IMG/VR virus record: IMGVR_UViG_3300030098_004828
Span: 124,001-188,000 of that record
Length of the DNA: 64,000 bases
Reading direction: 5' to 3' (one strand)
Positions 1 through 64,000 of the stretch are shown here, in pieces (position 1 is the first letter of the stretch; each line of letters begins with the position of its first letter). Below the pieces are notes generated by a model. It was not told the origin of the DNA, searched no databases, and worked only from the letters and a program-made list of their open reading frames with translations. The position numbers and the translations under genes are program-made.

Positions 1-145
1 TAATCTTTTTTCCATCAATATCTTCAAATCTAACTTCATCTATACATCCATCATCACCACCACCATTATATTCTACTTCTATATTTGCTATATTGTGATC
101 TTTAATCACTTGAACTGCTACATTTCTTTTTAGTTTTTTTTCCAT
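1..145 (-). CDS. Partial hypothetical protein (DUF6878-like), runs off window start
   Basis: Manual translation from ATG at 145: MEKKLKRNVAVQVIKDHNIANIEVEYNGGGDDGCIDEV...; the VEYxGGGDxG motif resembles DUF6878; not in the ORF track. Confidence 0.65.
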   Translation of the reverse strand, partial: MEKKLKRNVAVQVIKDHNIANIEVEYNGGGDDGCIDEVRFEDIDGKKI

Positions 146-509
146 TTTTTATTAATTTAATTTCTACACCTGGATTTTCCTTATCATATTCATAAGGTTC
201 AAATACAGGTATAATGTTTTCACAATTATCATCATCAATCCAATTATGTTTAACCATATCATCTTGCACTGTCTGTGCAGGATTAATATAGTCAAACTTA
301 TGTTTGGATCCTCTGATGAATTTAAATGATATTTTTACCGGTAATTCTAGTTTAGCCAATTGCTTCCTAAAGCCCTTTCTAAACTGATCATAGTATTTAG
401 CTGTTTCTTTTCTATACTTAGTTGTTGCTTTACTGGACACGAAATATCTTCCTGTCCATCTTCTTCCATTTTTACTACTTGGTACGTTACCTGGTATAAA
501 CCATTTCAT
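102..509 (-). CDS. RusA-like Holliday junction resolvase
   Basis: N-terminal IPGNVPSSKN, then DYIN...QDDM...IDDD acidic motif and C-terminal PGVEIKL, as in RusA-fold phage proteins. Confidence 0.7.
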   Translation of the reverse strand: MKWFIPGNVPSSKNGRRWTGRYFVSSKATTKYRKETAKYYDQFRKGFRKQLAKLELPVKISFKFIRGSKHKFDYINPAQTVQDDMVKHNWIDDDNCENIIPVFEPYEYDKENPGVEIKLIKNGKKTKKKCSSSSD

Positions 510-1486
510 AGAATACTTTTAAGTTTAACTTTAATTTCTTTATGAGCATCAGCAAAACCTTTCTCTTTTACAAGATCAGCAATGTCTTTGCTACTATCTA
601 ACCATGTGCCTTTTATGTCATATAACTGTTCATATTTATTAACAGCATTATGTCCAGCAACATCATTATCAAATAAAGTTACAACTTTTTTATACTTTTT
701 CTTAAGATTTTCAATAATATACGGTTTTATTACAGTATTTTCTGAGTCAGGTGCAATAACTTCTAAATTGTATCCAAATTGTTTTAGACACATTGCATCT
801 TTCAAAGAAGAACATATAACAAGATAAGGTTGATTATACTCTAATTGATCTATACCTTGAAGATGAGGTTTAACTTTTATGAATTTAAACTTCTTATTTT
901 TTGGTTGATAAATCTTATAGATGTTACCATCTTTATCAAAATAACCATATATATAAGTTTTAGCTAATAATGCACCAATAGTTCTTTGATCTATTGATTC
1001 TTCACTTTCTTTTACCATACGGTAAAAATTAAGTGGTTGAACATTATATTTATTAAGAATATCTTCACCAATATTAAAACTTAACCAAAATTCTCTGTCC
1101 CAATCAGACCATCTTCTTGGATTTACAGATTCTACTTTAAATTTTGCTTCTGGTTTTATAGTTGATTGTTTATATTCTCCTTTTTCTGTAATAAACTTGT
1201 TATAATCTTGACCTATTTTAAATACAGCTTTAGAAAAGTCTATTTTAAATAGTTCTTTAACTAAATCAATTTTATTACCACCTTTACCTGTTGAAAAATC
1301 TTTAAACTTATATTGACCTTTATCCGCAAATATCCACATGCTTGGAGTTCTTTCTGTAGGATGAAATACAGATTTAATCTGCACATTCTGTCCATTTAGT
1401 CTTTCTGGTAGATCCAGATAGAACTCAAACACCCATGTACTTGGAACTTTAGATCCATCTAATATGAGATTCTTTGTACTTATCAT
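506..1486 (-). CDS. DNA primase (TOPRIM)
   Basis: ERTPS and FKDFSTGKGG N-terminal motifs; SSLKDAM; LFDND; KDIAD. Confidence 0.85.
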   Translation of the reverse strand: MISTKNLILDGSKVPSTWVFEFYLDLPERLNGQNVQIKSVFHPTERTPSMWIFADKGQYKFKDFSTGKGGNKIDLVKELFKIDFSKAVFKIGQDYNKFITEKGEYKQSTIKPEAKFKVESVNPRRWSDWDREFWLSFNIGEDILNKYNVQPLNFYRMVKESEESIDQRTIGALLAKTYIYGYFDKDGNIYKIYQPKNKKFKFIKVKPHLQGIDQLEYNQPYLVICSSLKDAMCLKQFGYNLEVIAPDSENTVIKPYIIENLKKKYKKVVTLFDNDVAGHNAVNKYEQLYDIKGTWLDSSKDIADLVKEKGFADAHKEIKVKLKSIL

Positions 1487-1497
1487 AATCTTAAAAA

Positions 1498-1525
1498 ATA
1501 TAGGGACAAGTAAGTGCCCCTATAT
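1498..1525 (-). terminator. Terminator-like hairpin just upstream of primase
   Basis: ATATAGGG(1498-1505)/CCCTATAT(1518-1525) stem followed by a T-run on the minus strand. Confidence 0.5.
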
Positions 1526-1537
1526 ATTAAAAACTAT

Positions 1538-1620
1538 CTATTAACTGCTATTATGCGGTCCGTATTAAAAACCGTTGCAGGACAGTTAATAGTCCTCTTA
1601 CTAGGTATATTATCCTGCAA
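1538..1620 (-). ncRNA. Putative pseudoknotted RNA element
   Basis: Crossing stems 1538-1547/1583-1592 (10 bp) and 1575-1582/1613-1620 (8 bp), plus 1556-1559/1571-1574. Confidence 0.5.
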
Positions 1621-1622
1621 AA

Positions 1623-2333
1623 TTATAATTCAAAATCAGAACCTGATCCTGAATCTGCTTTAAATGGTATTTCTTCAGTAGTAGATGAAGAATCTTTCTT
1701 AACTAAAGCTTTAACATGTACTCCACGGTCAAACTTAAGTAATCTAGAATTTTCTTTATCTAATGCTTCCATAGCAATACCATCTTTAGATATACGTGGT
1801 AAATAAAGATCATTATTTATATAACCTTCTTTATTTTCCCACTCACGACCGCCAATACACATGTTAATAAGTTTAGAACCACCCATTAATCTATTACATT
1901 CAGTCATAAATTCTTCTATAGTTTGTGCTTCAATAGAATCTAATCCATCTCTCATATCTAATGTTTCAGCTAAAGTAATCATATGCTTTAAGATTTCTTG
2001 ATCTCTGCTAATTTCTCTACCACTTGGTAATGTAGTGTCTTTAAATGGAAAAGGACTTATTCTTACTCTACCAACTTGACCATCATATCTTCCTTTAGAT
2101 TGATCATTATAATCTCTAAAGAAACCTTCAAAATCACCTCCAACAGGTGCAGTTTCTACGTGTAAATGTATATTGTATGAATCTGCATCATACGGTGTTT
2201 GATCTAATGTAATAGAATTAATTTTTACTACATGATTTCCTGGTTCTAATACAGGTTTAATTCGTCCACTTCCTGCAGACATGTCTTTAGTATTTAACAT
2301 AACTTTCTTATTTTTTAAATTTACTTCACTCAT
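1623..2333 (-). CDS. Putative single-stranded DNA-binding protein (DUF669-like)
   Basis: LEPGNHVVKI start typical of DUF669-type SSBs, low-complexity tail ending SDFEL, position between AAA ATPase and primase. Confidence 0.6.
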   Translation of the reverse strand: MSEVNLKNKKVMLNTKDMSAGSGRIKPVLEPGNHVVKINSITLDQTPYDADSYNIHLHVETAPVGGDFEGFFRDYNDQSKGRYDGQVGRVRISPFPFKDTTLPSGREISRDQEILKHMITLAETLDMRDGLDSIEAQTIEEFMTECNRLMGGSKLINMCIGGREWENKEGYINNDLYLPRISKDGIAMEALDKENSRLLKFDRGVHVKALVKKDSSSTTEEIPFKADSGSGSDFEL

Positions 2334-2339
2334 TTTTTA

Positions 2340-3023
2340 TTAATTTTCATATTCAATAATTGCATCTTTAACAACTTTTAATGAATTATCTATACGTGCA
2401 TCATCAAACATTCCTGCTGGTGATTTGCAAGTATTTTCTCCATTATTAGCTGTTTCAAATACATAACTTAATTTATCATCTTCTCCTTTGACTACTTTGC
2501 CAAATAAAACTATAGAAAATAGACCTTCTAAAGTTAAAGCATTATCTATCATTTTACCTACAGTTTTTGCTTTTACTTTTCTATGTCCATTCACATCTGT
2601 TGATTCTTCTGAATGTGTTAAAAAGAATATATATAAATCATCTCTCATATCTTTAGGCATCTTAGCAACTTGTGCTAGATTCTTTGCAATTGAGGTAAAT
2701 TTATCATAACCCTTTTCATCAGCTCTATCAAAATATTCAAAACTTGACATATATTGCCAATCATCTATTACTAGATTTTTTATATGAGGCATTTTATCAT
2801 TAACATGCATCATAGCTTTCATAATCCCTGCGGCAGATGACACTCCTGTCATATTTCCTTTTTGATTATCTTTGCCAATCATTGTATAATTCTTTTTCCA
2901 TCCTTTAAATGGTAAAGGTTTATTTGCAATGTTAATAATAAATGTCTCTTTAGGATCTAAATCCCTAATTGATGTAGATTTACCTGACCCTGAGTCAGCT
3001 ATAACTAATACAGATTGTGCCAT
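2340..3023 (-). CDS. AAA_24/Sak4-like ATPase
   Basis: Walker A ADSGSGKST, Walker B LVIDD, FLTH and KSP motifs. Confidence 0.85.
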   Translation of the reverse strand: MAQSVLVIADSGSGKSTSIRDLDPKETFIINIANKPLPFKGWKKNYTMIGKDNQKGNMTGVSSAAGIMKAMMHVNDKMPHIKNLVIDDWQYMSSFEYFDRADEKGYDKFTSIAKNLAQVAKMPKDMRDDLYIFFLTHSEESTDVNGHRKVKAKTVGKMIDNALTLEGLFSIVLFGKVVKGEDDKLSYVFETANNGENTCKSPAGMFDDARIDNSLKVVKDAIIEYEN

Positions 3024-3024
3024 T

Positions 3025-3513
3025 TTATTTATTTAATTTTTGGTTTATACTCAATAATGCTTTTTCAATTCCTTTAAGAACATCTACTATGTCTCTTTTA
3101 TCTGGATTAGTTATTGGTGTTATACAGTCACTAACTTTAGGTTTAAATTGTTCCATTCTATTAGTTACATCATTAATAACTTTTAATTCAGATACAGGTA
3201 CAATATGTCTTTCAAATCCTGAACTACTTGTTACTGTTTCATATTCTTCAGCCCAATGAGGATTATGTTTAAATAAATATAATGTTCTTTTTGGATCTTC
3301 TGAGTTATATTCTATACTAACAAACTCAGTATAAATATCTCTACTTTTTTGTAATTCACTTGGAAAGAAAGATATATGTAACTCATCTTTTCCTGATGGT
3401 CTATATGCCATCTTTGGTATGTATAGTGCATTTATATTACCAGATTTTTGGAAATAATCTTCATGCTCTTCTTTTAATTTTAATACTTTTGCTTTACGCT
3501 CTTGTGGTGTCAT
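3025..3513 (-). CDS. Hypothetical protein (replication module)
   Basis: ORF track 3025..3555; ATG at 3513 (MTPQER) avoids overlap with the helicase. Confidence 0.7.
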   Translation of the reverse strand: MTPQERKAKVLKLKEEHEDYFQKSGNINALYIPKMAYRPSGKDELHISFFPSELQKSRDIYTEFVSIEYNSEDPKRTLYLFKHNPHWAEEYETVTSSSGFERHIVPVSELKVINDVTNRMEQFKPKVSDCITPITNPDKRDIVDVLKGIEKALLSINQKLNK

Positions 3514-3517
3514 ATAA

Positions 3518-4471
3518 TTATCTTCTTTGTTCTTGAGGTGGTGTGTCCATCTCACTTATTTGCATTCTTTCAAATTCTGCTTTGAAAAAACTCATACGTG
3601 TATCACCATTTCTTGCTTTAAGGAAATGTAATACAAGAGTTCTATCATTTTCTATTATATATCTATCAGGACCATAATATCTAATCTTTTGTTTAGCAGG
3701 ACGGTTGATACCTATTAAAGTATCAGCATGCTGTAACATTGCATCTGAACCAAATATATCTGATTCTAATACATAATTACCATACTTACCATTAGTTGCT
3801 CTCTCTGGATTATCTATATTCCTATTTAATTGTGATAAACATATAAACATACAAGGATATTTACGTTTCATCTCTGTAAAAAACTCACCTAATTCAAATA
3901 ACATGTCTAATCTGTTATTTTGATATGGTGCTCTTTTTACAAGAATACTATGATCTAATGTGATAATAGTTTTCTTTTGATGTTGATTCATATAAATATC
4001 AACTTGATCTCTCATCTGGTTAACAGTCATTGGTGTAGTTATTTGATCTACAGGACTTTTAATTCTATCTTTAGCATACACATGACATTTATCAAATGTA
4101 TTTTTATCTAAAATAGTTCCTGCACTACATAATTGTTTATAAGTTTTACCAGTAATAGATGAAAACTCTCTTAATGCTGTAGTTCTTCCTACCATTTCAA
4201 AGCTAAATTCTAATACTCTGAAATCTTCTTCAGGATTTAGAATGAAAGATTCTCTTATTATCTGATCCTTGATCAAGGTTTTCCCTGATCCAGGTCTTCC
4301 CCCGATGACAGTAAGAGTATTCCATTCTAATCCATCAGTTACAGCATCATTAAACTTAGGCCATGGAGTTTGTATAGATTTCTCTGTACCACTTTGCCTA
4401 GCAAGCATATATTTTAATGCATCATTAAATGCTTGATATTGTCCGTCCCATGCTGGTTTAACTTTACTCAT
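3518..4471 (-). CDS. dnaB: DnaB-like replicative helicase (SF4, C-terminal domain only)
   Basis: GGRPGSGKT, FSFEM, LDH, LSQLNR, QHAD, LKARNG motifs. Confidence 0.92.
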   Translation of the reverse strand: MSKVKPAWDGQYQAFNDALKYMLARQSGTEKSIQTPWPKFNDAVTDGLEWNTLTVIGGRPGSGKTLIKDQIIRESFILNPEEDFRVLEFSFEMVGRTTALREFSSITGKTYKQLCSAGTILDKNTFDKCHVYAKDRIKSPVDQITTPMTVNQMRDQVDIYMNQHQKKTIITLDHSILVKRAPYQNNRLDMLFELGEFFTEMKRKYPCMFICLSQLNRNIDNPERATNGKYGNYVLESDIFGSDAMLQHADTLIGINRPAKQKIRYYGPDRYIIENDRTLVLHFLKARNGDTRMSFFKAEFERMQISEMDTPPQEQRR

Positions 4472-5064
4472 ACCACTTTTTCTTTAAATGGTTGATCATC
4501 ATCTATTTCTACACCATCACGGATCATGTCACAATAATCAGCTAATTCTGAATGCTTTACTTTATATTTATCTTGTTTACATATAAAATATTGACTTGTT
4601 TTCATATACATGTAATCTTTATTTTTATATTCATTTATATACATAACTGTTGCATGTGCAACTTCTTCCCATGTATAGTCATATACTTGAAAAAACCAAC
4701 TAAATGCATTTTCTAAAGTTTTAATATTTTGTCTTGCTGGTTTACCGCTTGGTAATTTACCTGCAGGCCATGCTTCTCTATATATTTTAAGCATTTCCAT
4801 ATATCCTTTACCTAGTAATTGAGTATTAGTTTTCTTTTTTCTTATAGCATATAAATTATTATATTTTGCACAAATTCTTTTACCTTTTGCAGTTAATGTA
4901 AACTTTGGTTTTTTATATACTAACAATCCTAACTCAATTAATTTTTTTGCATCATCTTCTTTATTTTCTACAGGAAAAGAAATACTATTCTTTATCCCAT
5001 ACAAGAGAAGTAATTGGTTCGGTGTAAGTTTGTCTTTTAATATCTTCTGGAATAGTTCTAACAT
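4468..5064 (-). CDS. Winged-helix protein, possible replication initiator or helicase loader
   Basis: N-terminal wHTH-like segment (LIELGLL...LTAKGK); ATGA-coupled to the helicase. Confidence 0.5.
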   Translation of the reverse strand: MLELFQKILKDKLTPNQLLLLYGIKNSISFPVENKEDDAKKLIELGLLVYKKPKFTLTAKGKRICAKYNNLYAIRKKKTNTQLLGKGYMEMLKIYREAWPAGKLPSGKPARQNIKTLENAFSWFFQVYDYTWEEVAHATVMYINEYKNKDYMYMKTSQYFICKQDKYKVKHSELADYCDMIRDGVEIDDDQPFKEKVV

Positions 5065-5536
5065 AATTTTTAATATTTTCTTTTAATTTATTATATGCTT
5101 CACATACTTGTATATCACCTACATCTAATAAACCTTTAGTTTGTCTAATACTATGTATTACACTTGCGTGATGTTTATTAATATGAGCTCCTGTATACTG
5201 TAATGTAAATCCTATTTTATTACATATATAACAAAAGAGTTGTTTGAATATTACAAATTCTCTTCTCCTACATTCTTTACCTAAAGATCTCCAACCTTTA
5301 AATTCAGGATACAATTCTCTCATTGTTCCTATTACTAATTTTTCAACTATTTCTATAGTTTTAATTTGATGTGCTTCTTTCATTGCAACTATTTCATCTT
5401 CCCATTGTCTTATATCTACAGTTACATCTGATTTATCACTAACTAGTATATTAATATTTTTTTCATACTTTGATTCAAATTCATTTTTAAATTTTTGAAT
5501 CTCATTTGTCATTTTTAAAATATCTTCTTGAAACAT
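4985..5536 (-). CDS. DnaA domain IV (Bac_DnaA_C)-like DNA-binding protein
   Basis: RRREFVIFKQLFCYI...TLQYTGAHINKHHASVIHS matches the R..RQ.AMYL...SL..IG...RDHTTV.H signature; no AAA+ domain. Confidence 0.7.
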   Translation of the reverse strand: MFQEDILKMTNEIQKFKNEFESKYEKNINILVSDKSDVTVDIRQWEDEIVAMKEAHQIKTIEIVEKLVIGTMRELYPEFKGWRSLGKECRRREFVIFKQLFCYICNKIGFTLQYTGAHINKHHASVIHSIRQTKGLLDVGDIQVCEAYNKLKENIKNYVRTIPEDIKRQTYTEPITSLVWDKE

Positions 5537-5556
5537 ATTGGTTTATTTAAGGTTTG

Positions 5557-5584
5557 TAAAGATACTAAAAATATTGTATCTTTA
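5557..5584. promoter_or_regulatory. Back-to-back Bacteroidota-type -7 elements forming a 9-bp inverted repeat
   Basis: TAAAGATAC(5557-5565)/GTATCTTTA(5576-5584); each arm reads TATCTTTA (near TAnnTTTG) toward a divergent gene. Confidence 0.55.
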
Positions 5585-5605
5585 TGTTAATAAATACTAT
5601 TAATT

Positions 5606-6136
5606 ATGACTAAAAAGAAAACTAATAAAATGCCTAAAAAAGCTTCTACTAAACAGCAGAAAATTGAAGCAATAGATAAGCTTTCTAAAGTTGCTAAAGG
5701 TAAAGTAGTTACAATACCTGATGATGCAATTATAAATCTACCTATATCAGGTGATTTTAAAAAAGCTATAGAAGAAACTTTGCATTTTGTCATGTCTGAT
5801 ATGGCTGTTGCTGAAATAATAGTTGCAATGAAAAGGATTAGAGAAGGTTTTAAAGGTGTTGATCCTGCAACAGTTACTAATGCTGAAAGAGCTTGTTGGG
5901 TTTTAATGTCTCTTGTTTCAGAAATAAATCATCAAGCTGCTATACAAGAAAAAACTGTTATTACAGATGAAAATGTAAATGAAAAACTGGCTGATGCTAT
6001 AAATGCACTTGATACTGATGCTGCTATTGCAGATATAATAAGTGAAAATGTAGAATACAGAAATTATAGATCTGAAAGAGATAAAGTTATAGATGATTTA
6101 ACTAAATCTCAAGATAATAAGGATGAAAATGATTAA
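5606..6136 (+). CDS. Hypothetical protein, only plus-strand gene in the replication arm
   Basis: 176-aa ORF filling the gap between minus-strand genes, with its own promoter-like element. Confidence 0.8.
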   Translation: MTKKKTNKMPKKASTKQQKIEAIDKLSKVAKGKVVTIPDDAIINLPISGDFKKAIEETLHFVMSDMAVAEIIVAMKRIREGFKGVDPATVTNAERACWVLMSLVSEINHQAAIQEKTVITDENVNEKLADAINALDTDAAIADIISENVEYRNYRSERDKVIDDLTKSQDNKDEND

Positions 6137-6516
6137 CGTAAGTTAATTCCAGTAAAATCCCCCATTTCAATTAAGGACTGTATTACCAAGTTTAATTCTT
6201 GTTTACTACAGTCCTTAAATGATTTACAATATTCTTGACTATCTTTAACAAAACATAATCCTGTTTTTCTTTTAGCTTCTAATTTTATTTCAGCAAACGT
6301 ATGTCCTATATCATTTGCTAATTCTCTAATCATAGCATGAATCTTTGCAAGTTGTGCATTAGTTCCATCTTCACCAGATACACTAGCAAATATTTCTATT
6401 TTAGTTCCTTCAGGTAATTCTTGTATCCAATTTTTATAAAGAGTACCTTTAGCTTTTATGGTGTGGATAAGTTCTCCATCCACTTTTTTTAGTATTGAAA
6501 AGAAGTTGTTTTTCAT
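6133..6516 (-). CDS. NinB/YbcN-like recombination protein
   Basis: TNAQLAKIHAMIRELANDIGHT...SFKDCSKQELNLVI pattern; likely ATG at 6516. Confidence 0.6.
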   Translation of the reverse strand: MKNNFFSILKKVDGELIHTIKAKGTLYKNWIQELPEGTKIEIFASVSGEDGTNAQLAKIHAMIRELANDIGHTFAEIKLEAKRKTGLCFVKDSQEYCKSFKDCSKQELNLVIQSLIEMGDFTGINLR

Positions 6517-6593
6517 CTTGTAAGTATTGGTATTAATAAAAGTATTAACCAACATAACATTAACATTATGAAGAGATAATCATCTTTTTTCAT
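6513..6593 (-). CDS. 26-aa membrane microprotein
   Basis: MKKDDYLFIMLMLCWLILLLIPILTR; ATGA overlaps with both neighbours. Confidence 0.55.
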   Translation of the reverse strand: MKKDDYLFIMLMLCWLILLLIPILTR

Positions 6594-6715
6594 GATACTA
6601 AATATAAAAGAAAGCATCCTAATCCAATAATTATTGCTCCTATTATTATTTTTTTTATATCTTGATCAGCTTCTTTAGCTTCTTCTTCCCATTCTTGAAG
6701 TTCTTTATCAGTCAT
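6590..6715 (-). CDS. 41-aa tail-anchored membrane microprotein
   Basis: MTDKELQEWEEEAKEADQDIKKIIIGAIIIGLGCFLLYLVS. Confidence 0.6.
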   Translation of the reverse strand: MTDKELQEWEEEAKEADQDIKKIIIGAIIIGLGCFLLYLVS

Positions 6716-6717
6716 AA

Positions 6718-6975
6718 TTATAAATTTTCATGTTCCTCCACTATTTCTTTTTCTATTTCATACATAGTTTCTGGACACAGTTCATAAAAAAAATCAGCCA
6801 TATCTACTTGTTCATCAGTTGATGTATTATATTCATCATTCCATAAATAAATTGCTTCTACTTCAACAGTAGCTCCTGTACCAGGATAATCATGTGTACT
6901 TGGCTCAGCCGGTATATATTGATATTCTATATCTATTTCCCAATTATTTATTTTTTTTGAATAAGTTTGTCTCAT
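6718..6975 (-). CDS. Acidic hypothetical protein
   Basis: ORF track; likely start at 6975 (MRQTY); YIPAEPSTHDYPG motif of small phage proteins. Confidence 0.7.
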   Translation of the reverse strand: MRQTYSKKINNWEIDIEYQYIPAEPSTHDYPGTGATVEVEAIYLWNDEYNTSTDEQVDMADFFYELCPETMYEIEKEIVEEHENL

Positions 6976-7052
6976 TTTCCTTTCATTATATATGATATCA
7001 TAGCTCCAGTTATAAATGCAACTGCAGCTACACAAATTATTGTTAATGCCAT
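6972..7052 (-). CDS. 26-aa membrane microprotein
   Basis: MALTIICVAAVAFITGAMISYIMKGK; ATGA overlap with downstream gene. Confidence 0.55.
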   Translation of the reverse strand: MALTIICVAAVAFITGAMISYIMKGK

Positions 7053-7053
7053 T

Positions 7054-7227
7054 TTATTTATTTGTTAATATTAATCTTGCAGGAAGTACTTTGTTAAAAT
7101 TACATATTGTACAACATCTTCCTTCTTTATTATATAATGGTGATGGATTATGACCATAACCTGTAAATTCTTCTTTACATATACAACAAATTTTTATTTC
7201 TTCTTTTTTATCTGTCTGTTTATCCAT
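7054..7227 (-). CDS. Small zinc-finger protein
   Basis: CCIC...GYGHNPSP...CCTICN...VLPAR; likely start at 7227. Confidence 0.7.
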   Translation of the reverse strand: MDKQTDKKEEIKICCICKEEFTGYGHNPSPLYNKEGRCCTICNFNKVLPARLILTNK

Positions 7228-7316
7228 GATCCTAATTGTGTTGTTACATAAATTCCTAATGCGAAGCACGCTCCACCAAAGATGAAGAGTGCTCCTAATT
7301 CTAATATATTAATCAT
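7194..7316 (-). CDS. 40-aa membrane microprotein
   Basis: MINILELGALFIFGGACFALGIYVTTQLGSWINRQIKKKK. Confidence 0.55.
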   Translation of the reverse strand: MINILELGALFIFGGACFALGIYVTTQLGSWINRQIKKKK

Positions 7317-7620
7317 ATTTTAATTTCATTGAATCTAATTGATGTCCTAAATCCATTATTTCTATATATAATGAATCTATAGTTTTAATTTTTTTACCAC
7401 ATTCATGTTGTAAAGCTTCATCCATGTGACCTACTTGATTTATCCAGAAATTTTCAGTTAATATTCTAACTTCTTCATTTAAATTTTTAATTTCTTTTGA
7501 TTTACCATGAGATATAAGTAATAATATTATTATAATGCATACAAATGCTGTTATAATTGGACTACATTTATGCCCTATAATATTTAATATCCAGTTTTTA
7601 AATTTATTTATTAATTTCAT
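7309..7620 (-). CDS. Single-pass membrane protein with coiled coil
   Basis: Hydrophobic IITAFVCIIIILLLIS followed by a heptad-like segment. Confidence 0.65.
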   Translation of the reverse strand: MKLINKFKNWILNIIGHKCSPIITAFVCIIIILLLISHGKSKEIKNLNEEVRILTENFWINQVGHMDEALQHECGKKIKTIDSLYIEIMDLGHQLDSMKLKYD

Positions 7621-8726
7621 CTTTCTAAAGGGTTAAAGTATTTAATTTTATTATTATCAAAATTACTAAGTGCGGAGTTCACCCATTTTACATCTTGAGT
7701 ATTCTTATAACATAATATATGACATGTTGCAGTCTCACTTGGATTAAGTCTTAGCAGCCGACCTATTCTTTGTGCTGACTTACGTTCATTACCATATGCA
7801 TGCATAATAATACCTTGACGTAAATTAGGTATAGTAACTCCTTCACTCAGTTGTAATACACAAGACAGCTTATCTATTCTACCATCACTGAATAACTGTA
7901 AGTTATCTTCTGATGCGGTATTTTTAGAATGATAGCTGTGATTACACATTCTATCTGCTTGTGCTTGTGTATTAGCAAAGACAATACATTTTTCACCTAT
8001 ATTTTTCATCAAACCTTTAGCATATGCTTCTTTAGTAGGATAATCCATCATAGATTTCATTCTCATAATAGAGAGATATTGTCTTTGTTTTGGTGTTTGA
8101 GCATCTCCTAATGCTCCAGTAAAATAACCATAGTCTGCTTTTTCAGAAGTATACCAAAATCCTCCATCTTTTTTAGTTTTCTTAACATTCTTTATTCCTG
8201 ATAATTCTAATTCATGCACTATGATCTGATAATCATTAAGTATATCATTGTCTGCTGCATCATCTACACTAAATGTATATTTAACAGGACAATACTTATT
8301 GACCATCTTTAATTTCTCTCCTAATTTAGGTGGTGTACCAGTTAGTCCCAGTATTCTACCTTTAAATTCAGACAGAAATGTTTCATGTGTTTCCAATAGA
8401 CTATGACATTCATCTAAATAAACTATATCATAATCTTTTGGATTCTTTTTATTTAATGATAAATATGTTGTATAAATTATATGATTTTCTCCTATTTCTG
8501 ATTTACCTAATAGTTCTAGTTCTTTAATCCAAACAGTCATTACTGACCATTTTGGAACAACAACTAATACTCTTATGAATGGATCATATAATTTTAATAA
8601 ATGGTTAATGGCAATTCTTGTTTTACCAACACCCATAGATATACCGAGCGTTGCTCTGTTGTTATTAATTGCTATATCTAAAGCATCTTGTTGTACTTTA
8701 TCTCTTGATATTTCTTTCACTTCCAT
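7617..8726 (-). CDS. Superfamily 2 helicase (DExH)
   Basis: MGVGKT, DECH, LTGT, LSEG, QRIGRLLR. Confidence 0.92.
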   Translation of the reverse strand: MEVKEISRDKVQQDALDIAINNNRATLGISMGVGKTRIAINHLLKLYDPFIRVLVVVPKWSVMTVWIKELELLGKSEIGENHIIYTTYLSLNKKNPKDYDIVYLDECHSLLETHETFLSEFKGRILGLTGTPPKLGEKLKMVNKYCPVKYTFSVDDAADNDILNDYQIIVHELELSGIKNVKKTKKDGGFWYTSEKADYGYFTGALGDAQTPKQRQYLSIMRMKSMMDYPTKEAYAKGLMKNIGEKCIVFANTQAQADRMCNHSYHSKNTASEDNLQLFSDGRIDKLSCVLQLSEGVTIPNLRQGIIMHAYGNERKSAQRIGRLLRLNPSETATCHILCYKNTQDVKWVNSALSNFDNNKIKYFNPLER

Positions 8727-8794
8727 TTGTTATTTAATATATGTTGACTTATAATAAGTATTGTTACAAGTATTATTACTGCTATTATTTTCAT
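8717..8794 (-). CDS. 25-aa membrane microprotein
   Basis: MKIIAVIILVTILIISQHILNNKWK; abuts both neighbours. Confidence 0.45.
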   Translation of the reverse strand: MKIIAVIILVTILIISQHILNNKWK

Positions 8795-9057
8795 TAGTTT
8801 AATCCTATATTATTATCTTTTAATATTCTATGTAATTCTTCATGTTTATCCATTTCTTTAAAGTGTTCTTGAATTTTATCAAGTCTTTCACTTAATTCTT
8901 GTGGTAATACATGCATTTCAAAGTCATTAACTTCATTTATTATATGTAATAAAGTTTCTTGATCTATAATGTCAGGATTATCTGACAAAAACATTGCAAG
9001 ATTATATAAATCTTCTTTTTCTAAATTATTTGCTAAGTATTTAAGTAATTTTATCAT
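8794..9057 (-). CDS. Hypothetical protein
   Basis: ORF track; coupled to neighbours. Confidence 0.7.
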   Translation of the reverse strand: MIKLLKYLANNLEKEDLYNLAMFLSDNPDIIDQETLLHIINEVNDFEMHVLPQELSERLDKIQEHFKEMDKHEELHRILKDNNIGLN

Positions 9058-9317
9058 ATTCTTTTAATTGAAAATCCTAATTCTTCTGCTTCTATTGGAT
9101 TAAGTTCTATCCAATTGTGGCAGTTTCTACATACTGATAACCAGGTACTTATATCATTATGATATATACCTCTACCTTTTTTATGATGTACATCTGTTGA
9201 TTTATGAGTACATCTAGGTAATGCAGCTTGACACATAGGATAGTCAGTAAGGAATACCCTCCTTAACTTACTATACTTTGCATCAGTTCTCTGCATTTTC
9301 CTAGACTTGCTTTTCAT
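9054..9317 (-). CDS. Small HNH endonuclease (NinG-like)
   Basis: CQ...C...DVHHKKGRG...VCRNCHNWI. Confidence 0.8.
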   Translation of the reverse strand: MKSKSRKMQRTDAKYSKLRRVFLTDYPMCQAALPRCTHKSTDVHHKKGRGIYHNDISTWLSVCRNCHNWIELNPIEAEELGFSIKRI

Positions 9318-9823
9318 TTTACACTTAAATAGTTTTTTGGTAAAAGTCCTACACTCATAAACTTTAAGATTACATCTTCATAGTTTATACCTAATTCTTG
9401 AAGTGTCATTTTATTCTTATAATCAGGAATATATTCAAATGGCATTTCATATATTTCTTTACCTAATTCTGATTTAGCAAATATACGAAAAATTGGTTGA
9501 ACTTGTTTATAAGAAATAAGTTGTTTAAACTCATTTAAAGTGTTTTGACCCTTCTTCCACACTTTAGTTATTCTTCTCTTTTTATCCCAATGCATTTTAG
9601 ATATTTCATCTTGTTTATACATTTTTAATCCATGTAATATTCTTTTAAATAAGAAATGTTGTTTGGGATTTAGTTTTGAATATACTAATTGTTGTTTAGG
9701 TTCTTTTAGATATAATTGATATTCAGATAATAATCCTAAATATTCATATCTAGCTCTTTTTCTTTGTTCTTCTAATTTATTTAAATGAGGTTGTAATTCA
9801 TCATATTGATCTTGTGTAAGCAT
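9314..9823 (-). CDS. Hypothetical protein
   Basis: ORF track, 169 aa. Confidence 0.75.
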   Translation of the reverse strand: MLTQDQYDELQPHLNKLEEQRKRARYEYLGLLSEYQLYLKEPKQQLVYSKLNPKQHFLFKRILHGLKMYKQDEISKMHWDKKRRITKVWKKGQNTLNEFKQLISYKQVQPIFRIFAKSELGKEIYEMPFEYIPDYKNKMTLQELGINYEDVILKFMSVGLLPKNYLSVK

Positions 9824-9854
9824 AATATTCTATTTTTAAGTGGGTTTGTGAAAT

Positions 9855-9888
9855 AGAAAAGGGCAGCCGGTTCCGGATCTGCCCTTCT
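9855..9888 (-). terminator. Intrinsic terminator-like hairpin
   Basis: AAGGGCAG...CTGCCCTT GC-rich stem in an intergenic gap downstream of 9941..10480. Confidence 0.6.
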
Positions 9889-9940
9889 CAAAAAAATTTA
9901 AACTAGTATTATTACTAGGATCAGTTAAGGTTGATCATTC

Positions 9941-10480
9941 CTATAATTCAAATGTTTCATCTTCTACTTCAACTGCTTCTTCTTTAACAGTTTTAAGTTC
10001 TTCCTTTTCTTTCTTAGACATAGGTTTTTCTTCAGATACATTTGCTGATACTGAAACACCATTTGCTGCTCTTATATCATCACCATTTGTATGAGATATT
10101 AATGCATCTTGTTCAGTTGGATCTAATGTATAGAATGTTCTTCTATATATTGGTTCACCATGTTTGCAACATACTATACCAGTGTCACCAGCATATTTTA
10201 AATCTCTATCAGGATCATTTTCATTAAATGGTTGTAATTGTTCTTTAGTTACAATTTTACCTTCTAATTGTTGACCTGCTGTATAACCTAATGTTGTTAA
10301 GTCTTCCACTTTACCGTGGATTAATGTACTAAGTTGTTTGTTATTTACCCAACCTTGTGTGCTGAATATAACTCTATCTTGTACCATTCTAATGTGACCA
10401 AATTCTGGATTTTTCTTTGATACTCTAATTACGTTGTTTTGTTCATCTGCTTGAACAGTTACTTTACTATTACTAGTCAT
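9941..10480 (-). CDS. Hypothetical protein, possible OB-fold/SSB-like
   Basis: Beta-rich body with a disordered acidic tail ending EDETFEL. Confidence 0.6.
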   Translation of the reverse strand: MTSNSKVTVQADEQNNVIRVSKKNPEFGHIRMVQDRVIFSTQGWVNNKQLSTLIHGKVEDLTTLGYTAGQQLEGKIVTKEQLQPFNENDPDRDLKYAGDTGIVCCKHGEPIYRRTFYTLDPTEQDALISHTNGDDIRAANGVSVSANVSEEKPMSKKEKEELKTVKEEAVEVEDETFEL

Positions 10481-10528
10481 GTTTAAAAAATTTTGTGTGT
10501 TAATAAATTGATTGATTAATTGTTGTGA

Positions 10529-10804
10529 TTATATATCATCACGATGGAAATAATTGTCTTCCATTTTTTCTATATCCTTGATTTCATCAAGACTTGGTTC
10601 TCTTTCCTGAAATTCCCATATTTCTGGTTGATCAGGTTTCTCTTTTTTATTATTAGCAAGAGTAGATTTATAAAAAGGATTAGTTATATCTGAAGTGAAT
10701 TCTTTACCAAGACCATTAAGCTCTCTAAAATCTTGATCATCTAATTCAAGATATTGTTCTAGAGACATCTCTATTATTCTGCCATTTGGTAATTGATAAA
10801 TCAT
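10529..10804 (-). CDS. Acidic hypothetical protein
   Basis: ORF track; ATG at 10804 (MIYQLPNG). Confidence 0.7.
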   Translation of the reverse strand: MIYQLPNGRIIEMSLEQYLELDDQDFRELNGLGKEFTSDITNPFYKSTLANNKKEKPDQPEIWEFQEREPSLDEIKDIEKMEDNYFHRDDI

Positions 10805-10807
10805 ACG

Positions 10808-10815
10808 CAAATGTA
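10808..10815 (-). promoter_or_regulatory. Bacteroidota sigmaA -7 element
   Basis: TACATTTG exactly matches TAnnTTTG and lies 3 nt before the ATG (near-leaderless). Confidence 0.5.
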
Positions 10816-10883
10816 TACTATTTTATTTACTTTACATAGTCAAAAATGTTGACCATTGAATAAATATTATAGTAGTATAGCTA

Positions 10884-11123
10884 TCACTTTACAATAAATT
10901 TTCTACCAATCCTTTTAATATATCCTTTTTCCTTTAATTCTTTAATTTTTCTATGAATTGTTCTTGGATGAACATTACATAAATCTGCTATAGTATTAAT
11001 TGAAGGAAAACAAGTTCTTTCTTTATTACAATAGGTACATATAATAGCATATACACCTTTTGCTTGTATAGATAATTCTGGATCAGTAACTATATCTTTA
11101 TTTACTATTCCAAACCGCTCCAT
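10884..11123 (-). CDS. Helix-turn-helix protein (HTH_36-like)
   Basis: LSIQAKGVY...CFPSINTIADLCNVHPRTIHRKIKELKEKGYI. Confidence 0.8.
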   Translation of the reverse strand: MERFGIVNKDIVTDPELSIQAKGVYAIICTYCNKERTCFPSINTIADLCNVHPRTIHRKIKELKEKGYIKRIGRKFIVK

Positions 11124-11533
11124 AATTTTATAATATTAGATCTTTTTACTCTAACTTCTTTAAAGTTAGGCCATCCATCATCTTTAAATCCTATATAAGC
11201 ATTTATTTTGTATTCCGTTGCATAAGGATTGCACTCATCTCTATAATTAGTATCATTCATAATTATACCTTTGATATGCCCTTCTTTATTCATAAGTTTC
11301 TTATCCTTCATTATATCTTCTTCAAATAAATCTTTAAGATCATATTTGTTATCTTTAGGATCAAACCATACTTTATCTTCTTTCTTAAATAGTATATGTT
11401 CTTTTTCATTTACTATCTCATCCATAACTGCTGCTTTTTGATCATCAGAAAGATATGATATCATCATTCTTAGTATAAATTCATCATCTACTGAATCTTT
11501 TATTATCTTATATGTTATTTTATCTATATTCAT
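11105..11533 (-). CDS. Hypothetical protein
   Basis: ORF track, 142 aa. Confidence 0.7.
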   Translation of the reverse strand: MNIDKITYKIIKDSVDDEFILRMMISYLSDDQKAAVMDEIVNEKEHILFKKEDKVWFDPKDNKYDLKDLFEEDIMKDKKLMNKEGHIKGIIMNDTNYRDECNPYATEYKINAYIGFKDDGWPNFKEVRVKRSNIIKLWSGLE

Positions 11534-11726
11534 ATGACACTATTTATTAAAAAGGTTTGGAGTAAATGCTTTGATTGTAGCACCTAAATTAATTAGTACA
11601 TTTACTCCTTACCTACCCACTCAAATAGAATATACAGTCTCCTGTACACTCATCTTTATCCACTATTATTAAATAGTGGTATTGTTAGGGTGACACTTAT
11701 GTCTCTTTTAAACTTTATTACTTAAT

Positions 11727-12374
11727 TTATATTTTATAATTTATTATTTGCCATCCCGTTGCTGACCATTCATCACCTACTCTAGTTTCTCTAAATTCTA
11801 AGTGATTAATGTCAACTCCTTTAAACCATTTTCTGAACTTAGACAATATATGTCTATTTTCAGTTATCATATGTATATTTCTTCTATGACCATACATTAC
11901 CATACCTATAGTTTCAGTTCTATCAACTAGTCTTGCACCAAAATCATCAACTTCAATTGATTTACTTTGATCTAATTTGATATGTATGTTACCATTTAAC
12001 TTATAAAGCTTTTTAATGCTATAAACTTTTTTCATATACCATTTAGGTGCATCAAAATTAACCATTACTGACATATCTGTCACACCTTGATTTACATTAT
12101 AATAATATCCTACAAAACCTCCTAAATATTTATTCATTATACTTAATGTAGAATTATTACCTTCATTAGTTAAGTGAATATTTGCTTCATGTCCTTTAAA
12201 TGACTTTCCACGATCTACTCTTAATAAATTTTCAGATACATATTCTGTATTTGTATTACTAGCTTTAGGCATTGGTTTTCTTATTGATTCAGCCAAATCT
12301 GACAGTATTTCTACTGCCAAACTTGGATTTGAATATTTAAAATTATCTTTTTTATTTCCTGTACTTATAAACAT
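11727..12374 (-). CDS. Hypothetical protein
   Basis: ORF track, 215 aa. Confidence 0.7.
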   Translation of the reverse strand: MFISTGNKKDNFKYSNPSLAVEILSDLAESIRKPMPKASNTNTEYVSENLLRVDRGKSFKGHEANIHLTNEGNNSTLSIMNKYLGGFVGYYYNVNQGVTDMSVMVNFDAPKWYMKKVYSIKKLYKLNGNIHIKLDQSKSIEVDDFGARLVDRTETIGMVMYGHRRNIHMITENRHILSKFRKWFKGVDINHLEFRETRVGDEWSATGWQIINYKI

Positions 12375-12396
12375 ATTTATTCTATTTTAGTGGTTA

Positions 12397-12594
12397 TTAT
12401 TTTAATTTTTCAGCTACTACATTAAGTGTAAATAAACCTAAAGTTAATAGGCCTACTCCCATTATAAATATTAATACAGATGTCCATGCGTGTATTAATG
12501 AATAAATTAATGCATATATTCCAACACCAATAGATGTTATCATTGCACTTAATACTAGTAAAAACTTGATCATGTTAAAAATTTTATCTTTCAT
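12397..12594 (-). CDS. Small two-TM membrane protein
   Basis: Two long hydrophobic segments. Confidence 0.65.
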   Translation of the reverse strand: MKDKIFNMIKFLLVLSAMITSIGVGIYALIYSLIHAWTSVLIFIMGVGLLTLGLFTLNVVAEKLK

Positions 12595-12606
12595 GGGTTA
12601 ATTATT

Positions 12607-12714
12607 TTATATGGTTAAACTTGCTATTATTATTGCTATATGTATTAATAACATTATAATGTATAATACACATAGTATTGGGTTTTCTTTATACCATCTT
12701 TCAAATTGTTTCAT
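12607..12714 (-). CDS. 35-aa membrane microprotein
   Basis: MKQFERWYKENPILCVLYIIMLLIHIAIIIASLTI; the longer start in the ORF track runs through a regulatory element. Confidence 0.5.
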   Translation of the reverse strand: MKQFERWYKENPILCVLYIIMLLIHIAIIIASLTI

Positions 12715-12761
12715 AGGTAATAATACTATACGGTTAGACTTTTTGATTTTAAAAAAAACTG

Positions 12762-12813
12762 ACAAGGTGACGAAGGAACCGCAGGAAGTCAACAACAGGT
12801 GAACGAAGTGAAC
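12762..12813 (-). promoter_or_regulatory. ACAAGGT + GNA-loop DNA hairpin element (variant copy)
   Basis: Plus strand GGT-GA-C-GAA-G-GA-ACC (12766-12780) and GT-GA-AC-GAA-GT-GA-AC (12799-12813). Confidence 0.55.
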
Positions 12814-12833
12814 ACCATAGCAGAAGAAGAGAA

Positions 12834-12956
12834 TTACTCCTCTTCCATATCTTCTAAGATACATTGTTGACAAATATGTACTTCATCACAAGTACATGTC
12901 AATTCAGGATTTATTTTATAGAGTTCATACATAAACTCTGCTTCTTCAAACATCAT
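12834..12956 (-). CDS. 40-aa acidic Cys-rich (Zn-binding) microprotein
   Basis: MMFEEAEFMYELYKINPELTCTCDEVHICQQCILEDMEEE. Confidence 0.6.
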   Translation of the reverse strand: MMFEEAEFMYELYKINPELTCTCDEVHICQQCILEDMEEE

Positions 12957-13073
12957 ATGATATAATTTTAAATTATTGATATACTGCCGGAACCATTTGC
13001 AGATGTGTATAGCAACGCGCCACTCACTATACTAAATCCGGCTTTGTTTTAAACAGTTTACTCTGTTATGATA

Positions 13074-13475
13074 AATAGTACAATGAGTGATGAGCAAACT
13101 ACTCTCATAATGATGACTCTTGGGATTCCCCCTTAGATATTCATTAACCCTATGCAGGTGATTAACCTTTATACTTATACTCAATTAACAATGATTAGTT
13201 GCCAATATCATACATCATATAGCTCTGTTAAGAACTTCATAAGTTGTCAGGGCTTTGAGATATCCCTATAACATTAATGATTTTCAAAGTAAGTTGTTAA
13301 TAAAATTACTTTGTTCATCATACTTCTGCTTATACACTACATACGACAATACAATCATTTGATTATACTATCAGGCATCACACCAAACAGAATGCACTAA
13401 CCCCTTTGAAAAAAAGATTTATTGTGCGACACTCAGGATACTGTGGTAGCTAACCGTTGTATCCTTTGTACTATT
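13074..13475 (-). ncRNA. Putative ~400-nt structured ncRNA
   Basis: No ORF; 10-bp closing stem 13074-13083/13466-13475; nested stems; 12-bp hairpin 13345-13372 with three G-U pairs only on the minus strand. Confidence 0.6.
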
Positions 13476-13625
13476 AATTTTATGTATTGGAATTATATGA
13501 CCAGAGAGATAATATTACACACTTACTATGAAAATATATCAATGTAAGTATACTGACCATTATAATTCCAAATGAGGTTGCGGATACTATTATCCTATAG
13601 AACAAATAACAAATACTACATAGTA

Positions 13626-13790
13626 CTAATACCTATTCTTATGTTTATTCTTTCTTGTATACTTTTTCTTATTACGAACTACTGTATGTGTAGTACAAGA
13701 ACTCTCTATCATCTCTTTAGCCTGTCTTCTACCTGCATTTCTCTTGATTTTATCAATATCTGATTGTTTGAGTGTTATACTTAGTTTCAT
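13626..13790 (-). CDS. 54-aa basic peptide with ArfA-like C-terminus
   Basis: MKLSITLKQSDIDKIKRNAGRRQAKEMIESSCTTHTVVRNKKKYTRKNKHKNRY. Confidence 0.6.
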   Translation of the reverse strand: MKLSITLKQSDIDKIKRNAGRRQAKEMIESSCTTHTVVRNKKKYTRKNKHKNRY

Positions 13791-13999
13791 AGCTATATTA
13801 TTAATAATGTGAAGTGAAAATATTTAAGTGGTAAAAAGTGGTAATAATAGACTATTTGAGGTATCATTCAGAAACTTTAACACACAAACAAGAATAAAAC
13901 ACTATAAAATGTGAACACATATCAAATCAATGGAGTGTTGAGGGATTTTGAGTGGATTATTCTTATTTGAGTGGATATTTCATTGGATTAAACCCTGAA

Positions 14000-14452
14000 T
14001 TAACAAGGTTTAGTCCAATATAAGTTAGGAACAGGTATTTCATTACCATTTTCATCTAACTTGTTGTTTCCGTTTTCATCTCTTTCTACAACAGGATTGT
14101 CCAAATCTATCATAAAACCTTTTAGGAATTGGTCAGATTGAAACTTGTAGTTTATGTCTGATGGATTAATTGCAACTTTTTTACCTGATGCGTCTTCAGT
14201 GTAAAATGTATGTAATCCATAAACTACTTTACCATTACCACGGTTGAACAACTTAAGTTCTTTACCATCTGCTGTCTTATAAGTGATACCTCCGTCAAAC
14301 ATATCATCAGATGCGAAAGATACATTTCTAACTGTGATTGATTTTGACTTTGGATTATCAGGATAAGAGTGAAAGTATGAACCTGTTGTTGGTACTGTTA
14401 TGTCTTGAGTGTTTGTTTTAGTAGTGTTCTCTACTGTAGAATTGTTTTCCAT
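14000..14452 (-). CDS. Hypothetical (putative early) protein
   Basis: ORF track; preceded by the conserved hairpin element. Confidence 0.75.
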   Translation of the reverse strand: MENNSTVENTTKTNTQDITVPTTGSYFHSYPDNPKSKSITVRNVSFASDDMFDGGITYKTADGKELKLFNRGNGKVVYGLHTFYTEDASGKKVAINPSDINYKFQSDQFLKGFMIDLDNPVVERDENGNNKLDENGNEIPVPNLYWTKPC

Positions 14453-14483
14453 AATATTTAATTTAGTTTAATTTATATCATTA

Positions 14484-14551
14484 TTGAACAAGGTGGATAG
14501 GAAGAGAAGAGCGAACGCAGTGAGCTGGAACGGAGCGAAGCGGAGTGACAG
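14484..14551 (-). promoter_or_regulatory. ACAAGGT + purine spacer + GNA-loop DNA hairpins (candidate early promoter)
   Basis: ACAAGGT 14488-14494; AGC-GA-AC-GCA-GT-GA-GCT (14510-14526); CTG-GA-AC-GGA-GC-GAA-GC-GGA-GT-GA-CAG (14525-14551). Confidence 0.65.
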
Positions 14552-14645
14552 ATGTAGTACAAATACCACAGTGATAATAGTAATGATAGTGAGAAGTGGG
14601 TGGGTAATAATGTAGGGTGGGATAATTAAAAGGAAGAAAGCCCAA

Positions 14646-14903
14646 TTATGAGCTTCCGTCCTTATCTTTAACTTTTGCTTTAATCTCTTTACCTAACATA
14701 AGGTCTTTAACAAGCAATTCTTTATTAATCTCCATTTTAGCTTTGGCAATTAATAACTGTTGTCTTTTAGATTTGATAGTTTTTGTAATATCTTCTATTT
14801 TCCATTCAGCCTTCTCAAGCTTTGCAAGTTTTAATTTTGCTTGTAATAATTTAATATTTTGTTCAATAGCAGTAATGTTAGTATAGTCATAATAATAATC
14901 CAT
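14646..14903 (-). CDS. Basic coiled-coil hypothetical protein
   Basis: ORF track, 85 aa. Confidence 0.65.
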   Translation of the reverse strand: MDYYYDYTNITAIEQNIKLLQAKLKLAKLEKAEWKIEDITKTIKSKRQQLLIAKAKMEINKELLVKDLMLGKEIKAKVKDKDGSS

Positions 14904-14948
14904 AATAATAATAATTTAAGTTTATAAATAAAGAAAAAAAACCAGCTA

Positions 14949-15116
14949 CTATTTCTTCACTGGTTTTTCCCGTCTTGCCAAATAACAAAACACGTGTCCT
15001 TTAGTGTGAGGACAAGGAGTTATTGACTGGACTTTGAATACATACTTATGTCTCCATTGATTTAATGTCTTTTGAACATTAATAGATGATAAGTGTAAGA
15101 TTTGATTTTCCCACAT
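14949..15116 (-). CDS. 55-aa hypothetical protein
   Basis: MWENQILHLSSINVQKTLNQWRHKYVFKVQSITPCPHTKGHVFCYLARREKPVKK; below the track cut-off; preceded by the conserved element. Confidence 0.65.
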   Translation of the reverse strand: MWENQILHLSSINVQKTLNQWRHKYVFKVQSITPCPHTKGHVFCYLARREKPVKK

Positions 15117-15145
15117 AGTTTAAAATTTTAAAGTTAATATCAGTG

Positions 15146-15187
15146 TTGTACAAGGTTGTTAAGAATAGAAATATGAGCGTAGCGAAT
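15146..15187 (-). promoter_or_regulatory. ACAAGGT + purine spacer + GNA-loop DNA hairpin (candidate early promoter)
   Basis: ACAAGGT 15150-15156; AT-GA-GC-GTA-GC-GA-AT (15173-15187). Confidence 0.65.
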
Positions 15188-15570
15188 TAATAATAATACG
15201 GAAAACACCCTCCACAAGTTCCTTTGTAACCTAAGTTACTTTATCAGATGTTTTTACTGGCTAAACCGTATTATCATAATTAGAAAGTTACACAAACAGT
15301 GACCCTTTACCCAGACCAATTAGGAATGGTAAACTCAAGATTTAATCATCACATTGAGGTGTGTTTGTTTAATCATTACTGTACACATAATGAAGATAAC
15401 TTTCCAAATAACTATAATGTCATATCAAATAACTTGACAAAGACAAAGAATAAAATAGTACAAATTAACATAATATAAAATTTTAATTACTTATGTCTAA
15501 TGTCCCACAGTGTACATGACCATACATACAATCAAGTTGATGGTGAGAGGTACACTATTTGAGTGGGTTA

Positions 15571-15723
15571 TTAGAATTCAATTGAGTAAGTTGAATGTAG
15601 TTTATCAATCTTGTCTTTGATTAATTGGATGTCTGATGTATTCTCAGGACAATAGTCCATTAACCAATTGAGTTCAAGTTCAAGATTGTTTAATTCAATT
15701 ACAATGTTTTTAATATTTGACAT
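15571..15723 (-). CDS. 50-aa hypothetical protein
   Basis: ATG at 15723 (MSNIKNIV...); first gene of the minus-strand arm. Confidence 0.6.
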   Translation of the reverse strand: MSNIKNIVIELNNLELELNWLMDYCPENTSDIQLIKDKIDKLHSTYSIEF

Positions 15724-15745
15724 AAGTATAAGTTTTAGTTCATGA

Positions 15746-15809
15746 GTGTACAAGGTTGTAGGATGAGAAGGAACCCGTCAGGGTTCTGACCCGTAGCGTA
15801 GCGGAGGGT
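15746..15809 (-). promoter_or_regulatory. ACAAGGT + purine spacer + GNA/GNNA-loop DNA hairpins (candidate early promoter)
   Basis: ACAAGGT 15750-15756; GAACCC-GTCA-GGGTTC (15771-15786); ACCC-GTA-GC-GTA-GC-GGA-GGGT (15789-15809). Confidence 0.65.
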
Positions 15810-15895
15810 GCTGGGTGAGGTGTTGGCTTGTTTCTTTTTGAGCGTGAGATTTTTTTTGAGTGATCTGTGAGACCAGAAGCGTGTGTTGTTTTAAA

Positions 15896-15930
15896 GGGGG
15901 GGCAGGGGCTGTTGGCCAACGGGCCGGGGG
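15896..15930 (+). other. G-tract cluster (potential G-quadruplex) at the strand switch
   Basis: G7-CA-G4-CTGTTGGCCAAC-G3-CC-G5. Confidence 0.55.
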
Positions 15931-16096
15931 AGTTTTATGTAGAACCTTCTCACAACTTAAAACATACAAAACTTTTATATAGGGTAAAATTTCACTATAT
16001 TATATATAAGAGGCCCTGGACCATTTTCCTATAAAAAGGTTTGTGAAAGGATCCCTCCCGAGTGTAAATTAATTATTAATGTAAAAATTAAATGTT

Positions 16097-16495
16097 ATGA
16101 ACAAATATTTATATTTTCAAACTGCTACAGGTATTGACGGTACAGATACTGATGAAGAAGCAATAATGGTACCAGCTGATAGTCTAATTGCTATTGAGGC
16201 TGGTGCTGCTGATGAAGACAAGCTTTGGATGCATTTTGCTGGTAAAGGGATTGGTGATGTAGATGCTGCTACTGATGTTATTTCAGTTAAGTTATCTGTA
16301 ACTGAAGAGAACTTCCAAGAATTCTGCAGACAAATTGCTAAATTTATCAATGCTGACGTATTGAATAGAGATAACTCTGCGTATTCAAAAGATGGATTCT
16401 TAGTTGTTGCTTGTTCTTTATCTGGATCTGTGTCTTACTTCCACAGTTCAGTTACTGCTTGTGACTTAATTCAAATTAAAACTGCTGCTGCATAG
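16097..16495 (+). CDS. Hypothetical protein, first gene of the plus-strand arm
   Basis: ORF track; preceded by TATATTATA motif, followed by a terminator. Confidence 0.8.
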   Translation: MNKYLYFQTATGIDGTDTDEEAIMVPADSLIAIEAGAADEDKLWMHFAGKGIGDVDAATDVISVKLSVTEENFQEFCRQIAKFINADVLNRDNSAYSKDGFLVVACSLSGSVSYFHSSVTACDLIQIKTAAA

Positions 16496-16523
16496 TAGTG
16501 TTTTAATTATTTTGTTTAGTTTT

Positions 16524-16547
16524 GTGGTGCTGCTTCGGTGGCACCAC
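16524..16547 (+). terminator. Hairpin with cUUCGg tetraloop
   Basis: GTGGTGCTGC-TTCG-GTGGCACCAC. Confidence 0.7.
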
Positions 16548-16574
16548 TTAACTATTAACCTTTAAAAATTAACT

Positions 16575-16898
16575 ATGTCAGAAGAAAATGAAAAAAATGA
16601 TCCTTTTAATGATTTAAGTGAATCAGAAAAATATCATGTAGAGCAGATGATGATAGATAGAGCGTATGAAAACTCGTATAAATTAATAACGAAGAAAACA
16701 ACGTTTGAAGATTTGATGGATGCTAGATCAGTGTATGAATCAAAAGATAAATCAATTGAATTTAGAAGTATATTGATATATGATCCTTCAGAAGGATGGG
16801 ATGATTTACATTTAGAAGATATGATTGATTATTTTGAAGAAACGGAGGAATATGAGAAATGTGCTGAATTGAAAAAAATATTAGATAGTTATGTATAA
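16575..16898 (+). CDS. Hypothetical protein with C-terminal UVR-like motif
   Basis: FEETEEYEKCAELKKILD. Confidence 0.7.
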   Translation: MSEENEKNDPFNDLSESEKYHVEQMMIDRAYENSYKLITKKTTFEDLMDARSVYESKDKSIEFRSILIYDPSEGWDDLHLEDMIDYFEETEEYEKCAELKKILDSYV

Positions 16899-17271
16899 TT
16901 ACAATGCAAAGTGTATTAGAGTAGTGGATGGTGACACTATTGATGCAGAAATAGATCTTGGTTTTGATATCAAGGTAACTAAAAGAATAAGGTTAGGTGG
17001 GATCAACGCACCTGAATCTAGAACAAGAAATAAAGTTGAAAAGAAATTAGGGTTAGCTGCTAAGGAGAGATTAAAGGAAATGTTAGAGGGAGCTGCTAAT
17101 TGTTTTGAACTAGAATCCAAAGAACTCGGTAAGTTTGGTAGGGTTATTGGTAAACTGCATATAGATAAAATTGCTGGAAAAGATGTAATAACTAAAGTTT
17201 GCGTAAATGATTGTCTCGTAAAAGAAGGTTATGCAGTGGAATATGACGGGGGCAAACGTAAAAGTATTTAA
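16891..17271 (+). CDS. Thermonuclease (SNase-like) nuclease
   Basis: RVVDGDT, IRLGGINAPE, GKFGRVIG, LVKEGYA. Confidence 0.9.
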   Translation: MYNYNAKCIRVVDGDTIDAEIDLGFDIKVTKRIRLGGINAPESRTRNKVEKKLGLAAKERLKEMLEGAANCFELESKELGKFGRVIGKLHIDKIAGKDVITKVCVNDCLVKEGYAVEYDGGKRKSI

Positions 17272-17274
17272 AAA

Positions 17275-17487
17275 ATGAATATATTTAAAGACAATAATGA
17301 TTGGAACGAAAAAGCTATAGTCGGATTTGTAGCTTTTATAATAATGTGTATAATAATGATTGCTGATCTTGCCACTGGTTGGTACGGTTATGATCTTGTA
17401 ATTAATGAATTTGTATATGATTCATTTGTTTGGGTTGTTCTCGGCTGCTTTGGTATTAGCGGTGTAGAGAAATTTGCCAAAAAATGA
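17275..17487 (+). CDS. Two-TM protein, holin candidate
   Basis: Two hydrophobic helices, basic C-terminus EKFAKK. Confidence 0.55.
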   Translation: MNIFKDNNDWNEKAIVGFVAFIIMCIIMIADLATGWYGYDLVINEFVYDSFVWVVLGCFGISGVEKFAKK

Positions 17488-18449
17488 AATACGTAGGTAA
17501 GCATAAACTATTTGATGATCTAATGATAGGAGGAGTTCTTCTTACTCCACCAGATCCTGCTACATATGCTTATGAATTAACCCTTCCTAATGATGATGGT
17601 ACATCAAATCAAGTATTAACTACTGATGGTAATGGTGTTTTAACTTGGACTACTGTTAGTTCAGGAACTACATATTCAGCTGGAGATGGTTTAGATCTTT
17701 CTGGTACTACATTTAGTACTGATATTAAAGCAAACAGTGGATTAGTTATAGATTCTACAGAATTATCAATGGATCTAGGAGCTTCCAGTATTACAGGAAC
17801 ATTAGCTGTAGGTGATGGAGGAACAGGAGCAACTTCTTTAACTGATAACGCTATATTATCTGGAACTGGTAGTAGTGCTATAACAGCTGAAGATACAAGT
17901 ATATCAAGTGGTGTAATTTCACGATCTGGAACTATAGAATTAGCTGGAACAACTGTGACATTAGATTCTGCAGGAGATATAGAATTAGAAGTTGGTGCTG
18001 TTACTAATTATGTAGATACAGATGGAATATTTAGAGGATATAATGTAGGATCAATATCTGATGGCTTTATTCCATTGATGCCTATTGATTTTGCAGTTGC
18101 TGATAGTTTTAGACAATATGGTAGTATGGGATTAAATGGACATTTTATGGCACCTAGTGCTGATAGAAACGTGTATGTTGCTCAAAAAATAATACCAAGA
18201 GGATATACTGCTAGTTCTGTTGTAGTAAATGGATTAGATGCCAATGGAAATGCAACATATAGATGTTATGTAGGAGATATTACTGGAACAACCCCAGTTG
18301 CCGTATCCTCATCTACAGCATTAAATAGTGTTGCTACATTTAGTTCAAATATTGTAGGAGATGGATCAAAATATTGTACAATAGTATATGATCCAGGTGA
18401 CACAGTAGATGTAATTTATGGAGGAAAAATTAATATAGCTAAAACATAA
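17484..18449 (+). CDS. Fibre/spike-like virion protein
   Basis: LTLPNDDGTSNQVLTTDGNGVLTW, YSAGDGLDLSGTTFS and LAVGDGGTGATS fibre-shaft motifs. Confidence 0.7.
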   Translation: MKYVGKHKLFDDLMIGGVLLTPPDPATYAYELTLPNDDGTSNQVLTTDGNGVLTWTTVSSGTTYSAGDGLDLSGTTFSTDIKANSGLVIDSTELSMDLGASSITGTLAVGDGGTGATSLTDNAILSGTGSSAITAEDTSISSGVISRSGTIELAGTTVTLDSAGDIELEVGAVTNYVDTDGIFRGYNVGSISDGFIPLMPIDFAVADSFRQYGSMGLNGHFMAPSADRNVYVAQKIIPRGYTASSVVVNGLDANGNATYRCYVGDITGTTPVAVSSSTALNSVATFSSNIVGDGSKYCTIVYDPGDTVDVIYGGKINIAKT

Positions 18450-18459
18450 AAGTAATAAT

Positions 18460-18804
18460 ATGGCAACAATAACAGTAAATTTATCAGGAACAACACCACA
18501 ACGTGTAACACCAGCATTAGATGCTTTAAGTAAACAAACAAAAATTAATTCTTTAATAATAGCTAATACACATAATGCTACTATAGGAGTTAAAGTATTC
18601 TTAGATACTGATGGTGCAGGTGCAAATCCAGATTATTATATTTTAGGAGGTGCATCAGCATCACATAGACTTGCTACAGGTTATAGTATTGATGTATTTG
18701 AAGATACACCTTTTGAGATTCCATCTAGTACAGCAATATGGGTTAGTTTAACTGCTAATACTGCAAGTGCTATCTGTAATTATACTACTATAGATAGTTT
18801 TTAA
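18460..18804 (+). CDS. Small beta-rich putative virion protein
   Basis: ORF track, 114 aa. Confidence 0.7.
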   Translation: MATITVNLSGTTPQRVTPALDALSKQTKINSLIIANTHNATIGVKVFLDTDGAGANPDYYILGGASASHRLATGYSIDVFEDTPFEIPSSTAIWVSLTANTASAICNYTTIDSF

Positions 18805-18844
18805 ATTTTTTTCTTCTAAACTTTTTTTATTTAAACTTTTTATA

Positions 18845-18852
18845 TATATTTG
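18845..18852 (+). promoter_or_regulatory. Bacteroidota sigmaA -7 element
   Basis: TATATTTG (TAnnTTTG) 29 nt upstream of the ATG at 18882. Confidence 0.55.
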
Positions 18853-18881
18853 CCTATTATTAATTTTAAAATTTAAAAATC

Positions 18882-19259
18882 ATGGCAGATAACACTGTGA
18901 ATTCTGGAGATACTCCAGAAACTCTATCTCCAGAAGAGATGGCAAAAAGAAGAGCTGAAATTACAGCTTATTATGAAGAACATATTCCTTCATTAAAAAT
19001 TCAATTACAATATGAAGAGCTTTTAAGAGACATTGAAAAAATGCGTGCTGAAAGATTACAAGCTCAAATGTTTATAACTAAATCTATGGCGGAACCACCA
19101 ACTGGACCAACTACACCTCCAATGCCAGGAAAACCTGCGCAAAAGGAATTTAATAAAGCTAAAGCAGCTAATACTATAGCTAATATGCCAGAAAAAAAAG
19201 GTGATTGTCCTGGATGTGATAAGAAAAAAGAAAAAGCTTTAAAAGATGCAACTAAGTAG
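18882..19259 (+). CDS. Coiled-coil hypothetical protein
   Basis: ORF track. Confidence 0.75.
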   Translation: MADNTVNSGDTPETLSPEEMAKRRAEITAYYEEHIPSLKIQLQYEELLRDIEKMRAERLQAQMFITKSMAEPPTGPTTPPMPGKPAQKEFNKAKAANTIANMPEKKGDCPGCDKKKEKALKDATK

Positions 19260-19866
19260 AGAAAAAATTCAAGAAACCATCAAACGTAAAACAGATTATC
19301 TGTGGTTTAGCAAAGGTGATTACAATCTTAATATTGTGGGTGTAAGAAACTCAGATACTAAGAATGAAGTTACAAACCGTTTTGATGATAAAATAACTCT
19401 TTCTTATAAAGTTAATGGTGAATGGCAATTCCATTGTTTTGATTGTACAACAGATCCAGGAACACACTGGGTTGAAAATATCATGAGAAAAGATGGAGTT
19501 GCAATCCTTAAACCTGGTCAATATAGAGGAAGTCATATTATTAGAAAACATCAAGGTAGATATGAAGCTTTAGGACAAGATAGACCTGTAAAAGTATATA
19601 GAGATGATAATAGAGATCATATGTATAATCTTTATGAATCTGCAGTACAAGAGGGAAATTTTGGAATAAATATTCATAGAGCTACTAAATATGCTGGTAA
19701 AAAATCTACACAAGTAGATAAATGGTCAGCAGGTTGTCAAGTAATTGCAGCTAATGATGATTGGAAATTATTTATGAAAATCTGTAGAAAAGCCAGAGAT
19801 GAATGGGGTAATAGATTTACTTATACTTTATTGGAAAGTAAAGATATATTACATTCATGGCTATAG
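19246..19866 (+). CDS. Putative peptidoglycan-active enzyme (L,D-transpeptidase/YkuD-like), endolysin candidate
   Basis: GINIH...WSAGCQV His/Cys motif (HxnSxGC), LNIVGVR, TTDPG. Confidence 0.65.
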   Translation: MQLSREKIQETIKRKTDYLWFSKGDYNLNIVGVRNSDTKNEVTNRFDDKITLSYKVNGEWQFHCFDCTTDPGTHWVENIMRKDGVAILKPGQYRGSHIIRKHQGRYEALGQDRPVKVYRDDNRDHMYNLYESAVQEGNFGINIHRATKYAGKKSTQVDKWSAGCQVIAANDDWKLFMKICRKARDEWGNRFTYTLLESKDILHSWL

Positions 19867-20228
19867 TTAATAAAGTAGACAAGAAAGTTAAAATGAGTAA
19901 GGATCAGGTAATTAAATATCAGATCCTTACCCATTGCTTTTTAAATGATATACAAATCAGTGCATCAGATCTTTTATGTTTAACAGAATTATCAAAATTA
20001 AATGATAAAGAGTTAACAGAATTTTGTAAATTAATATCTGAAAAAAAGATATTTAAAAGTGCACAATCTTGTAGAAACGCCCTTACAAAAGCAGAAAAAA
20101 AAGGTCTAATAATTAAAAATGGATCTAATAAAAAAACTATATCTTTAAATCCTGATATGAATATTCAGATAGAAGGTACAATTTTATTAGACTATAAAAT
20201 TTTAGGAATTGAAACCAAAAAGTCATAA
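19857..20228 (+). CDS. Winged-helix DNA-binding protein
   Basis: SAQSCRNALTKAEKKGLIIK...ISLNP. Confidence 0.6.
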   Translation: MAIVNKVDKKVKMSKDQVIKYQILTHCFLNDIQISASDLLCLTELSKLNDKELTEFCKLISEKKIFKSAQSCRNALTKAEKKGLIIKNGSNKKTISLNPDMNIQIEGTILLDYKILGIETKKS

Positions 20229-20568
20229 AGCTTTTTTTGAAGAAGTGGCAAAAGAAATAGGAGTACATAAAGATGTAGTAGATGATTTAGTAACTTTTTA
20301 TTATGGTAAAGTTAGAAAGAGTTTATCAGAATTAGAAGATACACATATTAGTATTGCAAATTTAGGAACTTTTATTTTAAGAAAAAGCAAATTGGAAAAA
20401 GCAATTAAAAGACAAAAAGATATTTTAGGAAATCTTGAAAAAATGACATATAAAGGTTATGATAAATATGTTCCTGTAAAAGAAAAAATAAAATCCTTAG
20501 AAAAAGCATTAGAACTTGTTAAGGATAAATTAAAAAAGAAAAAAGATTTTAAAAATGAAAATAAATAA
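20209..20568 (+). CDS. HU/IHF-like DNA-binding protein
   Basis: EEVAKEIGVHKDVVDDLV...ISIANLGTF. Confidence 0.65.
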   Translation: MKPKSHKAFFEEVAKEIGVHKDVVDDLVTFYYGKVRKSLSELEDTHISIANLGTFILRKSKLEKAIKRQKDILGNLEKMTYKGYDKYVPVKEKIKSLEKALELVKDKLKKKKDFKNENK

Positions 20569-20890
20569 AATTATAGGTGCTCTTGGTAATATGGGTCAAA
20601 TAATGGAAGGTATTAAAAATAAAGTTTTTAAAGATGAAGATGTAGAAGAAATTGCAAGAGAAAGATGGGTAATATGTGCAGAATGTGAATATTTAGATGA
20701 AATTGGAAATAAATGTGCAGTAAAAGCTACTAAACCCTGTTGTGGTAAATGTGGTTGTAGTTTAGGATTAAAACTTAGAGCATTATCTTCAGGTTGTCCT
20801 GTAGGTAAATGGAAACATGTTACAGATATAAAAACAGAACGTGCACTTAAAGAACAAATAAAACAAAAAGAAGATGCCAATAATATTTAA
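20555..20890 (+). CDS. Cys-rich zinc-binding protein
   Basis: CAEC...C...CCGKCGC...CPVGKW. Confidence 0.75.
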   Translation: MKINKIIGALGNMGQIMEGIKNKVFKDEDVEEIARERWVICAECEYLDEIGNKCAVKATKPCCGKCGCSLGLKLRALSSGCPVGKWKHVTDIKTERALKEQIKQKEDANNI

Positions 20891-21707
20891 ATCAGACGGT
20901 CATGTATATGAAACACTTAATGAAGATCTTGAAAAAGACCAGATTAAGTGGACAAGTGTTACATCATTTGTAGGTATGTTTAAACCTAAATTTGATGCAG
21001 AAGCACAAGCTAAAAAATCTTCTAAAAATAAAAGATCTAAATGGTATAAAATACCTCCAAAAGAAATATTAGCTATTTGGAACAAAGAATCTGAAAGAGC
21101 TATTACATTAGGTAATTGGTATCATGATGAAAGAGAAAAGAGATTAGTGGAATTTAAAACTATTGAAAGAGATGGTGTTGAAGTTCCAATAATAAAACCA
21201 ATAATAGATCAAAATGGTATAAAAATTGCACCTGAACAAAAATTATCTGCAGGTGTATATCCAGAACATTTTGTTTATTTAAAATCATTAGGTATTTGTG
21301 GACAAGCAGATCTTGTAACAATAGTTAATAATAAAATAAATATACTTGATTATAAAACAAATAAAGAAATTAAAGAAAAAGGATTTACTAATTGGGAAGG
21401 TATTACATCTAAAATGTATAAACCTGTTAGTAATTTAGATGATTGCAATCTTAAACATTATAATTTACAATTAAGTTTATATGCATATATAATTAAAAAA
21501 CATAATCCTAAACTTAAAATAGGAGAATTAACTATTCAACATGTTATATTTGAAAAAGAAGGAGATGATAAACATGGATATCCTATAACAAAATATAATG
21601 ATCAAAATGAACCAATTATAAAAGATATTAAAATATATAATCTTCCATATCTAAAGCAAGAAGTACAAAGTTTAGTGATGTGGTTAAAAGACAATCCACT
21701 ATGTTAA
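20874..21707 (+). CDS. PD-(D/E)XK exonuclease
   Basis: SVTS, GNWYH, E...GQADL...ILDYKT, YNLQLSLY. Confidence 0.85.
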   Translation: MPIIFKSDGHVYETLNEDLEKDQIKWTSVTSFVGMFKPKFDAEAQAKKSSKNKRSKWYKIPPKEILAIWNKESERAITLGNWYHDEREKRLVEFKTIERDGVEVPIIKPIIDQNGIKIAPEQKLSAGVYPEHFVYLKSLGICGQADLVTIVNNKINILDYKTNKEIKEKGFTNWEGITSKMYKPVSNLDDCNLKHYNLQLSLYAYIIKKHNPKLKIGELTIQHVIFEKEGDDKHGYPITKYNDQNEPIIKDIKIYNLPYLKQEVQSLVMWLKDNPLC

Positions 21708-22219
21708 TAAAATTATTTGATATACAAAATGACAAAGTTGTTCCTAGCGAGCACTGTTATACATTAAAATCTCTTAAAAAAATAATGGATGAGTATCCAG
21801 ATACATATTTATCTATATATCAATATGTATTTTACATGACTTGTCCAGATCCAGATATGAATCCTTTTTTTAATCTACCTGAACATGAAAAAGAAGATAT
21901 GATTATAGAAGAAATAGGATTAGAAGAATCTACAGAAGATGGTGCAATAAGACATGCTGTAGATACTTGCAAAGAATTATATGAAACTCCTACATATAGA
22001 GCATACAAAGGTATAAAGAGTATGTTAGATAGATTGGCTAGATATATGGAAACTACAGCTATTGATCACGGTAGAGATGGTAATTTAACTGCATTAGTTA
22101 ATACTGCTGCTAAGTTTGATCAAATTAGACAATCATTTAAAGGAGCTTATAATGATATGAAAGATGAACAAAAAAGCCATGTCCGCGGTGGACAAGGATT
22201 AGCTTATGATCAATTATAA
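21701..22219 (+). CDS. Helical protein upstream of terminase (small-terminase candidate)
   Basis: ORF track (ATG 21701); position; C-terminal VRGG. Confidence 0.5.
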   Translation: MLIKLFDIQNDKVVPSEHCYTLKSLKKIMDEYPDTYLSIYQYVFYMTCPDPDMNPFFNLPEHEKEDMIIEEIGLEESTEDGAIRHAVDTCKELYETPTYRAYKGIKSMLDRLARYMETTAIDHGRDGNLTALVNTAAKFDQIRQSFKGAYNDMKDEQKSHVRGGQGLAYDQL

Positions 22220-22230
22220 AATTTAAAACT

Positions 22231-22515
22231 ATGTCAAAACAAAAAGTAACACCAATTGGTAAAAGATTATTAATTAAAATGGTTCCTATTGTAGAAGAAA
22301 CAGCTTCAGGAATTTATTTACCAGAATCTCAACAACAACAAAAACCACAAGGTTGGATTGTAGCAAAAGGTACTAGTGCTACAGATGAATTATCTGTTGG
22401 AGATTTTGTTGAATGGGAATTTATGGATACAAAAGGACATGAATATATACATGAAGGAGAAACTCATATAATACTATTTGATAATGCCATAAAGGTAAAA
22501 TTAGAGGATGTATAA
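22231..22515 (+). CDS. groES: Co-chaperonin GroES-like
   Basis: PIGKRLLIK, mobile loop TASGIYLP, GWIVAKG, VGDFV. Confidence 0.88.
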   Translation: MSKQKVTPIGKRLLIKMVPIVEETASGIYLPESQQQQKPQGWIVAKGTSATDELSVGDFVEWEFMDTKGHEYIHEGETHIILFDNAIKVKLEDV

Positions 22516-24697
22516 AAAAATACCCACTTATAAAGATGGGAAGTGGGATCATAAAGAATTCAAAACCAAACAAGACTTTATTGATTTCCTTCTTACTATT
22601 TTCAAAGAACCAGGGCAGTATCAATTTGATGAAACTGCTCTGTTGTTCAATGAAGAAGCTAAAAAATTTAATTCTAAAGGATATTATTGTTCTAAACCTT
22701 TCAGATCAAAAGATTATATAAAATATTGGAATGATCAAAAAGAAAAGTGTAGAGAAGGTGTTATATATTATGGTGAAAAACATATATGGTATATAACAAG
22801 AGATTATTATATGTGGTTAAATTTTCTTCCTATTTTTGATAAAGAAGAAAGACATTATGGTTTTGCTAAAGTAAGAGATGCACAATATCACATGGCGTTA
22901 TATGAAATCTTAGCAGAATTACATCACAGACACGTAGCTATTCTTAAAAAACGTCAGATAGCTTCTTCTTATTTTCATATGGCAAAAGTTATAAATCAAT
23001 TTTGGTTTGAAGAAGGATCTATATGTAAAATAGGTGCATCACTTAAAGATTATATAAATGATAAAGGTTCATGGAAATTTTTAGAAGAATATAAAACATT
23101 CCTTAATGAACATACTGCTTGGTATAGACCAACTAATCCGGCAAAAGTATTATTATGGGAACAAAAAATAGAAGTAAGAGTTAATGATAGAAAAACACAT
23201 AAAGGTTTAATGTCAAAAATTCAAGGTGCTTCCTTTGAGAAAAATCCAACTACTGGTGTTGGTGGACCTTGTACTTACTTCTTTCATGAAGAGGCGGGTA
23301 TTGCCCCTAAAATGGATCAAACATTTGAGTATATTAGACCTGCAATGACATCAGGTATGATGACTACAGGTATGTTTATTGCTGCTGGTTCAGTGGGTGA
23401 TCTTGATCAATGTGAACCTTTAAAGCAAATGATATTAAATCCACAAGGAAATGATATATACGGTGTTGAAACTAATTTAATGGATGATAAAGGTACTATA
23501 GGTGTATGTGGTTTGTTTATTCCAGAACAATGGTCTATGCCTCCACATATAGATAAATATGGTAATTCATTAGTTGAACAAGCTTTAAAAGCTATAGAAG
23601 AAGAAAGAGCACAATGGAAAAAAGATCTTGCACCTGAACAATACCAATTACGTATATCACAAAAACCAATTGATATTGCAGAAGCATTTGCATATAGACA
23701 AGAAGCAGTTTTTCCACAAAGCATAATAACAAAACAAATAAAGAAAATAGAAGATAAAGAATATGCTTATGAGTTAATAAAATTAGAAAGAGATCAAGAT
23801 GGAATTAAACATAGCAGAACTAAAAAATTACCTATATCTAAATTTCCAGTAGATAAAAAAATGGAAGATAAAACAGGATCTATAGTTGTATGGGAAAGAC
23901 CTGCTAAAAATCCTACATTTAGTATGTATTATGCATCTATTGACCCTGTATCAGAAGGTAAAACAACTACATCAGATTCTTTATGTAGTATATTTGTTTA
24001 TAAGAATCCTATTGAAGTAACAAAACAAACATCTGAAGGTTTAGAGCATTATACGGAAAGAGATAAAATTGTTGCTGCATGGTGTGGTAGATTTGATGAT
24101 ATAAATAAAACACATGAAAGACTTGAACTTATAATAGAATGGTATAATGCTTGGACATTAGTTGAGAATAATATATCTCTTTTTATTCAACATATGATTG
24201 CTAAAAGAAAACAAAAGTATTTAGTACCTAAACAACAAATAGTATTCTTAAAAGATCTTGGATCTAATCAAAATGTATTTCAAGAATATGGTTGGAAAAA
24301 TACAGGAACACTATTTAAAAATCATCTTATATCTTATGCAATTGAATTTGTAAGAGAAGAAATAGATCAAGAGTTTGATGAGAGTGGAGAAGTTGTATCA
24401 TCCATGCTTGGAGTAGAAAGAATTCCAGATAAAATGTTACTTACAGAAATGCTTCAATACTTTCCTGGATTAAATGTGGATAGGTTAGTTGCATTTTCTG
24501 CATTGATAGCATTTGCAAAGCTACAACAAGCTAATAGAGGTTATATTAAGCGTCTAGATAAAGATAAGTCTCTAGATAACTTGGATAACTCACAAAAAAT
24601 GTATAAATTATCTAGTAGGCCTTTTAAAAATTTAGGCAGAAGTAAAAAAGCTTTTGGTAAGGGTTTTAAGAAGTCTCCATATAAAAACTTAAAGTGA
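22508..24697 (+). CDS. terL: Terminase large subunit
   Basis: LKKRQIASSY Walker A variant, FHEEAG Walker B, nuclease SIDP...D, VENN, NVDR. Confidence 0.92.
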   Translation: MYKKIPTYKDGKWDHKEFKTKQDFIDFLLTIFKEPGQYQFDETALLFNEEAKKFNSKGYYCSKPFRSKDYIKYWNDQKEKCREGVIYYGEKHIWYITRDYYMWLNFLPIFDKEERHYGFAKVRDAQYHMALYEILAELHHRHVAILKKRQIASSYFHMAKVINQFWFEEGSICKIGASLKDYINDKGSWKFLEEYKTFLNEHTAWYRPTNPAKVLLWEQKIEVRVNDRKTHKGLMSKIQGASFEKNPTTGVGGPCTYFFHEEAGIAPKMDQTFEYIRPAMTSGMMTTGMFIAAGSVGDLDQCEPLKQMILNPQGNDIYGVETNLMDDKGTIGVCGLFIPEQWSMPPHIDKYGNSLVEQALKAIEEERAQWKKDLAPEQYQLRISQKPIDIAEAFAYRQEAVFPQSIITKQIKKIEDKEYAYELIKLERDQDGIKHSRTKKLPISKFPVDKKMEDKTGSIVVWERPAKNPTFSMYYASIDPVSEGKTTTSDSLCSIFVYKNPIEVTKQTSEGLEHYTERDKIVAAWCGRFDDINKTHERLELIIEWYNAWTLVENNISLFIQHMIAKRKQKYLVPKQQIVFLKDLGSNQNVFQEYGWKNTGTLFKNHLISYAIEFVREEIDQEFDESGEVVSSMLGVERIPDKMLLTEMLQYFPGLNVDRLVAFSALIAFAKLQQANRGYIKRLDKDKSLDNLDNSQKMYKLSSRPFKNLGRSKKAFGKGFKKSPYKNLK

Positions 24698-24798
24698 TGA
24701 ATAAATATTGGACAACTACATCAACAGGACTAAATACTGAATGGACTACATCTTCTTCATATGAAAATATCTCCATAAACTACTTAATTAAAAAATAA
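24697..24798 (+). CDS. 33-aa micro-ORF between terminase and portal
   Basis: MNKYWTTTSTGLNTEWTTSSSYENISINYLIKK; TGATG overlap; ends 3 nt before the portal ATG. Confidence 0.45.
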   Translation: MNKYWTTTSTGLNTEWTTSSSYENISINYLIKK

Positions 24799-24801
24799 TA
24801 T

Positions 24802-27576
24802 ATGAGGGTACTTAACGCCTTACAATTAAAAAAGGGAGCAAAAGCTGATAGTAAAGGATATCCTACTAGTTCCAGTTTAACTCAACCTATGCAATTTTTA
24901 CCAGCTAAAGATAAAGATAAGGATTGGGCTGCGTGGAATTTAGATTGGTTAGAATTGCAAGGAATACAGTATTTAAGGAAGACTGCTAGAAAAATGCTCA
25001 AAAATTATAAGCTAGCTAAAGGTATTATTGATAAAACTGATTATGTAGTTGAAGAAGATAATGATTATAAAGATTTAATGGATATTTTAACTAAAGAAGA
25101 TTCTTCTGCTTTAGAGCTTAAATTTTATCCTATCATTCCTAACGTTGTTAATGTACTATGTGGTGAATTCTCTAAAAGAAATGCAAAAGTTCAGTTTAGA
25201 GCAGTAGATGATTTATCATATAATGAAATGCTTGAAAAGAAAAGATCATTAGTTGAAGAAAATTTATTAGCAGATGCTCAAGCAAAAATGACCATGCAAA
25301 TGATTGAAATGGGTATGGATCCTGAGTCAGAAGAAGCTAAACAGCAAATATCAAAAGATAAGTTAAAAACACTTCCTGAAATAGAAAGTTTTTTTGCAAA
25401 AGATTATAGAAGTTTAGTAGAAGAATGGGCATCACATCAATTAGTAGTAGATCAAGAAAGATTTAAAATGCATGAGCTTGAAGAAAGAGCTTTTAGAGAT
25501 ATGCTTATTGTTGATAGAGAATTTTGGCATTTTAAAATGACTGAAGATGATTATGATGTTGAACTATGGAACCCAGTACTAACGTTCTATCAAAAATCTC
25601 CAGATACAAGATATATATCTGATTCAAATTATGTTGGTAAACTTGAGATGATGACTGTTGCAGATGTTATAGATGCATATGGATATTTAATGGATGAAAA
25701 ACAATTAAGATCTCTTCAAAATATATATCCTGCAAAATCTTCTATGTATCAAGTAGGTGGTCATCAAAATGATGGTTCTTATTATGATCCTACTAGATCT
25801 CATAAATGGAACACAGATATGCCTTCATTACAATATAGACAATTTGTTAGTAATTGGCAAAGAGGTCCTATGCAAGGTAATGATGTAGTTAATTGGATAC
25901 TAAATGAAGGAGAAGATGTATATAATTGGGGTGAAGGAGAAATGATGAGAGTTGCAACAGTATATTGGAAAACACAAAGAAAATTAGGACATTTAACAAG
26001 AGTTGATGAAACAGGTGATGTAACACAAAAAGTAGTTGATGAATCATTTAAATTAACTGAAAAACCTGTATATAATACAACTTTATTTAAACAAAAAACA
26101 AAAGATAATCTTGCTTTTGGAGAACATGTAGATTGGATATGGATTAATGAAGTATGGGGTGGTGTTAAAATTGGACCTAATTTACCAGCTACATGGAGAC
26201 AAGGATCAACAGAATTAAATCCTATATATCTTGGTATAAATAGAAAAGAACCAGGTAGATTAGAATTTCAATTTAAAGGAGATAATAATTTATATGGATG
26301 TAAATTACCTGTAGAAGGTAGAGTATTTTCAGATAGAAATACCAGATCAACATCTCTTGTTGATTTAATGAAATCATATCAAGTTGGTTATAATATGGTT
26401 AACAATCAAATTGCAGATATACTTGTAGATGAACTTGGAACTGTAATTATGTTTGATCAAAATTCATTACCGCGTCATTCAATGGGAGAAGATTGGGGTA
26501 AGAATAATATGGCAAAAGCATATGTAGCAATGAAGGATTTTGGTATGCTACCTTTAGATACTTCTATTACTAATACAGAAAATGCTACAAACTTTAATCA
26601 TTATCAAACTTTAAATTTAGAACAAACAAATAGATTAATGAGTAGAATTCAATTAGCAACTCATTTTAAACAACAAGCTTTTGAAACTATTGGTATTAAT
26701 ATGCAAAGAATGGGACAACCTATAGCACAACAAACAGCTACAGGTGTTACACAAGCTATGAATCAATCATATTCACAAACTGAAATGTATTTTGTACAAC
26801 ATTCAGATCATCTTATGCCTAGAGTACATCAAATGAGAACTGATCTTTCACAGTATTATCATAGTAAAAAACCAAGCGTTAGATTAAATTATATGTCAAG
26901 TGAAGCAGAAAAAGTTAATTTCACTATTAATGGAACTGATCTTTTAATGAGAGAATTTAATATTTTTTGTACAACTAGAACAAATCATAAAGCTATTTTA
27001 GATCAATTAAAACAATTAGCAATGAGTAATAATACAACAGGTGCTAGTATTTTTGATCTTGGTAATCTTATTAAAGCTGATTCAATTGCTGAAGTTTCTC
27101 ACATACTTAAAGAAGCTGAAACTAAACAAATGCAACAACAACAAGCTCAGCAAGAATCTCAACAAAAAATGCAAGAACAAAAACTTGCTGCTGAAAAACA
27201 AGAAAAAGATGCACAAAGAGCATTTGAAGTTGAAGAATCAGAGAAAGAAAGACAAAAAGATCTTATGGTTGCTGAAATACGTGCTTCAGGATATGGTGCA
27301 CAAACAGATGTTGATCAAAATCAACAAAGTGATTTTAGAGATCATATGAAAGATATGCAACAAAGAGAGCAATATCAAGATCAAATGGATTTTAAAAGAA
27401 CTCAAGCAGGTGTGAAGAATTCTATGGACCGTCAAAAAATGGATATGGAAAGGCAGAAGATGAATACACAGCGTGCAGTAGCAGAAAATAACTTAAAAAT
27501 TGCTAAAGAAAATAAAAATAGATTTGATGCTCCAAAGCAGAAAGAACCAAAAGCAGGAAAGAAAAAGAAGACTTAG
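24802..27576 (+). CDS. Portal protein
   Basis: 924 aa after TerL; YPIIPNVVNVLCGE, WINEVW motifs and long C-terminal coiled coil as in crAss-like portals. Confidence 0.88.
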   Translation: MRVLNALQLKKGAKADSKGYPTSSSLTQPMQFLPAKDKDKDWAAWNLDWLELQGIQYLRKTARKMLKNYKLAKGIIDKTDYVVEEDNDYKDLMDILTKEDSSALELKFYPIIPNVVNVLCGEFSKRNAKVQFRAVDDLSYNEMLEKKRSLVEENLLADAQAKMTMQMIEMGMDPESEEAKQQISKDKLKTLPEIESFFAKDYRSLVEEWASHQLVVDQERFKMHELEERAFRDMLIVDREFWHFKMTEDDYDVELWNPVLTFYQKSPDTRYISDSNYVGKLEMMTVADVIDAYGYLMDEKQLRSLQNIYPAKSSMYQVGGHQNDGSYYDPTRSHKWNTDMPSLQYRQFVSNWQRGPMQGNDVVNWILNEGEDVYNWGEGEMMRVATVYWKTQRKLGHLTRVDETGDVTQKVVDESFKLTEKPVYNTTLFKQKTKDNLAFGEHVDWIWINEVWGGVKIGPNLPATWRQGSTELNPIYLGINRKEPGRLEFQFKGDNNLYGCKLPVEGRVFSDRNTRSTSLVDLMKSYQVGYNMVNNQIADILVDELGTVIMFDQNSLPRHSMGEDWGKNNMAKAYVAMKDFGMLPLDTSITNTENATNFNHYQTLNLEQTNRLMSRIQLATHFKQQAFETIGINMQRMGQPIAQQTATGVTQAMNQSYSQTEMYFVQHSDHLMPRVHQMRTDLSQYYHSKKPSVRLNYMSSEAEKVNFTINGTDLLMREFNIFCTTRTNHKAILDQLKQLAMSNNTTGASIFDLGNLIKADSIAEVSHILKEAETKQMQQQQAQQESQQKMQEQKLAAEKQEKDAQRAFEVEESEKERQKDLMVAEIRASGYGAQTDVDQNQQSDFRDHMKDMQQREQYQDQMDFKRTQAGVKNSMDRQKMDMERQKMNTQRAVAENNLKIAKENKNRFDAPKQKEPKAGKKKKT

Positions 27577-27638
27577 CTATATACTATCAAAAATATTTTC
27601 ATTTGAAAAAATTTTTAAGGTTTAATGCTAAAACTTTC

Positions 27639-27654
27639 GTATATTATATATATA
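27639..27654 (+). promoter_or_regulatory. Putative late promoter motif (T-run)GTATATTAT
   Basis: Same motif recurs at about 15996, 33301, 34887, 38940, 43453, 44735 and 61930, all intergenic. Confidence 0.6.
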
Positions 27655-27676
27655 ACCATTAAAAACCAAAATAATT

Positions 27677-28969
27677 ATGGCTGATAAAGAAACCAAAACA
27701 GTTGAAGAAACAAAAGTTGAACAAGTAGATGTCAACCTTGATGAAATATTTAACGCAGCTCCTGGAGGTGAATCAGTAACATTACCTGAAGGAGAAAAAG
27801 AGAAACCAAATTTTTTTAGTAGAAAGAAAGTTGATACTTCCTTTTTAGATCCAGATGCAAAAAAAGAAGAGAAAGTAGAAGAAGAAAAAAAAGAAGAGGA
27901 TAATAAAGAAGAAAAAGAAGAAGTAAAAGAAGCTACTAAAGAAGAAAAACCTAAAGAAAAAGTTAATGTTGATGAAATCTTAGGTCTTAATGAAGAAAAA
28001 TCAACAGAAGAAGAAACAACTACCGTTAAAAAAGGTAGAAAGCCAATAGAAGGAATAGGAGATGTCTTTAGTAAATTAATTAAAGAAGATAAAATAGTTC
28101 CTTTTGATGATGATAAACCGCTTGATGAATATACTCCTAAAGATTGGGAGGAATTAATTCAAGCTAATTTAGAGGAGAAAGCAAATGAAGCTAGACGTGA
28201 GACTCCTCAAAAGTTCTTTGAAAGTTTGCCTGAAGAACTCCAAATTGCAGCTAGATATGTTGCAGATGGAGGAACTGATCTTAAAGGATTATTTGGTGCT
28301 CTAGCAACTGTAGAAGAGACTAGAGAACTTGATGTAAAGAATTCATCTGATCAAAGAAAAATTATAACTGAATACTTAACTGCCACTGGATATGGTAATG
28401 AACAAGAGATTCAGGAAGAAATAGAAGTTTGGGAAGATTTAGGAAAGCTTGAAAAACAAGCTAATAAGTTTAAACCAAAATTAGATAAGATGCAAGAAAA
28501 AGTTGTTGCAAGAAGATTAAAAGAACAAGAGATGAAAAAGAAACAACAACAACAAGCATCAGAAAATTATATGAAAAGTGTATATGAAACACTTAAAGAT
28601 GGTAAGATTGGAGAAACAAAAATAGATAGAAAGACGCAATCATTATTATATAATGGTTTAGTTAACCCAAGTTATCCATCTATAAACGGAAAAAATACTA
28701 ATTTGTTGGGACATCTTTTAGAGAAATACCAATTTGTAGAACCAAATTATGATATAATAACTGAAGCATTATGGTTACTTGCTGATCCAAAAGGATATAA
28801 ATCACAATTAGTAAAGCAGGGAGAAAATAAAGCAGTTGAACAAACAGTGAGAAAGCTTAAAACTGCACAAGCAAGTAAAACAACTTCAGCAAGCGGTGTA
28901 CAAAAAGAAGAAACAACAACGGCAAAAAGAAAATTGCCGAGACAAAGAAATATATTTAAAAGGTTTTAA
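27677..28969 (+). CDS. Putative scaffolding/capsid assembly protein
   Basis: Acidic disordered N-terminus, coiled coil, between portal and MCP. Confidence 0.65.
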   Translation: MADKETKTVEETKVEQVDVNLDEIFNAAPGGESVTLPEGEKEKPNFFSRKKVDTSFLDPDAKKEEKVEEEKKEEDNKEEKEEVKEATKEEKPKEKVNVDEILGLNEEKSTEEETTTVKKGRKPIEGIGDVFSKLIKEDKIVPFDDDKPLDEYTPKDWEELIQANLEEKANEARRETPQKFFESLPEELQIAARYVADGGTDLKGLFGALATVEETRELDVKNSSDQRKIITEYLTATGYGNEQEIQEEIEVWEDLGKLEKQANKFKPKLDKMQEKVVARRLKEQEMKKKQQQQASENYMKSVYETLKDGKIGETKIDRKTQSLLYNGLVNPSYPSINGKNTNLLGHLLEKYQFVEPNYDIITEALWLLADPKGYKSQLVKQGENKAVEQTVRKLKTAQASKTTSASGVQKEETTTAKRKLPRQRNIFKRF

Positions 28970-29014
28970 TATATAGTTTAATTAATGTTTAACAAATAAA
29001 AATGAATTTCAATT

Positions 29015-30637
29015 ATGGCAACTCCAGTTTTAAATAACGGGCTGTTTCTCAGGGATACAAACTATAATGCTAGTTCCCATGTTGATTCTTATCACTTAAC
29101 CCAAATGCTTGGTTCTTCGGAACCTATGGATATGGGGCCAATTGATATTTGGGCTATGGCTCAAAAGGTAGAAATGCCTCTATATCAATTAGCATCATTT
29201 GGTGGAAAGAATACAATCATGGTGGATAATGCACGTGGTGAGTATAAATGGCAAACAGCTGTCAATCAAGATTTGCCTTACATTATGGTGGACCACAATG
29301 GTGGTACAGCAGTAGGGTTAGATGGTACAACATTTGGACTTCTCTTCAATAAAAGAGAGTTTGGACATGGTGACATCATTACTTATGACAAATATAATGG
29401 TATAGAAATTTACATTACTGCGGATGAAATAGTTCCAATGGGTGGTGGATGGCTTTACCAATGTCAATTAGTAAATAATAATAGTGCAGCTTCTTTAGCA
29501 GCTTCTTACCAAACAATTGGTACTAAGTACTTTAGAAAAGGTTCTGCACGTGGTGAATATGGTGAAAGATTTTCAGATCTTACAACTCAAACAGGTTTCA
29601 GAGAATTCTACAACTTTGTAGGAGGAGCTGAAGCACACGTTCATTATTCTATTTCTTCTAGAGCAGACTTAATGCTTAAAGGAGGAATGAATGCTGACGG
29701 GTCTATTCCTGTTACTGAGATTTGGAGAACTTTTGATCCTAATGTTAATCCATCTGTAACTTCACTTGAAAGTATGGTAGAAATAATGGGAGCAGACTAT
29801 GTAAGACGAGCATTTGATAATGGCGAGCTTAGTAGAACGTTCTTAACTAATATGGAAGCAGCACATCTTTCTAAGATTGCTATGGACATAGAGACATACT
29901 TAATGTGGGGACACGGAGGTAGAGTTAAGCAAGATGGACCAGATGATATTAGATTATCTGTTGGTCTTTGGAAGCAATTAGATAACTCATTTAAGCGTGT
30001 ATATAATAAAGGAAACTTTAGCTTAGACATGTTCAAAAATGAATTATATAACTTCTACCAAGGTAAAGTTGAATTAAATGGCCCAGATCCTCAACGTACA
30101 CTAGTTATCCAAACGGGTATTGGTGGTATGAAGATGATCAATAAAGCTATTTCATCTGAAGTTAATGGTTTAGGTGGTCAATATATTATTAATGCGGAAA
30201 CAAAAGGAATTGTTAGTGGTAACAATCCAATGGATCTAGGATTTGGTTATGCATATACTTCATTTGTAATACCATTCTTAGCAAACTGTCAGTTCGTTCT
30301 GAATCCTGCATTTGATAATTTACATACTAATGATATTGAGAATCCATTAGTAGATGGACGTCCATTAAGTTCTTATTCATTTATAATCTTTGATGTAACT
30401 GATGAAGGTAATGACAACATTCACTTGTTGAAACTTTCATGGGATAATCAATTGAAATGGTTCTACCAAAATGGAACTATGGATTATATGGGAAGAACTC
30501 AAGGATTCCAATCTTCTGGAAACTTCAATGGCTATAGAGTTTATATGACTCAAACCATGCCGGCAATATGGGTGAAAGACCCTACCAAGGTATTGAAAAT
30601 AGTTATGAAGAATCCAATTACGGGTGGTTCATTCTAA
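29015..30637 (+). CDS. Major capsid protein
   Basis: 540 aa; position; EYKW, YLMWG, TGIGG, NPAFD and WVKDPTK motifs as in crAss-like MCPs; followed by a terminator. Confidence 0.88.
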   Translation: MATPVLNNGLFLRDTNYNASSHVDSYHLTQMLGSSEPMDMGPIDIWAMAQKVEMPLYQLASFGGKNTIMVDNARGEYKWQTAVNQDLPYIMVDHNGGTAVGLDGTTFGLLFNKREFGHGDIITYDKYNGIEIYITADEIVPMGGGWLYQCQLVNNNSAASLAASYQTIGTKYFRKGSARGEYGERFSDLTTQTGFREFYNFVGGAEAHVHYSISSRADLMLKGGMNADGSIPVTEIWRTFDPNVNPSVTSLESMVEIMGADYVRRAFDNGELSRTFLTNMEAAHLSKIAMDIETYLMWGHGGRVKQDGPDDIRLSVGLWKQLDNSFKRVYNKGNFSLDMFKNELYNFYQGKVELNGPDPQRTLVIQTGIGGMKMINKAISSEVNGLGGQYIINAETKGIVSGNNPMDLGFGYAYTSFVIPFLANCQFVLNPAFDNLHTNDIENPLVDGRPLSSYSFIIFDVTDEGNDNIHLLKLSWDNQLKWFYQNGTMDYMGRTQGFQSSGNFNGYRVYMTQTMPAIWVKDPTKVLKIVMKNPITGGSF

Positions 30638-30652
30638 TATCTAATTTTTTTG

Positions 30653-30679
30653 AAAGGGGGATCTTAGGATCCCTCTTTT
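30653..30679 (+). terminator. Intrinsic terminator after MCP
   Basis: AAAGGGGGATC-TTAG-GATCCCTCTTTT. Confidence 0.7.
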
Positions 30680-30720
30680 AAATTTTAATAAACTAATAAT
30701 AATTAAAAAAACCTTTTAAA

Positions 30721-31830
30721 ATGGCAAAGAAAAAAACTAAAAAAGAAGAATCTGTAGTAGAAAATACTTCAGTTATTGAAGAAAAATTTGTTGAAACATT
30801 AGAAAAACCTAGTGTACAACAAGTAGATAATACAACATTTAAAGATCTGAATCAACAAAAAGATCAGACTATTGCAATACGTCCTTATTTTAATCCTGAT
30901 ATAGAAAATATGGGATTAGAAAAATATAGAATGAATCTTTATGATGGTGTATATCATGAAGAGCAATTAACATGTTTAGAAATTAATGGTGTAAAGAGAT
31001 ATGTTACAGGATTAAATGAATTTGCTCCTGAAGTAAAAGTTCTTCCACCAGAATTAAGAAAAGAAAAAATAAAAGAAATAAGAAGAGTAGTAACTCAATT
31101 AGAAGCAGAGTTAGCTCAAAATATATTGGATCCAGAAGCTCCTGATTTTTGGAATAAAGTTAAATTACTTAAACCTGATAATGATGCATTATGGTCTAAG
31201 TTAACTATAAGAGCAGGTAATGAACCTCTTTATCTTGATCCAAAAGTAGATCCTTATGATCTAATAAAATTATATGCTATTGAAGCTGGTGGTTTTTCAA
31301 TAGTTGCTAGAAATTTAAATGAAGCTAAAACAGATGAAAAAATAAAGTTTTATTTAGATAAAGCTAGAGATACTGCAAGTACTAGAGCAAGTATTACTAA
31401 ATTAAGAAATAAAGCTTTAGGATCATTACAAAGCATGTATGATACTAATGCTACTAAATTATTTTATGTTACTAAGCTTATAGATAATATTAGTACACAA
31501 TATAAAAAGTCAACACCAAATGATATTATGTATTCTATGTTAGATGAATATATATATGGAACAGGTGGAGAAAGAAGTGCTAGAAAATGTGCAGAAAGAT
31601 TTTTAGAAATTGCTAGACATGATTTAGGAACACTTAAAGTTTTAACTGTAATGAAAGATGCTACAGAAATGAAACTTTTAAAAAGCCAAAGAGGAGAAAT
31701 TGTAGATGTTGCAACTGGTTTTAAATTAGGTAAAACTAAAGAAGCAGTTTATTCATCTTTAATTGATCCTTTAAATGAAGATATATTAAGGGATTTAATA
31801 GATAAAGTTGAAGAATATTGGAATAGATAA
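30721..31830 (+). CDS. Conserved crAss-like protein downstream of MCP
   Basis: Position, RYVTGL and FW motifs. Confidence 0.65.
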   Translation: MAKKKTKKEESVVENTSVIEEKFVETLEKPSVQQVDNTTFKDLNQQKDQTIAIRPYFNPDIENMGLEKYRMNLYDGVYHEEQLTCLEINGVKRYVTGLNEFAPEVKVLPPELRKEKIKEIRRVVTQLEAELAQNILDPEAPDFWNKVKLLKPDNDALWSKLTIRAGNEPLYLDPKVDPYDLIKLYAIEAGGFSIVARNLNEAKTDEKIKFYLDKARDTASTRASITKLRNKALGSLQSMYDTNATKLFYVTKLIDNISTQYKKSTPNDIMYSMLDEYIYGTGGERSARKCAERFLEIARHDLGTLKVLTVMKDATEMKLLKSQRGEIVDVATGFKLGKTKEAVYSSLIDPLNEDILRDLIDKVEEYWNR

Positions 31831-32135
31831 TGTGGTTTAAAGCTAAAATTAGTGCAACAGATATATATCTTGCTAGAGCAGATAAACATATACTTATTAA
31901 TACAATAGGTACAAATGTTGTAAATTTAGTTTTTGAAGTAGATCAGAAGTCACAGTTAGTTATAACGCTAACTGTGAATGCTGGTAAAGAAGAAGAAGTT
32001 TTACAATGTATTAATAATACTACAGCTAAAATGAATGTTATTAATGATCCTTTTATTATGTTAATGGATAAAGTTACAGGTTATAAAATCTGTCCTGATA
32101 TTACAGATATAGCAATAAGTAAAAGAGAAATATAA
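31830..32135 (+). CDS. Hypothetical protein
   Basis: ORF track; TAATG overlaps on both sides. Confidence 0.7.
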   Translation: MWFKAKISATDIYLARADKHILINTIGTNVVNLVFEVDQKSQLVITLTVNAGKEEEVLQCINNTTAKMNVINDPFIMLMDKVTGYKICPDITDIAISKREI

Positions 32136-33274
32136 TGAATAATAGTACTCTTCAATTAAAATTTAAACAAAGACTAAATAAAATTGCTAGTAATGATTAT
32201 GATAATATAGAGTGCTGGCAAATAGTTGAAACGTTTAATAAAGCTCAAATTTCTTGGTGTAGAAGACAATTACATGGAACTAATCAATATAGAGAAGGTG
32301 ATGAAGCTTCTAAAAGAAGAATAGATGATTTACAAATTCTTTTAACAACAATTGAATTAACAGGTACAGATATTCCTTATGACGAAAAATATGGATATTT
32401 TCAATCTGATAATTTTAATTTAATTTATAATCCTAGTCTTGGTGGTGATTATTTAGAATATAAAAGATTAGAAGTAAAAGCTGTTCAAGCTTTAGAATAT
32501 GTTCCAGAAATACCACCAGAGTATGAAACAATAGAATATGGATCTTATATGTATTGGGCTCGTTGTCCATCTGATAATATGAATAATCCTTGTTCCACTA
32601 ATCCGTGGAAACATTATTGTAATTATTGGGTTCAAACTAATGATCCAGAAGCATGGAATGAATCAACCCTGCAATTAGATCCTAGTGATCCTCTTTTTGG
32701 AGCTTTTATTTCAACTGAAGAAGATTTACCAACATACATGATTGAAGAATGTTTAGAAGAGGAAGGAAATCAAATTTTTAATAATGGTTATGGACCGTTC
32801 CTAGAAGAAGATTCAGAAGATGTTCTTATTCCAGGAACAGGAGTACCAGCTGTAGAAGCAGCAATGGCTCCTGGTGCTAGTAAAGAAAAGTGTTGTAAAG
32901 AACCTAGAACTATGACGGTATATCTATCTGAGGTAGCAAATACAGATATTATTTTAAGAGATCCTCTTAAAGATCCAGATTTTGAATGGGGAGAAACAAT
33001 TTGTACTTTTCAAGATAATGAAGTTAGAATATGGAGAAAAGATTTCTTCATATTAAGAGCAGATTTAATATATTATAGAAAACCTAGATTCATACAAATT
33101 GAAGGTTGTGTAGACCCTTATACAAGTCAACAAGCAACTGAAGATATTGAATGTGAATTTAAGGATGATATTGTAGAATTAATGATAGATGAAGCAATTA
33201 GTATACTTGCTGGAGATATTTCTGATCCTAATCAGTTTCAGAGAGGGGATTCTTTAAGTGAGAAAAACAATTAA
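32135..33274 (+). CDS. Head-tail adaptor / ring protein with internal insertion
   Basis: FNKAQ, RIDDLQIL, YYRKP, CEF...IDEAI motifs of crAss ring proteins. Confidence 0.7.
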   Translation: MNNSTLQLKFKQRLNKIASNDYDNIECWQIVETFNKAQISWCRRQLHGTNQYREGDEASKRRIDDLQILLTTIELTGTDIPYDEKYGYFQSDNFNLIYNPSLGGDYLEYKRLEVKAVQALEYVPEIPPEYETIEYGSYMYWARCPSDNMNNPCSTNPWKHYCNYWVQTNDPEAWNESTLQLDPSDPLFGAFISTEEDLPTYMIEECLEEEGNQIFNNGYGPFLEEDSEDVLIPGTGVPAVEAAMAPGASKEKCCKEPRTMTVYLSEVANTDIILRDPLKDPDFEWGETICTFQDNEVRIWRKDFFILRADLIYYRKPRFIQIEGCVDPYTSQQATEDIECEFKDDIVELMIDEAISILAGDISDPNQFQRGDSLSEKNN

Positions 33275-33383
33275 TATTCAGAGAGTTTAATTAATTTTTT
33301 GTATATTATATATATAGATAAAAACCAGACCCGGTAGATATGGGTTTATCTACTTTATTTATAAATTTTAAAAAAGAAAAATT

Positions 33384-34805
33384 ATGTCACATTTTAATCA
33401 TAGCTTTCATAAAAGCTTTTACATTGACCGGTTGGTTAATAATGCTGCTAAGAAAACAAAAGACTTAGCAATTGATGCTAACGGTACACAGTTAGCTGGA
33501 GGATTATATAAATCCACAGATTATACTAATATTAATAACGTAGCTGCACTTCAAGCATATGCTGCTGCAACACCAGCAGGTGCTAAGAAAAAATTTATTA
33601 TAGCTTCTGAATCACCACGTTCTAGTACTTTAAGTTCTACAACTAGTGCTACAGGATGGCAAAATCATGGTGGATATGATGAGTCTATTAAGTCTAAAGA
33701 TATTCAAATGAATTTTATTAATGCTTTAGGAAGAGCAGATGCTGCTGTAGGTGTAGGTCAAACTTATGAGTTTCAAGCTTTTGGTGGTGCTTCTTCTACA
33801 AGCTGTTGGCCATGCGGTTCTGATCCAATGGTACGAATTGATCTTAAAGGATCTGATGCACTAAGAATGTTAGGGCACAATGCTTATAGACAATTTGATA
33901 TTGGTGGAGTATGTAACTGTTGTGGAGATGATGGAGATTATATTGATCCAGTTAAAGCAATGGCAATGATAGCTAAAAATATTGCTGATGATCCAATTTT
34001 AGGTCCATTGTTAGATACATCTGCTACAGGTGCTGTTGCAACTACATACTTTGCAACTACAGTTGATGGTGGTACTACTTGGGTTGAAGTTGCGGTTGCT
34101 GATCTTGATGCAGTTGCTTGTGCAGCTACATGGGATGCAAACCGTGGTGCAGTTATTAGAATTAAGCCTGGTGTTGTTGATACTGAATTTGGTAATTGTT
34201 CATGGGATACTAGAGATTTCAAAAACTATGAGCCTTTATTAGCAAATGTTGAAGTTCTTGATGAATCAGGAAATTCGTGTGATCTTTGTTTAGCTACTCA
34301 TAATCCATTAGGTGCTGCATCATATAATAATGGTGCTCCTAGTACATTAGGACAGTTCTTTTATAATGCAACAAGTACTGCTGGTGCTCAGTTTAATGCT
34401 GTTGTTCCTGTTCATGATTTAGGAGGAGGTGATGGAGTATTTAAAGATCTTATATTGTCAGATGCTTATATGCAAATGCCGTATAACCAAGGTCTTAGAG
34501 ATTCTGCAAGATTCCGAGAAATTGAACAATCAGATAGGTTATTAAGTAATATAACAGCTGCTAATAGAAGCTATTGGTATACGTTATACTATTTAACACA
34601 TAGTGTGCCTAGATACAATAATCCTACAGGTGTATTTGATAATGATCAATATACTTATACGGTTGCTGTACCTAAGTGGACTGCTCTTGGTGCAACAATT
34701 GCTGCTGGAGATCTTGTAATTAATGGTACTGGTACTTCAGATTTCAACTCATTATGGGATGAAATAGCAACATTAAGTGGTGCAACAATGGTTACTCCAT
34801 CTTAA
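33384..34805 (+). CDS. Probable abundant structural protein (auxiliary capsid-like)
   Basis: Own promoter motif and terminator; Ala/Thr-rich; YYLTH...NPTGVFDND. Confidence 0.6.
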   Translation: MSHFNHSFHKSFYIDRLVNNAAKKTKDLAIDANGTQLAGGLYKSTDYTNINNVAALQAYAAATPAGAKKKFIIASESPRSSTLSSTTSATGWQNHGGYDESIKSKDIQMNFINALGRADAAVGVGQTYEFQAFGGASSTSCWPCGSDPMVRIDLKGSDALRMLGHNAYRQFDIGGVCNCCGDDGDYIDPVKAMAMIAKNIADDPILGPLLDTSATGAVATTYFATTVDGGTTWVEVAVADLDAVACAATWDANRGAVIRIKPGVVDTEFGNCSWDTRDFKNYEPLLANVEVLDESGNSCDLCLATHNPLGAASYNNGAPSTLGQFFYNATSTAGAQFNAVVPVHDLGGGDGVFKDLILSDAYMQMPYNQGLRDSARFREIEQSDRLLSNITAANRSYWYTLYYLTHSVPRYNNPTGVFDNDQYTYTVAVPKWTALGATIAAGDLVINGTGTSDFNSLWDEIATLSGATMVTPS

Positions 34806-34830
34806 TAGCTAATACTATTATATAACTTTA

Positions 34831-34862
34831 AAAAGGGGTAGAGTGAATTCTATCCCTTTTTT
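34831..34862 (+). terminator. Intrinsic terminator
   Basis: AAAAGGGGTAGA-GTGAAT-TCTATCCCTTTTTT. Confidence 0.7.
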
Positions 34863-34923
34863 ATTTCTATTTACCTCATATTTTTTGTATATTATTTATA
34901 AGTAGTGTACTAATATAATTCTT

Positions 34924-35478
34924 ATGGCTAAAAAACATATCTTAAGTTTAGAAATACCAACTGTTGCAAATTGTGAAATATTTACTATTTGGGATACTAG
35001 TGAGTATACTTCAGAAATACCTATAGATTGTCCTACATTAAGTATAGTTCCTCCAGGATTTCAAAATCCTATTTCTATTGAACAGAATGAAAATTTCCAT
35101 AGAGATTTTTCTACTTGTGCTTTTGGTTTGCAAACAATGGATTGTTCAAATACAAGAAATACTTTTCCTGATGGAATATATATCATAAGATGGAGTGTTG
35201 CTCCACATGATAAAGTATATGTAGAATATAATCATATGAGAATTACAACAATACTTTCTGCATATTATGCAAAACTTTGTGAGTTAGAAGTTAAACCTTG
35301 TGAGCCAAGTTCTGATATGTTAGATGTAATGTCAGAAATGAAGTATATAAGAACATTAATTGATGCAGCAAAATCAAAAGTTGAATATTGTCATGAACCA
35401 AATGCAGGCATGCAATTATATGATTATGCAAAGAAAAGATTAGAAAAGATAACTTGTGAAGTTGTCTGTTGTAAATAA
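34924..35478 (+). CDS. Cys-containing virion protein (tail hub-like)
   Basis: FPDGIYIIRWSV Ig-like segment plus helical C-terminus. Confidence 0.55.
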   Translation: MAKKHILSLEIPTVANCEIFTIWDTSEYTSEIPIDCPTLSIVPPGFQNPISIEQNENFHRDFSTCAFGLQTMDCSNTRNTFPDGIYIIRWSVAPHDKVYVEYNHMRITTILSAYYAKLCELEVKPCEPSSDMLDVMSEMKYIRTLIDAAKSKVEYCHEPNAGMQLYDYAKKRLEKITCEVVCCK

Positions 35479-35489
35479 AATAAAAACAG

Positions 35490-38400
35490 ATGCATAAGAA
35501 ACCTTATACATATACTCAATCTAATCAAGAACTTATTAAAAGAATTGAATTAGAGAAAGAATTTTCTAAATACATTGCAAAAGATGTAATGGCATCAAGG
35601 TATGGTGTAACTACATATTGTTCTGTAAATAAGTATGATTCCACTCTTTTAAAAAAAGAAATATGTGATTGGCAAAATTTAAAAAAACCTATTCAGTCAA
35701 GAGAATATAGTAATACAGTTTGGGTAAGAAATTTATATTATGATCCTATTCCACAATGGGTGCAATGGGGATCAGAAACACCATGTTGTTCTGGTAATCC
35801 TTGTGAAAGTGAATTTACAGATCCTATAGGAAGTGCAAGTTATATACAATTAGACATTCCTCTTACATATATATTAGATCAAAATTATTTTCCAAATTTT
35901 AGTGGTCAAGCTCAATTATATGCTTTTTCAAGTTCTGATGGTAATAGTCCATGGACAACAGTTGGTAAAGGTACCATTCCTACTAATGCTAGTGGAACTA
36001 ACTTAGGAGGGGCCTTAATAGTTAATATTAATGGAGAATTATTTTATAGATATCAAGTCTATATAGATAATGGTAACCTTCCTGTTAATGGGGCAATTCT
36101 AAATGATCAAATTAAATTTATTTTAATTGATGGAAATCTTAGATTTAATATAACTTTTGCAAATCAAGATTGGCCAACATTTGGAGCTAGTGATCCGGGT
36201 AATAATATAGTTCCTGCTCCTACAGTTGTTGATGGATGTTTTACTTGCTATACTAATATTACAATTAATACAGGTCCTAGTAGCTATTTAATATGTTCTA
36301 CTACAAATCAAGATTGCTGGTATTGTGGTATGATACCAGTTTATCCAGAAAATCCATGTCCTACTAGTGAAGAGGTTGCTGATAATCCAGATCTTTATCC
36401 TGCTTTTATATGTGAAAATGATCAAGAATGTATATATATTGAAGTATATGATCAATACTTTAATCCAATTCCTAATTACCAACTTATTATAGATGGTGAA
36501 CTTATTGGTTATACTAATGAAGATGGAATTTTTAAATTTACAATTCCTCAAGCTTCAACTAATAATTTCCATACAATAAATGATTGTGAATTTTGCTTTT
36601 ATACAACGGGTAGTTGTAATCAACAAAAAATAACTATAAAAATAAATACTGGAGAAGCAAAAGCTCCATGTACAATAAGAGCAATGAAATTAGATTGTAA
36701 AGAAGGTACATATGTTGATGCTACTATTGTTGATGAACCTGTACCAGAAGATGTAAATACAAGTTGGGCATGTGATTCATCTAGTAATACAGGCATATAT
36801 AATGGTTGTGTAGAAATTATTGATAGTGAAGGAGTGTTAGGATATGCTACACAAGAAGAATGTATAGAAAATTGTCAAAGTGTAGAATATACAATATGGA
36901 GATGTACTCCACAAGGTGGTCAAAATGGTGAATGTATTTGTTCACCAACTTATTCAGCAGTTCCAGCAAATCCTCCTATTACTTTTGCTTCTGAAGAAGA
37001 TTGTTATAATTGTGGAGATTGTTGTTGTAATCCACCTCCAGATATGGAAAGAATTTGGACATGTTTTAAAGATACATCAATTCCAATTCCTCAAGGAGCA
37101 GATGATTGTGTGCAAGAATCTTGTATATCACAATTAGTTGAAGGACCTATTAATTGGGATGATATACCACTTGGATTCTATCCAACCTCAGCTAATTGTG
37201 TTAGTGCTGGATGCGGATGTGATGATGATCCCGTAGAAATAATTTCAGCTTATTGCCAAAATGGTGAATGTGTACCAGTACAAGATCCAAGTTTAATTCC
37301 TCCATGGATTGGACTTGATGCACAATTTACTAGTATGGAAAGTTGTGAATCATTGTGTGGATCACGAGGAGGTCAAGCACAAAAATGGGTACCTGAATAT
37401 TATGCACCTGGTGTAATTCTTGATCTGTCTACTGGATCAACCAGTTTTGGTTCAGTAGGTGCAAATTATTTTGATGGTAATGAAGATGGCATGTGTTGTG
37501 TTTTTGAAGGATATGTACCAGAAGATTATAATTACGCACAATTAGAATATTCTGATCAACAATCTTGTGAAGCAGTAATAGGAAGCTGTTTTAGTTCTGG
37601 AGTAACGGATCCATTAACTGAGTTCCCATATATTTGTTTAGAAAGTCAAGGTACTCCACAGGAAGGTTTATTTGTATGGACAGCTGATGTACTTGCAAAC
37701 TTATCCTCATGGGGCGCTGGTGATATGACTTTACAACAAAGATTAGCAGATGATTTCTATTGTAAATATTATGATGGGTTTGATCATTCTGGTTGTAGTG
37801 CTGATGGGGTAGATTGTTCAGGTTGGGATTATCCTGGATCATACAGACAAATGGGAAATCTTAAAGATGCAGATCCTAATAGATTATTTGAAGAAAATAC
37901 TAAATTTGTAATAATACCTATATTCTTTAGCCAAAATGGAAATCCTTGGGATGGTACAATACCGGAATCTTCTGATGTGACGGCATATGGTAATCCTGAT
38001 GCTTATGGAACTGGTGGTAATTATTATCAAATGCATCCACAATCAATGGGTTTTCCTCCAGCAGATTGTAGTTCTTTATATAATACCGGTTCTATATTTG
38101 ATACTGTTGATTATGGAGGTACTAGTGATTATGATGTATATATGAGAAGTGATAATATATCAAGTGGAACTACTGGTGGATTTTATAGTAAACAATGTAA
38201 AATATATCCATTAAATCAAGAACGAAGAAATCAATTAAAAATTTTTACTGGAGCAATAGCTCCAACTTATAATAGTCAATTTTATTATGATGAAGATCCT
38301 ACATTTACTCCGGTTTGTACAGACGGTGATTGTGAACAAATGCAAGGATTAACTCTTGATCCTGAACTTACAGCATTAATTAATAGTACACATGTTAAAA

Positions 38401-38906
38401 ATACTATAGCTACAGAAGCTTCTGATAAAATAGCTGTTAATTATTGGGATTGGGTTTTTCAAGAAAGTACTCAAAATTCAGAAGCACATGGTATAAGAAC
38501 AGGAGGTACTACAAATTTTTATCAACCGCATGCACTTCGTTTTGGACCATTAGATAGTAGTTATTCTGGCGGAACAATAGATGGTATGACAATAAGTGTT
38601 CAAATACATTATGATGCTGTAAATTACAATGATGATGGGACGCTCATGAATCATGCACATAGACCTTCATCATGGACAGGAGCTGATTTTTGGAGAATGG
38701 GTGGACCATATATATGGTTAGCATTTACTCTTGATGAAGGATTTGAAGAAGGGGGTATAGATAATATTGCTAGTATGTTTATAACTAATGTAGCAGTTGA
38801 TATGATATGTAATGGTGAAACCTGTTCAGCATCTGCTGATAAAAGTATAGATTGTGCGTGGGGAGCACCATATCAATATAATATAAACCCAGACCAAACA
38901 TTATAA
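35490..38906 (+). CDS. Large Cys-rich virion protein with tandem small Cys modules
   Basis: About five W/YxC...C...(F/Y)xS/TxExC..C modules at ~36760-37600. Confidence 0.75.
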   Translation: MHKKPYTYTQSNQELIKRIELEKEFSKYIAKDVMASRYGVTTYCSVNKYDSTLLKKEICDWQNLKKPIQSREYSNTVWVRNLYYDPIPQWVQWGSETPCCSGNPCESEFTDPIGSASYIQLDIPLTYILDQNYFPNFSGQAQLYAFSSSDGNSPWTTVGKGTIPTNASGTNLGGALIVNINGELFYRYQVYIDNGNLPVNGAILNDQIKFILIDGNLRFNITFANQDWPTFGASDPGNNIVPAPTVVDGCFTCYTNITINTGPSSYLICSTTNQDCWYCGMIPVYPENPCPTSEEVADNPDLYPAFICENDQECIYIEVYDQYFNPIPNYQLIIDGELIGYTNEDGIFKFTIPQASTNNFHTINDCEFCFYTTGSCNQQKITIKINTGEAKAPCTIRAMKLDCKEGTYVDATIVDEPVPEDVNTSWACDSSSNTGIYNGCVEIIDSEGVLGYATQEECIENCQSVEYTIWRCTPQGGQNGECICSPTYSAVPANPPITFASEEDCYNCGDCCCNPPPDMERIWTCFKDTSIPIPQGADDCVQESCISQLVEGPINWDDIPLGFYPTSANCVSAGCGCDDDPVEIISAYCQNGECVPVQDPSLIPPWIGLDAQFTSMESCESLCGSRGGQAQKWVPEYYAPGVILDLSTGSTSFGSVGANYFDGNEDGMCCVFEGYVPEDYNYAQLEYSDQQSCEAVIGSCFSSGVTDPLTEFPYICLESQGTPQEGLFVWTADVLANLSSWGAGDMTLQQRLADDFYCKYYDGFDHSGCSADGVDCSGWDYPGSYRQMGNLKDADPNRLFEENTKFVIIPIFFSQNGNPWDGTIPESSDVTAYGNPDAYGTGGNYYQMHPQSMGFPPADCSSLYNTGSIFDTVDYGGTSDYDVYMRSDNISSGTTGGFYSKQCKIYPLNQERRNQLKIFTGAIAPTYNSQFYYDEDPTFTPVCTDGDCEQMQGLTLDPELTALINSTHVKNTIATEASDKIAVNYWDWVFQESTQNSEAHGIRTGGTTNFYQPHALRFGPLDSSYSGGTIDGMTISVQIHYDAVNYNDDGTLMNHAHRPSSWTGADFWRMGGPYIWLAFTLDEGFEEGGIDNIASMFITNVAVDMICNGETCSASADKSIDCAWGAPYQYNINPDQTL

Positions 38907-38994
38907 AAAATAATAACTTGGTTGTAAATTAAAAATTTTGTATATTATTATATATAGTGAATATAAAATTTTACAACTGTAAATATAAGATAAT

Positions 38995-41900
38995 ATGATT
39001 CCAAGTACTAATGGAAATTCTGCTCCAAAAGGATGTAACCCAGTTTCTTCTAATTGTGTAATTTGGCAAGGTCCAGATTTACCTTGCATTGATTTATGTA
39101 CAGGAGATAGTATTAGTGCTGTATTAGCAAAACTTTGTGAACAATTAGTTGCAATTCAAACAATTGATGGAAATACTGCTGGAATAGATATAAGCGCCTT
39201 ATCTCCAGGTTGTTTACAAGATGCATATCCAGATATGACTTTTGAAAGTTTAGAAGATTATATTAATGCTCTTGTTTCTTATGTTTGTACTTTAGAAGGT
39301 GAAGGTTTTATAATCACTCCTCCAAAAGCAAAAACACCAATTGTAAAAGTACCAGATTGTTTTGCTAATTCTGTAAAAGTAACGAATGGTAAAAAAATTA
39401 TTAAATCAATAACAAATATAGCAATTGCAAGTACACATAATGTTATTGAACCTTTTGTATTGGCAACTGAATCTCAAATTGAAATATATACTAAATATCT
39501 AAATGGTGAAATTGATGATCCAGGATTTACTTTAAACACAACTATGGAAAAAGTAGATTTTATGGTTCTTAATACTACTAATTCTAGTTTATATACAGTA
39601 AGTTCTGATGCTGGTGCAAATAATAATGTTGCACCTTTTCATGGTGAATATAGTGGTTGGGGAGATCTTATGGGTAAAGCAACATGTGAACTAATTAATT
39701 GTACACAACAATGTTTAACAACTAGTAATCTTATAACAGGTGGTGGTGAAATGCAACCACCAGATGATCCAAAAGAGACACCAACTAAACCCCTTTCTAA
39801 AGCTAATAAGTTGGTGATAGATAGAATGATTAAAAATCAGGTTCAAAAAAGTACAACATCTCTTCCTAAAGTAGTTTCAAAATATGTTTTACCTGATAAA
39901 AAAGCTGTAGCAGTAAATGTATTATTAACTGCTCTTGAAAAAGAATTTGGAATATTAAGAAATATGTCCGGTACTGTATCTGATATGCGAAATGCTATCA
40001 TGAAAGAACCAATGAATTTATCTAATGAAAGCGTTTTAAATGGAAATACTAAAATGGGATTACTTCCAGGATGGTATAAAACTCCTAATAATTTATCACA
40101 ATCAGTGGCAAATGCATGGATGACAATTGCAGATATGAGAAATGCTGTTTCAGATATACAAAAGAATTTCTTTGGAAATACAACATGTCAAGATATTACA
40201 TATGATGTTAAAGGTTCATTAGCAACTACACAAACAGGTGTAGTTACTGGAATAAAATTAGATTTTTCTGGTACAAAAGTAAGATTACCTTTTAAAGATT
40301 GCGGAGCTCAAGGTTGTAAAGTTACAGTAGAAGATACTGATTTTAATAGTATAACAAAATATGTTAATGTTGTTTCTGAATCACAAGCAAAAGGTGGAAC
40401 TAATATATCATTTCAAGGTTCAAATATAAATACAGCAAGTAATTATAAAGTTAGTGTTGATATGTGCTTTACTGATGGTGATTCACAATGTGCTAAATCA
40501 GTTCAATTTAATGTAGAAAATAATCAATCTTGTCCTACAATTACATTTCCTAAAGCAACTAAAGATTCAATTACATTTAAACTTACAGGTGTTAATGGTG
40601 GCGCATATGATTTAACATTAGTTTGTGAAGGTCAAGGAGGTGGTGAGTTTGGTAGAAGAGTTTATGATGCACCTAAAAATATTATAAATGGACAGTTTAC
40701 AGGATTACCAGCAGGTAAAACTTTTAATATATATGCTGAATTAAGATCTAAAGGATCAGGAGTAGTTACAAAATGTCCATCAGTTAGTACAACAACTGTT
40801 ACCCCAGCATGTGTAACATCTAATGTTTTATCTTCAGAATTTAAAACTAAAGCATCTTTATTATCTGGTAAAAGTTTAAATATTGCTTGTTATAATGATT
40901 CAAGTGTAACTTACTCTACTAAAGCAGGATTTGATACAGATGGTAATTTTATAGTGGTAAAATGTAATGATTGTGATAATAAAATAAATTGTGATAAAGG
41001 AGAATCCATAACATCATATGGTAGTTTTATCTCTGATACATCTTCTACATCTTTAGTCATTAAATCAAGATTATTTGCTTCAACAGTTGGTGCTGGTAAG
41101 GAAGATAGTGGATGGAAATATGTAGGTACATTAGTTAATCCTTTTAATACTACTATATATGTATATGCTTTAGTTAATAAAGATAATAATAGCATAGATC
41201 AAGTTGTAGGATCTTGTGATTGTTCATTAAACTTTACAAATGTTAAACCTATGAACTATTGTGTAGATAGTGGTTCCGTTTTATGTAAAGTTAATGTAAT
41301 AGGATTTGAAAGTGAGTTTTCTCAAAATCAAGTTAAAATTACAGGAAATCCTTATAAAGGTACTGTACAATATGATACAGGTTTAAGCACTAAAAATACT
41401 TTAGTATTTACTTATAATAACAATAGTCCTAATGATTGGACATCTGATTCTTTTAAATTTACTGTCAATACTTCTTGTGGTATAAGTTCAGAAATGATAG
41501 TTCCTATAACTAGAGCTGAAAGACAATATTCTACAAGTGATGATATTTATGTTTATGTAAATACAACTACAATGACTTATACTGATGCTGTAGATTTAAA
41601 AGCTACATTTGAAGCTATAAAACTTAAAATGCAAAGTACTTGTATTAATTGGACAGGATCAATTTATTATATACCTGTTGACTCAACAACTGATTCAGGT
41701 GATTATTTAAATTATCCAAAATCATTGATTGATATGAAAGCAGGAGCAAGTGGTAGTATTAGTGTATCATCAGGAACATGGAGCAGTTGGAAATCTATTC
41801 CATCTTATTGGTCATCTGGAAGTAAGGAATCTCCACCAACTTCAGTAACTATAATTGCGTTTACTAACACAACATCTACAAATGCTGGTTATGGATTTAC

Positions 41901-42738
41901 TAATTTATCTGATGGTCTTATAGGACAACCTACACCTGATTATCAAACACAATACGAAGAATTACAAGATCTTTTAACAGGAACTGAAGTTACAGCATGG
42001 GGTACAACAAATAATACTTCATTAAAATACTTTGGAAATGCTGGAATTAGATTTAGCCAAATTCTAATTCCTATTATAGATTCTACAACAGGAGAAAGTG
42101 CAGCATCTGCATTACAAATGCTTGCAGCAATTTATGGTAGAAAATTAAAACTTGCAGAATCTGATGGTCTTAAGGTAGGAGCTGGTAAATATCCTGTAAG
42201 TATAAGTAAATATTTATATGAAAATTCATCTGAAGCAGATGCCCCATATGATATAGTTACATCTAACAATATTACTTTAACAGGATTGTCAAGTTCTAAC
42301 TTTAGCATTGGAACTTGGATAGATGCAGGAGTAACTCTTAGTACAGCTAATATAAGTCTTCAAGCTAATTTAATGGCAGTTTTAGGAATAGATCCTAACT
42401 TATTTGGAACAAACTGTTCAATAACAACAGAATGCTCTAAAAGAATGACTGATGGATCTACAGTTCTTTGGGGATATAGTGCTGTTAATCATGGTACTGC
42501 TTGTACAGTTGCTAATACAGCATCAAATTGTATGGAAATATATCATCCTTCAACTACTGTTCCGTTTACAGGTATATCATATAAATCAGCAGCAGGTGCG
42601 TGTGCTGCAGATGCCAGTGATGAAATAGAAACTGGATATTATGCATTACATGATGGATCAGGAGGTAAAAAATGGGATCAATATACAAAAACTGTAGGAT
42701 GGTCTGGAGTTGCTGGAACAGGTAGTGGAACATGTTAA
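38995..42738 (+). CDS. Large Cys/Thr/Ser-rich fibre-like virion protein
   Basis: SSNCVIWQGPDLPC N-terminal module, FN3-like segment (TGLPAGKTFNI), beta-rich C-terminal domains. Confidence 0.75.
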   Translation: MIPSTNGNSAPKGCNPVSSNCVIWQGPDLPCIDLCTGDSISAVLAKLCEQLVAIQTIDGNTAGIDISALSPGCLQDAYPDMTFESLEDYINALVSYVCTLEGEGFIITPPKAKTPIVKVPDCFANSVKVTNGKKIIKSITNIAIASTHNVIEPFVLATESQIEIYTKYLNGEIDDPGFTLNTTMEKVDFMVLNTTNSSLYTVSSDAGANNNVAPFHGEYSGWGDLMGKATCELINCTQQCLTTSNLITGGGEMQPPDDPKETPTKPLSKANKLVIDRMIKNQVQKSTTSLPKVVSKYVLPDKKAVAVNVLLTALEKEFGILRNMSGTVSDMRNAIMKEPMNLSNESVLNGNTKMGLLPGWYKTPNNLSQSVANAWMTIADMRNAVSDIQKNFFGNTTCQDITYDVKGSLATTQTGVVTGIKLDFSGTKVRLPFKDCGAQGCKVTVEDTDFNSITKYVNVVSESQAKGGTNISFQGSNINTASNYKVSVDMCFTDGDSQCAKSVQFNVENNQSCPTITFPKATKDSITFKLTGVNGGAYDLTLVCEGQGGGEFGRRVYDAPKNIINGQFTGLPAGKTFNIYAELRSKGSGVVTKCPSVSTTTVTPACVTSNVLSSEFKTKASLLSGKSLNIACYNDSSVTYSTKAGFDTDGNFIVVKCNDCDNKINCDKGESITSYGSFISDTSSTSLVIKSRLFASTVGAGKEDSGWKYVGTLVNPFNTTIYVYALVNKDNNSIDQVVGSCDCSLNFTNVKPMNYCVDSGSVLCKVNVIGFESEFSQNQVKITGNPYKGTVQYDTGLSTKNTLVFTYNNNSPNDWTSDSFKFTVNTSCGISSEMIVPITRAERQYSTSDDIYVYVNTTTMTYTDAVDLKATFEAIKLKMQSTCINWTGSIYYIPVDSTTDSGDYLNYPKSLIDMKAGASGSISVSSGTWSSWKSIPSYWSSGSKESPPTSVTIIAFTNTTSTNAGYGFTNLSDGLIGQPTPDYQTQYEELQDLLTGTEVTAWGTTNNTSLKYFGNAGIRFSQILIPIIDSTTGESAASALQMLAAIYGRKLKLAESDGLKVGAGKYPVSISKYLYENSSEADAPYDIVTSNNITLTGLSSSNFSIGTWIDAGVTLSTANISLQANLMAVLGIDPNLFGTNCSITTECSKRMTDGSTVLWGYSAVNHGTACTVANTASNCMEIYHPSTTVPFTGISYKSAAGACAADASDEIETGYYALHDGSGGKKWDQYTKTVGWSGVAGTGSGTC

Positions 42739-42756
42739 TAATTAAAATGTAAAAAA

Positions 42757-43356
42757 ATGAGTGCTTGTAATACATGTGGAAATAATACTTCTTTGCCTTG
42801 TGGATGTGAAGATATAGCTTTAGCTATGAATTGTACAAATCATATAGGTATAAATTGTCCTATTAATGCTAATCAATGTGCTTCTGTAGAATGTGTTGAG
42901 TGTGTTAAAATATGTAATGAAGAAGATATGTGGGTTACAGTTGAAGGTCAATATCCTGTATGGTGGCAACAAGGATGGAGTTTATCACAATTTTTACAAT
43001 CTTTTGCTTTAAGTACAACAATAGGTCAAGCTACTATATATGGTTTTTTTCCTTATTTTTCATGTACTAATGTAACAACTGGAAGTGCTTCATTTGTTTG
43101 GTCATATCTTCAACAAGCTAGTGTATATCCTGCAACAGCTTTTCAACTTGAATGGCAAGACCCTGCTGCACCTGGTGTTTGGAATATAGCAGCCACTATT
43201 CCTTTAACTCAAAATCAGTATACAATAAATGCAGGTAATCTTGGTCTTGTTCCTGGAATGCAATACCTTTTTAGAATGAGAACTGTAGATGCAGGTGGTG
43301 GTTATAATTTAGTGAATACTCAATCTGTTACGTTATATGTGACTATACCAAATTAA
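42757..43356 (+). CDS. Cys-rich protein with C-terminal FN3-like domain
   Basis: Cys-rich N-terminus; W...FQLEW...GLVPGMQYLFRMRT. Confidence 0.7.
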   Translation: MSACNTCGNNTSLPCGCEDIALAMNCTNHIGINCPINANQCASVECVECVKICNEEDMWVTVEGQYPVWWQQGWSLSQFLQSFALSTTIGQATIYGFFPYFSCTNVTTGSASFVWSYLQQASVYPATAFQLEWQDPAAPGVWNIAATIPLTQNQYTINAGNLGLVPGMQYLFRMRTVDAGGGYNLVNTQSVTLYVTIPN

Positions 43357-43406
43357 AAAGCAAAACGTGGAGGTTTTTGTTGGTTTTAACTTCGCAAATT
43401 GCTCTG

Positions 43407-43438
43407 AACCCTAGGTGAAAGCTTAGGGTTCTTTTTTT
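43407..43438 (+). terminator. Intrinsic terminator
   Basis: GAACCCTAGGT-GAAA-GCTTAGGGTTC followed by a T-run. Confidence 0.75.
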
Positions 43439-43487
43439 ATTGCTAATTTTTTTATATATTAGCAGCACTAATTAATATAGCTATCTT

Positions 43488-44696
43488 ATGAATTTAAAAG
43501 AAAAAGTAAAAAATGCTTTAAAATGGAAAAAGAATTCAGAGTATTGTGCAGATAGAATAGGAATAACAGAAGAAGAATTTGATAAAATAAAAAAAGTAAT
43601 ACAAGCAGAAGAAAGAGAAAAAAGAAAAGAAGAAAGAGAAATGGGTTATGCAACAGATGATTGCACATCCTCATATGATATAGAAAGTGGTCAAGGAAAG
43701 ATTACTGGAATATCTCAAACAGAACCTAAATCCCCAGAAGAAATTATAAAAATATTAAATATTGATACAACACAATGGAAGTTATCTCAATATTGGAATA
43801 AACAAATGTCAGATCACTGGCGTATATCAGCTTTAATTACAAAGCTTAAAAATGATGATACTGCTCACATAGAACAATTACTTGAGAACTGGAAACCAAA
43901 AAAATTCTCTCCAGTTAAAAGAATTAAAAGTGAAGGTAAAAAAGATGTATGTGCTGTTTTATCATTACAAGATATTCATTTTGGTAAACAAGGTAATGAA
44001 ACTATAGATAAAGATTTTGAAGAAACTATTATGGATCTTGTAGAAAGAGCACATGCTAGTCATAATCTTAAAAAAATATTTTATGTAGTGGGAGGAGATC
44101 TAATGAATATGGATAGTTGGGCTGGTACTACTACAAGTGGTACTCCATTAGATAATTGCTCTACTGCTACGGAAGCATATACACAAGCATTTGATGCAAT
44201 ATATTGGAGTATAAATTTTATAAAGCAATATTGTGATGATCTGCAAGTAGTATATATACCAGGTAATCATGATAGGTTATCTTCATTCCATTTAACTCAC
44301 GCTTTATCTAGAGCTATAGATGATCCTAATATACTTTGGGATGTAACATATCTTGAAAGAAAAGTATATACATGGGGTGATAACTTTTTTGCTTTTGAAC
44401 ATGGGGATGTAAACACTAAAAATTCACTTTTACTTTATGCTACAGAGTTTCCACAACAATGGGGTATAACTAAAAATAGAACTTTATTTACAGGTCATTT
44501 GCATCATAAAAAGAAAGTAGAATATATTACTACAAATGAACGTACAGGCTTTATGTTAAAGATACTTCCAAGTCTTTCTAGAACAGATTATTGGCATTAT
44601 CATAACAAATTTGTAGGATCTAAAAGATCAGGTGTTATAGAACTTCATGACTATAATAAAGGTAATATATGTGAACTTACTTATTCTCCTGATTAA
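43488..44696 (+). CDS. Calcineurin-like metallophosphoesterase
   Basis: DIH, GD, GNHD, HGD, GHLHH motifs. Confidence 0.85.
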   Translation: MNLKEKVKNALKWKKNSEYCADRIGITEEEFDKIKKVIQAEEREKRKEEREMGYATDDCTSSYDIESGQGKITGISQTEPKSPEEIIKILNIDTTQWKLSQYWNKQMSDHWRISALITKLKNDDTAHIEQLLENWKPKKFSPVKRIKSEGKKDVCAVLSLQDIHFGKQGNETIDKDFEETIMDLVERAHASHNLKKIFYVVGGDLMNMDSWAGTTTSGTPLDNCSTATEAYTQAFDAIYWSINFIKQYCDDLQVVYIPGNHDRLSSFHLTHALSRAIDDPNILWDVTYLERKVYTWGDNFFAFEHGDVNTKNSLLLYATEFPQQWGITKNRTLFTGHLHHKKKVEYITTNERTGFMLKILPSLSRTDYWHYHNKFVGSKRSGVIELHDYNKGNICELTYSPD

Positions 44697-44753
44697 TCTA
44701 TCTGGTTTAAACTTTTATTAATCCCCTTTTTTTTGTAAATTATATTGTATAGT

Positions 44754-45272
44754 ATGATAAGTAATTTTAAAGCTCCAAACCTTAAAGCTCCTAGGTATAG
44801 GGAAAAAGTATTAGGATTATTGAATATTAATCTTATAAACGAGTTTAAAGAAAAATATCCAATATATGCTAATATAGATAAGGATAAGCTTAAAAATATT
44901 GTTAAACTATATAATAAAAAACTTTGGGAGGAAGTTATTAATAATAGATCAGGTGTAGAATTACCTGACTCTCTAGGTTATTTATTTATTGGAACGTGTC
45001 CAACTGCAAAGAGTGTAAATACAAATTATGCATTATCTAAAAAATATGGTAAGGTATTGCAAAATATGAATTTAGACACAGATGGTAAACTTGCTAAAAT
45101 ATTCTATACAAATCTATCAACTAAATATAGATTTAAAAATAGAGAATTATGGCAATTTAAAGCGGTTAGACAATTTAAAAGAACTGTAGCTGAAGTATAC
45201 CCTAAGCAATGGAATAAATACATTGTTATGGAAAATAGAACAAGGGTAGCTGAAATGTATAAAAATAAATAA
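44754..45272 (+). CDS. IHF/HU-like basic protein
   Basis: GVELPDSLGYLFI and FKAVRQFKR; crAss-like position before the ring/muzzle genes. Confidence 0.6.
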   Translation: MISNFKAPNLKAPRYREKVLGLLNINLINEFKEKYPIYANIDKDKLKNIVKLYNKKLWEEVINNRSGVELPDSLGYLFIGTCPTAKSVNTNYALSKKYGKVLQNMNLDTDGKLAKIFYTNLSTKYRFKNRELWQFKAVRQFKRTVAEVYPKQWNKYIVMENRTRVAEMYKNK

Positions 45273-45278
45273 AATACT

Positions 45279-45950
45279 ATGACAACAATAGGAGACGTAG
45301 TATCCAGAGTCAGAAGCCAAATAAAAGCAGAGATTCAAGATGCTTTTGTTACTGACAGATACTTATATAGTTTAATCACAAAGAGTGCTCAACTTCTTAT
45401 GAGACGTCAAGATTCTGCTAATAAATTAAAAAAGTTTAATAGTGTATGGAAAACACTCCCATTTGTAGAATTAGAAGAAGTTGATAAGATAGAAGCTTGT
45501 TGTACAGGTATAGAGAGCGGTATGCTTATTAAGCGTACTAAATTAAAACTTCCAACTTTTATGGAAGGATATTGGGGACCACTTATTAGAACAGTTTCTT
45601 CTATTGATGGAAGTATAGAACTACAAGCAACACAACCTGGTACTTTTACATCAATGACAAAAACAACTTCTTTTAAATATAACAAAACAAAATATTTCTG
45701 GTTTATAGATGGTCATTTATATTTTCCAAATATAGACTGGGATGCTGTAAAAGTTGAAGGTATTTTTCAAGAAGATATTTCTTTATGGTTATGTAATGAT
45801 GAAGATAAATGTGTTCCAAGGTATAGACAAGAATGTAATATACCAGAATTTTTATTTGCAGAAATAGAACAACAAGTATTACAACAATTGATGGCAACTA
45901 TAAATGTTCCACAAGAAGATTCAGATAATAAACAAAATGTAAATAGATAA
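45279..45950 (+). CDS. Tail ring protein
   Basis: YFWFIDGHLYFPN...VEGIF; position. Confidence 0.65.
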   Translation: MTTIGDVVSRVRSQIKAEIQDAFVTDRYLYSLITKSAQLLMRRQDSANKLKKFNSVWKTLPFVELEEVDKIEACCTGIESGMLIKRTKLKLPTFMEGYWGPLIRTVSSIDGSIELQATQPGTFTSMTKTTSFKYNKTKYFWFIDGHLYFPNIDWDAVKVEGIFQEDISLWLCNDEDKCVPRYRQECNIPEFLFAEIEQQVLQQLMATINVPQEDSDNKQNVNR

Positions 45951-46870
45951 TGGGAAATAGTGTATCACAAAAATATAGAACGTTTAATCAATTATTAGAA
46001 GATGTTAGTATTGATTTTTCTGGACATGCTCTAGAAGGAAAAATAGAACCTCAACAACTTATCAAAGTTGCAACTAGGGTTAACTATGATTTAGGATTAA
46101 GAATTCATAGAACTAAAGAATATATATTAGATGTTGAACATAGTAAAGCTAAATTACCTGCAGATTTTGCATATTTAAATTATGCTTGGAGTTGTGGATC
46201 ATATACTGTTAGTCAAACAATGCCTTCAGGAACTCATGTAGATACTACTCAACCTAAATATGTTCCAGCTCCAGATGGAGGAGATACAGGGCCTTGTGAA
46301 GATCCTGGATGTAAAGATGTATGTGTTGTTCAAACTTGTCCCACTAAAAATACAGATGGTACAACAACGTATAATAATGAATACATGGTTGTTCAATATA
46401 TGGGTGCAGAACAATACCGTACATATTCTCAATTTTTTCCTCTTAGAATAAAAGAAACATCTCAAGTTCAATGTGATTGTCCTAACATAGGTATTAAGTC
46501 TGTAGATATTGCAGAAATTAGAGATGGTTTTTTATTTACAAGTTTTGAAACAGGTAAAGTATATTTAAATTATCAAGGAGCTATGGAAGATCATGAAGGT
46601 AATTTATTAGTATTAGATCATCCTTATTGTAATGAATATTATGAATATGCTATAAAAGAAAGAATATTAGAAAATATGATTTGGGATGGAGAAAATGTAT
46701 CTCAACAATTAGGGTTAATACAACAAAAATTAAGAGCTGCTAGAAATAATGCTTTAGGTTTTGTTAATACACCAAACTTTAAAGAATATCAAAAATGGCA
46801 TGAGCTTAATAGAAAAGCTCAATATCATAATTATTATAATATGTTTAAAAGTACTCCAACTATAAGATAA
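45950..46870 (+). CDS. Tail ring/tubular protein
   Basis: KAKLPADF, FLFTSFETGKVYLNY motifs; directly upstream of the muzzle. Confidence 0.65.
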   Translation: MGNSVSQKYRTFNQLLEDVSIDFSGHALEGKIEPQQLIKVATRVNYDLGLRIHRTKEYILDVEHSKAKLPADFAYLNYAWSCGSYTVSQTMPSGTHVDTTQPKYVPAPDGGDTGPCEDPGCKDVCVVQTCPTKNTDGTTTYNNEYMVVQYMGAEQYRTYSQFFPLRIKETSQVQCDCPNIGIKSVDIAEIRDGFLFTSFETGKVYLNYQGAMEDHEGNLLVLDHPYCNEYYEYAIKERILENMIWDGENVSQQLGLIQQKLRAARNNALGFVNTPNFKEYQKWHELNRKAQYHNYYNMFKSTPTIR

Positions 46871-46875
46871 TTATA

Positions 46876-49800
46876 ATGGCACGAAAGAAACAACAACAGA
46901 GACCGGATGTCCCTAGACCTGAATTACAAAATACATCTAATGTAGATACAGATGTATTTGTAAAAGGTATGACTAAGGATATGGATGTTGCCTTGACCAA
47001 TAAAGAAAATTGGACTCATGCTGTTAATGCTATTAATAATTCTCATCAAGGTGATGCAGGAACTATAGGAAATGAACCTGCTAATTTAGGATGTGCAGCA
47101 ATACCCTATACCATTATAGGTATGATTCATCTATATGGTGATAAATGGGCTATATTTTCAACAGATGATGTTAATAGTCAAATAGGAATATTTGATGATA
47201 GTCATTGTAAATATGATATTGTTGTTAATGATCCTTGTTTAAATTTTAACAAACGTTATTTAATTACAGGAGCTTCTAAGGAAAGTTTTGAGTGTCAGTG
47301 GTGGGTATACTGGGATGATGGTATAAATCCTTCTAGAGCTCTTAATACAGCGGATGTACCATATATTCAAACTAGTTATACAGAAGATGATGGATGTGTT
47401 ATATATGAAGATCAAATACCTTTAAGACTTGATTGTGAAAAAATAAGATTAAATCCTATCCTTGATGTTCCATGTATTAAGTTGTCAAAAGCAAAAGATG
47501 GTGGTCAATTACAAAATGGATCTTATGAAGCTTATATTGCATATGTAGTAGATGATAATAAAGTAACGGATTATTATAAATCTAATATACAAACTCTTTG
47601 GGATCATCAAGATAATGCAGGATCACTAGATATAGATATTGAAAACTTAGATAAACAATTTGAAAGTTATCAATTAGTTATCTATACAAATGCAGGTATG
47701 AATTCATATGCTGTAGTAGTAGGAACATATAGTACAGAACAATCTCATATTAATATTGATATGATAGATATGTCTGCTTCTACACCAGGTCTTGTAGATC
47801 AATTACCATTATATACTCCTATTTTTGAAAAGTCTGAAAAGATGTATGCGGTTAATGACTATCTTCTAAGACAAGGTCCCACTACAAATTTTGATTTTAA
47901 TTATCAATGTCAAGCTAATAATATAACAGCTAAATGGGTTTCTGTAGAGTATCCGGCAGATTATTATGTAAAAGGTGGTAACAAACCAACTTTTATGAGA
48001 GATGAACAATATTCTTTCTTTATAAGATTTGTTTATAATACAGGTAATAAATCTTCTTCTTATCATATACCAGGACGTGCTGCTGTTGGTATACCTGCAA
48101 ATGATATGGGTGTTCCTCCTGATATGAATCAAACATTATCTGGTGAAGCCGGGTTTCCAAATTGGAAAATAAATAATACTGCATTTCAAACAATGTCTAT
48201 AGATGCAGGTGGTGGTGAAAATATAGGAACATATACAGATGATGGAGGATTAATTGTTGCAAAAGGATGGATGGGATATTGGGAATCAACAGAAAGATAT
48301 CCTAATGATCCAGTTAGATGGTGTGATCTATGTAACACTCCTATAAGACATCATAAATTTCCTGAAGAAGGAACAAGTATTTGGACACAAAGAAACAATC
48401 CAAATAATCAATTTATATATGTATTAGGTGTAGACTTTGATAATATAGAATGGCCAAGATATATAGATAAGGATGGTTTTGATGTACCAATACCAAATAT
48501 AGTTGGTTATGAAATACTAGTGGGATCTAGACAAGGTAATAAATCTATTATAGCAAAAGGTCTTGCTAGAAACATGAGAAGGTATGATATTCAAAATGCT
48601 CAAGGTGAACGTGGTATTGCTGATGCTGAAGGTGGTGATGATAACTTAGAAGGATTAATGCCTAACTATCCATTTAATGATTTAGATAGAGATCCATATT
48701 TATCACAACAAGAAGTTATAAGACAAAGTGATTATGTACCTTATGGTCCTAATTATACAATGCATAATATATTTACATTCCATTCTCCAGATACTTCGTT
48801 TGATAGACCTTTCTTAAGTCCATCTGAAATTAAAAGTTATGGTGTAACAGGAGGATATTCTTTAGGTAGATTTAAAAGATCAGAGGATCATCCTAAACAT
48901 AAATTAATAAGAGATATTGCAGCTATTATTGCAGCTATTATTGGTGCAGGTTATGCTATTATGGAAATGCGTGGTGAAAAGGTTCAAAAAGTAAAAGGAT
49001 CTAAAGCATTATCTATTGGTCAAGATCCAGGACCATATAATCAATCAGATGCACTTAAAGATGAATCAACTATTGATACTACTGCTGGTACAGGTACAGG
49101 TGGTGTAAGTATTGCAGGTGTTTATGCTTCAGGGGGTACAGGTACAGGTGGTACTGCTAATGTTGATATGGATGTTAGTAATGATTCAGGACTTGAAGGT
49201 ACAAACCCTGCTGCTACCGATGATGATGGAATTACTAATCAAGACCTACAAAATATAAGCCCTACTCTTCCTCCTGATCCTAGTGGTGTTGATACTGATA
49301 CAGGTATAGAAACAGTAAATGGTGGTGGTGCAGCTCCAGGTATGGCTGGTAATATAAGTATAACTGATCCAGGTCCTGTTGGTTTTATACCTCCAAGTAT
49401 TGTTACTCAAACATTAACAGCAGATGGTGCTACTGCTGATTATCAGTTAACTTATGGTCCTAGTACATCTCAAGCACAATTAAATGCATATGAAAATATG
49501 CAAGCTTTTAATACCGCACAAGAAAATGATGCACCAGGAACTCCAGCAGGTCAAGAAGGTCAACAAGGATCAGGTGGTACAAGTTCAGGTAATCTTAACA
49601 TTATATCAGGTATTAATATTAATGATATTGCTAATGGATTTCAACCAACACAAGAAAGTGAATTTTCAATGTCTACTACACCTATAGGTGATGCAACTAA
49701 TCTTATTCTTACTGGTGGTCTTCCTAATAGTGTTTCAGGTGCAGAAGAAGATTTCTTACATGATATAAAAAGTAAGGGTGATAATGCTGCAATGCAAACA

Positions 49801-52800
49801 ACTGGTTATACAGGATCTAGTAGAGATGTTGAAATGAAAGGGAGTAAGTATAAATCATTACCAGGATTTTTACAAATAATGTTTAAGACATATTCATTCT
49901 TAAACTTCATGGTTGAAGGTGGTGAAGGAATTATAGAGATGATTTATGAATTTATGAATCCTCAAGACTATGCATATAAATATAATTCTTATGGTATGTA
50001 TAGTGGTAATTTTATTCCACAAATGGGTGATAGACATAGAATAGAATGTAAAAGAGCTAGATACTTATCAAGTGCATTTCAAAATCTTGGACCAGAATAT
50101 AAAATAAATAATTTACATAGACCTAAAACAGTTGTTTTACAAGGAGTTGAAAATCTTGTATCTCCTTCTTCTCCACAATACTGGAGAGATAATTCAAAAT
50201 ATGTATTAGGAGAACTTCCTTCATGGGTATTGCAAAATCCTACACAACCTGTAACAACTAAAATATCCGCTCACTATGTAGGATTAAAATATAGAATAGA
50301 TAATCAATATGGTCAAATACAAAGTATAAGACAACTACCTGTAAAATGTGCAGGGATTTTTAGAAACGCAGCTTTTCCTAGTTCTGCTGATGTTAATAAT
50401 GCAGAACCAAATGAAACTATATGTACTACTTGTGATGAAGAGACAGGACTTATATTTGATGAAAATACTAGATTTAGATCAGAAGTCATATTTGGTGGTG
50501 ATTGTTTCATTAATAGATATAGTGAAAAAGTTATAATGCCATTCTTTTGGGATTTCTTAAAAGGAGAACCAGATGGATATACTTTTGATTATAGATTGCA
50601 TCAAAATGTTCCTTTTGTTAGATTCTGGTATAATTCACAAAAATATGAATTATCTGGATTTGTTAGACCTATTACAGATTTAAGTTTTTCTTGGTTATCT
50701 GATCCTAGTGATCCAGGATTACCTTCAGCTCTTCATAACTTAGATAGAATAGGTAGTGGTAACTATAATGCTATAGATGAAGGATGGTTATCTGGTACTC
50801 CTAATAATGAAGATGATTGGTGGATGACTGCAAACTCAGAAAGTCAATCAGGTATGTTTGGTGATGGATTTGGTGGTCTAGGTGGTGGAACAGGTTGGGG
50901 TTCAGGTACTGATGCTAATACTACTGGTACAACTTATACAGATGGTGGTCCACCTGATACATCAGGAGATAGTGTATCACAATCAACTTCTAACTGGGCA
51001 AGTTCAGGAGGACAAGCAACAAAATCTAATGGAATCTTTACATTAAAGAATGCTTATTGCTATTTACATTCTAGTGGTATAAATGAATTCTTTGTAGAGT
51101 CAGAATTAAACATGGCTCAAAGAGATTGGGATGATAAACCTGCAGGTAGACATTATGATTGGCAAGAGTTTACAGATGTTAATGCATTATTTCATGCAGA
51201 TATTATTAAAGATGGAAACTTTTATAAGTTTGATAGATCTTTAATGTGGAGAAATTTAGGAAGTCAATTATTATCATACGGTTTTGTACAACCATTAAGT
51301 TATGATCCAGTAGTTGCTGAAGAGTGTATGACACATTATCCAAAAAGAATAATGTATTCATTAAGAGCTCAGGATGAAGCTAAAAAAGATTTTTGGAGAG
51401 TTTTCCTTCCATTTAATAAAGAAGACTTTAAAGAGCCTGTAACTACTATTAAACCTATAAATAAAACAGGTGCTGTAATATTATTTCCACATAGATCTCC
51501 TCAAATATGGCAAGGTGTAGATACATTACAAACAGAAGGTAACACTAAAGTTACAATAGGAGATGGAGGTTTATTTGCTGGACCAAGACAAAATATTACA
51601 AATTCAGATCTTCCAAATGAATATGGTTCTTGTGAAAATATGCTTAGTGCAATTAATACACCAGCTGGTTTATTTTATATATCACAACAACAAGGTAAAA
51701 TATTTAACTATACGGGCGGTTTAGAAAATATTGCTGATAGAGGAATGAAACAATGGTTTAATAATTTTCTTCCTTCTAGACTATTAATGGAGTTTCCTGA
51801 AATGGAAGGTTCTATAGATGCAGACAATCCAATTATGGGTATTGGAACTCAATCAGTTTATGATGCTAAACTTGATTTAGTTTACTTTATGAAAAAAGAT
51901 TATGCATTATGTGATCATTCAGGATGTATACAATGGACAGAAGATGATGGATTTGTTTATAATAATACATTATGTAATGATGCAGATCAAATAGCTTCAT
52001 GTCCTGATGGTTATACATTGTATGAAGCTGGAGATGTGCATCCTGGAACAGGAGAAGTTTTAACAGAAGATACTTGTTGTAATATAGTTAGAGATGATTA
52101 TCAAGAGTTTGAAGAAGCTACTATGGATTGTAATACAACAGTTTATGTAGTCCCTGAAATTTTTAATTTTGAAAGACTCCCTAATGATGAAGTTTTAACT
52201 AAGCATGAAAAAAATACAGTTCTTTTTAATGTATCTGATGATGTATTTGAAAACATCAGAGAAAAGAAACCTATGAAAGTTAAACTAAATATTCCTTTCA
52301 TAGATGGTAGAAGAATAAATTTAACTTTAAAGAACTTTGAACCTCATAGAAAAAATACTAGAGTTTTAACAAAAAGTAAAGATGGAACTGTAGAAAGAAA
52401 TTATGTACCTAATATACGTGCATATAGAATAAGAAATAAAGAAATACTTAAAAATGGTAAAGAAGTAAAAGCTACTGGATCCATTATTTTCTCTAGAAAA
52501 GCATTTACAGGTTTCATAACAATAGGTAATCAACAATATGAAATTAGAAGGCGTGGTCAAAATAAATACGCATTAATACATTCTTATGATGTTAAGGAAA
52601 GTCCTTTATTTGCTTGTGATACTAACACATCACACAGCATTCCTGATTCAGTTAAATTAGAAGATTTACCAAGAACAGCAAGACAACTTGCTAAAAGTGG
52701 TAATAGTTCACCTGATCATTGTATTAATTTAGCTGTTACAGTTGATTATTATACATATGATTTTCTTGGTCAAAATTATCAAGACACAAGTGATTGGGCA

Positions 52801-55800
52801 ATGATGTTAGTTGCAGCAGTGAATGAAATATATATGAATGATCTTAATATTTCAATTACAAGTGATTTTATTTATATTTATACAGATGAAAGTGTAGATC
52901 CATTTGCAGATTGTTGTGGAAGCAACCAAAATGATATGCTTCCGGTACTTAGAGATCAATGGGATGGTGATGAACCAGATTTTGATGGTGTTATTAGAAG
53001 TATAGCTACTTTATTTACTGCTAGGGGTTGTGGTGGAGTAGCATATACAGGTGGATTATGTTATAGAAATAATTGGGGTTACAGTGTTAATGGTTTTTGT
53101 GGAAATAACATGCCTTCAGGCACACTTCCAATACAAGGACAAACTACAGAAGGTTATGATATAGAAGATGGTTTTGTGAATCTTACTAATTCATTAACTG
53201 TAAAAATAACAGCTCATGAAATAGGTCATAATGTTGGTACATTACATACACATGATTGTGTATGGGAGCCAGATCCAGTTTATGGTTTTGGTGGATTTAC
53301 AGGTGATACAGGTCAAATTGATATTGGTGGTAACCTAGTTTATTCTATGTTTATAGATAATTGTGAAGACGATTGTGATGAAACAGCAACTGCTGATTGT
53401 GGATCAGAACCTATTGATTCAAGTTGTTGGCCATCTCCTTGGCCTATGCCTTATCAAGAAAATTTAACTAATACAGCATTTGAGTATACTACTTTAATGG
53501 GTTATAATGAAAATTTAGCTTTTCAGGGTTGTATAACTTATGATCAACTTAATGGGATTTTAGGATTTCATCCAATAGTTATGGAACAAGCTATAAACCC
53601 ATGGGTAGATGATGTACAAGCTAATAGTGGTACTTCATGGAATCTTTTTGGAAATCAAGAAGGTGAAACAAATTGTTTATCTTGTGCTGATGTAAATGGT
53701 GAAAATGGTGGAGGTGATGATGATCCTATTTATGAATGTGATGACTTACAAGAATTTTTAGATGCTACAATTAATTCTGAATTAGGATGGCTTGTTGAAC
53801 AAGGTGGATCAGGAGGTTATACACCAACTCAATATTGTAATTATTGTGATAATCCAGTTGCAGATAATATTAATGCAATAGAAGGTTCATTAGATCTATG
53901 TAATTGTTGTACAGGAGGAGAACTTATAGTGGAAGGTTGTACAAATCCAAATGCAACAAACTATAATCCTAATGCTAATGTAGATGATGGATCTTGTGAA
54001 ATTGTAGGTTGTACAGATCAGTTTGCAACTAACTATAATCCAAATGCAAATATGACATGTATGGGTGAAACCGGTTTTATAGAAAATGGTTGTTGTCTTT
54101 ATGATTATAGTTGTAATAATTATTATTTATGGGTTGATGCTACAATTAATTCACAATTAGGTTATGATTGGACTCCAAGTGATTATTGTACTTTTTGCTT
54201 AAATCAAGAATTTTATGCAGATGATCCTATAATGACTCTTGAAAATGCAACAGAATTCTGTAGTTGTTGTAATGGAGAAGATGTAGAGATTTTTGGATGT
54301 ATGGATTCAGAAGCAAATAACTTTAATCCATTTGCAACTACTCCATGTAATGGAACACAAGGAGAATATGGACCTACAATTTCAATTATAAACGGTACAT
54401 TTAGTGGAGGAATTACTATACCAGAAGGAATAGAAAATGTAAATGGAGATTCTGTTCCTGCTGGATATTATTCTCCTACATTTTATTTACCACCAGATGG
54501 ATGGCATGCATGTAAAAATGCTAATTTTAATCCTATTATGGGACAATTAGGTGAAGACTGGCCTAATATTACTACATATGCAAATTCTGGAGGAGGCACT
54601 GGTGGTGGTGGTGTAAACGTTGAAACTGGAGAATGTTGGAATTTTGTTTTACCAGCTTCAGATTTCTTTGGTGATGATAGCTTACCTGATTCTGGACCAC
54701 ATGGTAATATTACACCAGATAATTATACTGATTGGTTCTTTGATAATCTAGGGGATCCTGGAATATGTGGTGGATATTCCAGTATAATAGCAAATGATAT
54801 AATTAATTCAGGTATAAGTACTCACGCATATGGAGATGGTTTTATGGGTATGGCTTGGTCTCCAAGTTTTCGGGAAGATATGCCTTATTATGTTTTTGAA
54901 ACTGGTCAGGAATATGATGCAACTTGGGCGTATGAATGGCATAGAGAAGGAGTGGGACAAGAATTAAGTAGTCCAATGATAGCAAATGTTGAATATACAA
55001 TGAGTGTTGTTGTAGCTAATTCATCTGGTGGTTATATATTAGATGGTTATGAGTGGGAAGCTGCTGGTGTAAGAATATGGGGTGGTAATTGTGCTTGTCC
55101 TAATGATGATAATGGAGGTGAATTATTATGGGAGTCAGAACCTCAATCTGGAAGTTCCGATGTACCTATGGAATGGGTTACACGTACTGGAACATTTACA
55201 CCAACTCAAAATTTTACACATATAACTATAGAACCAGGTAATGGTGGTGAAACATGGAATGGACCATCTACACCTGGTAATGAATGGAATGGACAAACAA
55301 CTAATGGAGAGTCAGGTATATATGGTGCCGGTAATGACGTTTATATATTTTTAGATTATGTTAGTGATATAACTCCAACAGCTATATTAGGTGAAGATAA
55401 TGATTGTTGTGAATATGGATCTGAGGAAGAAGAAGAAGGAGGAGGAGAAGAAACATTAAGTTGTGAACAAATTCAAGAAGATCCTCAAGGTTATATTGAT
55501 ACATTAATTAATGATCCTATAGGTTTAAATTGGCCTCCAATTGAATTTTGTATGTTCTGTAATGGAAGTATACAAAATGAAGAGGTTGCTAGTATTGGTG
55601 AAGTTTGGAGTGCATGTAGTTGTCTTTGTACTGAAGAACCTAGACCTTTACCTGATTGTGATGACATGTGGACTTTTATTAATGATAATATTAATTCACT
55701 GGGAGTTAATTATAATTGGACAGTAGATAATTATTGTACATTTTGTTTAAATCCTTCATTATTTGGAGTTGTTCAAGATGTTGAAGGTGTTTTAGATTAT

Positions 55801-58800
55801 TGTGATTGTCCACAATGTGAGAATACTCCTTATGATCCAAGTAATGAAACAATAGATTGTGAATGTTTTTGTCCTGATGGTTATGATTTAGTATTTAATG
55901 ATCCACCAACTTATACATTAGCAGATCCAGAAATAGATTGCGTTGCTGATGTTATACCTCTTCTTGAAATGCCTACAGTTGAAATATGTGATACTACATT
56001 AGCTGAAAATGCAACATTTGTAACTAACCCAGGTTTAAATGTAGACGGTGGTACATTTGGTGAGATTGGACAAAATAAAACACCATCTCCTTGGATAGTA
56101 TGTATGAGAGGAAGTAATCAAGAGGCACCAGGTTATTATCCTGATGGCTTTTGTTATGACGGAATGGTAGAAGATGGTGTACAATATGATATGACATTTA
56201 CAACCGACACATGGACAGGACAAGGTAATGCTCTATCTGTAGATAATTTGGATTATGTAATGGATCCTTTTAATCAATATGCTATAGATCCTTATGAAGG
56301 AGATGCTTATGTTGGAATGCTTCATAGTTTTAGTTGTGATGGTCTATGTAGTGAAGGTTGTGATGTTGGTCTATGGCAAGAAGGAATGGCACAAGCATTA
56401 GAAGATGCAGATGGAAATCCTACATTTTTATTTGCAAACCAACAATATGTTGGTAAATTCTATGCAACACAATTAGTAGGTTGGAATACACGTCATAGAG
56501 GATACATAGATGAGGAAGAATTTTTAGAAGACGGTATAACTCCAAATCCAACTTTTGGTAATTTTATCTTAAATAATCCTTGGACTTATCCATTAGAAGA
56601 AAATTATCAAGAGCAAGGTGATTTTGCAGGATCTGTAGGATCTGCAGCTGGTGGGGATGCTGTTGATGCAGAAGGAAACCCTGTATCACACAGGATAACT
56701 CCTCAAATAGAAATATGGGGTGGTACTGATCAATGCGGAGTTCAAGGTGAAAACGGTTTATATTTAGGTGGAGAATTTAATTATGAAGGTAATTATAATT
56801 CTGAATTATTATGGAGTTCAGGTCCTATAATGTCTGCAGATAATTGGACAGAATATAATTATGAGTTTACTCCTACAAATGATTGGGCATGGATACATAT
56901 AAGAGTTCAATTACTAATAGATGGAGTTCCAGCAAAAACAGATGAAGATACCACTAATGGAGTTCCAGCAAGAGATAAAGCTACGTATGTAGTTATAGAT
57001 GGTTTTGTAGCTCCAACAGAAGATGTTAAATGCTGCACATGTCCTGAAGGTTATCAAAGAGTATTAAATGATGGAATATATCAAACACCTATATCAGAAC
57101 AAGAGTGTATAAAAGAACATGATGCGGATGGTGCTTACTTAACTTATTCAGATGAGTTTGATGTAATATGTGTAAAGTGGGAGCCTACAATGAATGACTT
57201 AGTATGTTTACAGCAATGGTCAGATATTACAGGTGATTGTGTAGATCCTCAATATGAAGATGATGTAGATCTTATTGAATTAACAGACGAACAATACTTT
57301 AAAGATGTTTCATGGACAGTAAGCTATGATCCAAAAATAAAAGGTTGGATTTCATTCCATGATTGGCATCCGGAACTTAGCATGCCAAGTTTAAATCACT
57401 TCTTAACAACTAATACTTTTGAAGTTGATGATATTTATTGTCCTCCTGGATGGGAATTAAATGATGGAATTTGTTGTCAAAATATTGTTGGTAGTTTTGA
57501 AGGTACTGAAATTATTGAAGAAGAAGATGTTACTATAGATCAAAATCCTGATGAACCTAGAGAAGAATTTTGTCCTATAGATATATATATAGCATTAGAT
57601 TTTTCAGGTTCAAATTTTTCCGTGCCAGGATTTCAAGGTAGTGGGGGTTCTGTTTTTAATGATTACTTTATTAGGGAATTTGTAGATACATTAGATATGC
57701 AAATGGATGGTTCAATTAGTGGAAATATGACAAATGCAACTAATCAAATACAAGTTGGTGTGGGTGCATGGACATCAATGTTACCAATGAATCTAGAACC
57801 TTTGTGTCCTTGGGGTGATTCTGATAGTGCTGGTATTATAAATCAAAATGTAACAGGTTTAACTAATAATGCATTAGAAATATATAATACAGCAAATAGT
57901 ATGATAAATAGTCAGCAGGCTATGTATGGTATAGCGGCTACTACTGGACCTGGAGATACTTATCAAGCGGCTATGTCAGTAGCTTATAATGAATTTAATA
58001 ATACTGTAGGTTCTTCACCTTTAGGTGATAGATCTGGTCAAAATGGTTATCAAAAACATTTAATTATTGTTACAGATGTAACATCTATTTCTCCTTGTAA
58101 TAATAATTGTACTTGTTGTGGTACTGGTAATCCTTATCCTGATCAATCTATGGATTATTATTTACAACTAGCACAAGCTGAAGGATTTACAGTTCATGTA
58201 GTTTGGTCAGGAGCTCCAGGGGGTCAAAGTCTCCAACAAATAATAGATAGAACTGAATGTTTACTTACTTATTCAAACGGACAACTTTATCAAATTGGTG
58301 TAAATAATATAAATGATACAGATGCTGTTGCTGCTAATACACAAGCTGTTGCACAAAATATTGCACGAGATTTAGATTGCACTCTTCCTCCTGATCCTAT
58401 AGAATGCTTATGCCCTGATGATACTTGGACAATGGTTTATTCAGCTGATGGTGGTGATACTTTTACATTAGAAGAAAATCCTGATCCAACTGCAGATTGT
58501 GAACCAGGTAGAACAGCTGTATGTAGAAAAATAAATTGTTATTGTGATGATTCACAAGTAGAATCTGATTTAACTGATATAGATATTACTACAACGGGTG
58601 AATGTAGTGATATTTATGAAGTGGGAGAAGAAGACTATGTTAATCCAAATCCTCTTTTCTGTAGTTATGATTCTGAATATTGTACAACAGGAAGTAATAT
58701 TAGAGGAGGATTATGGAGACATAATTATAGATGTAATTTATTTTCTAATTATTATGATGTTCAATATGGTTGGGAAATTGAAATGGTTGAATCAGTTGGT

Positions 58801-59529
58801 CAAACAGTTAATACTTTAAGAAGTATTGAATATGAAATGGAGGCTTATTTATATAGAAGACCTTTAGACTGTGAAGGAAATGCTATATGTGGATGGACTA
58901 CATGGGATGGTGGAACTCATCCAATATATACTCCTGGTCTTGACATGGATCAAGAATGTACAATGAGAGCTCATCAATTAGATTATAATTTTAATTGGGC
59001 TTATATTTATAATACAGAACAAGTTTCAGGTGATTTACATTTAACTTTGAAACCTAAAAATAATGCTCCAGAAATCAATAATTATCCACAGACAACTATT
59101 GATGAAGAATGTAATGAAAATAGTTTCTATGATATATTGTATGATAAGGTAGAACAAAAATATAGATTTAATCAATTCTGGGATATTACAGCTAATAGAG
59201 GTGAAAATATACAACCCGCAGGAAACTTTGATAGTGGTAGTGGTCCAGATCCTGTTCAACATATTATAAATTTACATTTAAATGGTTATACAAGAGTTTT
59301 AAATTCTTTAAATTTAGATTATGATAAACCACCACTTCAAAGAAAAAAATTCAGACATTATTGGAATAAAGTAACTTTAATGAGAAAACCAATTCCTGTA
59401 ACACCAACAAGTGATATGACGTATGGTGAAACTTATGTTTATGATAAAGATGGAAATCCAGTATTATTGGAAAGAACAAAAATGTTACTTAAATTAGATA
59501 ACGCAAAAATTAATGTATCCTTTAGATAA
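46876..59529 (+). CDS. Giant muzzle (tail stabilisation) protein with inserted metalloprotease, Cys repeats, CBM-like and vWA domains
   Basis: Muzzle-type motifs (FVKGMTKD, GNEP, YWDDGINP, FMRDEQYSF, FHSPD, FGGDCFI, FFVESE, WTVSY...WISFHDW, LWRHN) interrupted by HEIGHNVGTLH and DFSGS domains. Confidence 0.8.
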   Translation: MARKKQQQRPDVPRPELQNTSNVDTDVFVKGMTKDMDVALTNKENWTHAVNAINNSHQGDAGTIGNEPANLGCAAIPYTIIGMIHLYGDKWAIFSTDDVNSQIGIFDDSHCKYDIVVNDPCLNFNKRYLITGASKESFECQWWVYWDDGINPSRALNTADVPYIQTSYTEDDGCVIYEDQIPLRLDCEKIRLNPILDVPCIKLSKAKDGGQLQNGSYEAYIAYVVDDNKVTDYYKSNIQTLWDHQDNAGSLDIDIENLDKQFESYQLVIYTNAGMNSYAVVVGTYSTEQSHINIDMIDMSASTPGLVDQLPLYTPIFEKSEKMYAVNDYLLRQGPTTNFDFNYQCQANNITAKWVSVEYPADYYVKGGNKPTFMRDEQYSFFIRFVYNTGNKSSSYHIPGRAAVGIPANDMGVPPDMNQTLSGEAGFPNWKINNTAFQTMSIDAGGGENIGTYTDDGGLIVAKGWMGYWESTERYPNDPVRWCDLCNTPIRHHKFPEEGTSIWTQRNNPNNQFIYVLGVDFDNIEWPRYIDKDGFDVPIPNIVGYEILVGSRQGNKSIIAKGLARNMRRYDIQNAQGERGIADAEGGDDNLEGLMPNYPFNDLDRDPYLSQQEVIRQSDYVPYGPNYTMHNIFTFHSPDTSFDRPFLSPSEIKSYGVTGGYSLGRFKRSEDHPKHKLIRDIAAIIAAIIGAGYAIMEMRGEKVQKVKGSKALSIGQDPGPYNQSDALKDESTIDTTAGTGTGGVSIAGVYASGGTGTGGTANVDMDVSNDSGLEGTNPAATDDDGITNQDLQNISPTLPPDPSGVDTDTGIETVNGGGAAPGMAGNISITDPGPVGFIPPSIVTQTLTADGATADYQLTYGPSTSQAQLNAYENMQAFNTAQENDAPGTPAGQEGQQGSGGTSSGNLNIISGININDIANGFQPTQESEFSMSTTPIGDATNLILTGGLPNSVSGAEEDFLHDIKSKGDNAAMQTTGYTGSSRDVEMKGSKYKSLPGFLQIMFKTYSFLNFMVEGGEGIIEMIYEFMNPQDYAYKYNSYGMYSGNFIPQMGDRHRIECKRARYLSSAFQNLGPEYKINNLHRPKTVVLQGVENLVSPSSPQYWRDNSKYVLGELPSWVLQNPTQPVTTKISAHYVGLKYRIDNQYGQIQSIRQLPVKCAGIFRNAAFPSSADVNNAEPNETICTTCDEETGLIFDENTRFRSEVIFGGDCFINRYSEKVIMPFFWDFLKGEPDGYTFDYRLHQNVPFVRFWYNSQKYELSGFVRPITDLSFSWLSDPSDPGLPSALHNLDRIGSGNYNAIDEGWLSGTPNNEDDWWMTANSESQSGMFGDGFGGLGGGTGWGSGTDANTTGTTYTDGGPPDTSGDSVSQSTSNWASSGGQATKSNGIFTLKNAYCYLHSSGINEFFVESELNMAQRDWDDKPAGRHYDWQEFTDVNALFHADIIKDGNFYKFDRSLMWRNLGSQLLSYGFVQPLSYDPVVAEECMTHYPKRIMYSLRAQDEAKKDFWRVFLPFNKEDFKEPVTTIKPINKTGAVILFPHRSPQIWQGVDTLQTEGNTKVTIGDGGLFAGPRQNITNSDLPNEYGSCENMLSAINTPAGLFYISQQQGKIFNYTGGLENIADRGMKQWFNNFLPSRLLMEFPEMEGSIDADNPIMGIGTQSVYDAKLDLVYFMKKDYALCDHSGCIQWTEDDGFVYNNTLCNDADQIASCPDGYTLYEAGDVHPGTGEVLTEDTCCNIVRDDYQEFEEATMDCNTTVYVVPEIFNFERLPNDEVLTKHEKNTVLFNVSDDVFENIREKKPMKVKLNIPFIDGRRINLTLKNFEPHRKNTRVLTKSKDGTVERNYVPNIRAYRIRNKEILKNGKEVKATGSIIFSRKAFTGFITIGNQQYEIRRRGQNKYALIHSYDVKESPLFACDTNTSHSIPDSVKLEDLPRTARQLAKSGNSSPDHCINLAVTVDYYTYDFLGQNYQDTSDWAMMLVAAVNEIYMNDLNISITSDFIYIYTDESVDPFADCCGSNQNDMLPVLRDQWDGDEPDFDGVIRSIATLFTARGCGGVAYTGGLCYRNNWGYSVNGFCGNNMPSGTLPIQGQTTEGYDIEDGFVNLTNSLTVKITAHEIGHNVGTLHTHDCVWEPDPVYGFGGFTGDTGQIDIGGNLVYSMFIDNCEDDCDETATADCGSEPIDSSCWPSPWPMPYQENLTNTAFEYTTLMGYNENLAFQGCITYDQLNGILGFHPIVMEQAINPWVDDVQANSGTSWNLFGNQEGETNCLSCADVNGENGGGDDDPIYECDDLQEFLDATINSELGWLVEQGGSGGYTPTQYCNYCDNPVADNINAIEGSLDLCNCCTGGELIVEGCTNPNATNYNPNANVDDGSCEIVGCTDQFATNYNPNANMTCMGETGFIENGCCLYDYSCNNYYLWVDATINSQLGYDWTPSDYCTFCLNQEFYADDPIMTLENATEFCSCCNGEDVEIFGCMDSEANNFNPFATTPCNGTQGEYGPTISIINGTFSGGITIPEGIENVNGDSVPAGYYSPTFYLPPDGWHACKNANFNPIMGQLGEDWPNITTYANSGGGTGGGGVNVETGECWNFVLPASDFFGDDSLPDSGPHGNITPDNYTDWFFDNLGDPGICGGYSSIIANDIINSGISTHAYGDGFMGMAWSPSFREDMPYYVFETGQEYDATWAYEWHREGVGQELSSPMIANVEYTMSVVVANSSGGYILDGYEWEAAGVRIWGGNCACPNDDNGGELLWESEPQSGSSDVPMEWVTRTGTFTPTQNFTHITIEPGNGGETWNGPSTPGNEWNGQTTNGESGIYGAGNDVYIFLDYVSDITPTAILGEDNDCCEYGSEEEEEGGGEETLSCEQIQEDPQGYIDTLINDPIGLNWPPIEFCMFCNGSIQNEEVASIGEVWSACSCLCTEEPRPLPDCDDMWTFINDNINSLGVNYNWTVDNYCTFCLNPSLFGVVQDVEGVLDYCDCPQCENTPYDPSNETIDCECFCPDGYDLVFNDPPTYTLADPEIDCVADVIPLLEMPTVEICDTTLAENATFVTNPGLNVDGGTFGEIGQNKTPSPWIVCMRGSNQEAPGYYPDGFCYDGMVEDGVQYDMTFTTDTWTGQGNALSVDNLDYVMDPFNQYAIDPYEGDAYVGMLHSFSCDGLCSEGCDVGLWQEGMAQALEDADGNPTFLFANQQYVGKFYATQLVGWNTRHRGYIDEEEFLEDGITPNPTFGNFILNNPWTYPLEENYQEQGDFAGSVGSAAGGDAVDAEGNPVSHRITPQIEIWGGTDQCGVQGENGLYLGGEFNYEGNYNSELLWSSGPIMSADNWTEYNYEFTPTNDWAWIHIRVQLLIDGVPAKTDEDTTNGVPARDKATYVVIDGFVAPTEDVKCCTCPEGYQRVLNDGIYQTPISEQECIKEHDADGAYLTYSDEFDVICVKWEPTMNDLVCLQQWSDITGDCVDPQYEDDVDLIELTDEQYFKDVSWTVSYDPKIKGWISFHDWHPELSMPSLNHFLTTNTFEVDDIYCPPGWELNDGICCQNIVGSFEGTEIIEEEDVTIDQNPDEPREEFCPIDIYIALDFSGSNFSVPGFQGSGGSVFNDYFIREFVDTLDMQMDGSISGNMTNATNQIQVGVGAWTSMLPMNLEPLCPWGDSDSAGIINQNVTGLTNNALEIYNTANSMINSQQAMYGIAATTGPGDTYQAAMSVAYNEFNNTVGSSPLGDRSGQNGYQKHLIIVTDVTSISPCNNNCTCCGTGNPYPDQSMDYYLQLAQAEGFTVHVVWSGAPGGQSLQQIIDRTECLLTYSNGQLYQIGVNNINDTDAVAANTQAVAQNIARDLDCTLPPDPIECLCPDDTWTMVYSADGGDTFTLEENPDPTADCEPGRTAVCRKINCYCDDSQVESDLTDIDITTTGECSDIYEVGEEDYVNPNPLFCSYDSEYCTTGSNIRGGLWRHNYRCNLFSNYYDVQYGWEIEMVESVGQTVNTLRSIEYEMEAYLYRRPLDCEGNAICGWTTWDGGTHPIYTPGLDMDQECTMRAHQLDYNFNWAYIYNTEQVSGDLHLTLKPKNNAPEINNYPQTTIDEECNENSFYDILYDKVEQKYRFNQFWDITANRGENIQPAGNFDSGSGPDPVQHIINLHLNGYTRVLNSLNLDYDKPPLQRKKFRHYWNKVTLMRKPIPVTPTSDMTYGETYVYDKDGNPVLLERTKMLLKLDNAKINVSFR

Positions 59530-61901
59530 TGAAAAATAAGAAAAAAGAATATGGCGGTTCGGGTGGAAGAACTACAGCTCTAAGAAACTTCATGTATGAT
59601 AAGAAGAGAAATAAACCATTTGGTGAAGATATTGATGATTTATATGAAGCTAGATTTGGTAGCTGGTTAAAAGATAAATGGGATGCTAATAAAGATACAA
59701 TTCAAAAATATGCAGACTATGCTTCTTATGTCCCTGTTATTGGAAAAGCTGCAGGTTTTGTTAGTGCAGGTATAGATACATATGATGCCTATCAAGCGTA
59801 TCAAGCAGGTGATATGGATACCTATAGAAAGGAAAGAAATAAAGCTCTTACAACTGCTATGTTTAGTGGTACACCTGGACAATATGTTAAAGGTGCAATT
59901 AAAACTGGTATAAAAAAAGCTACTCCACAATTAGCAACAAAGACTACTGCTCATGTAACTAAAACAGGAATTAAAGATGGGAGTAAAGAATTACAAGATA
60001 CAACACAAGAAAATCCTATTATTGATAGTTCAATACCAACAGGAGCAAATGTTAAAGATCCAAGAGAAATGGCTAGTATAGGTATAGAAACAAGAGAAAT
60101 TTTACATAATCAAATAACTAATCAACTTTTAAATCAAGTAGAAAATGAATGGACTACTGATCTTCAAAAAGATAGAAATAATGTTACAGGTAAAAGTTCT
60201 ACAGATTATACTGTAGATTTTATAGAAAATACACCAGAATATTCTTCATTAAATAATATAGAATTACCCTTTGGAAGTGTATCTGTAAACTCTCCCTTTA
60301 CTCATAAATCATATATAACTGAAGGTGGAAAATCAAATAAAGATGTTAATGATAAATATATAGAAAATATTAGTATTAATAATGATATATCTAAAGTAAA
60401 AAGTTTTAAAGAAGAATCAGATTTAACAATGGATACTTTATATAGAGAAGATGATTGGAGTGATTATAATGTTGCACAACATAATGATGTTATAAGAATA
60501 CAAAAAGAATTAGTAAATAATGGATATGATATTGGAGATTCTGATAATGAAATTGTAAATAGAACTATAGAACCTAGATATAAAAATAAAGGTGTAGATG
60601 CAAAGTTTGGAAATAAAACTAAAAAAGCATGGTTTGAATATCAATTTAATAAATTAAATATTCAAAATAAAAATTTAATGACAGCATCTTATTATGATAA
60701 ATTAGAAAATTCTGATGATGTAAATTGGAAATTTAATATATATAATTCTAAAAATAAAAAGTTTAATTATGAAAATGCCAGATCTAAAGAGTATAATCAA
60801 GATGATAAATTAGCTTATATAGAAAGTATTGATGGTATAATGTCTCCTGATGAATATAAAAATACTGAAGAAATTTTAAACTTCTTAGATAATAGTATAC
60901 CTGAATTAACTAAAGATATGTTGGTAGAGATAGATCATAATTGGGTAAGCAATACAGTTTTAGCAATGATTAAAGATAAAGTACCAGTAAATTTAGATAA
61001 AATTGATCCAGGTGTTTTAGAGTATTTTGATATAGATGAAATTAATATTAATACAGATCCTAAAAAATTAGCAGTATTAACTGCTTATAATCTTATAAAT
61101 AATTATTCTAAAATAAAATCACATTTAGAAACTTCTCAATCTTTATCAGAAAATATTGAAGAATATCAAATAAGAGATCTTGCTAGTTTTAAAATGGGTA
61201 ATAGATATATAGACCAAAGACCTGATGAATATACAGATAAAGAAATATTAGAAAATCAATTAATGACTGCAGAAAATTTAAGAAGGTTATTAGAGAATGA
61301 AACTGTTGCTGATAGAAATAAAATATTATCTACTGATAACGCTCAAGAAATTATAGCTAATGCAAAAAATGCTTTAAGTATTAGTACAGGAAATATTGAT
61401 AATATAGCTAATACTTCAAATATTAGAAATAAAATAAAAACTAAAGGTGGAGAAATAAAAGAACCAAAGTATACAGGAAAGTATGCAAAGTATGGATATC
61501 AACTTGATAAAGAATGGGCAGCAAAAAAAGAATATGAAAATGGTGGAGATATTGATTCAAAATTAGAAAAAACTTTATTAAGTAAAAAATGGATTAAACC
61601 TAGAGAACATAAGCATAAAAAATTTAATATGGCTTCGTTACCAACGCATATAATATTAAATTCTCTTGATTTAAAGTATATGAAAAGAGGAGGTGATTAT
61701 CCTGATATGGGAGTAAAAATTAAAATATATAATGATTATTTAAATGGTGTTTTTGATAAAATGGATAATAAAGAACATAAAAAGAAAGCGCATAAAATAG
61801 TTAATAAATTAAATAGATTTTATATGTATGATGCAAGAGATAATAATCAACATGTATTTGATTATATGAAATCACAGTTAAGTAAGCCTAAGAATAAATA
61901 G
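59529..61901 (+). CDS. Probable ejected (cargo) protein with peptidoglycan-binding-like domain
   Basis: DVIRIQKELVNNGYDIG...GVDAKFGNKTKKAWFEYQ (PG_binding_1-like); position after the muzzle. Confidence 0.6.
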   Translation: MKNKKKEYGGSGGRTTALRNFMYDKKRNKPFGEDIDDLYEARFGSWLKDKWDANKDTIQKYADYASYVPVIGKAAGFVSAGIDTYDAYQAYQAGDMDTYRKERNKALTTAMFSGTPGQYVKGAIKTGIKKATPQLATKTTAHVTKTGIKDGSKELQDTTQENPIIDSSIPTGANVKDPREMASIGIETREILHNQITNQLLNQVENEWTTDLQKDRNNVTGKSSTDYTVDFIENTPEYSSLNNIELPFGSVSVNSPFTHKSYITEGGKSNKDVNDKYIENISINNDISKVKSFKEESDLTMDTLYREDDWSDYNVAQHNDVIRIQKELVNNGYDIGDSDNEIVNRTIEPRYKNKGVDAKFGNKTKKAWFEYQFNKLNIQNKNLMTASYYDKLENSDDVNWKFNIYNSKNKKFNYENARSKEYNQDDKLAYIESIDGIMSPDEYKNTEEILNFLDNSIPELTKDMLVEIDHNWVSNTVLAMIKDKVPVNLDKIDPGVLEYFDIDEININTDPKKLAVLTAYNLINNYSKIKSHLETSQSLSENIEEYQIRDLASFKMGNRYIDQRPDEYTDKEILENQLMTAENLRRLLENETVADRNKILSTDNAQEIIANAKNALSISTGNIDNIANTSNIRNKIKTKGGEIKEPKYTGKYAKYGYQLDKEWAAKKEYENGGDIDSKLEKTLLSKKWIKPREHKHKKFNMASLPTHIILNSLDLKYMKRGGDYPDMGVKIKIYNDYLNGVFDKMDNKEHKKKAHKIVNKLNRFYMYDARDNNQHVFDYMKSQLSKPKNK

Positions 61902-61960
61902 CTATGTTAGATTATGTGGTTAGAATTTAGTATATTATAATATATAGTAGACTTTTTAAT

Positions 61961-64000
61961 ATGATGCAAAACCCAGAAAATATGATAAATCCCATGACTG
62001 CGGATATACAATCATGTCCTGTTGCTACACAGGATCCTGGTATACGAGCATCTAATACTGATCAAGCTGTTCAACTTGCTAATTATGGAGCAGCAAATAT
62101 GGAAGCAAAATGTGGTAAGTGTATATATTTTGATATATCAAAAAGAATGAAAAACTGTATAGATGAAGAAGATCCTGCAATAGGTTATTGTCATAGATGG
62201 CAATTTCAATGTCAAAAACAAAATACATGTGATGCTTGGGATGAGGGAGGTCCTATAAAATCTGAAAAACAATCATTACAAATGCAATCTGAATATCAAG
62301 AAGATGCTATAAGACAAGGACCACATGTTCCCAAAGAAGAAATAATGAGTTCTATTACTCCTGTTCAAGAAGAACAATTACCTGCTGAAGATATGAGTGC
62401 TGAAGAATATGTTACTGCTGCTAGACGAGGTGGTCAAGTTAGTAGCATTCTTAAAAAAAAAAGATTAGGTGGTATTAAAAAAGCACAAACAGGTTCGGGA
62501 TTACCTACTTATAAAGAATCTTGGGATGCAAATACAGATAATGTACAGAGTAAATATGATTCATATGAAGATTATGTAGCAGCTGCAGAACAATGGTGGG
62601 CAGATCAAGGAAGTAGTGATGATTCAGAAAATACAGAGAATACAGAAAACAATGAAGATACACCTTCAGATGAAAAAGGACCTTTAAAATGTGTTAAGTG
62701 TGTAGATGGTGCTATTGAACCAGTATTACCTCAAAAAGATAAAGAATTTTCTATATGTCCACAAGGATCATTTGATGCAAGTGTTGTACCAGATCCTTGT
62801 AATATGGAAAAGGATAAAAAAGATGATAAAAAAACAGAACCAGAAGATGTTGATATAAAAGCAACACAAAAAGGTAGACCTGGATCACCAAGTCCAGATC
62901 CTTATCATTTACCTTTTATGGATGATACTAATCTTGGTTTAGCTTTAGGAGCAGTTCATGGAACTCTTTATGATTTTGGTCTTATAGGGAATGAAAAAAA
63001 AGTAAAGGAAGAAGAAACAAAAAAAGAAGCAGATAAATTAGAAAATAAAGCAGAAGATGACGGAAGAGTTTCTTGTCAAAAATGTGAAGGAGGTTATCCA
63101 ATAAGCAATCTATTTAAAGACAAATGTCCAGAAGGTTGGGTTGAATCAAGTGATTCAAATCCTTGTGAAGAAGGTACAGATCCTGAAACAGATAAAAAAG
63201 AATCTACTGAAGATAGCACAGAAGAATCAAGCTTTGATAAAGCCTTTGCTGATGCAAGAGCTCAAGGATTAGATGAGTTTACTTGGAATGGTAAAAGATA
63301 TCATACTAAAACAAGAGAAGAAGTAGATGCTGAAAATGACCAAAAAACATTAGATATATTAGAAGGTGGAATACAACCACCTCAATCTCAATCTGAAATA
63401 GATATCCAAAATGAAAGAAATAAAATTTTATCAGGAGATGATCAATGGTGGAATCTAGATCCAAATCTTCAAAATCAATATAATGAAATAGATAGTAGAT
63501 CAACTACGGGAGCAAGATTAGGTCATGAATATAGTGCTTTACATGATTTTATAAAAAAAGCAACTCAAGGAACTGAAACAACAGATATAGAAAAATGGTA
63601 TCAAGGATATCTTCATAATATAGGTCAAGAAGAGCCTATGTCTTTTGAACAATGGAAACAAGATAAATTACCTTTTATGGATACATCACAGGTAGCTACT
63701 CCTAATGTAACTCCTCAAGATAATTCACAAGTTAACTTAACTGTTCCTCAAACAAATACTGCTGCTGACTTTAGTGTTATGGGAGAAGATGCTGATGGAG
63801 ATGGAATTCCTAATTCAATAGATTCAGATTTTGCAGGAACGACTCCAACTGTTGGACCAGAGAATCAACCGCCTCCAGCTCCAACAGAAATATTATCATG
63901 TCAATTTTGTGATAATGGATCTCCAAGAAGTGTACCACCTGTTGATGGTAAATGTCCAGAAGGAACAAGCCCAGAAGATGGTACAGATCCTTGTGCTAAG
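61961..64000 (+). CDS. Partial large cargo-like protein (runs off window end)
   Basis: Open frame from ATG 61961 (MMQNPENM...) to the window end; absent from the ORF track because it has no stop; contains SFDKAFADARAQGLDEFTWNGKRYHT and Cys modules. Confidence 0.85.
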   Translation, partial: MMQNPENMINPMTADIQSCPVATQDPGIRASNTDQAVQLANYGAANMEAKCGKCIYFDISKRMKNCIDEEDPAIGYCHRWQFQCQKQNTCDAWDEGGPIKSEKQSLQMQSEYQEDAIRQGPHVPKEEIMSSITPVQEEQLPAEDMSAEEYVTAARRGGQVSSILKKKRLGGIKKAQTGSGLPTYKESWDANTDNVQSKYDSYEDYVAAAEQWWADQGSSDDSENTENTENNEDTPSDEKGPLKCVKCVDGAIEPVLPQKDKEFSICPQGSFDASVVPDPCNMEKDKKDDKKTEPEDVDIKATQKGRPGSPSPDPYHLPFMDDTNLGLALGAVHGTLYDFGLIGNEKKVKEEETKKEADKLENKAEDDGRVSCQKCEGGYPISNLFKDKCPEGWVESSDSNPCEEGTDPETDKKESTEDSTEESSFDKAFADARAQGLDEFTWNGKRYHTKTREEVDAENDQKTLDILEGGIQPPQSQSEIDIQNERNKILSGDDQWWNLDPNLQNQYNEIDSRSTTGARLGHEYSALHDFIKKATQGTETTDIEKWYQGYLHNIGQEEPMSFEQWKQDKLPFMDTSQVATPNVTPQDNSQVNLTVPQTNTAADFSVMGEDADGDGIPNSIDSDFAGTTPTVGPENQPPPAPTEILSCQFCDNGSPRSVPPVDGKCPEGTSPEDGTDPCAK

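What the first reader, a model, noticed from the sequence alone, without database searches (positions are those of the whole stretch)
53690..58690. Muzzle used as a display scaffold: Cys repeats, two CBM-like domains and a vWA domain
Seen: four copies of a C...(D/N)xxINxxxGxxW/Y...Y/FCxY/FC...C.C module (about 53734, 54112, 55462, 55657); three GC(T/M)D/N..A.N(Y/F)NP.A repeats (about 53935, 54007, 54295); two related domains with EG.xQ.L...IWGG..C...ELLW.S...W......FTPT (about 54380-55380 and 56010-57020); and a second insertion holding a vWA domain with the MIDAS motif DFSGS and IIVTD (about 57570-58380). Inserts are bracketed by CP(D/E/P)G(Y/W) linkers. Inference: about half of the 4217 aa is a modular adhesin cassette resembling flavobacterial surface proteins, accreted at two permissive loops. 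This could be a host-range mechanism separate from tail fibres.
Basis: partly seen in the sequence, partly recalled or inferred. Interest (0 to 1): 0.7.

Follow-up and report, generated by a model that had tools for sequence, protein, structure and literature searches.

The report
Phage muzzle carrying protease and adhesins
A marine crAss-like phage has doubled the size of its tail-tip ("muzzle") protein by inserting a protease, two sugar-binding-type domains and an integrin-type adhesion domain into two neighbouring loops. These domains resemble those on Bacteroidota cell surfaces and probably help the phage recognise or cut through its host's surface.

Summary

**Identity.** The protein is a distant but collinear homologue of the PhiCrAss001 muzzle gp44 (hhalign 87% for the N-terminus, 96% for the C-terminus).

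**Size.** In 57 metagenomic relatives the homologue is 1428-2742 aa. The excess here lies in two loops that flank one short conserved segment of the C-terminal propeller part.

**Site 1 (aa 1701-3451).**
- It is absent from all 57 relatives.
- Cys modules follow, then two jelly-roll domains of a family found in marine Bacteroidota T9SS surface proteins. The CBM4/9-like fold was modelled for CBM1 (VIA Z 12.7).

**Site 2 (aa 3521-3940).**
- It is a Cys stalk plus a vWA domain with an invariant MIDAS motif.
- It is not a recent accretion: it was gained once, is kept in most relatives and was lost at least three times.

**Specificity signal.** A near-identical strain (99-100% identity upstream, 89-98% in the adjacent Cys modules) carries a CBM1 allele only 35-42% identical.

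**Function.** A role in host-surface binding or proteolysis is inferred, not shown.

**Verdict.** This is a new variant of a known kind.

The parts
46876..59529 (+). Whole gene: 4217-aa muzzle (tail-tip nozzle) homologue
   Evidence: ORF list and translation. PHROG 37948, virion structural protein. Homologues: Cellulophaga phi4:1 gp042 (MS-proven virion protein) and the csAssE-Sib 'Muzzle protein'. hhalign to PhiCrAss001 gp44.
46876..48975 (+). N-terminal conserved core (aa 1-700)
   Evidence: 43-55% identical to 18 IMG/VR relatives and 27% to the Lbo-JY46 homologue. The family profile aligns at query positions 21-395 to gp44 residues 6-396, Prob 87%, E 3.9e-6.
48976..49875 (+). Low-complexity Gly/Thr/Ser/Ala/Asp-rich stretch (aa 701-1000) with no counterpart in relatives
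   Evidence: No BLASTP hit in 57 relatives. Composition table.
51046..51975 (+). Conserved core block A (aa 1391-1700), the last core segment before insertion site 1
   Evidence: 44-62% identical in all 57 relatives. Aligns to gp44 about 965-1203.
51976..57228 (+). Insertion at site 1 (aa 1701-3451), about 1750 aa
   Evidence: Relatives have 0-35 aa here, apart from an unrelated 402-aa insert in L004. No segment of aa 1701-3390 hits any of the 57 relatives. tblastn of aa 2272-3939 against 50,697 GenBank phage records gave no match.
52000..52014 (+). First CPDGY linker motif (aa 1709-1713)
   Evidence: Regex and shuffles.
52108..52722 (+). Pro-domain-like segment (aa 1745-1949), Lys/Arg-rich, ending in PLFACDT
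   Evidence: Predicted to pack on the catalytic domain: ipSAE 0.81 against best control 0.17. Contacts include the zinc-site residues and the FAC segment. There is no Pfam hit, so the identity is inferred.
52723..53688 (+). M12B (reprolysin-like) zinc metalloprotease domain, HEIGHNVGTLH at aa 2114-2124 (nt 53215-53247)
   Evidence: Pfam Reprolysin_5/4/2/3, E 1.4e-12 to 3.5e-8, above the curated cut-offs.
53716..54366 (+). Cys block A: IN module 1, GCTD repeats 1 and 2, IN module 2, GCTD repeat 3
   Evidence: The GCTD units match the consensus of 2040 units drawn from the listed top hits, up to 42 per protein; 4102 library proteins hit at E<=1e-3. DNA copies 53934-53979 and 54006-54051 are 83% identical.
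54373..55395 (+). CBM-like jelly-roll domain 1 (aa 2500-2840); swapped allele in a near-identical strain
   Evidence: AF2 model pLDDT 60.7, pTM 0.66. Foldseek PDB: CBM70, CBM4-2, gingipain adhesin domains, E 4e-5. VIA-align Z 12.7. AFDB CenC-type CBM and T9SS proteins. Cellular-family HMM E 3e-18. Only 35-42% aa identity to L061, against 89-100% on either side.
55441..55866 (+). Cys block B: IN modules 3 and 4
   Evidence: Alignment A6. HMM hits.
55852..55953 (+). Second CPDGY linker (aa 2993-3026), homologous to the Cys stalk of site 2
   Evidence: The HMM built from relatives' site-2 cassettes hits it, E 3.9e-5.
55963..57051 (+). CBM-like jelly-roll domain 2 (aa 3030-3392), followed by the CPEGY linker at aa 3389
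   Evidence: Cellular-family HMM E 6e-15. Aligned in A4. Fold not modelled separately.
57229..57435 (+). Conserved core block B (aa 3452-3520), which separates the two insertion sites
   Evidence: 57-73% identical among the best hits listed, and found in all 57 relatives. Aligns to gp44 about 1204-1231.
57436..58695 (+). Insertion at site 2 (aa 3521-3940): CPPGW stalk, vWA domain, C-terminal Cys-rich stalk
   Evidence: Relatives-only HMM E 1.7e-35. Present in 50 of 57 relatives. Absent from L057, L058 and phi4:1.
57577..58371 (+). vWA alpha/beta core (aa 3568-3832). MIDAS residues D3575, S3577, S3579 (nt 57598-57612), T3694, and T3733-D3734 (IIVTD at nt 58063-58077)
   Evidence: D-x-S-x-S and T-D are invariant in 40 sequences. 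Pfam VWA in relatives, best E 9.4e-8. Profile search of PDB sequences hits integrin I domains at E 0.009. AF2 model plus Foldseek: SpaC, integrin beta-I, PitA, PilB, E 4e-6.
58696..59526 (+). C-terminal conserved core (aa 3941-4217)
   Evidence: About 41-43% identical in the closest relatives, and found in all 57. Aligns to gp44 up to residue 1304.
45950..46870 (+). Upstream neighbour (306 aa), a candidate ring protein
   Evidence: BLASTP to phi4:1 gp043 (E 2.5e-6) and a weak hit to PhiCrAss001 gp43, ring protein R1 (E 0.001, 43 aa). PHROG virion structural protein.

Best explanation
The gene encodes the tail-tip muzzle of an uncultured marine, distantly crAss-like podovirus whose host is probably a Bacteroidota (Flavobacteriia-type) bacterium. 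The conserved core is collinear with PhiCrAss001 gp44 at both ends, and two adjacent loops of its C-terminal propeller part carry add-on modules.

Loop 2 holds a disulfide-rich stalk that displays a vWA domain with a complete, conserved metal-ion-dependent adhesion site. This module is old in the clade.

Loop 1 holds a lineage-specific cassette of about 1750 aa:
- an M12B zinc protease with its own pro-domain, probably latent through a cysteine-switch-like contact;
- short Cys-rich spacer modules;
- two CBM4/9-like jelly-roll domains taken from, or shared with, the surface-protein repertoire of marine Bacteroidota.

If the muzzle is a hexamer as in PhiCrAss001, each virion would present about 6 proteases, 12 jelly-roll binding domains and 6 vWA domains around the tail tip.

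The most likely role is primary engagement of the host envelope: binding a surface glycan or protein, and possibly cutting a protein layer, before DNA and cargo ejection. CBM1 would act as an exchangeable specificity determinant.

Shown: the architecture, the homology, the folds, the insertion sites, the conservation pattern and the allele swap. Inferred: hexamer stoichiometry, outward display, the ligands, protease activity and latency, and the effect on host range.
For: Muzzle identity:
- hhalign of the family profiles to gp44 gives Prob 87% (E 3.9e-6) for the N-terminus and 96.2% (E 2.5e-9) for the C-terminus, both collinear.
- The csAssE-Sib homologue is annotated as a muzzle protein.
- phi4:1 gp042 is a virion protein by MS.
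- The upstream neighbour resembles ring protein gp43.
- TerL is related to crAss-like terminases.

Insertions:
- Relatives' homologues are 1428-2742 aa.
- Site 1 is 0-35 aa in 56 of 57 relatives, and site 2 is 6-809 aa.

Folds and families:
- vWA.
- CBM-like.
- M12B.
- Pro-domain packing on the zinc site: 0.81 against 0.17 for the best control. That mark was reached by 51 of 78 solved complexes and 2 of 108 mismatched pairs. The three runs agree in at least 60% of contacts, and the partner's pLDDT is at least 68.

Link to Bacteroidota surface proteins:
- Homologues carry signal peptides and Por_Secre_tail, CHU_C, SprB or MAM domains. One is named 'gliding motility-associated-like protein'.

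Selection signals:
- The MIDAS motif is invariant across 40 divergent sequences.
- CBM1 is 35-42% identical between two strains that are 99-100% identical upstream and 89-98% identical in the adjacent Cys modules.

Modular series at site 2: none, linker only, linker plus vWA, PA14-like plus vWA.
Against: - No ligand, activity or virion structure is available, and the phage is uncultured.
- The models are of middling confidence (pLDDT 68 and 61) with long unmodelled loops.
- The window's own vWA and CBM segments miss the Pfam HMMs.
- The insertion sites were mapped onto gp44 by profile alignment only, so whether the loops face outward was not checked on coordinates.
- The middle of the protein (the crass-domain equivalent) did not align to gp44.
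- The CBM1 swap rests on one variant contig (L061, run X9).
- A jelly-roll fold does not prove sugar binding: gingipain adhesin and MAM domains of the same fold bind proteins.
- The vWA module was lost in at least three lineages, so it is dispensable in some contexts.
Confidence: 0.6

Rival explanations
1. The binding domains attach the virion to non-host material where Bacteroidota feed, such as algal polysaccharide particles, gels or mucus. This would raise encounter rates, as the Ig-like Hoc domains do in the 'bacteriophage adherence to mucus' model. The true receptor-binding proteins would be separate tail fibres.
For: The CBM1 model matches porphyran-, alginate-, hyaluronan- and xylan-binding modules. 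The domain family is shared with secreted and surface proteins of marine Bacteroidota, which are polysaccharide degraders. The phage is found widely in marine plankton metagenomes.
Against: The location on the muzzle, at the DNA-exit end, favours host contact. An allele swap confined to one binding domain is typical of receptor specificity. The protease has no obvious role in particle adherence. None of these points excludes this rival.
Confidence: 0.2
2. The cassette is mainly an enzyme. The M12B protease acts as a protein 'depolymerase' that clears a proteinaceous host coat (T9SS-anchored adhesins, SprB-like filaments or an S-layer). The CBM-like, Cys and vWA modules only serve as substrate-targeting exosites, as in gingipains or meprins.
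For: The HExxHxxGxxH motif is intact and Pfam scores exceed the cut-offs. A pro-domain is predicted on the zinc site. The fold matches to gingipain adhesin domains and to MAM domains of astacin and meprin are to modules that sit next to proteases in those proteins.
Against: The vWA module long predates the protease and occurs without it in 50 relatives. The protease segment is 88-91% conserved between strains, while variation is concentrated in CBM1. No activity data exist. Activation by removing the pro-domain would nick the muzzle chain.
Confidence: 0.15
3. The inserts are tolerated passengers: captured host gene fragments in permissive loops, or merely stabilising decoration with no role in adsorption.
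For: Site 2 modules have been lost repeatedly. Site 1 is empty in nearly all relatives.
Against: The ORF is intact over 12.6 kb. The MIDAS residues are invariant in 40 sequences. Conserved family motifs are kept in both CBM-like domains. The same genotype is recovered from 2014 to 2025.
Confidence: 0.04
4. The long ORF is an assembly chimera of a phage gene and bacterial surface-protein genes.
For: The GCTD repeat is shared with many other organisms in the same metagenomes (depth spike at 53857-54023). Such sharing could mislead an assembler.
Against: An independent Logan contig (L061) runs from the core across the junction into the insert at 99% identity. A contig of run X12 bridges 51908-52071 with no differences. 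Contigs of X9 and X10 cover CBM2, the core block and vWA contiguously. The reading frame is continuous.
Confidence: 0.01

Closest known systems
PhiCrAss001 gp44 muzzle protein (Bayfield et al., Nature 2023; PMC10172136)
   Same: Collinear profile-level homology at both ends. The gene follows a ring-protein-like gene. The paper already notes that muzzle length varies through insertions.
   Different: - gp44 is 1371 aa against 4217 aa here.
- The reported insertions are in the crass and IG2 domains, whereas here the two sites map to the C-terminal propeller part (about gp44 1203 and 1231).
- gp44 carries no protease, CBM-like or vWA module.
- Plain phmmer and a profile search of PDB sequences do not connect the two proteins.
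Cellulophaga phage phi4:1 gp042 (Lightbulbvirus), 2289-aa virion structural protein
   Same: Closest cultured homologue. The same core blocks occur in the same order and with the same gene neighbourhood. Its host is a marine flavobacterium.
   Different: Only 22-37% identical in the blocks. It has no insert at site 2 (residues 2096-2102 are contiguous). About 300 aa of unrelated sequence sit between blocks A and B.
vWA-bearing tip adhesins and integrins (SpaC, PitA, PilB minor pilin, integrin beta-I and alpha-I domains)
   Same: These are the best structural matches to the site-2 model. They share the DxSxS...T...D MIDAS motif and the topology of a vWA domain displayed from a loop of a beta-rich scaffold.
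   Different: No detectable common ancestry beyond the vWA superfamily. Here the scaffold is a phage propeller blade with a Cys-rich stalk, and the ligand is unknown.
N-terminal CBM-like domains of marine Bacteroidota T9SS proteins (CHU_C or Por_Secre_tail C-termini, SprB repeats, MAM); CBM4/9/22-type jelly rolls
   Same: Both window domains are hit by the HMM built from the cellular proteins. The motifs are shared, as is the Lys/Arg-poor acidic composition. GCTD repeats co-occur in these proteins.
   Different: The window copies carry large extra loops (341-363 aa against about 220 aa). They sit inside a virion protein and miss the Pfam CBM_4_9 model.
Protease-plus-adhesin mosaics: gingipains (protease with cleaved adhesin domains) and meprin/astacin (M12A with MAM and EGF)
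   Same: The order is a zinc or cysteine protease followed by jelly-roll adhesion modules and EGF-like Cys linkers. The folds match.
   Different: This is an analogy of architecture only. The protease here is M12B-like and the whole unit is embedded in a phage tail protein.

Membership tests
crAss-type muzzle protein (PhiCrAss001 gp44 family) | N-terminal ring-joining/propeller/IG1 region homologous and collinear with gp44 | tested here: met
   hhalign of the 20-sequence profile: query positions 21-395 against gp44 6-396, Prob 87%, E 3.9e-6. Moderate strength.
crAss-type muzzle protein (PhiCrAss001 gp44 family) | C-terminal propeller region homologous and collinear with gp44 | tested here: met
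   hhalign of the insert-free relatives' profile against gp44 965-1304, Prob 96.2%, E 2.5e-9.
crAss-type muzzle protein (PhiCrAss001 gp44 family) | Central 'crass fold' domain grafted on IG2 | not tested
   The middle of the protein (aa about 400-1390) did not align to gp44 and was not modelled.
crAss-type muzzle protein (PhiCrAss001 gp44 family) | Gene lies directly after a ring (tail barrel) protein gene | tested here: inconclusive
   The upstream 306-aa ORF hits phi4:1 gp043 (E 2.5e-6) and gp43/R1 only weakly (43 aa, E 0.001 in a small database).
crAss-type muzzle protein (PhiCrAss001 gp44 family) | Hexamer closing the tail tip | not testable with these tools
   Needs a virion reconstruction.
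von Willebrand factor A domain | MIDAS motif DxSxS...T...D | tested here: met
   D3575, S3577, S3579 and T3733-D3734 are invariant, and T3694 nearly invariant, in 40 sequences.
von Willebrand factor A domain | Alpha/beta Rossmann-like fold matching solved vWA domains | tested here: met
   The AF2 model shows alternating beta-alpha elements. The leading Foldseek PDB hits are vWA-containing proteins, E down to 3.8e-6 and probability 1.0, but TM scores are low (about 0.3) because of disordered loops and the flanking stalk.
von Willebrand factor A domain | Match to the Pfam VWA/VWA_2 models | tested here: not met
   The window's own segment gives no hit at E<=1. Among relatives, 4 of 40 hit VWA (best E 9.4e-8) and 7 of 40 hit VWA_2. 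The family profile against PDB sequences hits integrin I domains at E 0.009.
CBM4/9/22-like (CenC-type) carbohydrate-binding jelly roll | Beta-jelly-roll fold matching solved CBMs | tested here: met
   CBM1 model: VIA-align Z 12.7-10 to porphyran, alginate, CBM4-2, CBM70 and CBM22 modules. Foldseek E 4e-5. AFDB CenC-domain clusters E 3e-7. CBM2 was not modelled; it is linked by HMM.
CBM4/9/22-like (CenC-type) carbohydrate-binding jelly roll | Match to Pfam CBM_4_9 | tested here: not met
   No Pfam hit at E<=1. Only a language-model lead.
CBM4/9/22-like (CenC-type) carbohydrate-binding jelly roll | Binds a carbohydrate | not testable with these tools
   The same fold also occurs in protein-binding gingipain adhesin and MAM domains.
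M12B (reprolysin/adamalysin-like) metallopeptidase | Pfam Reprolysin family match above the curated cut-off | tested here: met
   Reprolysin_5 scores 48.7 bits against a cut-off of 27. Reprolysin_4, _2 and _3 also pass.
M12B (reprolysin/adamalysin-like) metallopeptidase | Zinc-binding HExxHxxGxxH | tested here: met
   HEIGHNVGTLH at aa 2114-2124.
M12B (reprolysin/adamalysin-like) metallopeptidase | Pro-domain with a cysteine switch over the zinc | tested here: inconclusive
   The predicted interface scores 0.81 against 0.17 for the best control. It includes H2114, E2115, H2118, H2124 and the PLFAC(1914)DT segment. There is no Pfam pro-peptide hit, and zinc coordination was not assessed.
Diversity-generating retroelement target | Template/variable repeat pair, with variation limited to substitutions | tested here: not met
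   No direct repeat of 35 nt or more involves 54400-55340. The CBM1 alleles differ by many indels.

The most novel reading that the evidence does not exclude
A phage has grafted a complete host-type secreted surface protein into its DNA-exit nozzle. The captured unit is a pro-M12B protease, Cys spacers and two CBM-like modules: in effect a Bacteroidota T9SS cargo without its signal peptide and sorting domain. It would work as a contact-activated protein 'depolymerase' with swappable targeting domains. That would be a receptor-recognition and penetration device built on the muzzle itself, independent of tail fibres, and it would make the muzzle propeller a general display platform in marine crAss-like phages.
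Probability: 0.2. Interest if true: 0.8.

Novelty: new variant of a known kind. Interest (0 to 1): 0.6.

Why it matters
How crAss-like phages and their marine relatives recognise Bacteroidota hosts is largely unknown, and the muzzle has only been proposed to touch the cell surface. This locus gives a concrete, testable case.

- Two defined loops of the muzzle accept whole folded modules.
- A natural series runs from no insert to a 1750-aa protease-plus-lectin cassette.
- A conserved MIDAS site points to a metal-dependent ligand contact.
- A binding domain is exchanged between otherwise near-identical strains.

The locus also links phage tail-tip modules to an unannotated but very widespread family of marine Bacteroidota surface-protein domains and Cys repeats. 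That link could guide host prediction and receptor discovery. The two loops could also serve as insertion sites for engineered display on podovirus tails.

Tried and rejected
- **PDB sequence searches.** Direct phmmer of the whole protein against PDB sequences gave nothing. A profile of the N-terminal 700 aa against PDB sequences also missed gp44. Only profile-against-sequence hhalign worked.
- **Curated family libraries.** Pfam and NCBIfam on the individual pieces gave nothing for the Cys modules, CBM-like domains, vWA or linkers.
- **Word-index homologue searches.** CBM1 alone gave 2 weak hits. The pro-domain plus protease segment gave only the strain fragment P0001.
- **Exhaustive representative search of aa 2272-3400.** The GCTD repeat swamped it, so it gave no direct CBM or IN-module relatives.
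- **IN modules.** They have no relatives among the fetched proteins, and the ESM Atlas gave only sub-threshold leads. Their fold and origin remain unknown.
- **A length coincidence.** A 4217-aa cluster member (P0151) looked like the window protein but is an unrelated repeat protein.
- **DGR-type hypervariation of CBM1.** Rejected.
- **Assembly chimera.** Rejected.
- **Insert-less variant.** I looked for one as a joint across site 1 in four more runs. None was seen, but coverage was thin.
- **L004's own site-1 insert.** It shows only a weak likeness to the start of the vWA cassette (Prob 63%), which I leave open.

Full report
**1. What is there**

The finding lies inside a single uninterrupted ORF, 46876-59529 on the + strand, encoding 4217 aa. 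The finding's coordinates correspond to aa 2272-3939.

A regex scan finds every motif at the stated place:
- four IN modules (aa 2296, 2421, 2875, 2936);
- three GC(T/M)(D/N)..A.N(Y/F)NP.A repeats (aa 2354, 2378, 2474);
- the IWGG / ELLW.S / FTPT triad twice;
- DFSGS (aa 3575) and IIVTD (aa 3730);
- four CP.G(Y/W) motifs (aa 1709, 2999, 3389, 3522).

In 2000 shuffles of the protein the linker motif averages 0.04 occurrences against 4 observed. The composite patterns never occurred. DxSGS alone is not improbable.

The four IN modules share five invariant Cys plus I-N. An HMM built from two copies finds the other two.

**2. The sequence is genuine**

The stretch 53690-58690 is held at about 100% in five marine metagenome runs and partly in a dozen more, from several studies dated 2014-2025. 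Contigs identical to the window occur in X6, X7, X11, X12 and X14, and diverged variants in X9 and X10.

An independent 4.7-kb Logan contig (L061) runs from the conserved core across the junction into the insert at about 99% identity. An X12 contig bridges 51908-52071 without a difference. I therefore reject a chimera.

**3. Which protein it is**

- PHROGs gives only a 'virion structural protein' family, whose profile is as long as Cellulophaga phage phi4:1 gp042 (2289 aa).
- tblastn of the first 1700 aa finds phi4:1/phi17:2 gp042 (a virion protein by MS/MS), Flavobacterium FpV phages, Leptolyngbya phage Lbo-JY46 (1654 aa) and the epsilon-crAss-like phage csAssE-Sib. The csAssE-Sib depositors call that gene 'Muzzle protein'.
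- Plain sequence searches do not reach the solved PhiCrAss001 muzzle. Profile comparison does: the N-terminal profile aligns to gp44 residues 6-396 (Prob 87%, E 3.9e-6). The C-terminal profile, built from insert-free relatives, aligns to gp44 965-1304 (Prob 96.2%, E 2.5e-9). Both alignments are collinear.
- The 306-aa ORF just upstream resembles phi4:1 gp043 and, weakly, the ring protein gp43 that precedes gp44.
- TerL is 22-26% identical to crAss-like terminases.

So 'muzzle' is justified as homology. The phage, however, is a deep marine relative and not a classified crassvirus.

**4. Where the extra half sits**

A scan of IMG/VR returned 57 relatives, 44-62% identical in a core block. Their homologues are 1428-2742 aa, mostly about 2050 aa.

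Segment-wise BLASTP shows that all core blocks are present in all 57. These blocks are aa 1-700, 1001-1290, 1391-1700, about 3452-3520 and 3941-4217. In contrast, nothing from aa 1701-3390 is found in any relative.

Between block A and block B the relatives have 0-35 aa, except L004 with an unrelated 402 aa. The window has about 1750 aa there (site 1). Between block B and the C-terminal block the relatives have 6-809 aa, and the window has 420 aa (site 2).

The two sites flank a single conserved segment of about 70 aa. By the gp44 alignment they correspond to about residues 1203 and 1231, which lie in the C-terminal propeller part. The published description places IG2 plus the crass domain at residues 318-1021 and reports length variation there (PMC10172136).

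Together the two inserts make up about 2170 of 4217 aa. None of aa 2272-3939 matches any of 50,697 GenBank phage records.

**5. Site 2: the vWA module**

- The segment aa 3521-3940 hits 50 of 57 relatives. A relatives-only HMM scores it at E 1.7e-35.
- In a 40-sequence alignment (20-32% identity to the window sequence) the residues D-x-S-x-S, T-D and the Cys of the flanking stalk are invariant.
- The window copy misses the Pfam models. Among relatives, 4 hit VWA (best E 9.4e-8), 7 hit VWA_2 and 6 hit cEGF in the linkers.
- The family profile hits integrin alpha-1/alpha-2 I domains in PDB sequences at E about 0.009, aligned on the MIDAS motif.
- The AF2 model (pLDDT 68) has the alternating beta-alpha pattern, and confident beta-strands at both ends form a stalk.
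- The leading Foldseek PDB hits are vWA-containing proteins: SpaC, integrin beta-I, PitA and PilB (E down to 3.8e-6, probability 1.0, low TM).
- vWA domains also occur in other viral proteins, including phage virion proteins.

On a core-block tree, the two relatives without any site-2 insert (L057, L058) branch first. All 49 others form one supported clade. Linker-only states (L040, L009, L014/L016) are nested within it, which implies one gain and at least three losses. L008 has added a PA14-like domain.

The vWA insert is therefore old and conserved. It is not a recent accretion.

**6. Site 1: a protease-plus-lectin cassette**

The insert begins at aa 1701 with a CPDGY linker, 570 aa upstream of the finding.

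*Protease.* aa 1950-2131 match four Reprolysin (M12B) Pfam families above their cut-offs, with an intact HEIGHNVGTLH.

*Pro-domain.* The preceding Lys/Arg-rich segment (aa 1745-1949) is predicted to pack on the catalytic domain.
- Score 0.81 against 0.17 for the best control.
- That mark was reached by 51 of 78 solved complexes and 2 of 108 mismatched pairs.
- The three runs agree in at least 60% of their contacts, and the partner's pLDDT is at least 68.
- The contacts include the zinc ligands and the PLFAC(1914)DT segment.

This is consistent with a cysteine-switch-type latent protease but does not prove one.

*Cys block A.* It holds two IN modules and three GCTD repeats. These 24-aa two-Cys repeats belong to a very large unannotated family. 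That family has 4102 proteins at E<=1e-3 and up to 42 units per protein, and its consensus is GCTDPxAxNY(N/D)PxA(N/T)xDDGSCxY. Some members carry T9SS sorting domains or are from Flavobacteriales MAGs.

*CBM1 and CBM2.* Their direct similarity is marginal. Both are hit by an HMM built only from cellular homologues (E 3e-18 and 6e-15). Those homologues are about 250-aa secreted proteins, or N-terminal domains of larger marine proteins with MAM, SprB or CHU_C domains. One is named 'gliding motility-associated-like protein'.

The CBM1 model (pLDDT 61, pTM 0.66, confident core strands) gives these matches:
- porphyran-, alginate-, xylan- and hyaluronan-binding CBMs;
- gingipain adhesin domains and Stig cyclases;
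- several phage receptor-binding or baseplate proteins.

The scores are VIA-align Z 10-12.7, Foldseek E 4e-5, and AFDB CenC-type and T9SS clusters at E 3e-7. CBM2 was not modelled.

*Composition.* The inserts are almost free of Lys and Arg (K 0.5%, R 1.0-1.7%, against 4.7% and 4.2% in the core). The cellular homologues and the relatives' vWA modules share this feature.

**7. Variation among close relatives**

Compared with L061 (run X9), amino-acid identity by segment is:

| Segment | aa identity |
|---|---|
| Core and pro-domain | 99-100% |
| Protease | 88-91% |
| Cys block A | 98% |
| CBM1 | 35-42%, with many indels |
| Cys block B | 89% |

Downstream, the X9 and X10 variants differ by 2-9% at the nucleotide level. 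Short replaced patches lie in CBM2 (56482-56574) and in a disordered vWA loop (57765-57847).

No template/variable repeat pair exists. This is therefore cassette exchange by recombination, not DGR mutagenesis. It is also the best available hint of a specificity function.

**8. Mechanism**

I take the hexameric tail-tip position from PhiCrAss001. On that basis the most economical reading is a ring of display arms emerging from one propeller blade per subunit.
- A conserved MIDAS adhesion module provides a metal-dependent contact.
- In this lineage, a latent metalloprotease is tethered to two lectin-type domains.
- CBM1 sets the specificity.

The shown and inferred steps are listed under the best explanation.

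The rivals are these:
- adherence to algal or particle polysaccharides rather than to the host;
- a mainly enzymatic role for the cassette;
- passenger domains with no function in adsorption.

**9. Novelty**

Three things are already known: muzzle length variation by insertion, CBM-like modules in phage receptor-binding proteins, and vWA domains in virion proteins.

Four things are new here:
- the location of the insertion sites;
- the size and content of the site-1 cassette, a complete pro-M12B protease with host-type lectin domains inside a nozzle protein;
- the gain/loss series at site 2;
- the CBM1 swap.

I rate it a new variant of a known kind, of moderate to high interest.

Noticed in passing
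window 52723-57051 and 57436-58695: The inserted domains are almost devoid of Lys and Arg (K 0.5%, R 1.0-1.7%, against K 4.7% and R 4.2% in the core) and are strongly acidic. The pro-domain-like segment just before them is Lys/Arg-rich (K 7.6%, R 6.8%). The cellular CBM-like homologues and the relatives' vWA modules share the K/R poverty. The reason is unknown. Possibilities are protease resistance, a Ca-binding acidic surface, or inheritance from marine secreted proteins.
   Followed up: partly
window 48976-49875 and 50746-51045: Two low-complexity Gly/Thr/Ser/Ala/Asp-rich stretches (aa 701-1000 and 1291-1390) in the middle of the muzzle have no counterpart in any of 57 relatives. They add about 400 aa on top of the two inserts.
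   Followed up: no
window 53857-54023: In metagenome contigs the depth over the first two GCTD repeats is 10-60 times that of the flanks, with many loose ends. The repeat is therefore shared at DNA level with many other organisms in the same waters. No Pfam or NCBIfam model covers it, even though 4102 library proteins hit it.
   Followed up: partly
L008:11102-13525: A relative carries an 809-aa site-2 insert with three CPPGY linkers and a PA14-like domain (Pfam E 0.004). Its vWA domain has changed MIDAS positions.
   Followed up: partly
L004:10916-12118: The window's nearest relative has its own 402-aa insert at site 1, opening with a CCPEDAIY...C linker. It is weakly similar to the start of the vWA cassette but lacks a MIDAS motif (Prob 63%). 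It may be a degenerate duplicate of the site-2 module.
   Followed up: partly
L061 (Logan contig), relative to window 51390, 51891, 52223, 53128: Four single-base indels break the reading frame of the variant contig into several called genes. They are probably assembly or sequencing errors rather than a real pseudogene, but this was not checked with reads.
   Followed up: no
window 43488-44696: A DNA repair exonuclease gene (PHROG 704, E 3e-48) sits among the tail structural genes, just upstream of the ring-like genes and the muzzle.
   Followed up: no
window 59529-61901: The 790-aa ORF directly after the muzzle overlaps its stop codon. It includes the lowest-GC stretch of the window (0.237 at 60001-62000) and has no PHROG hit. 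BLASTP found no similarity to phi4:1 gp041, the 'tail protein' at the same position.
   Followed up: partly
window 27834-27971: A Lys/Glu-rich purine-rich repeat tract lies near the start of the 430-aa ORF between the portal and major capsid genes, as in scaffold-like proteins.
   Followed up: no
window about 13000-16000: Coding strand and GC skew both switch sign here: minus-strand genes up to about 14.4 kb, plus-strand genes from about 17.5 kb. This marks the border between two divergent gene modules.
   Followed up: no
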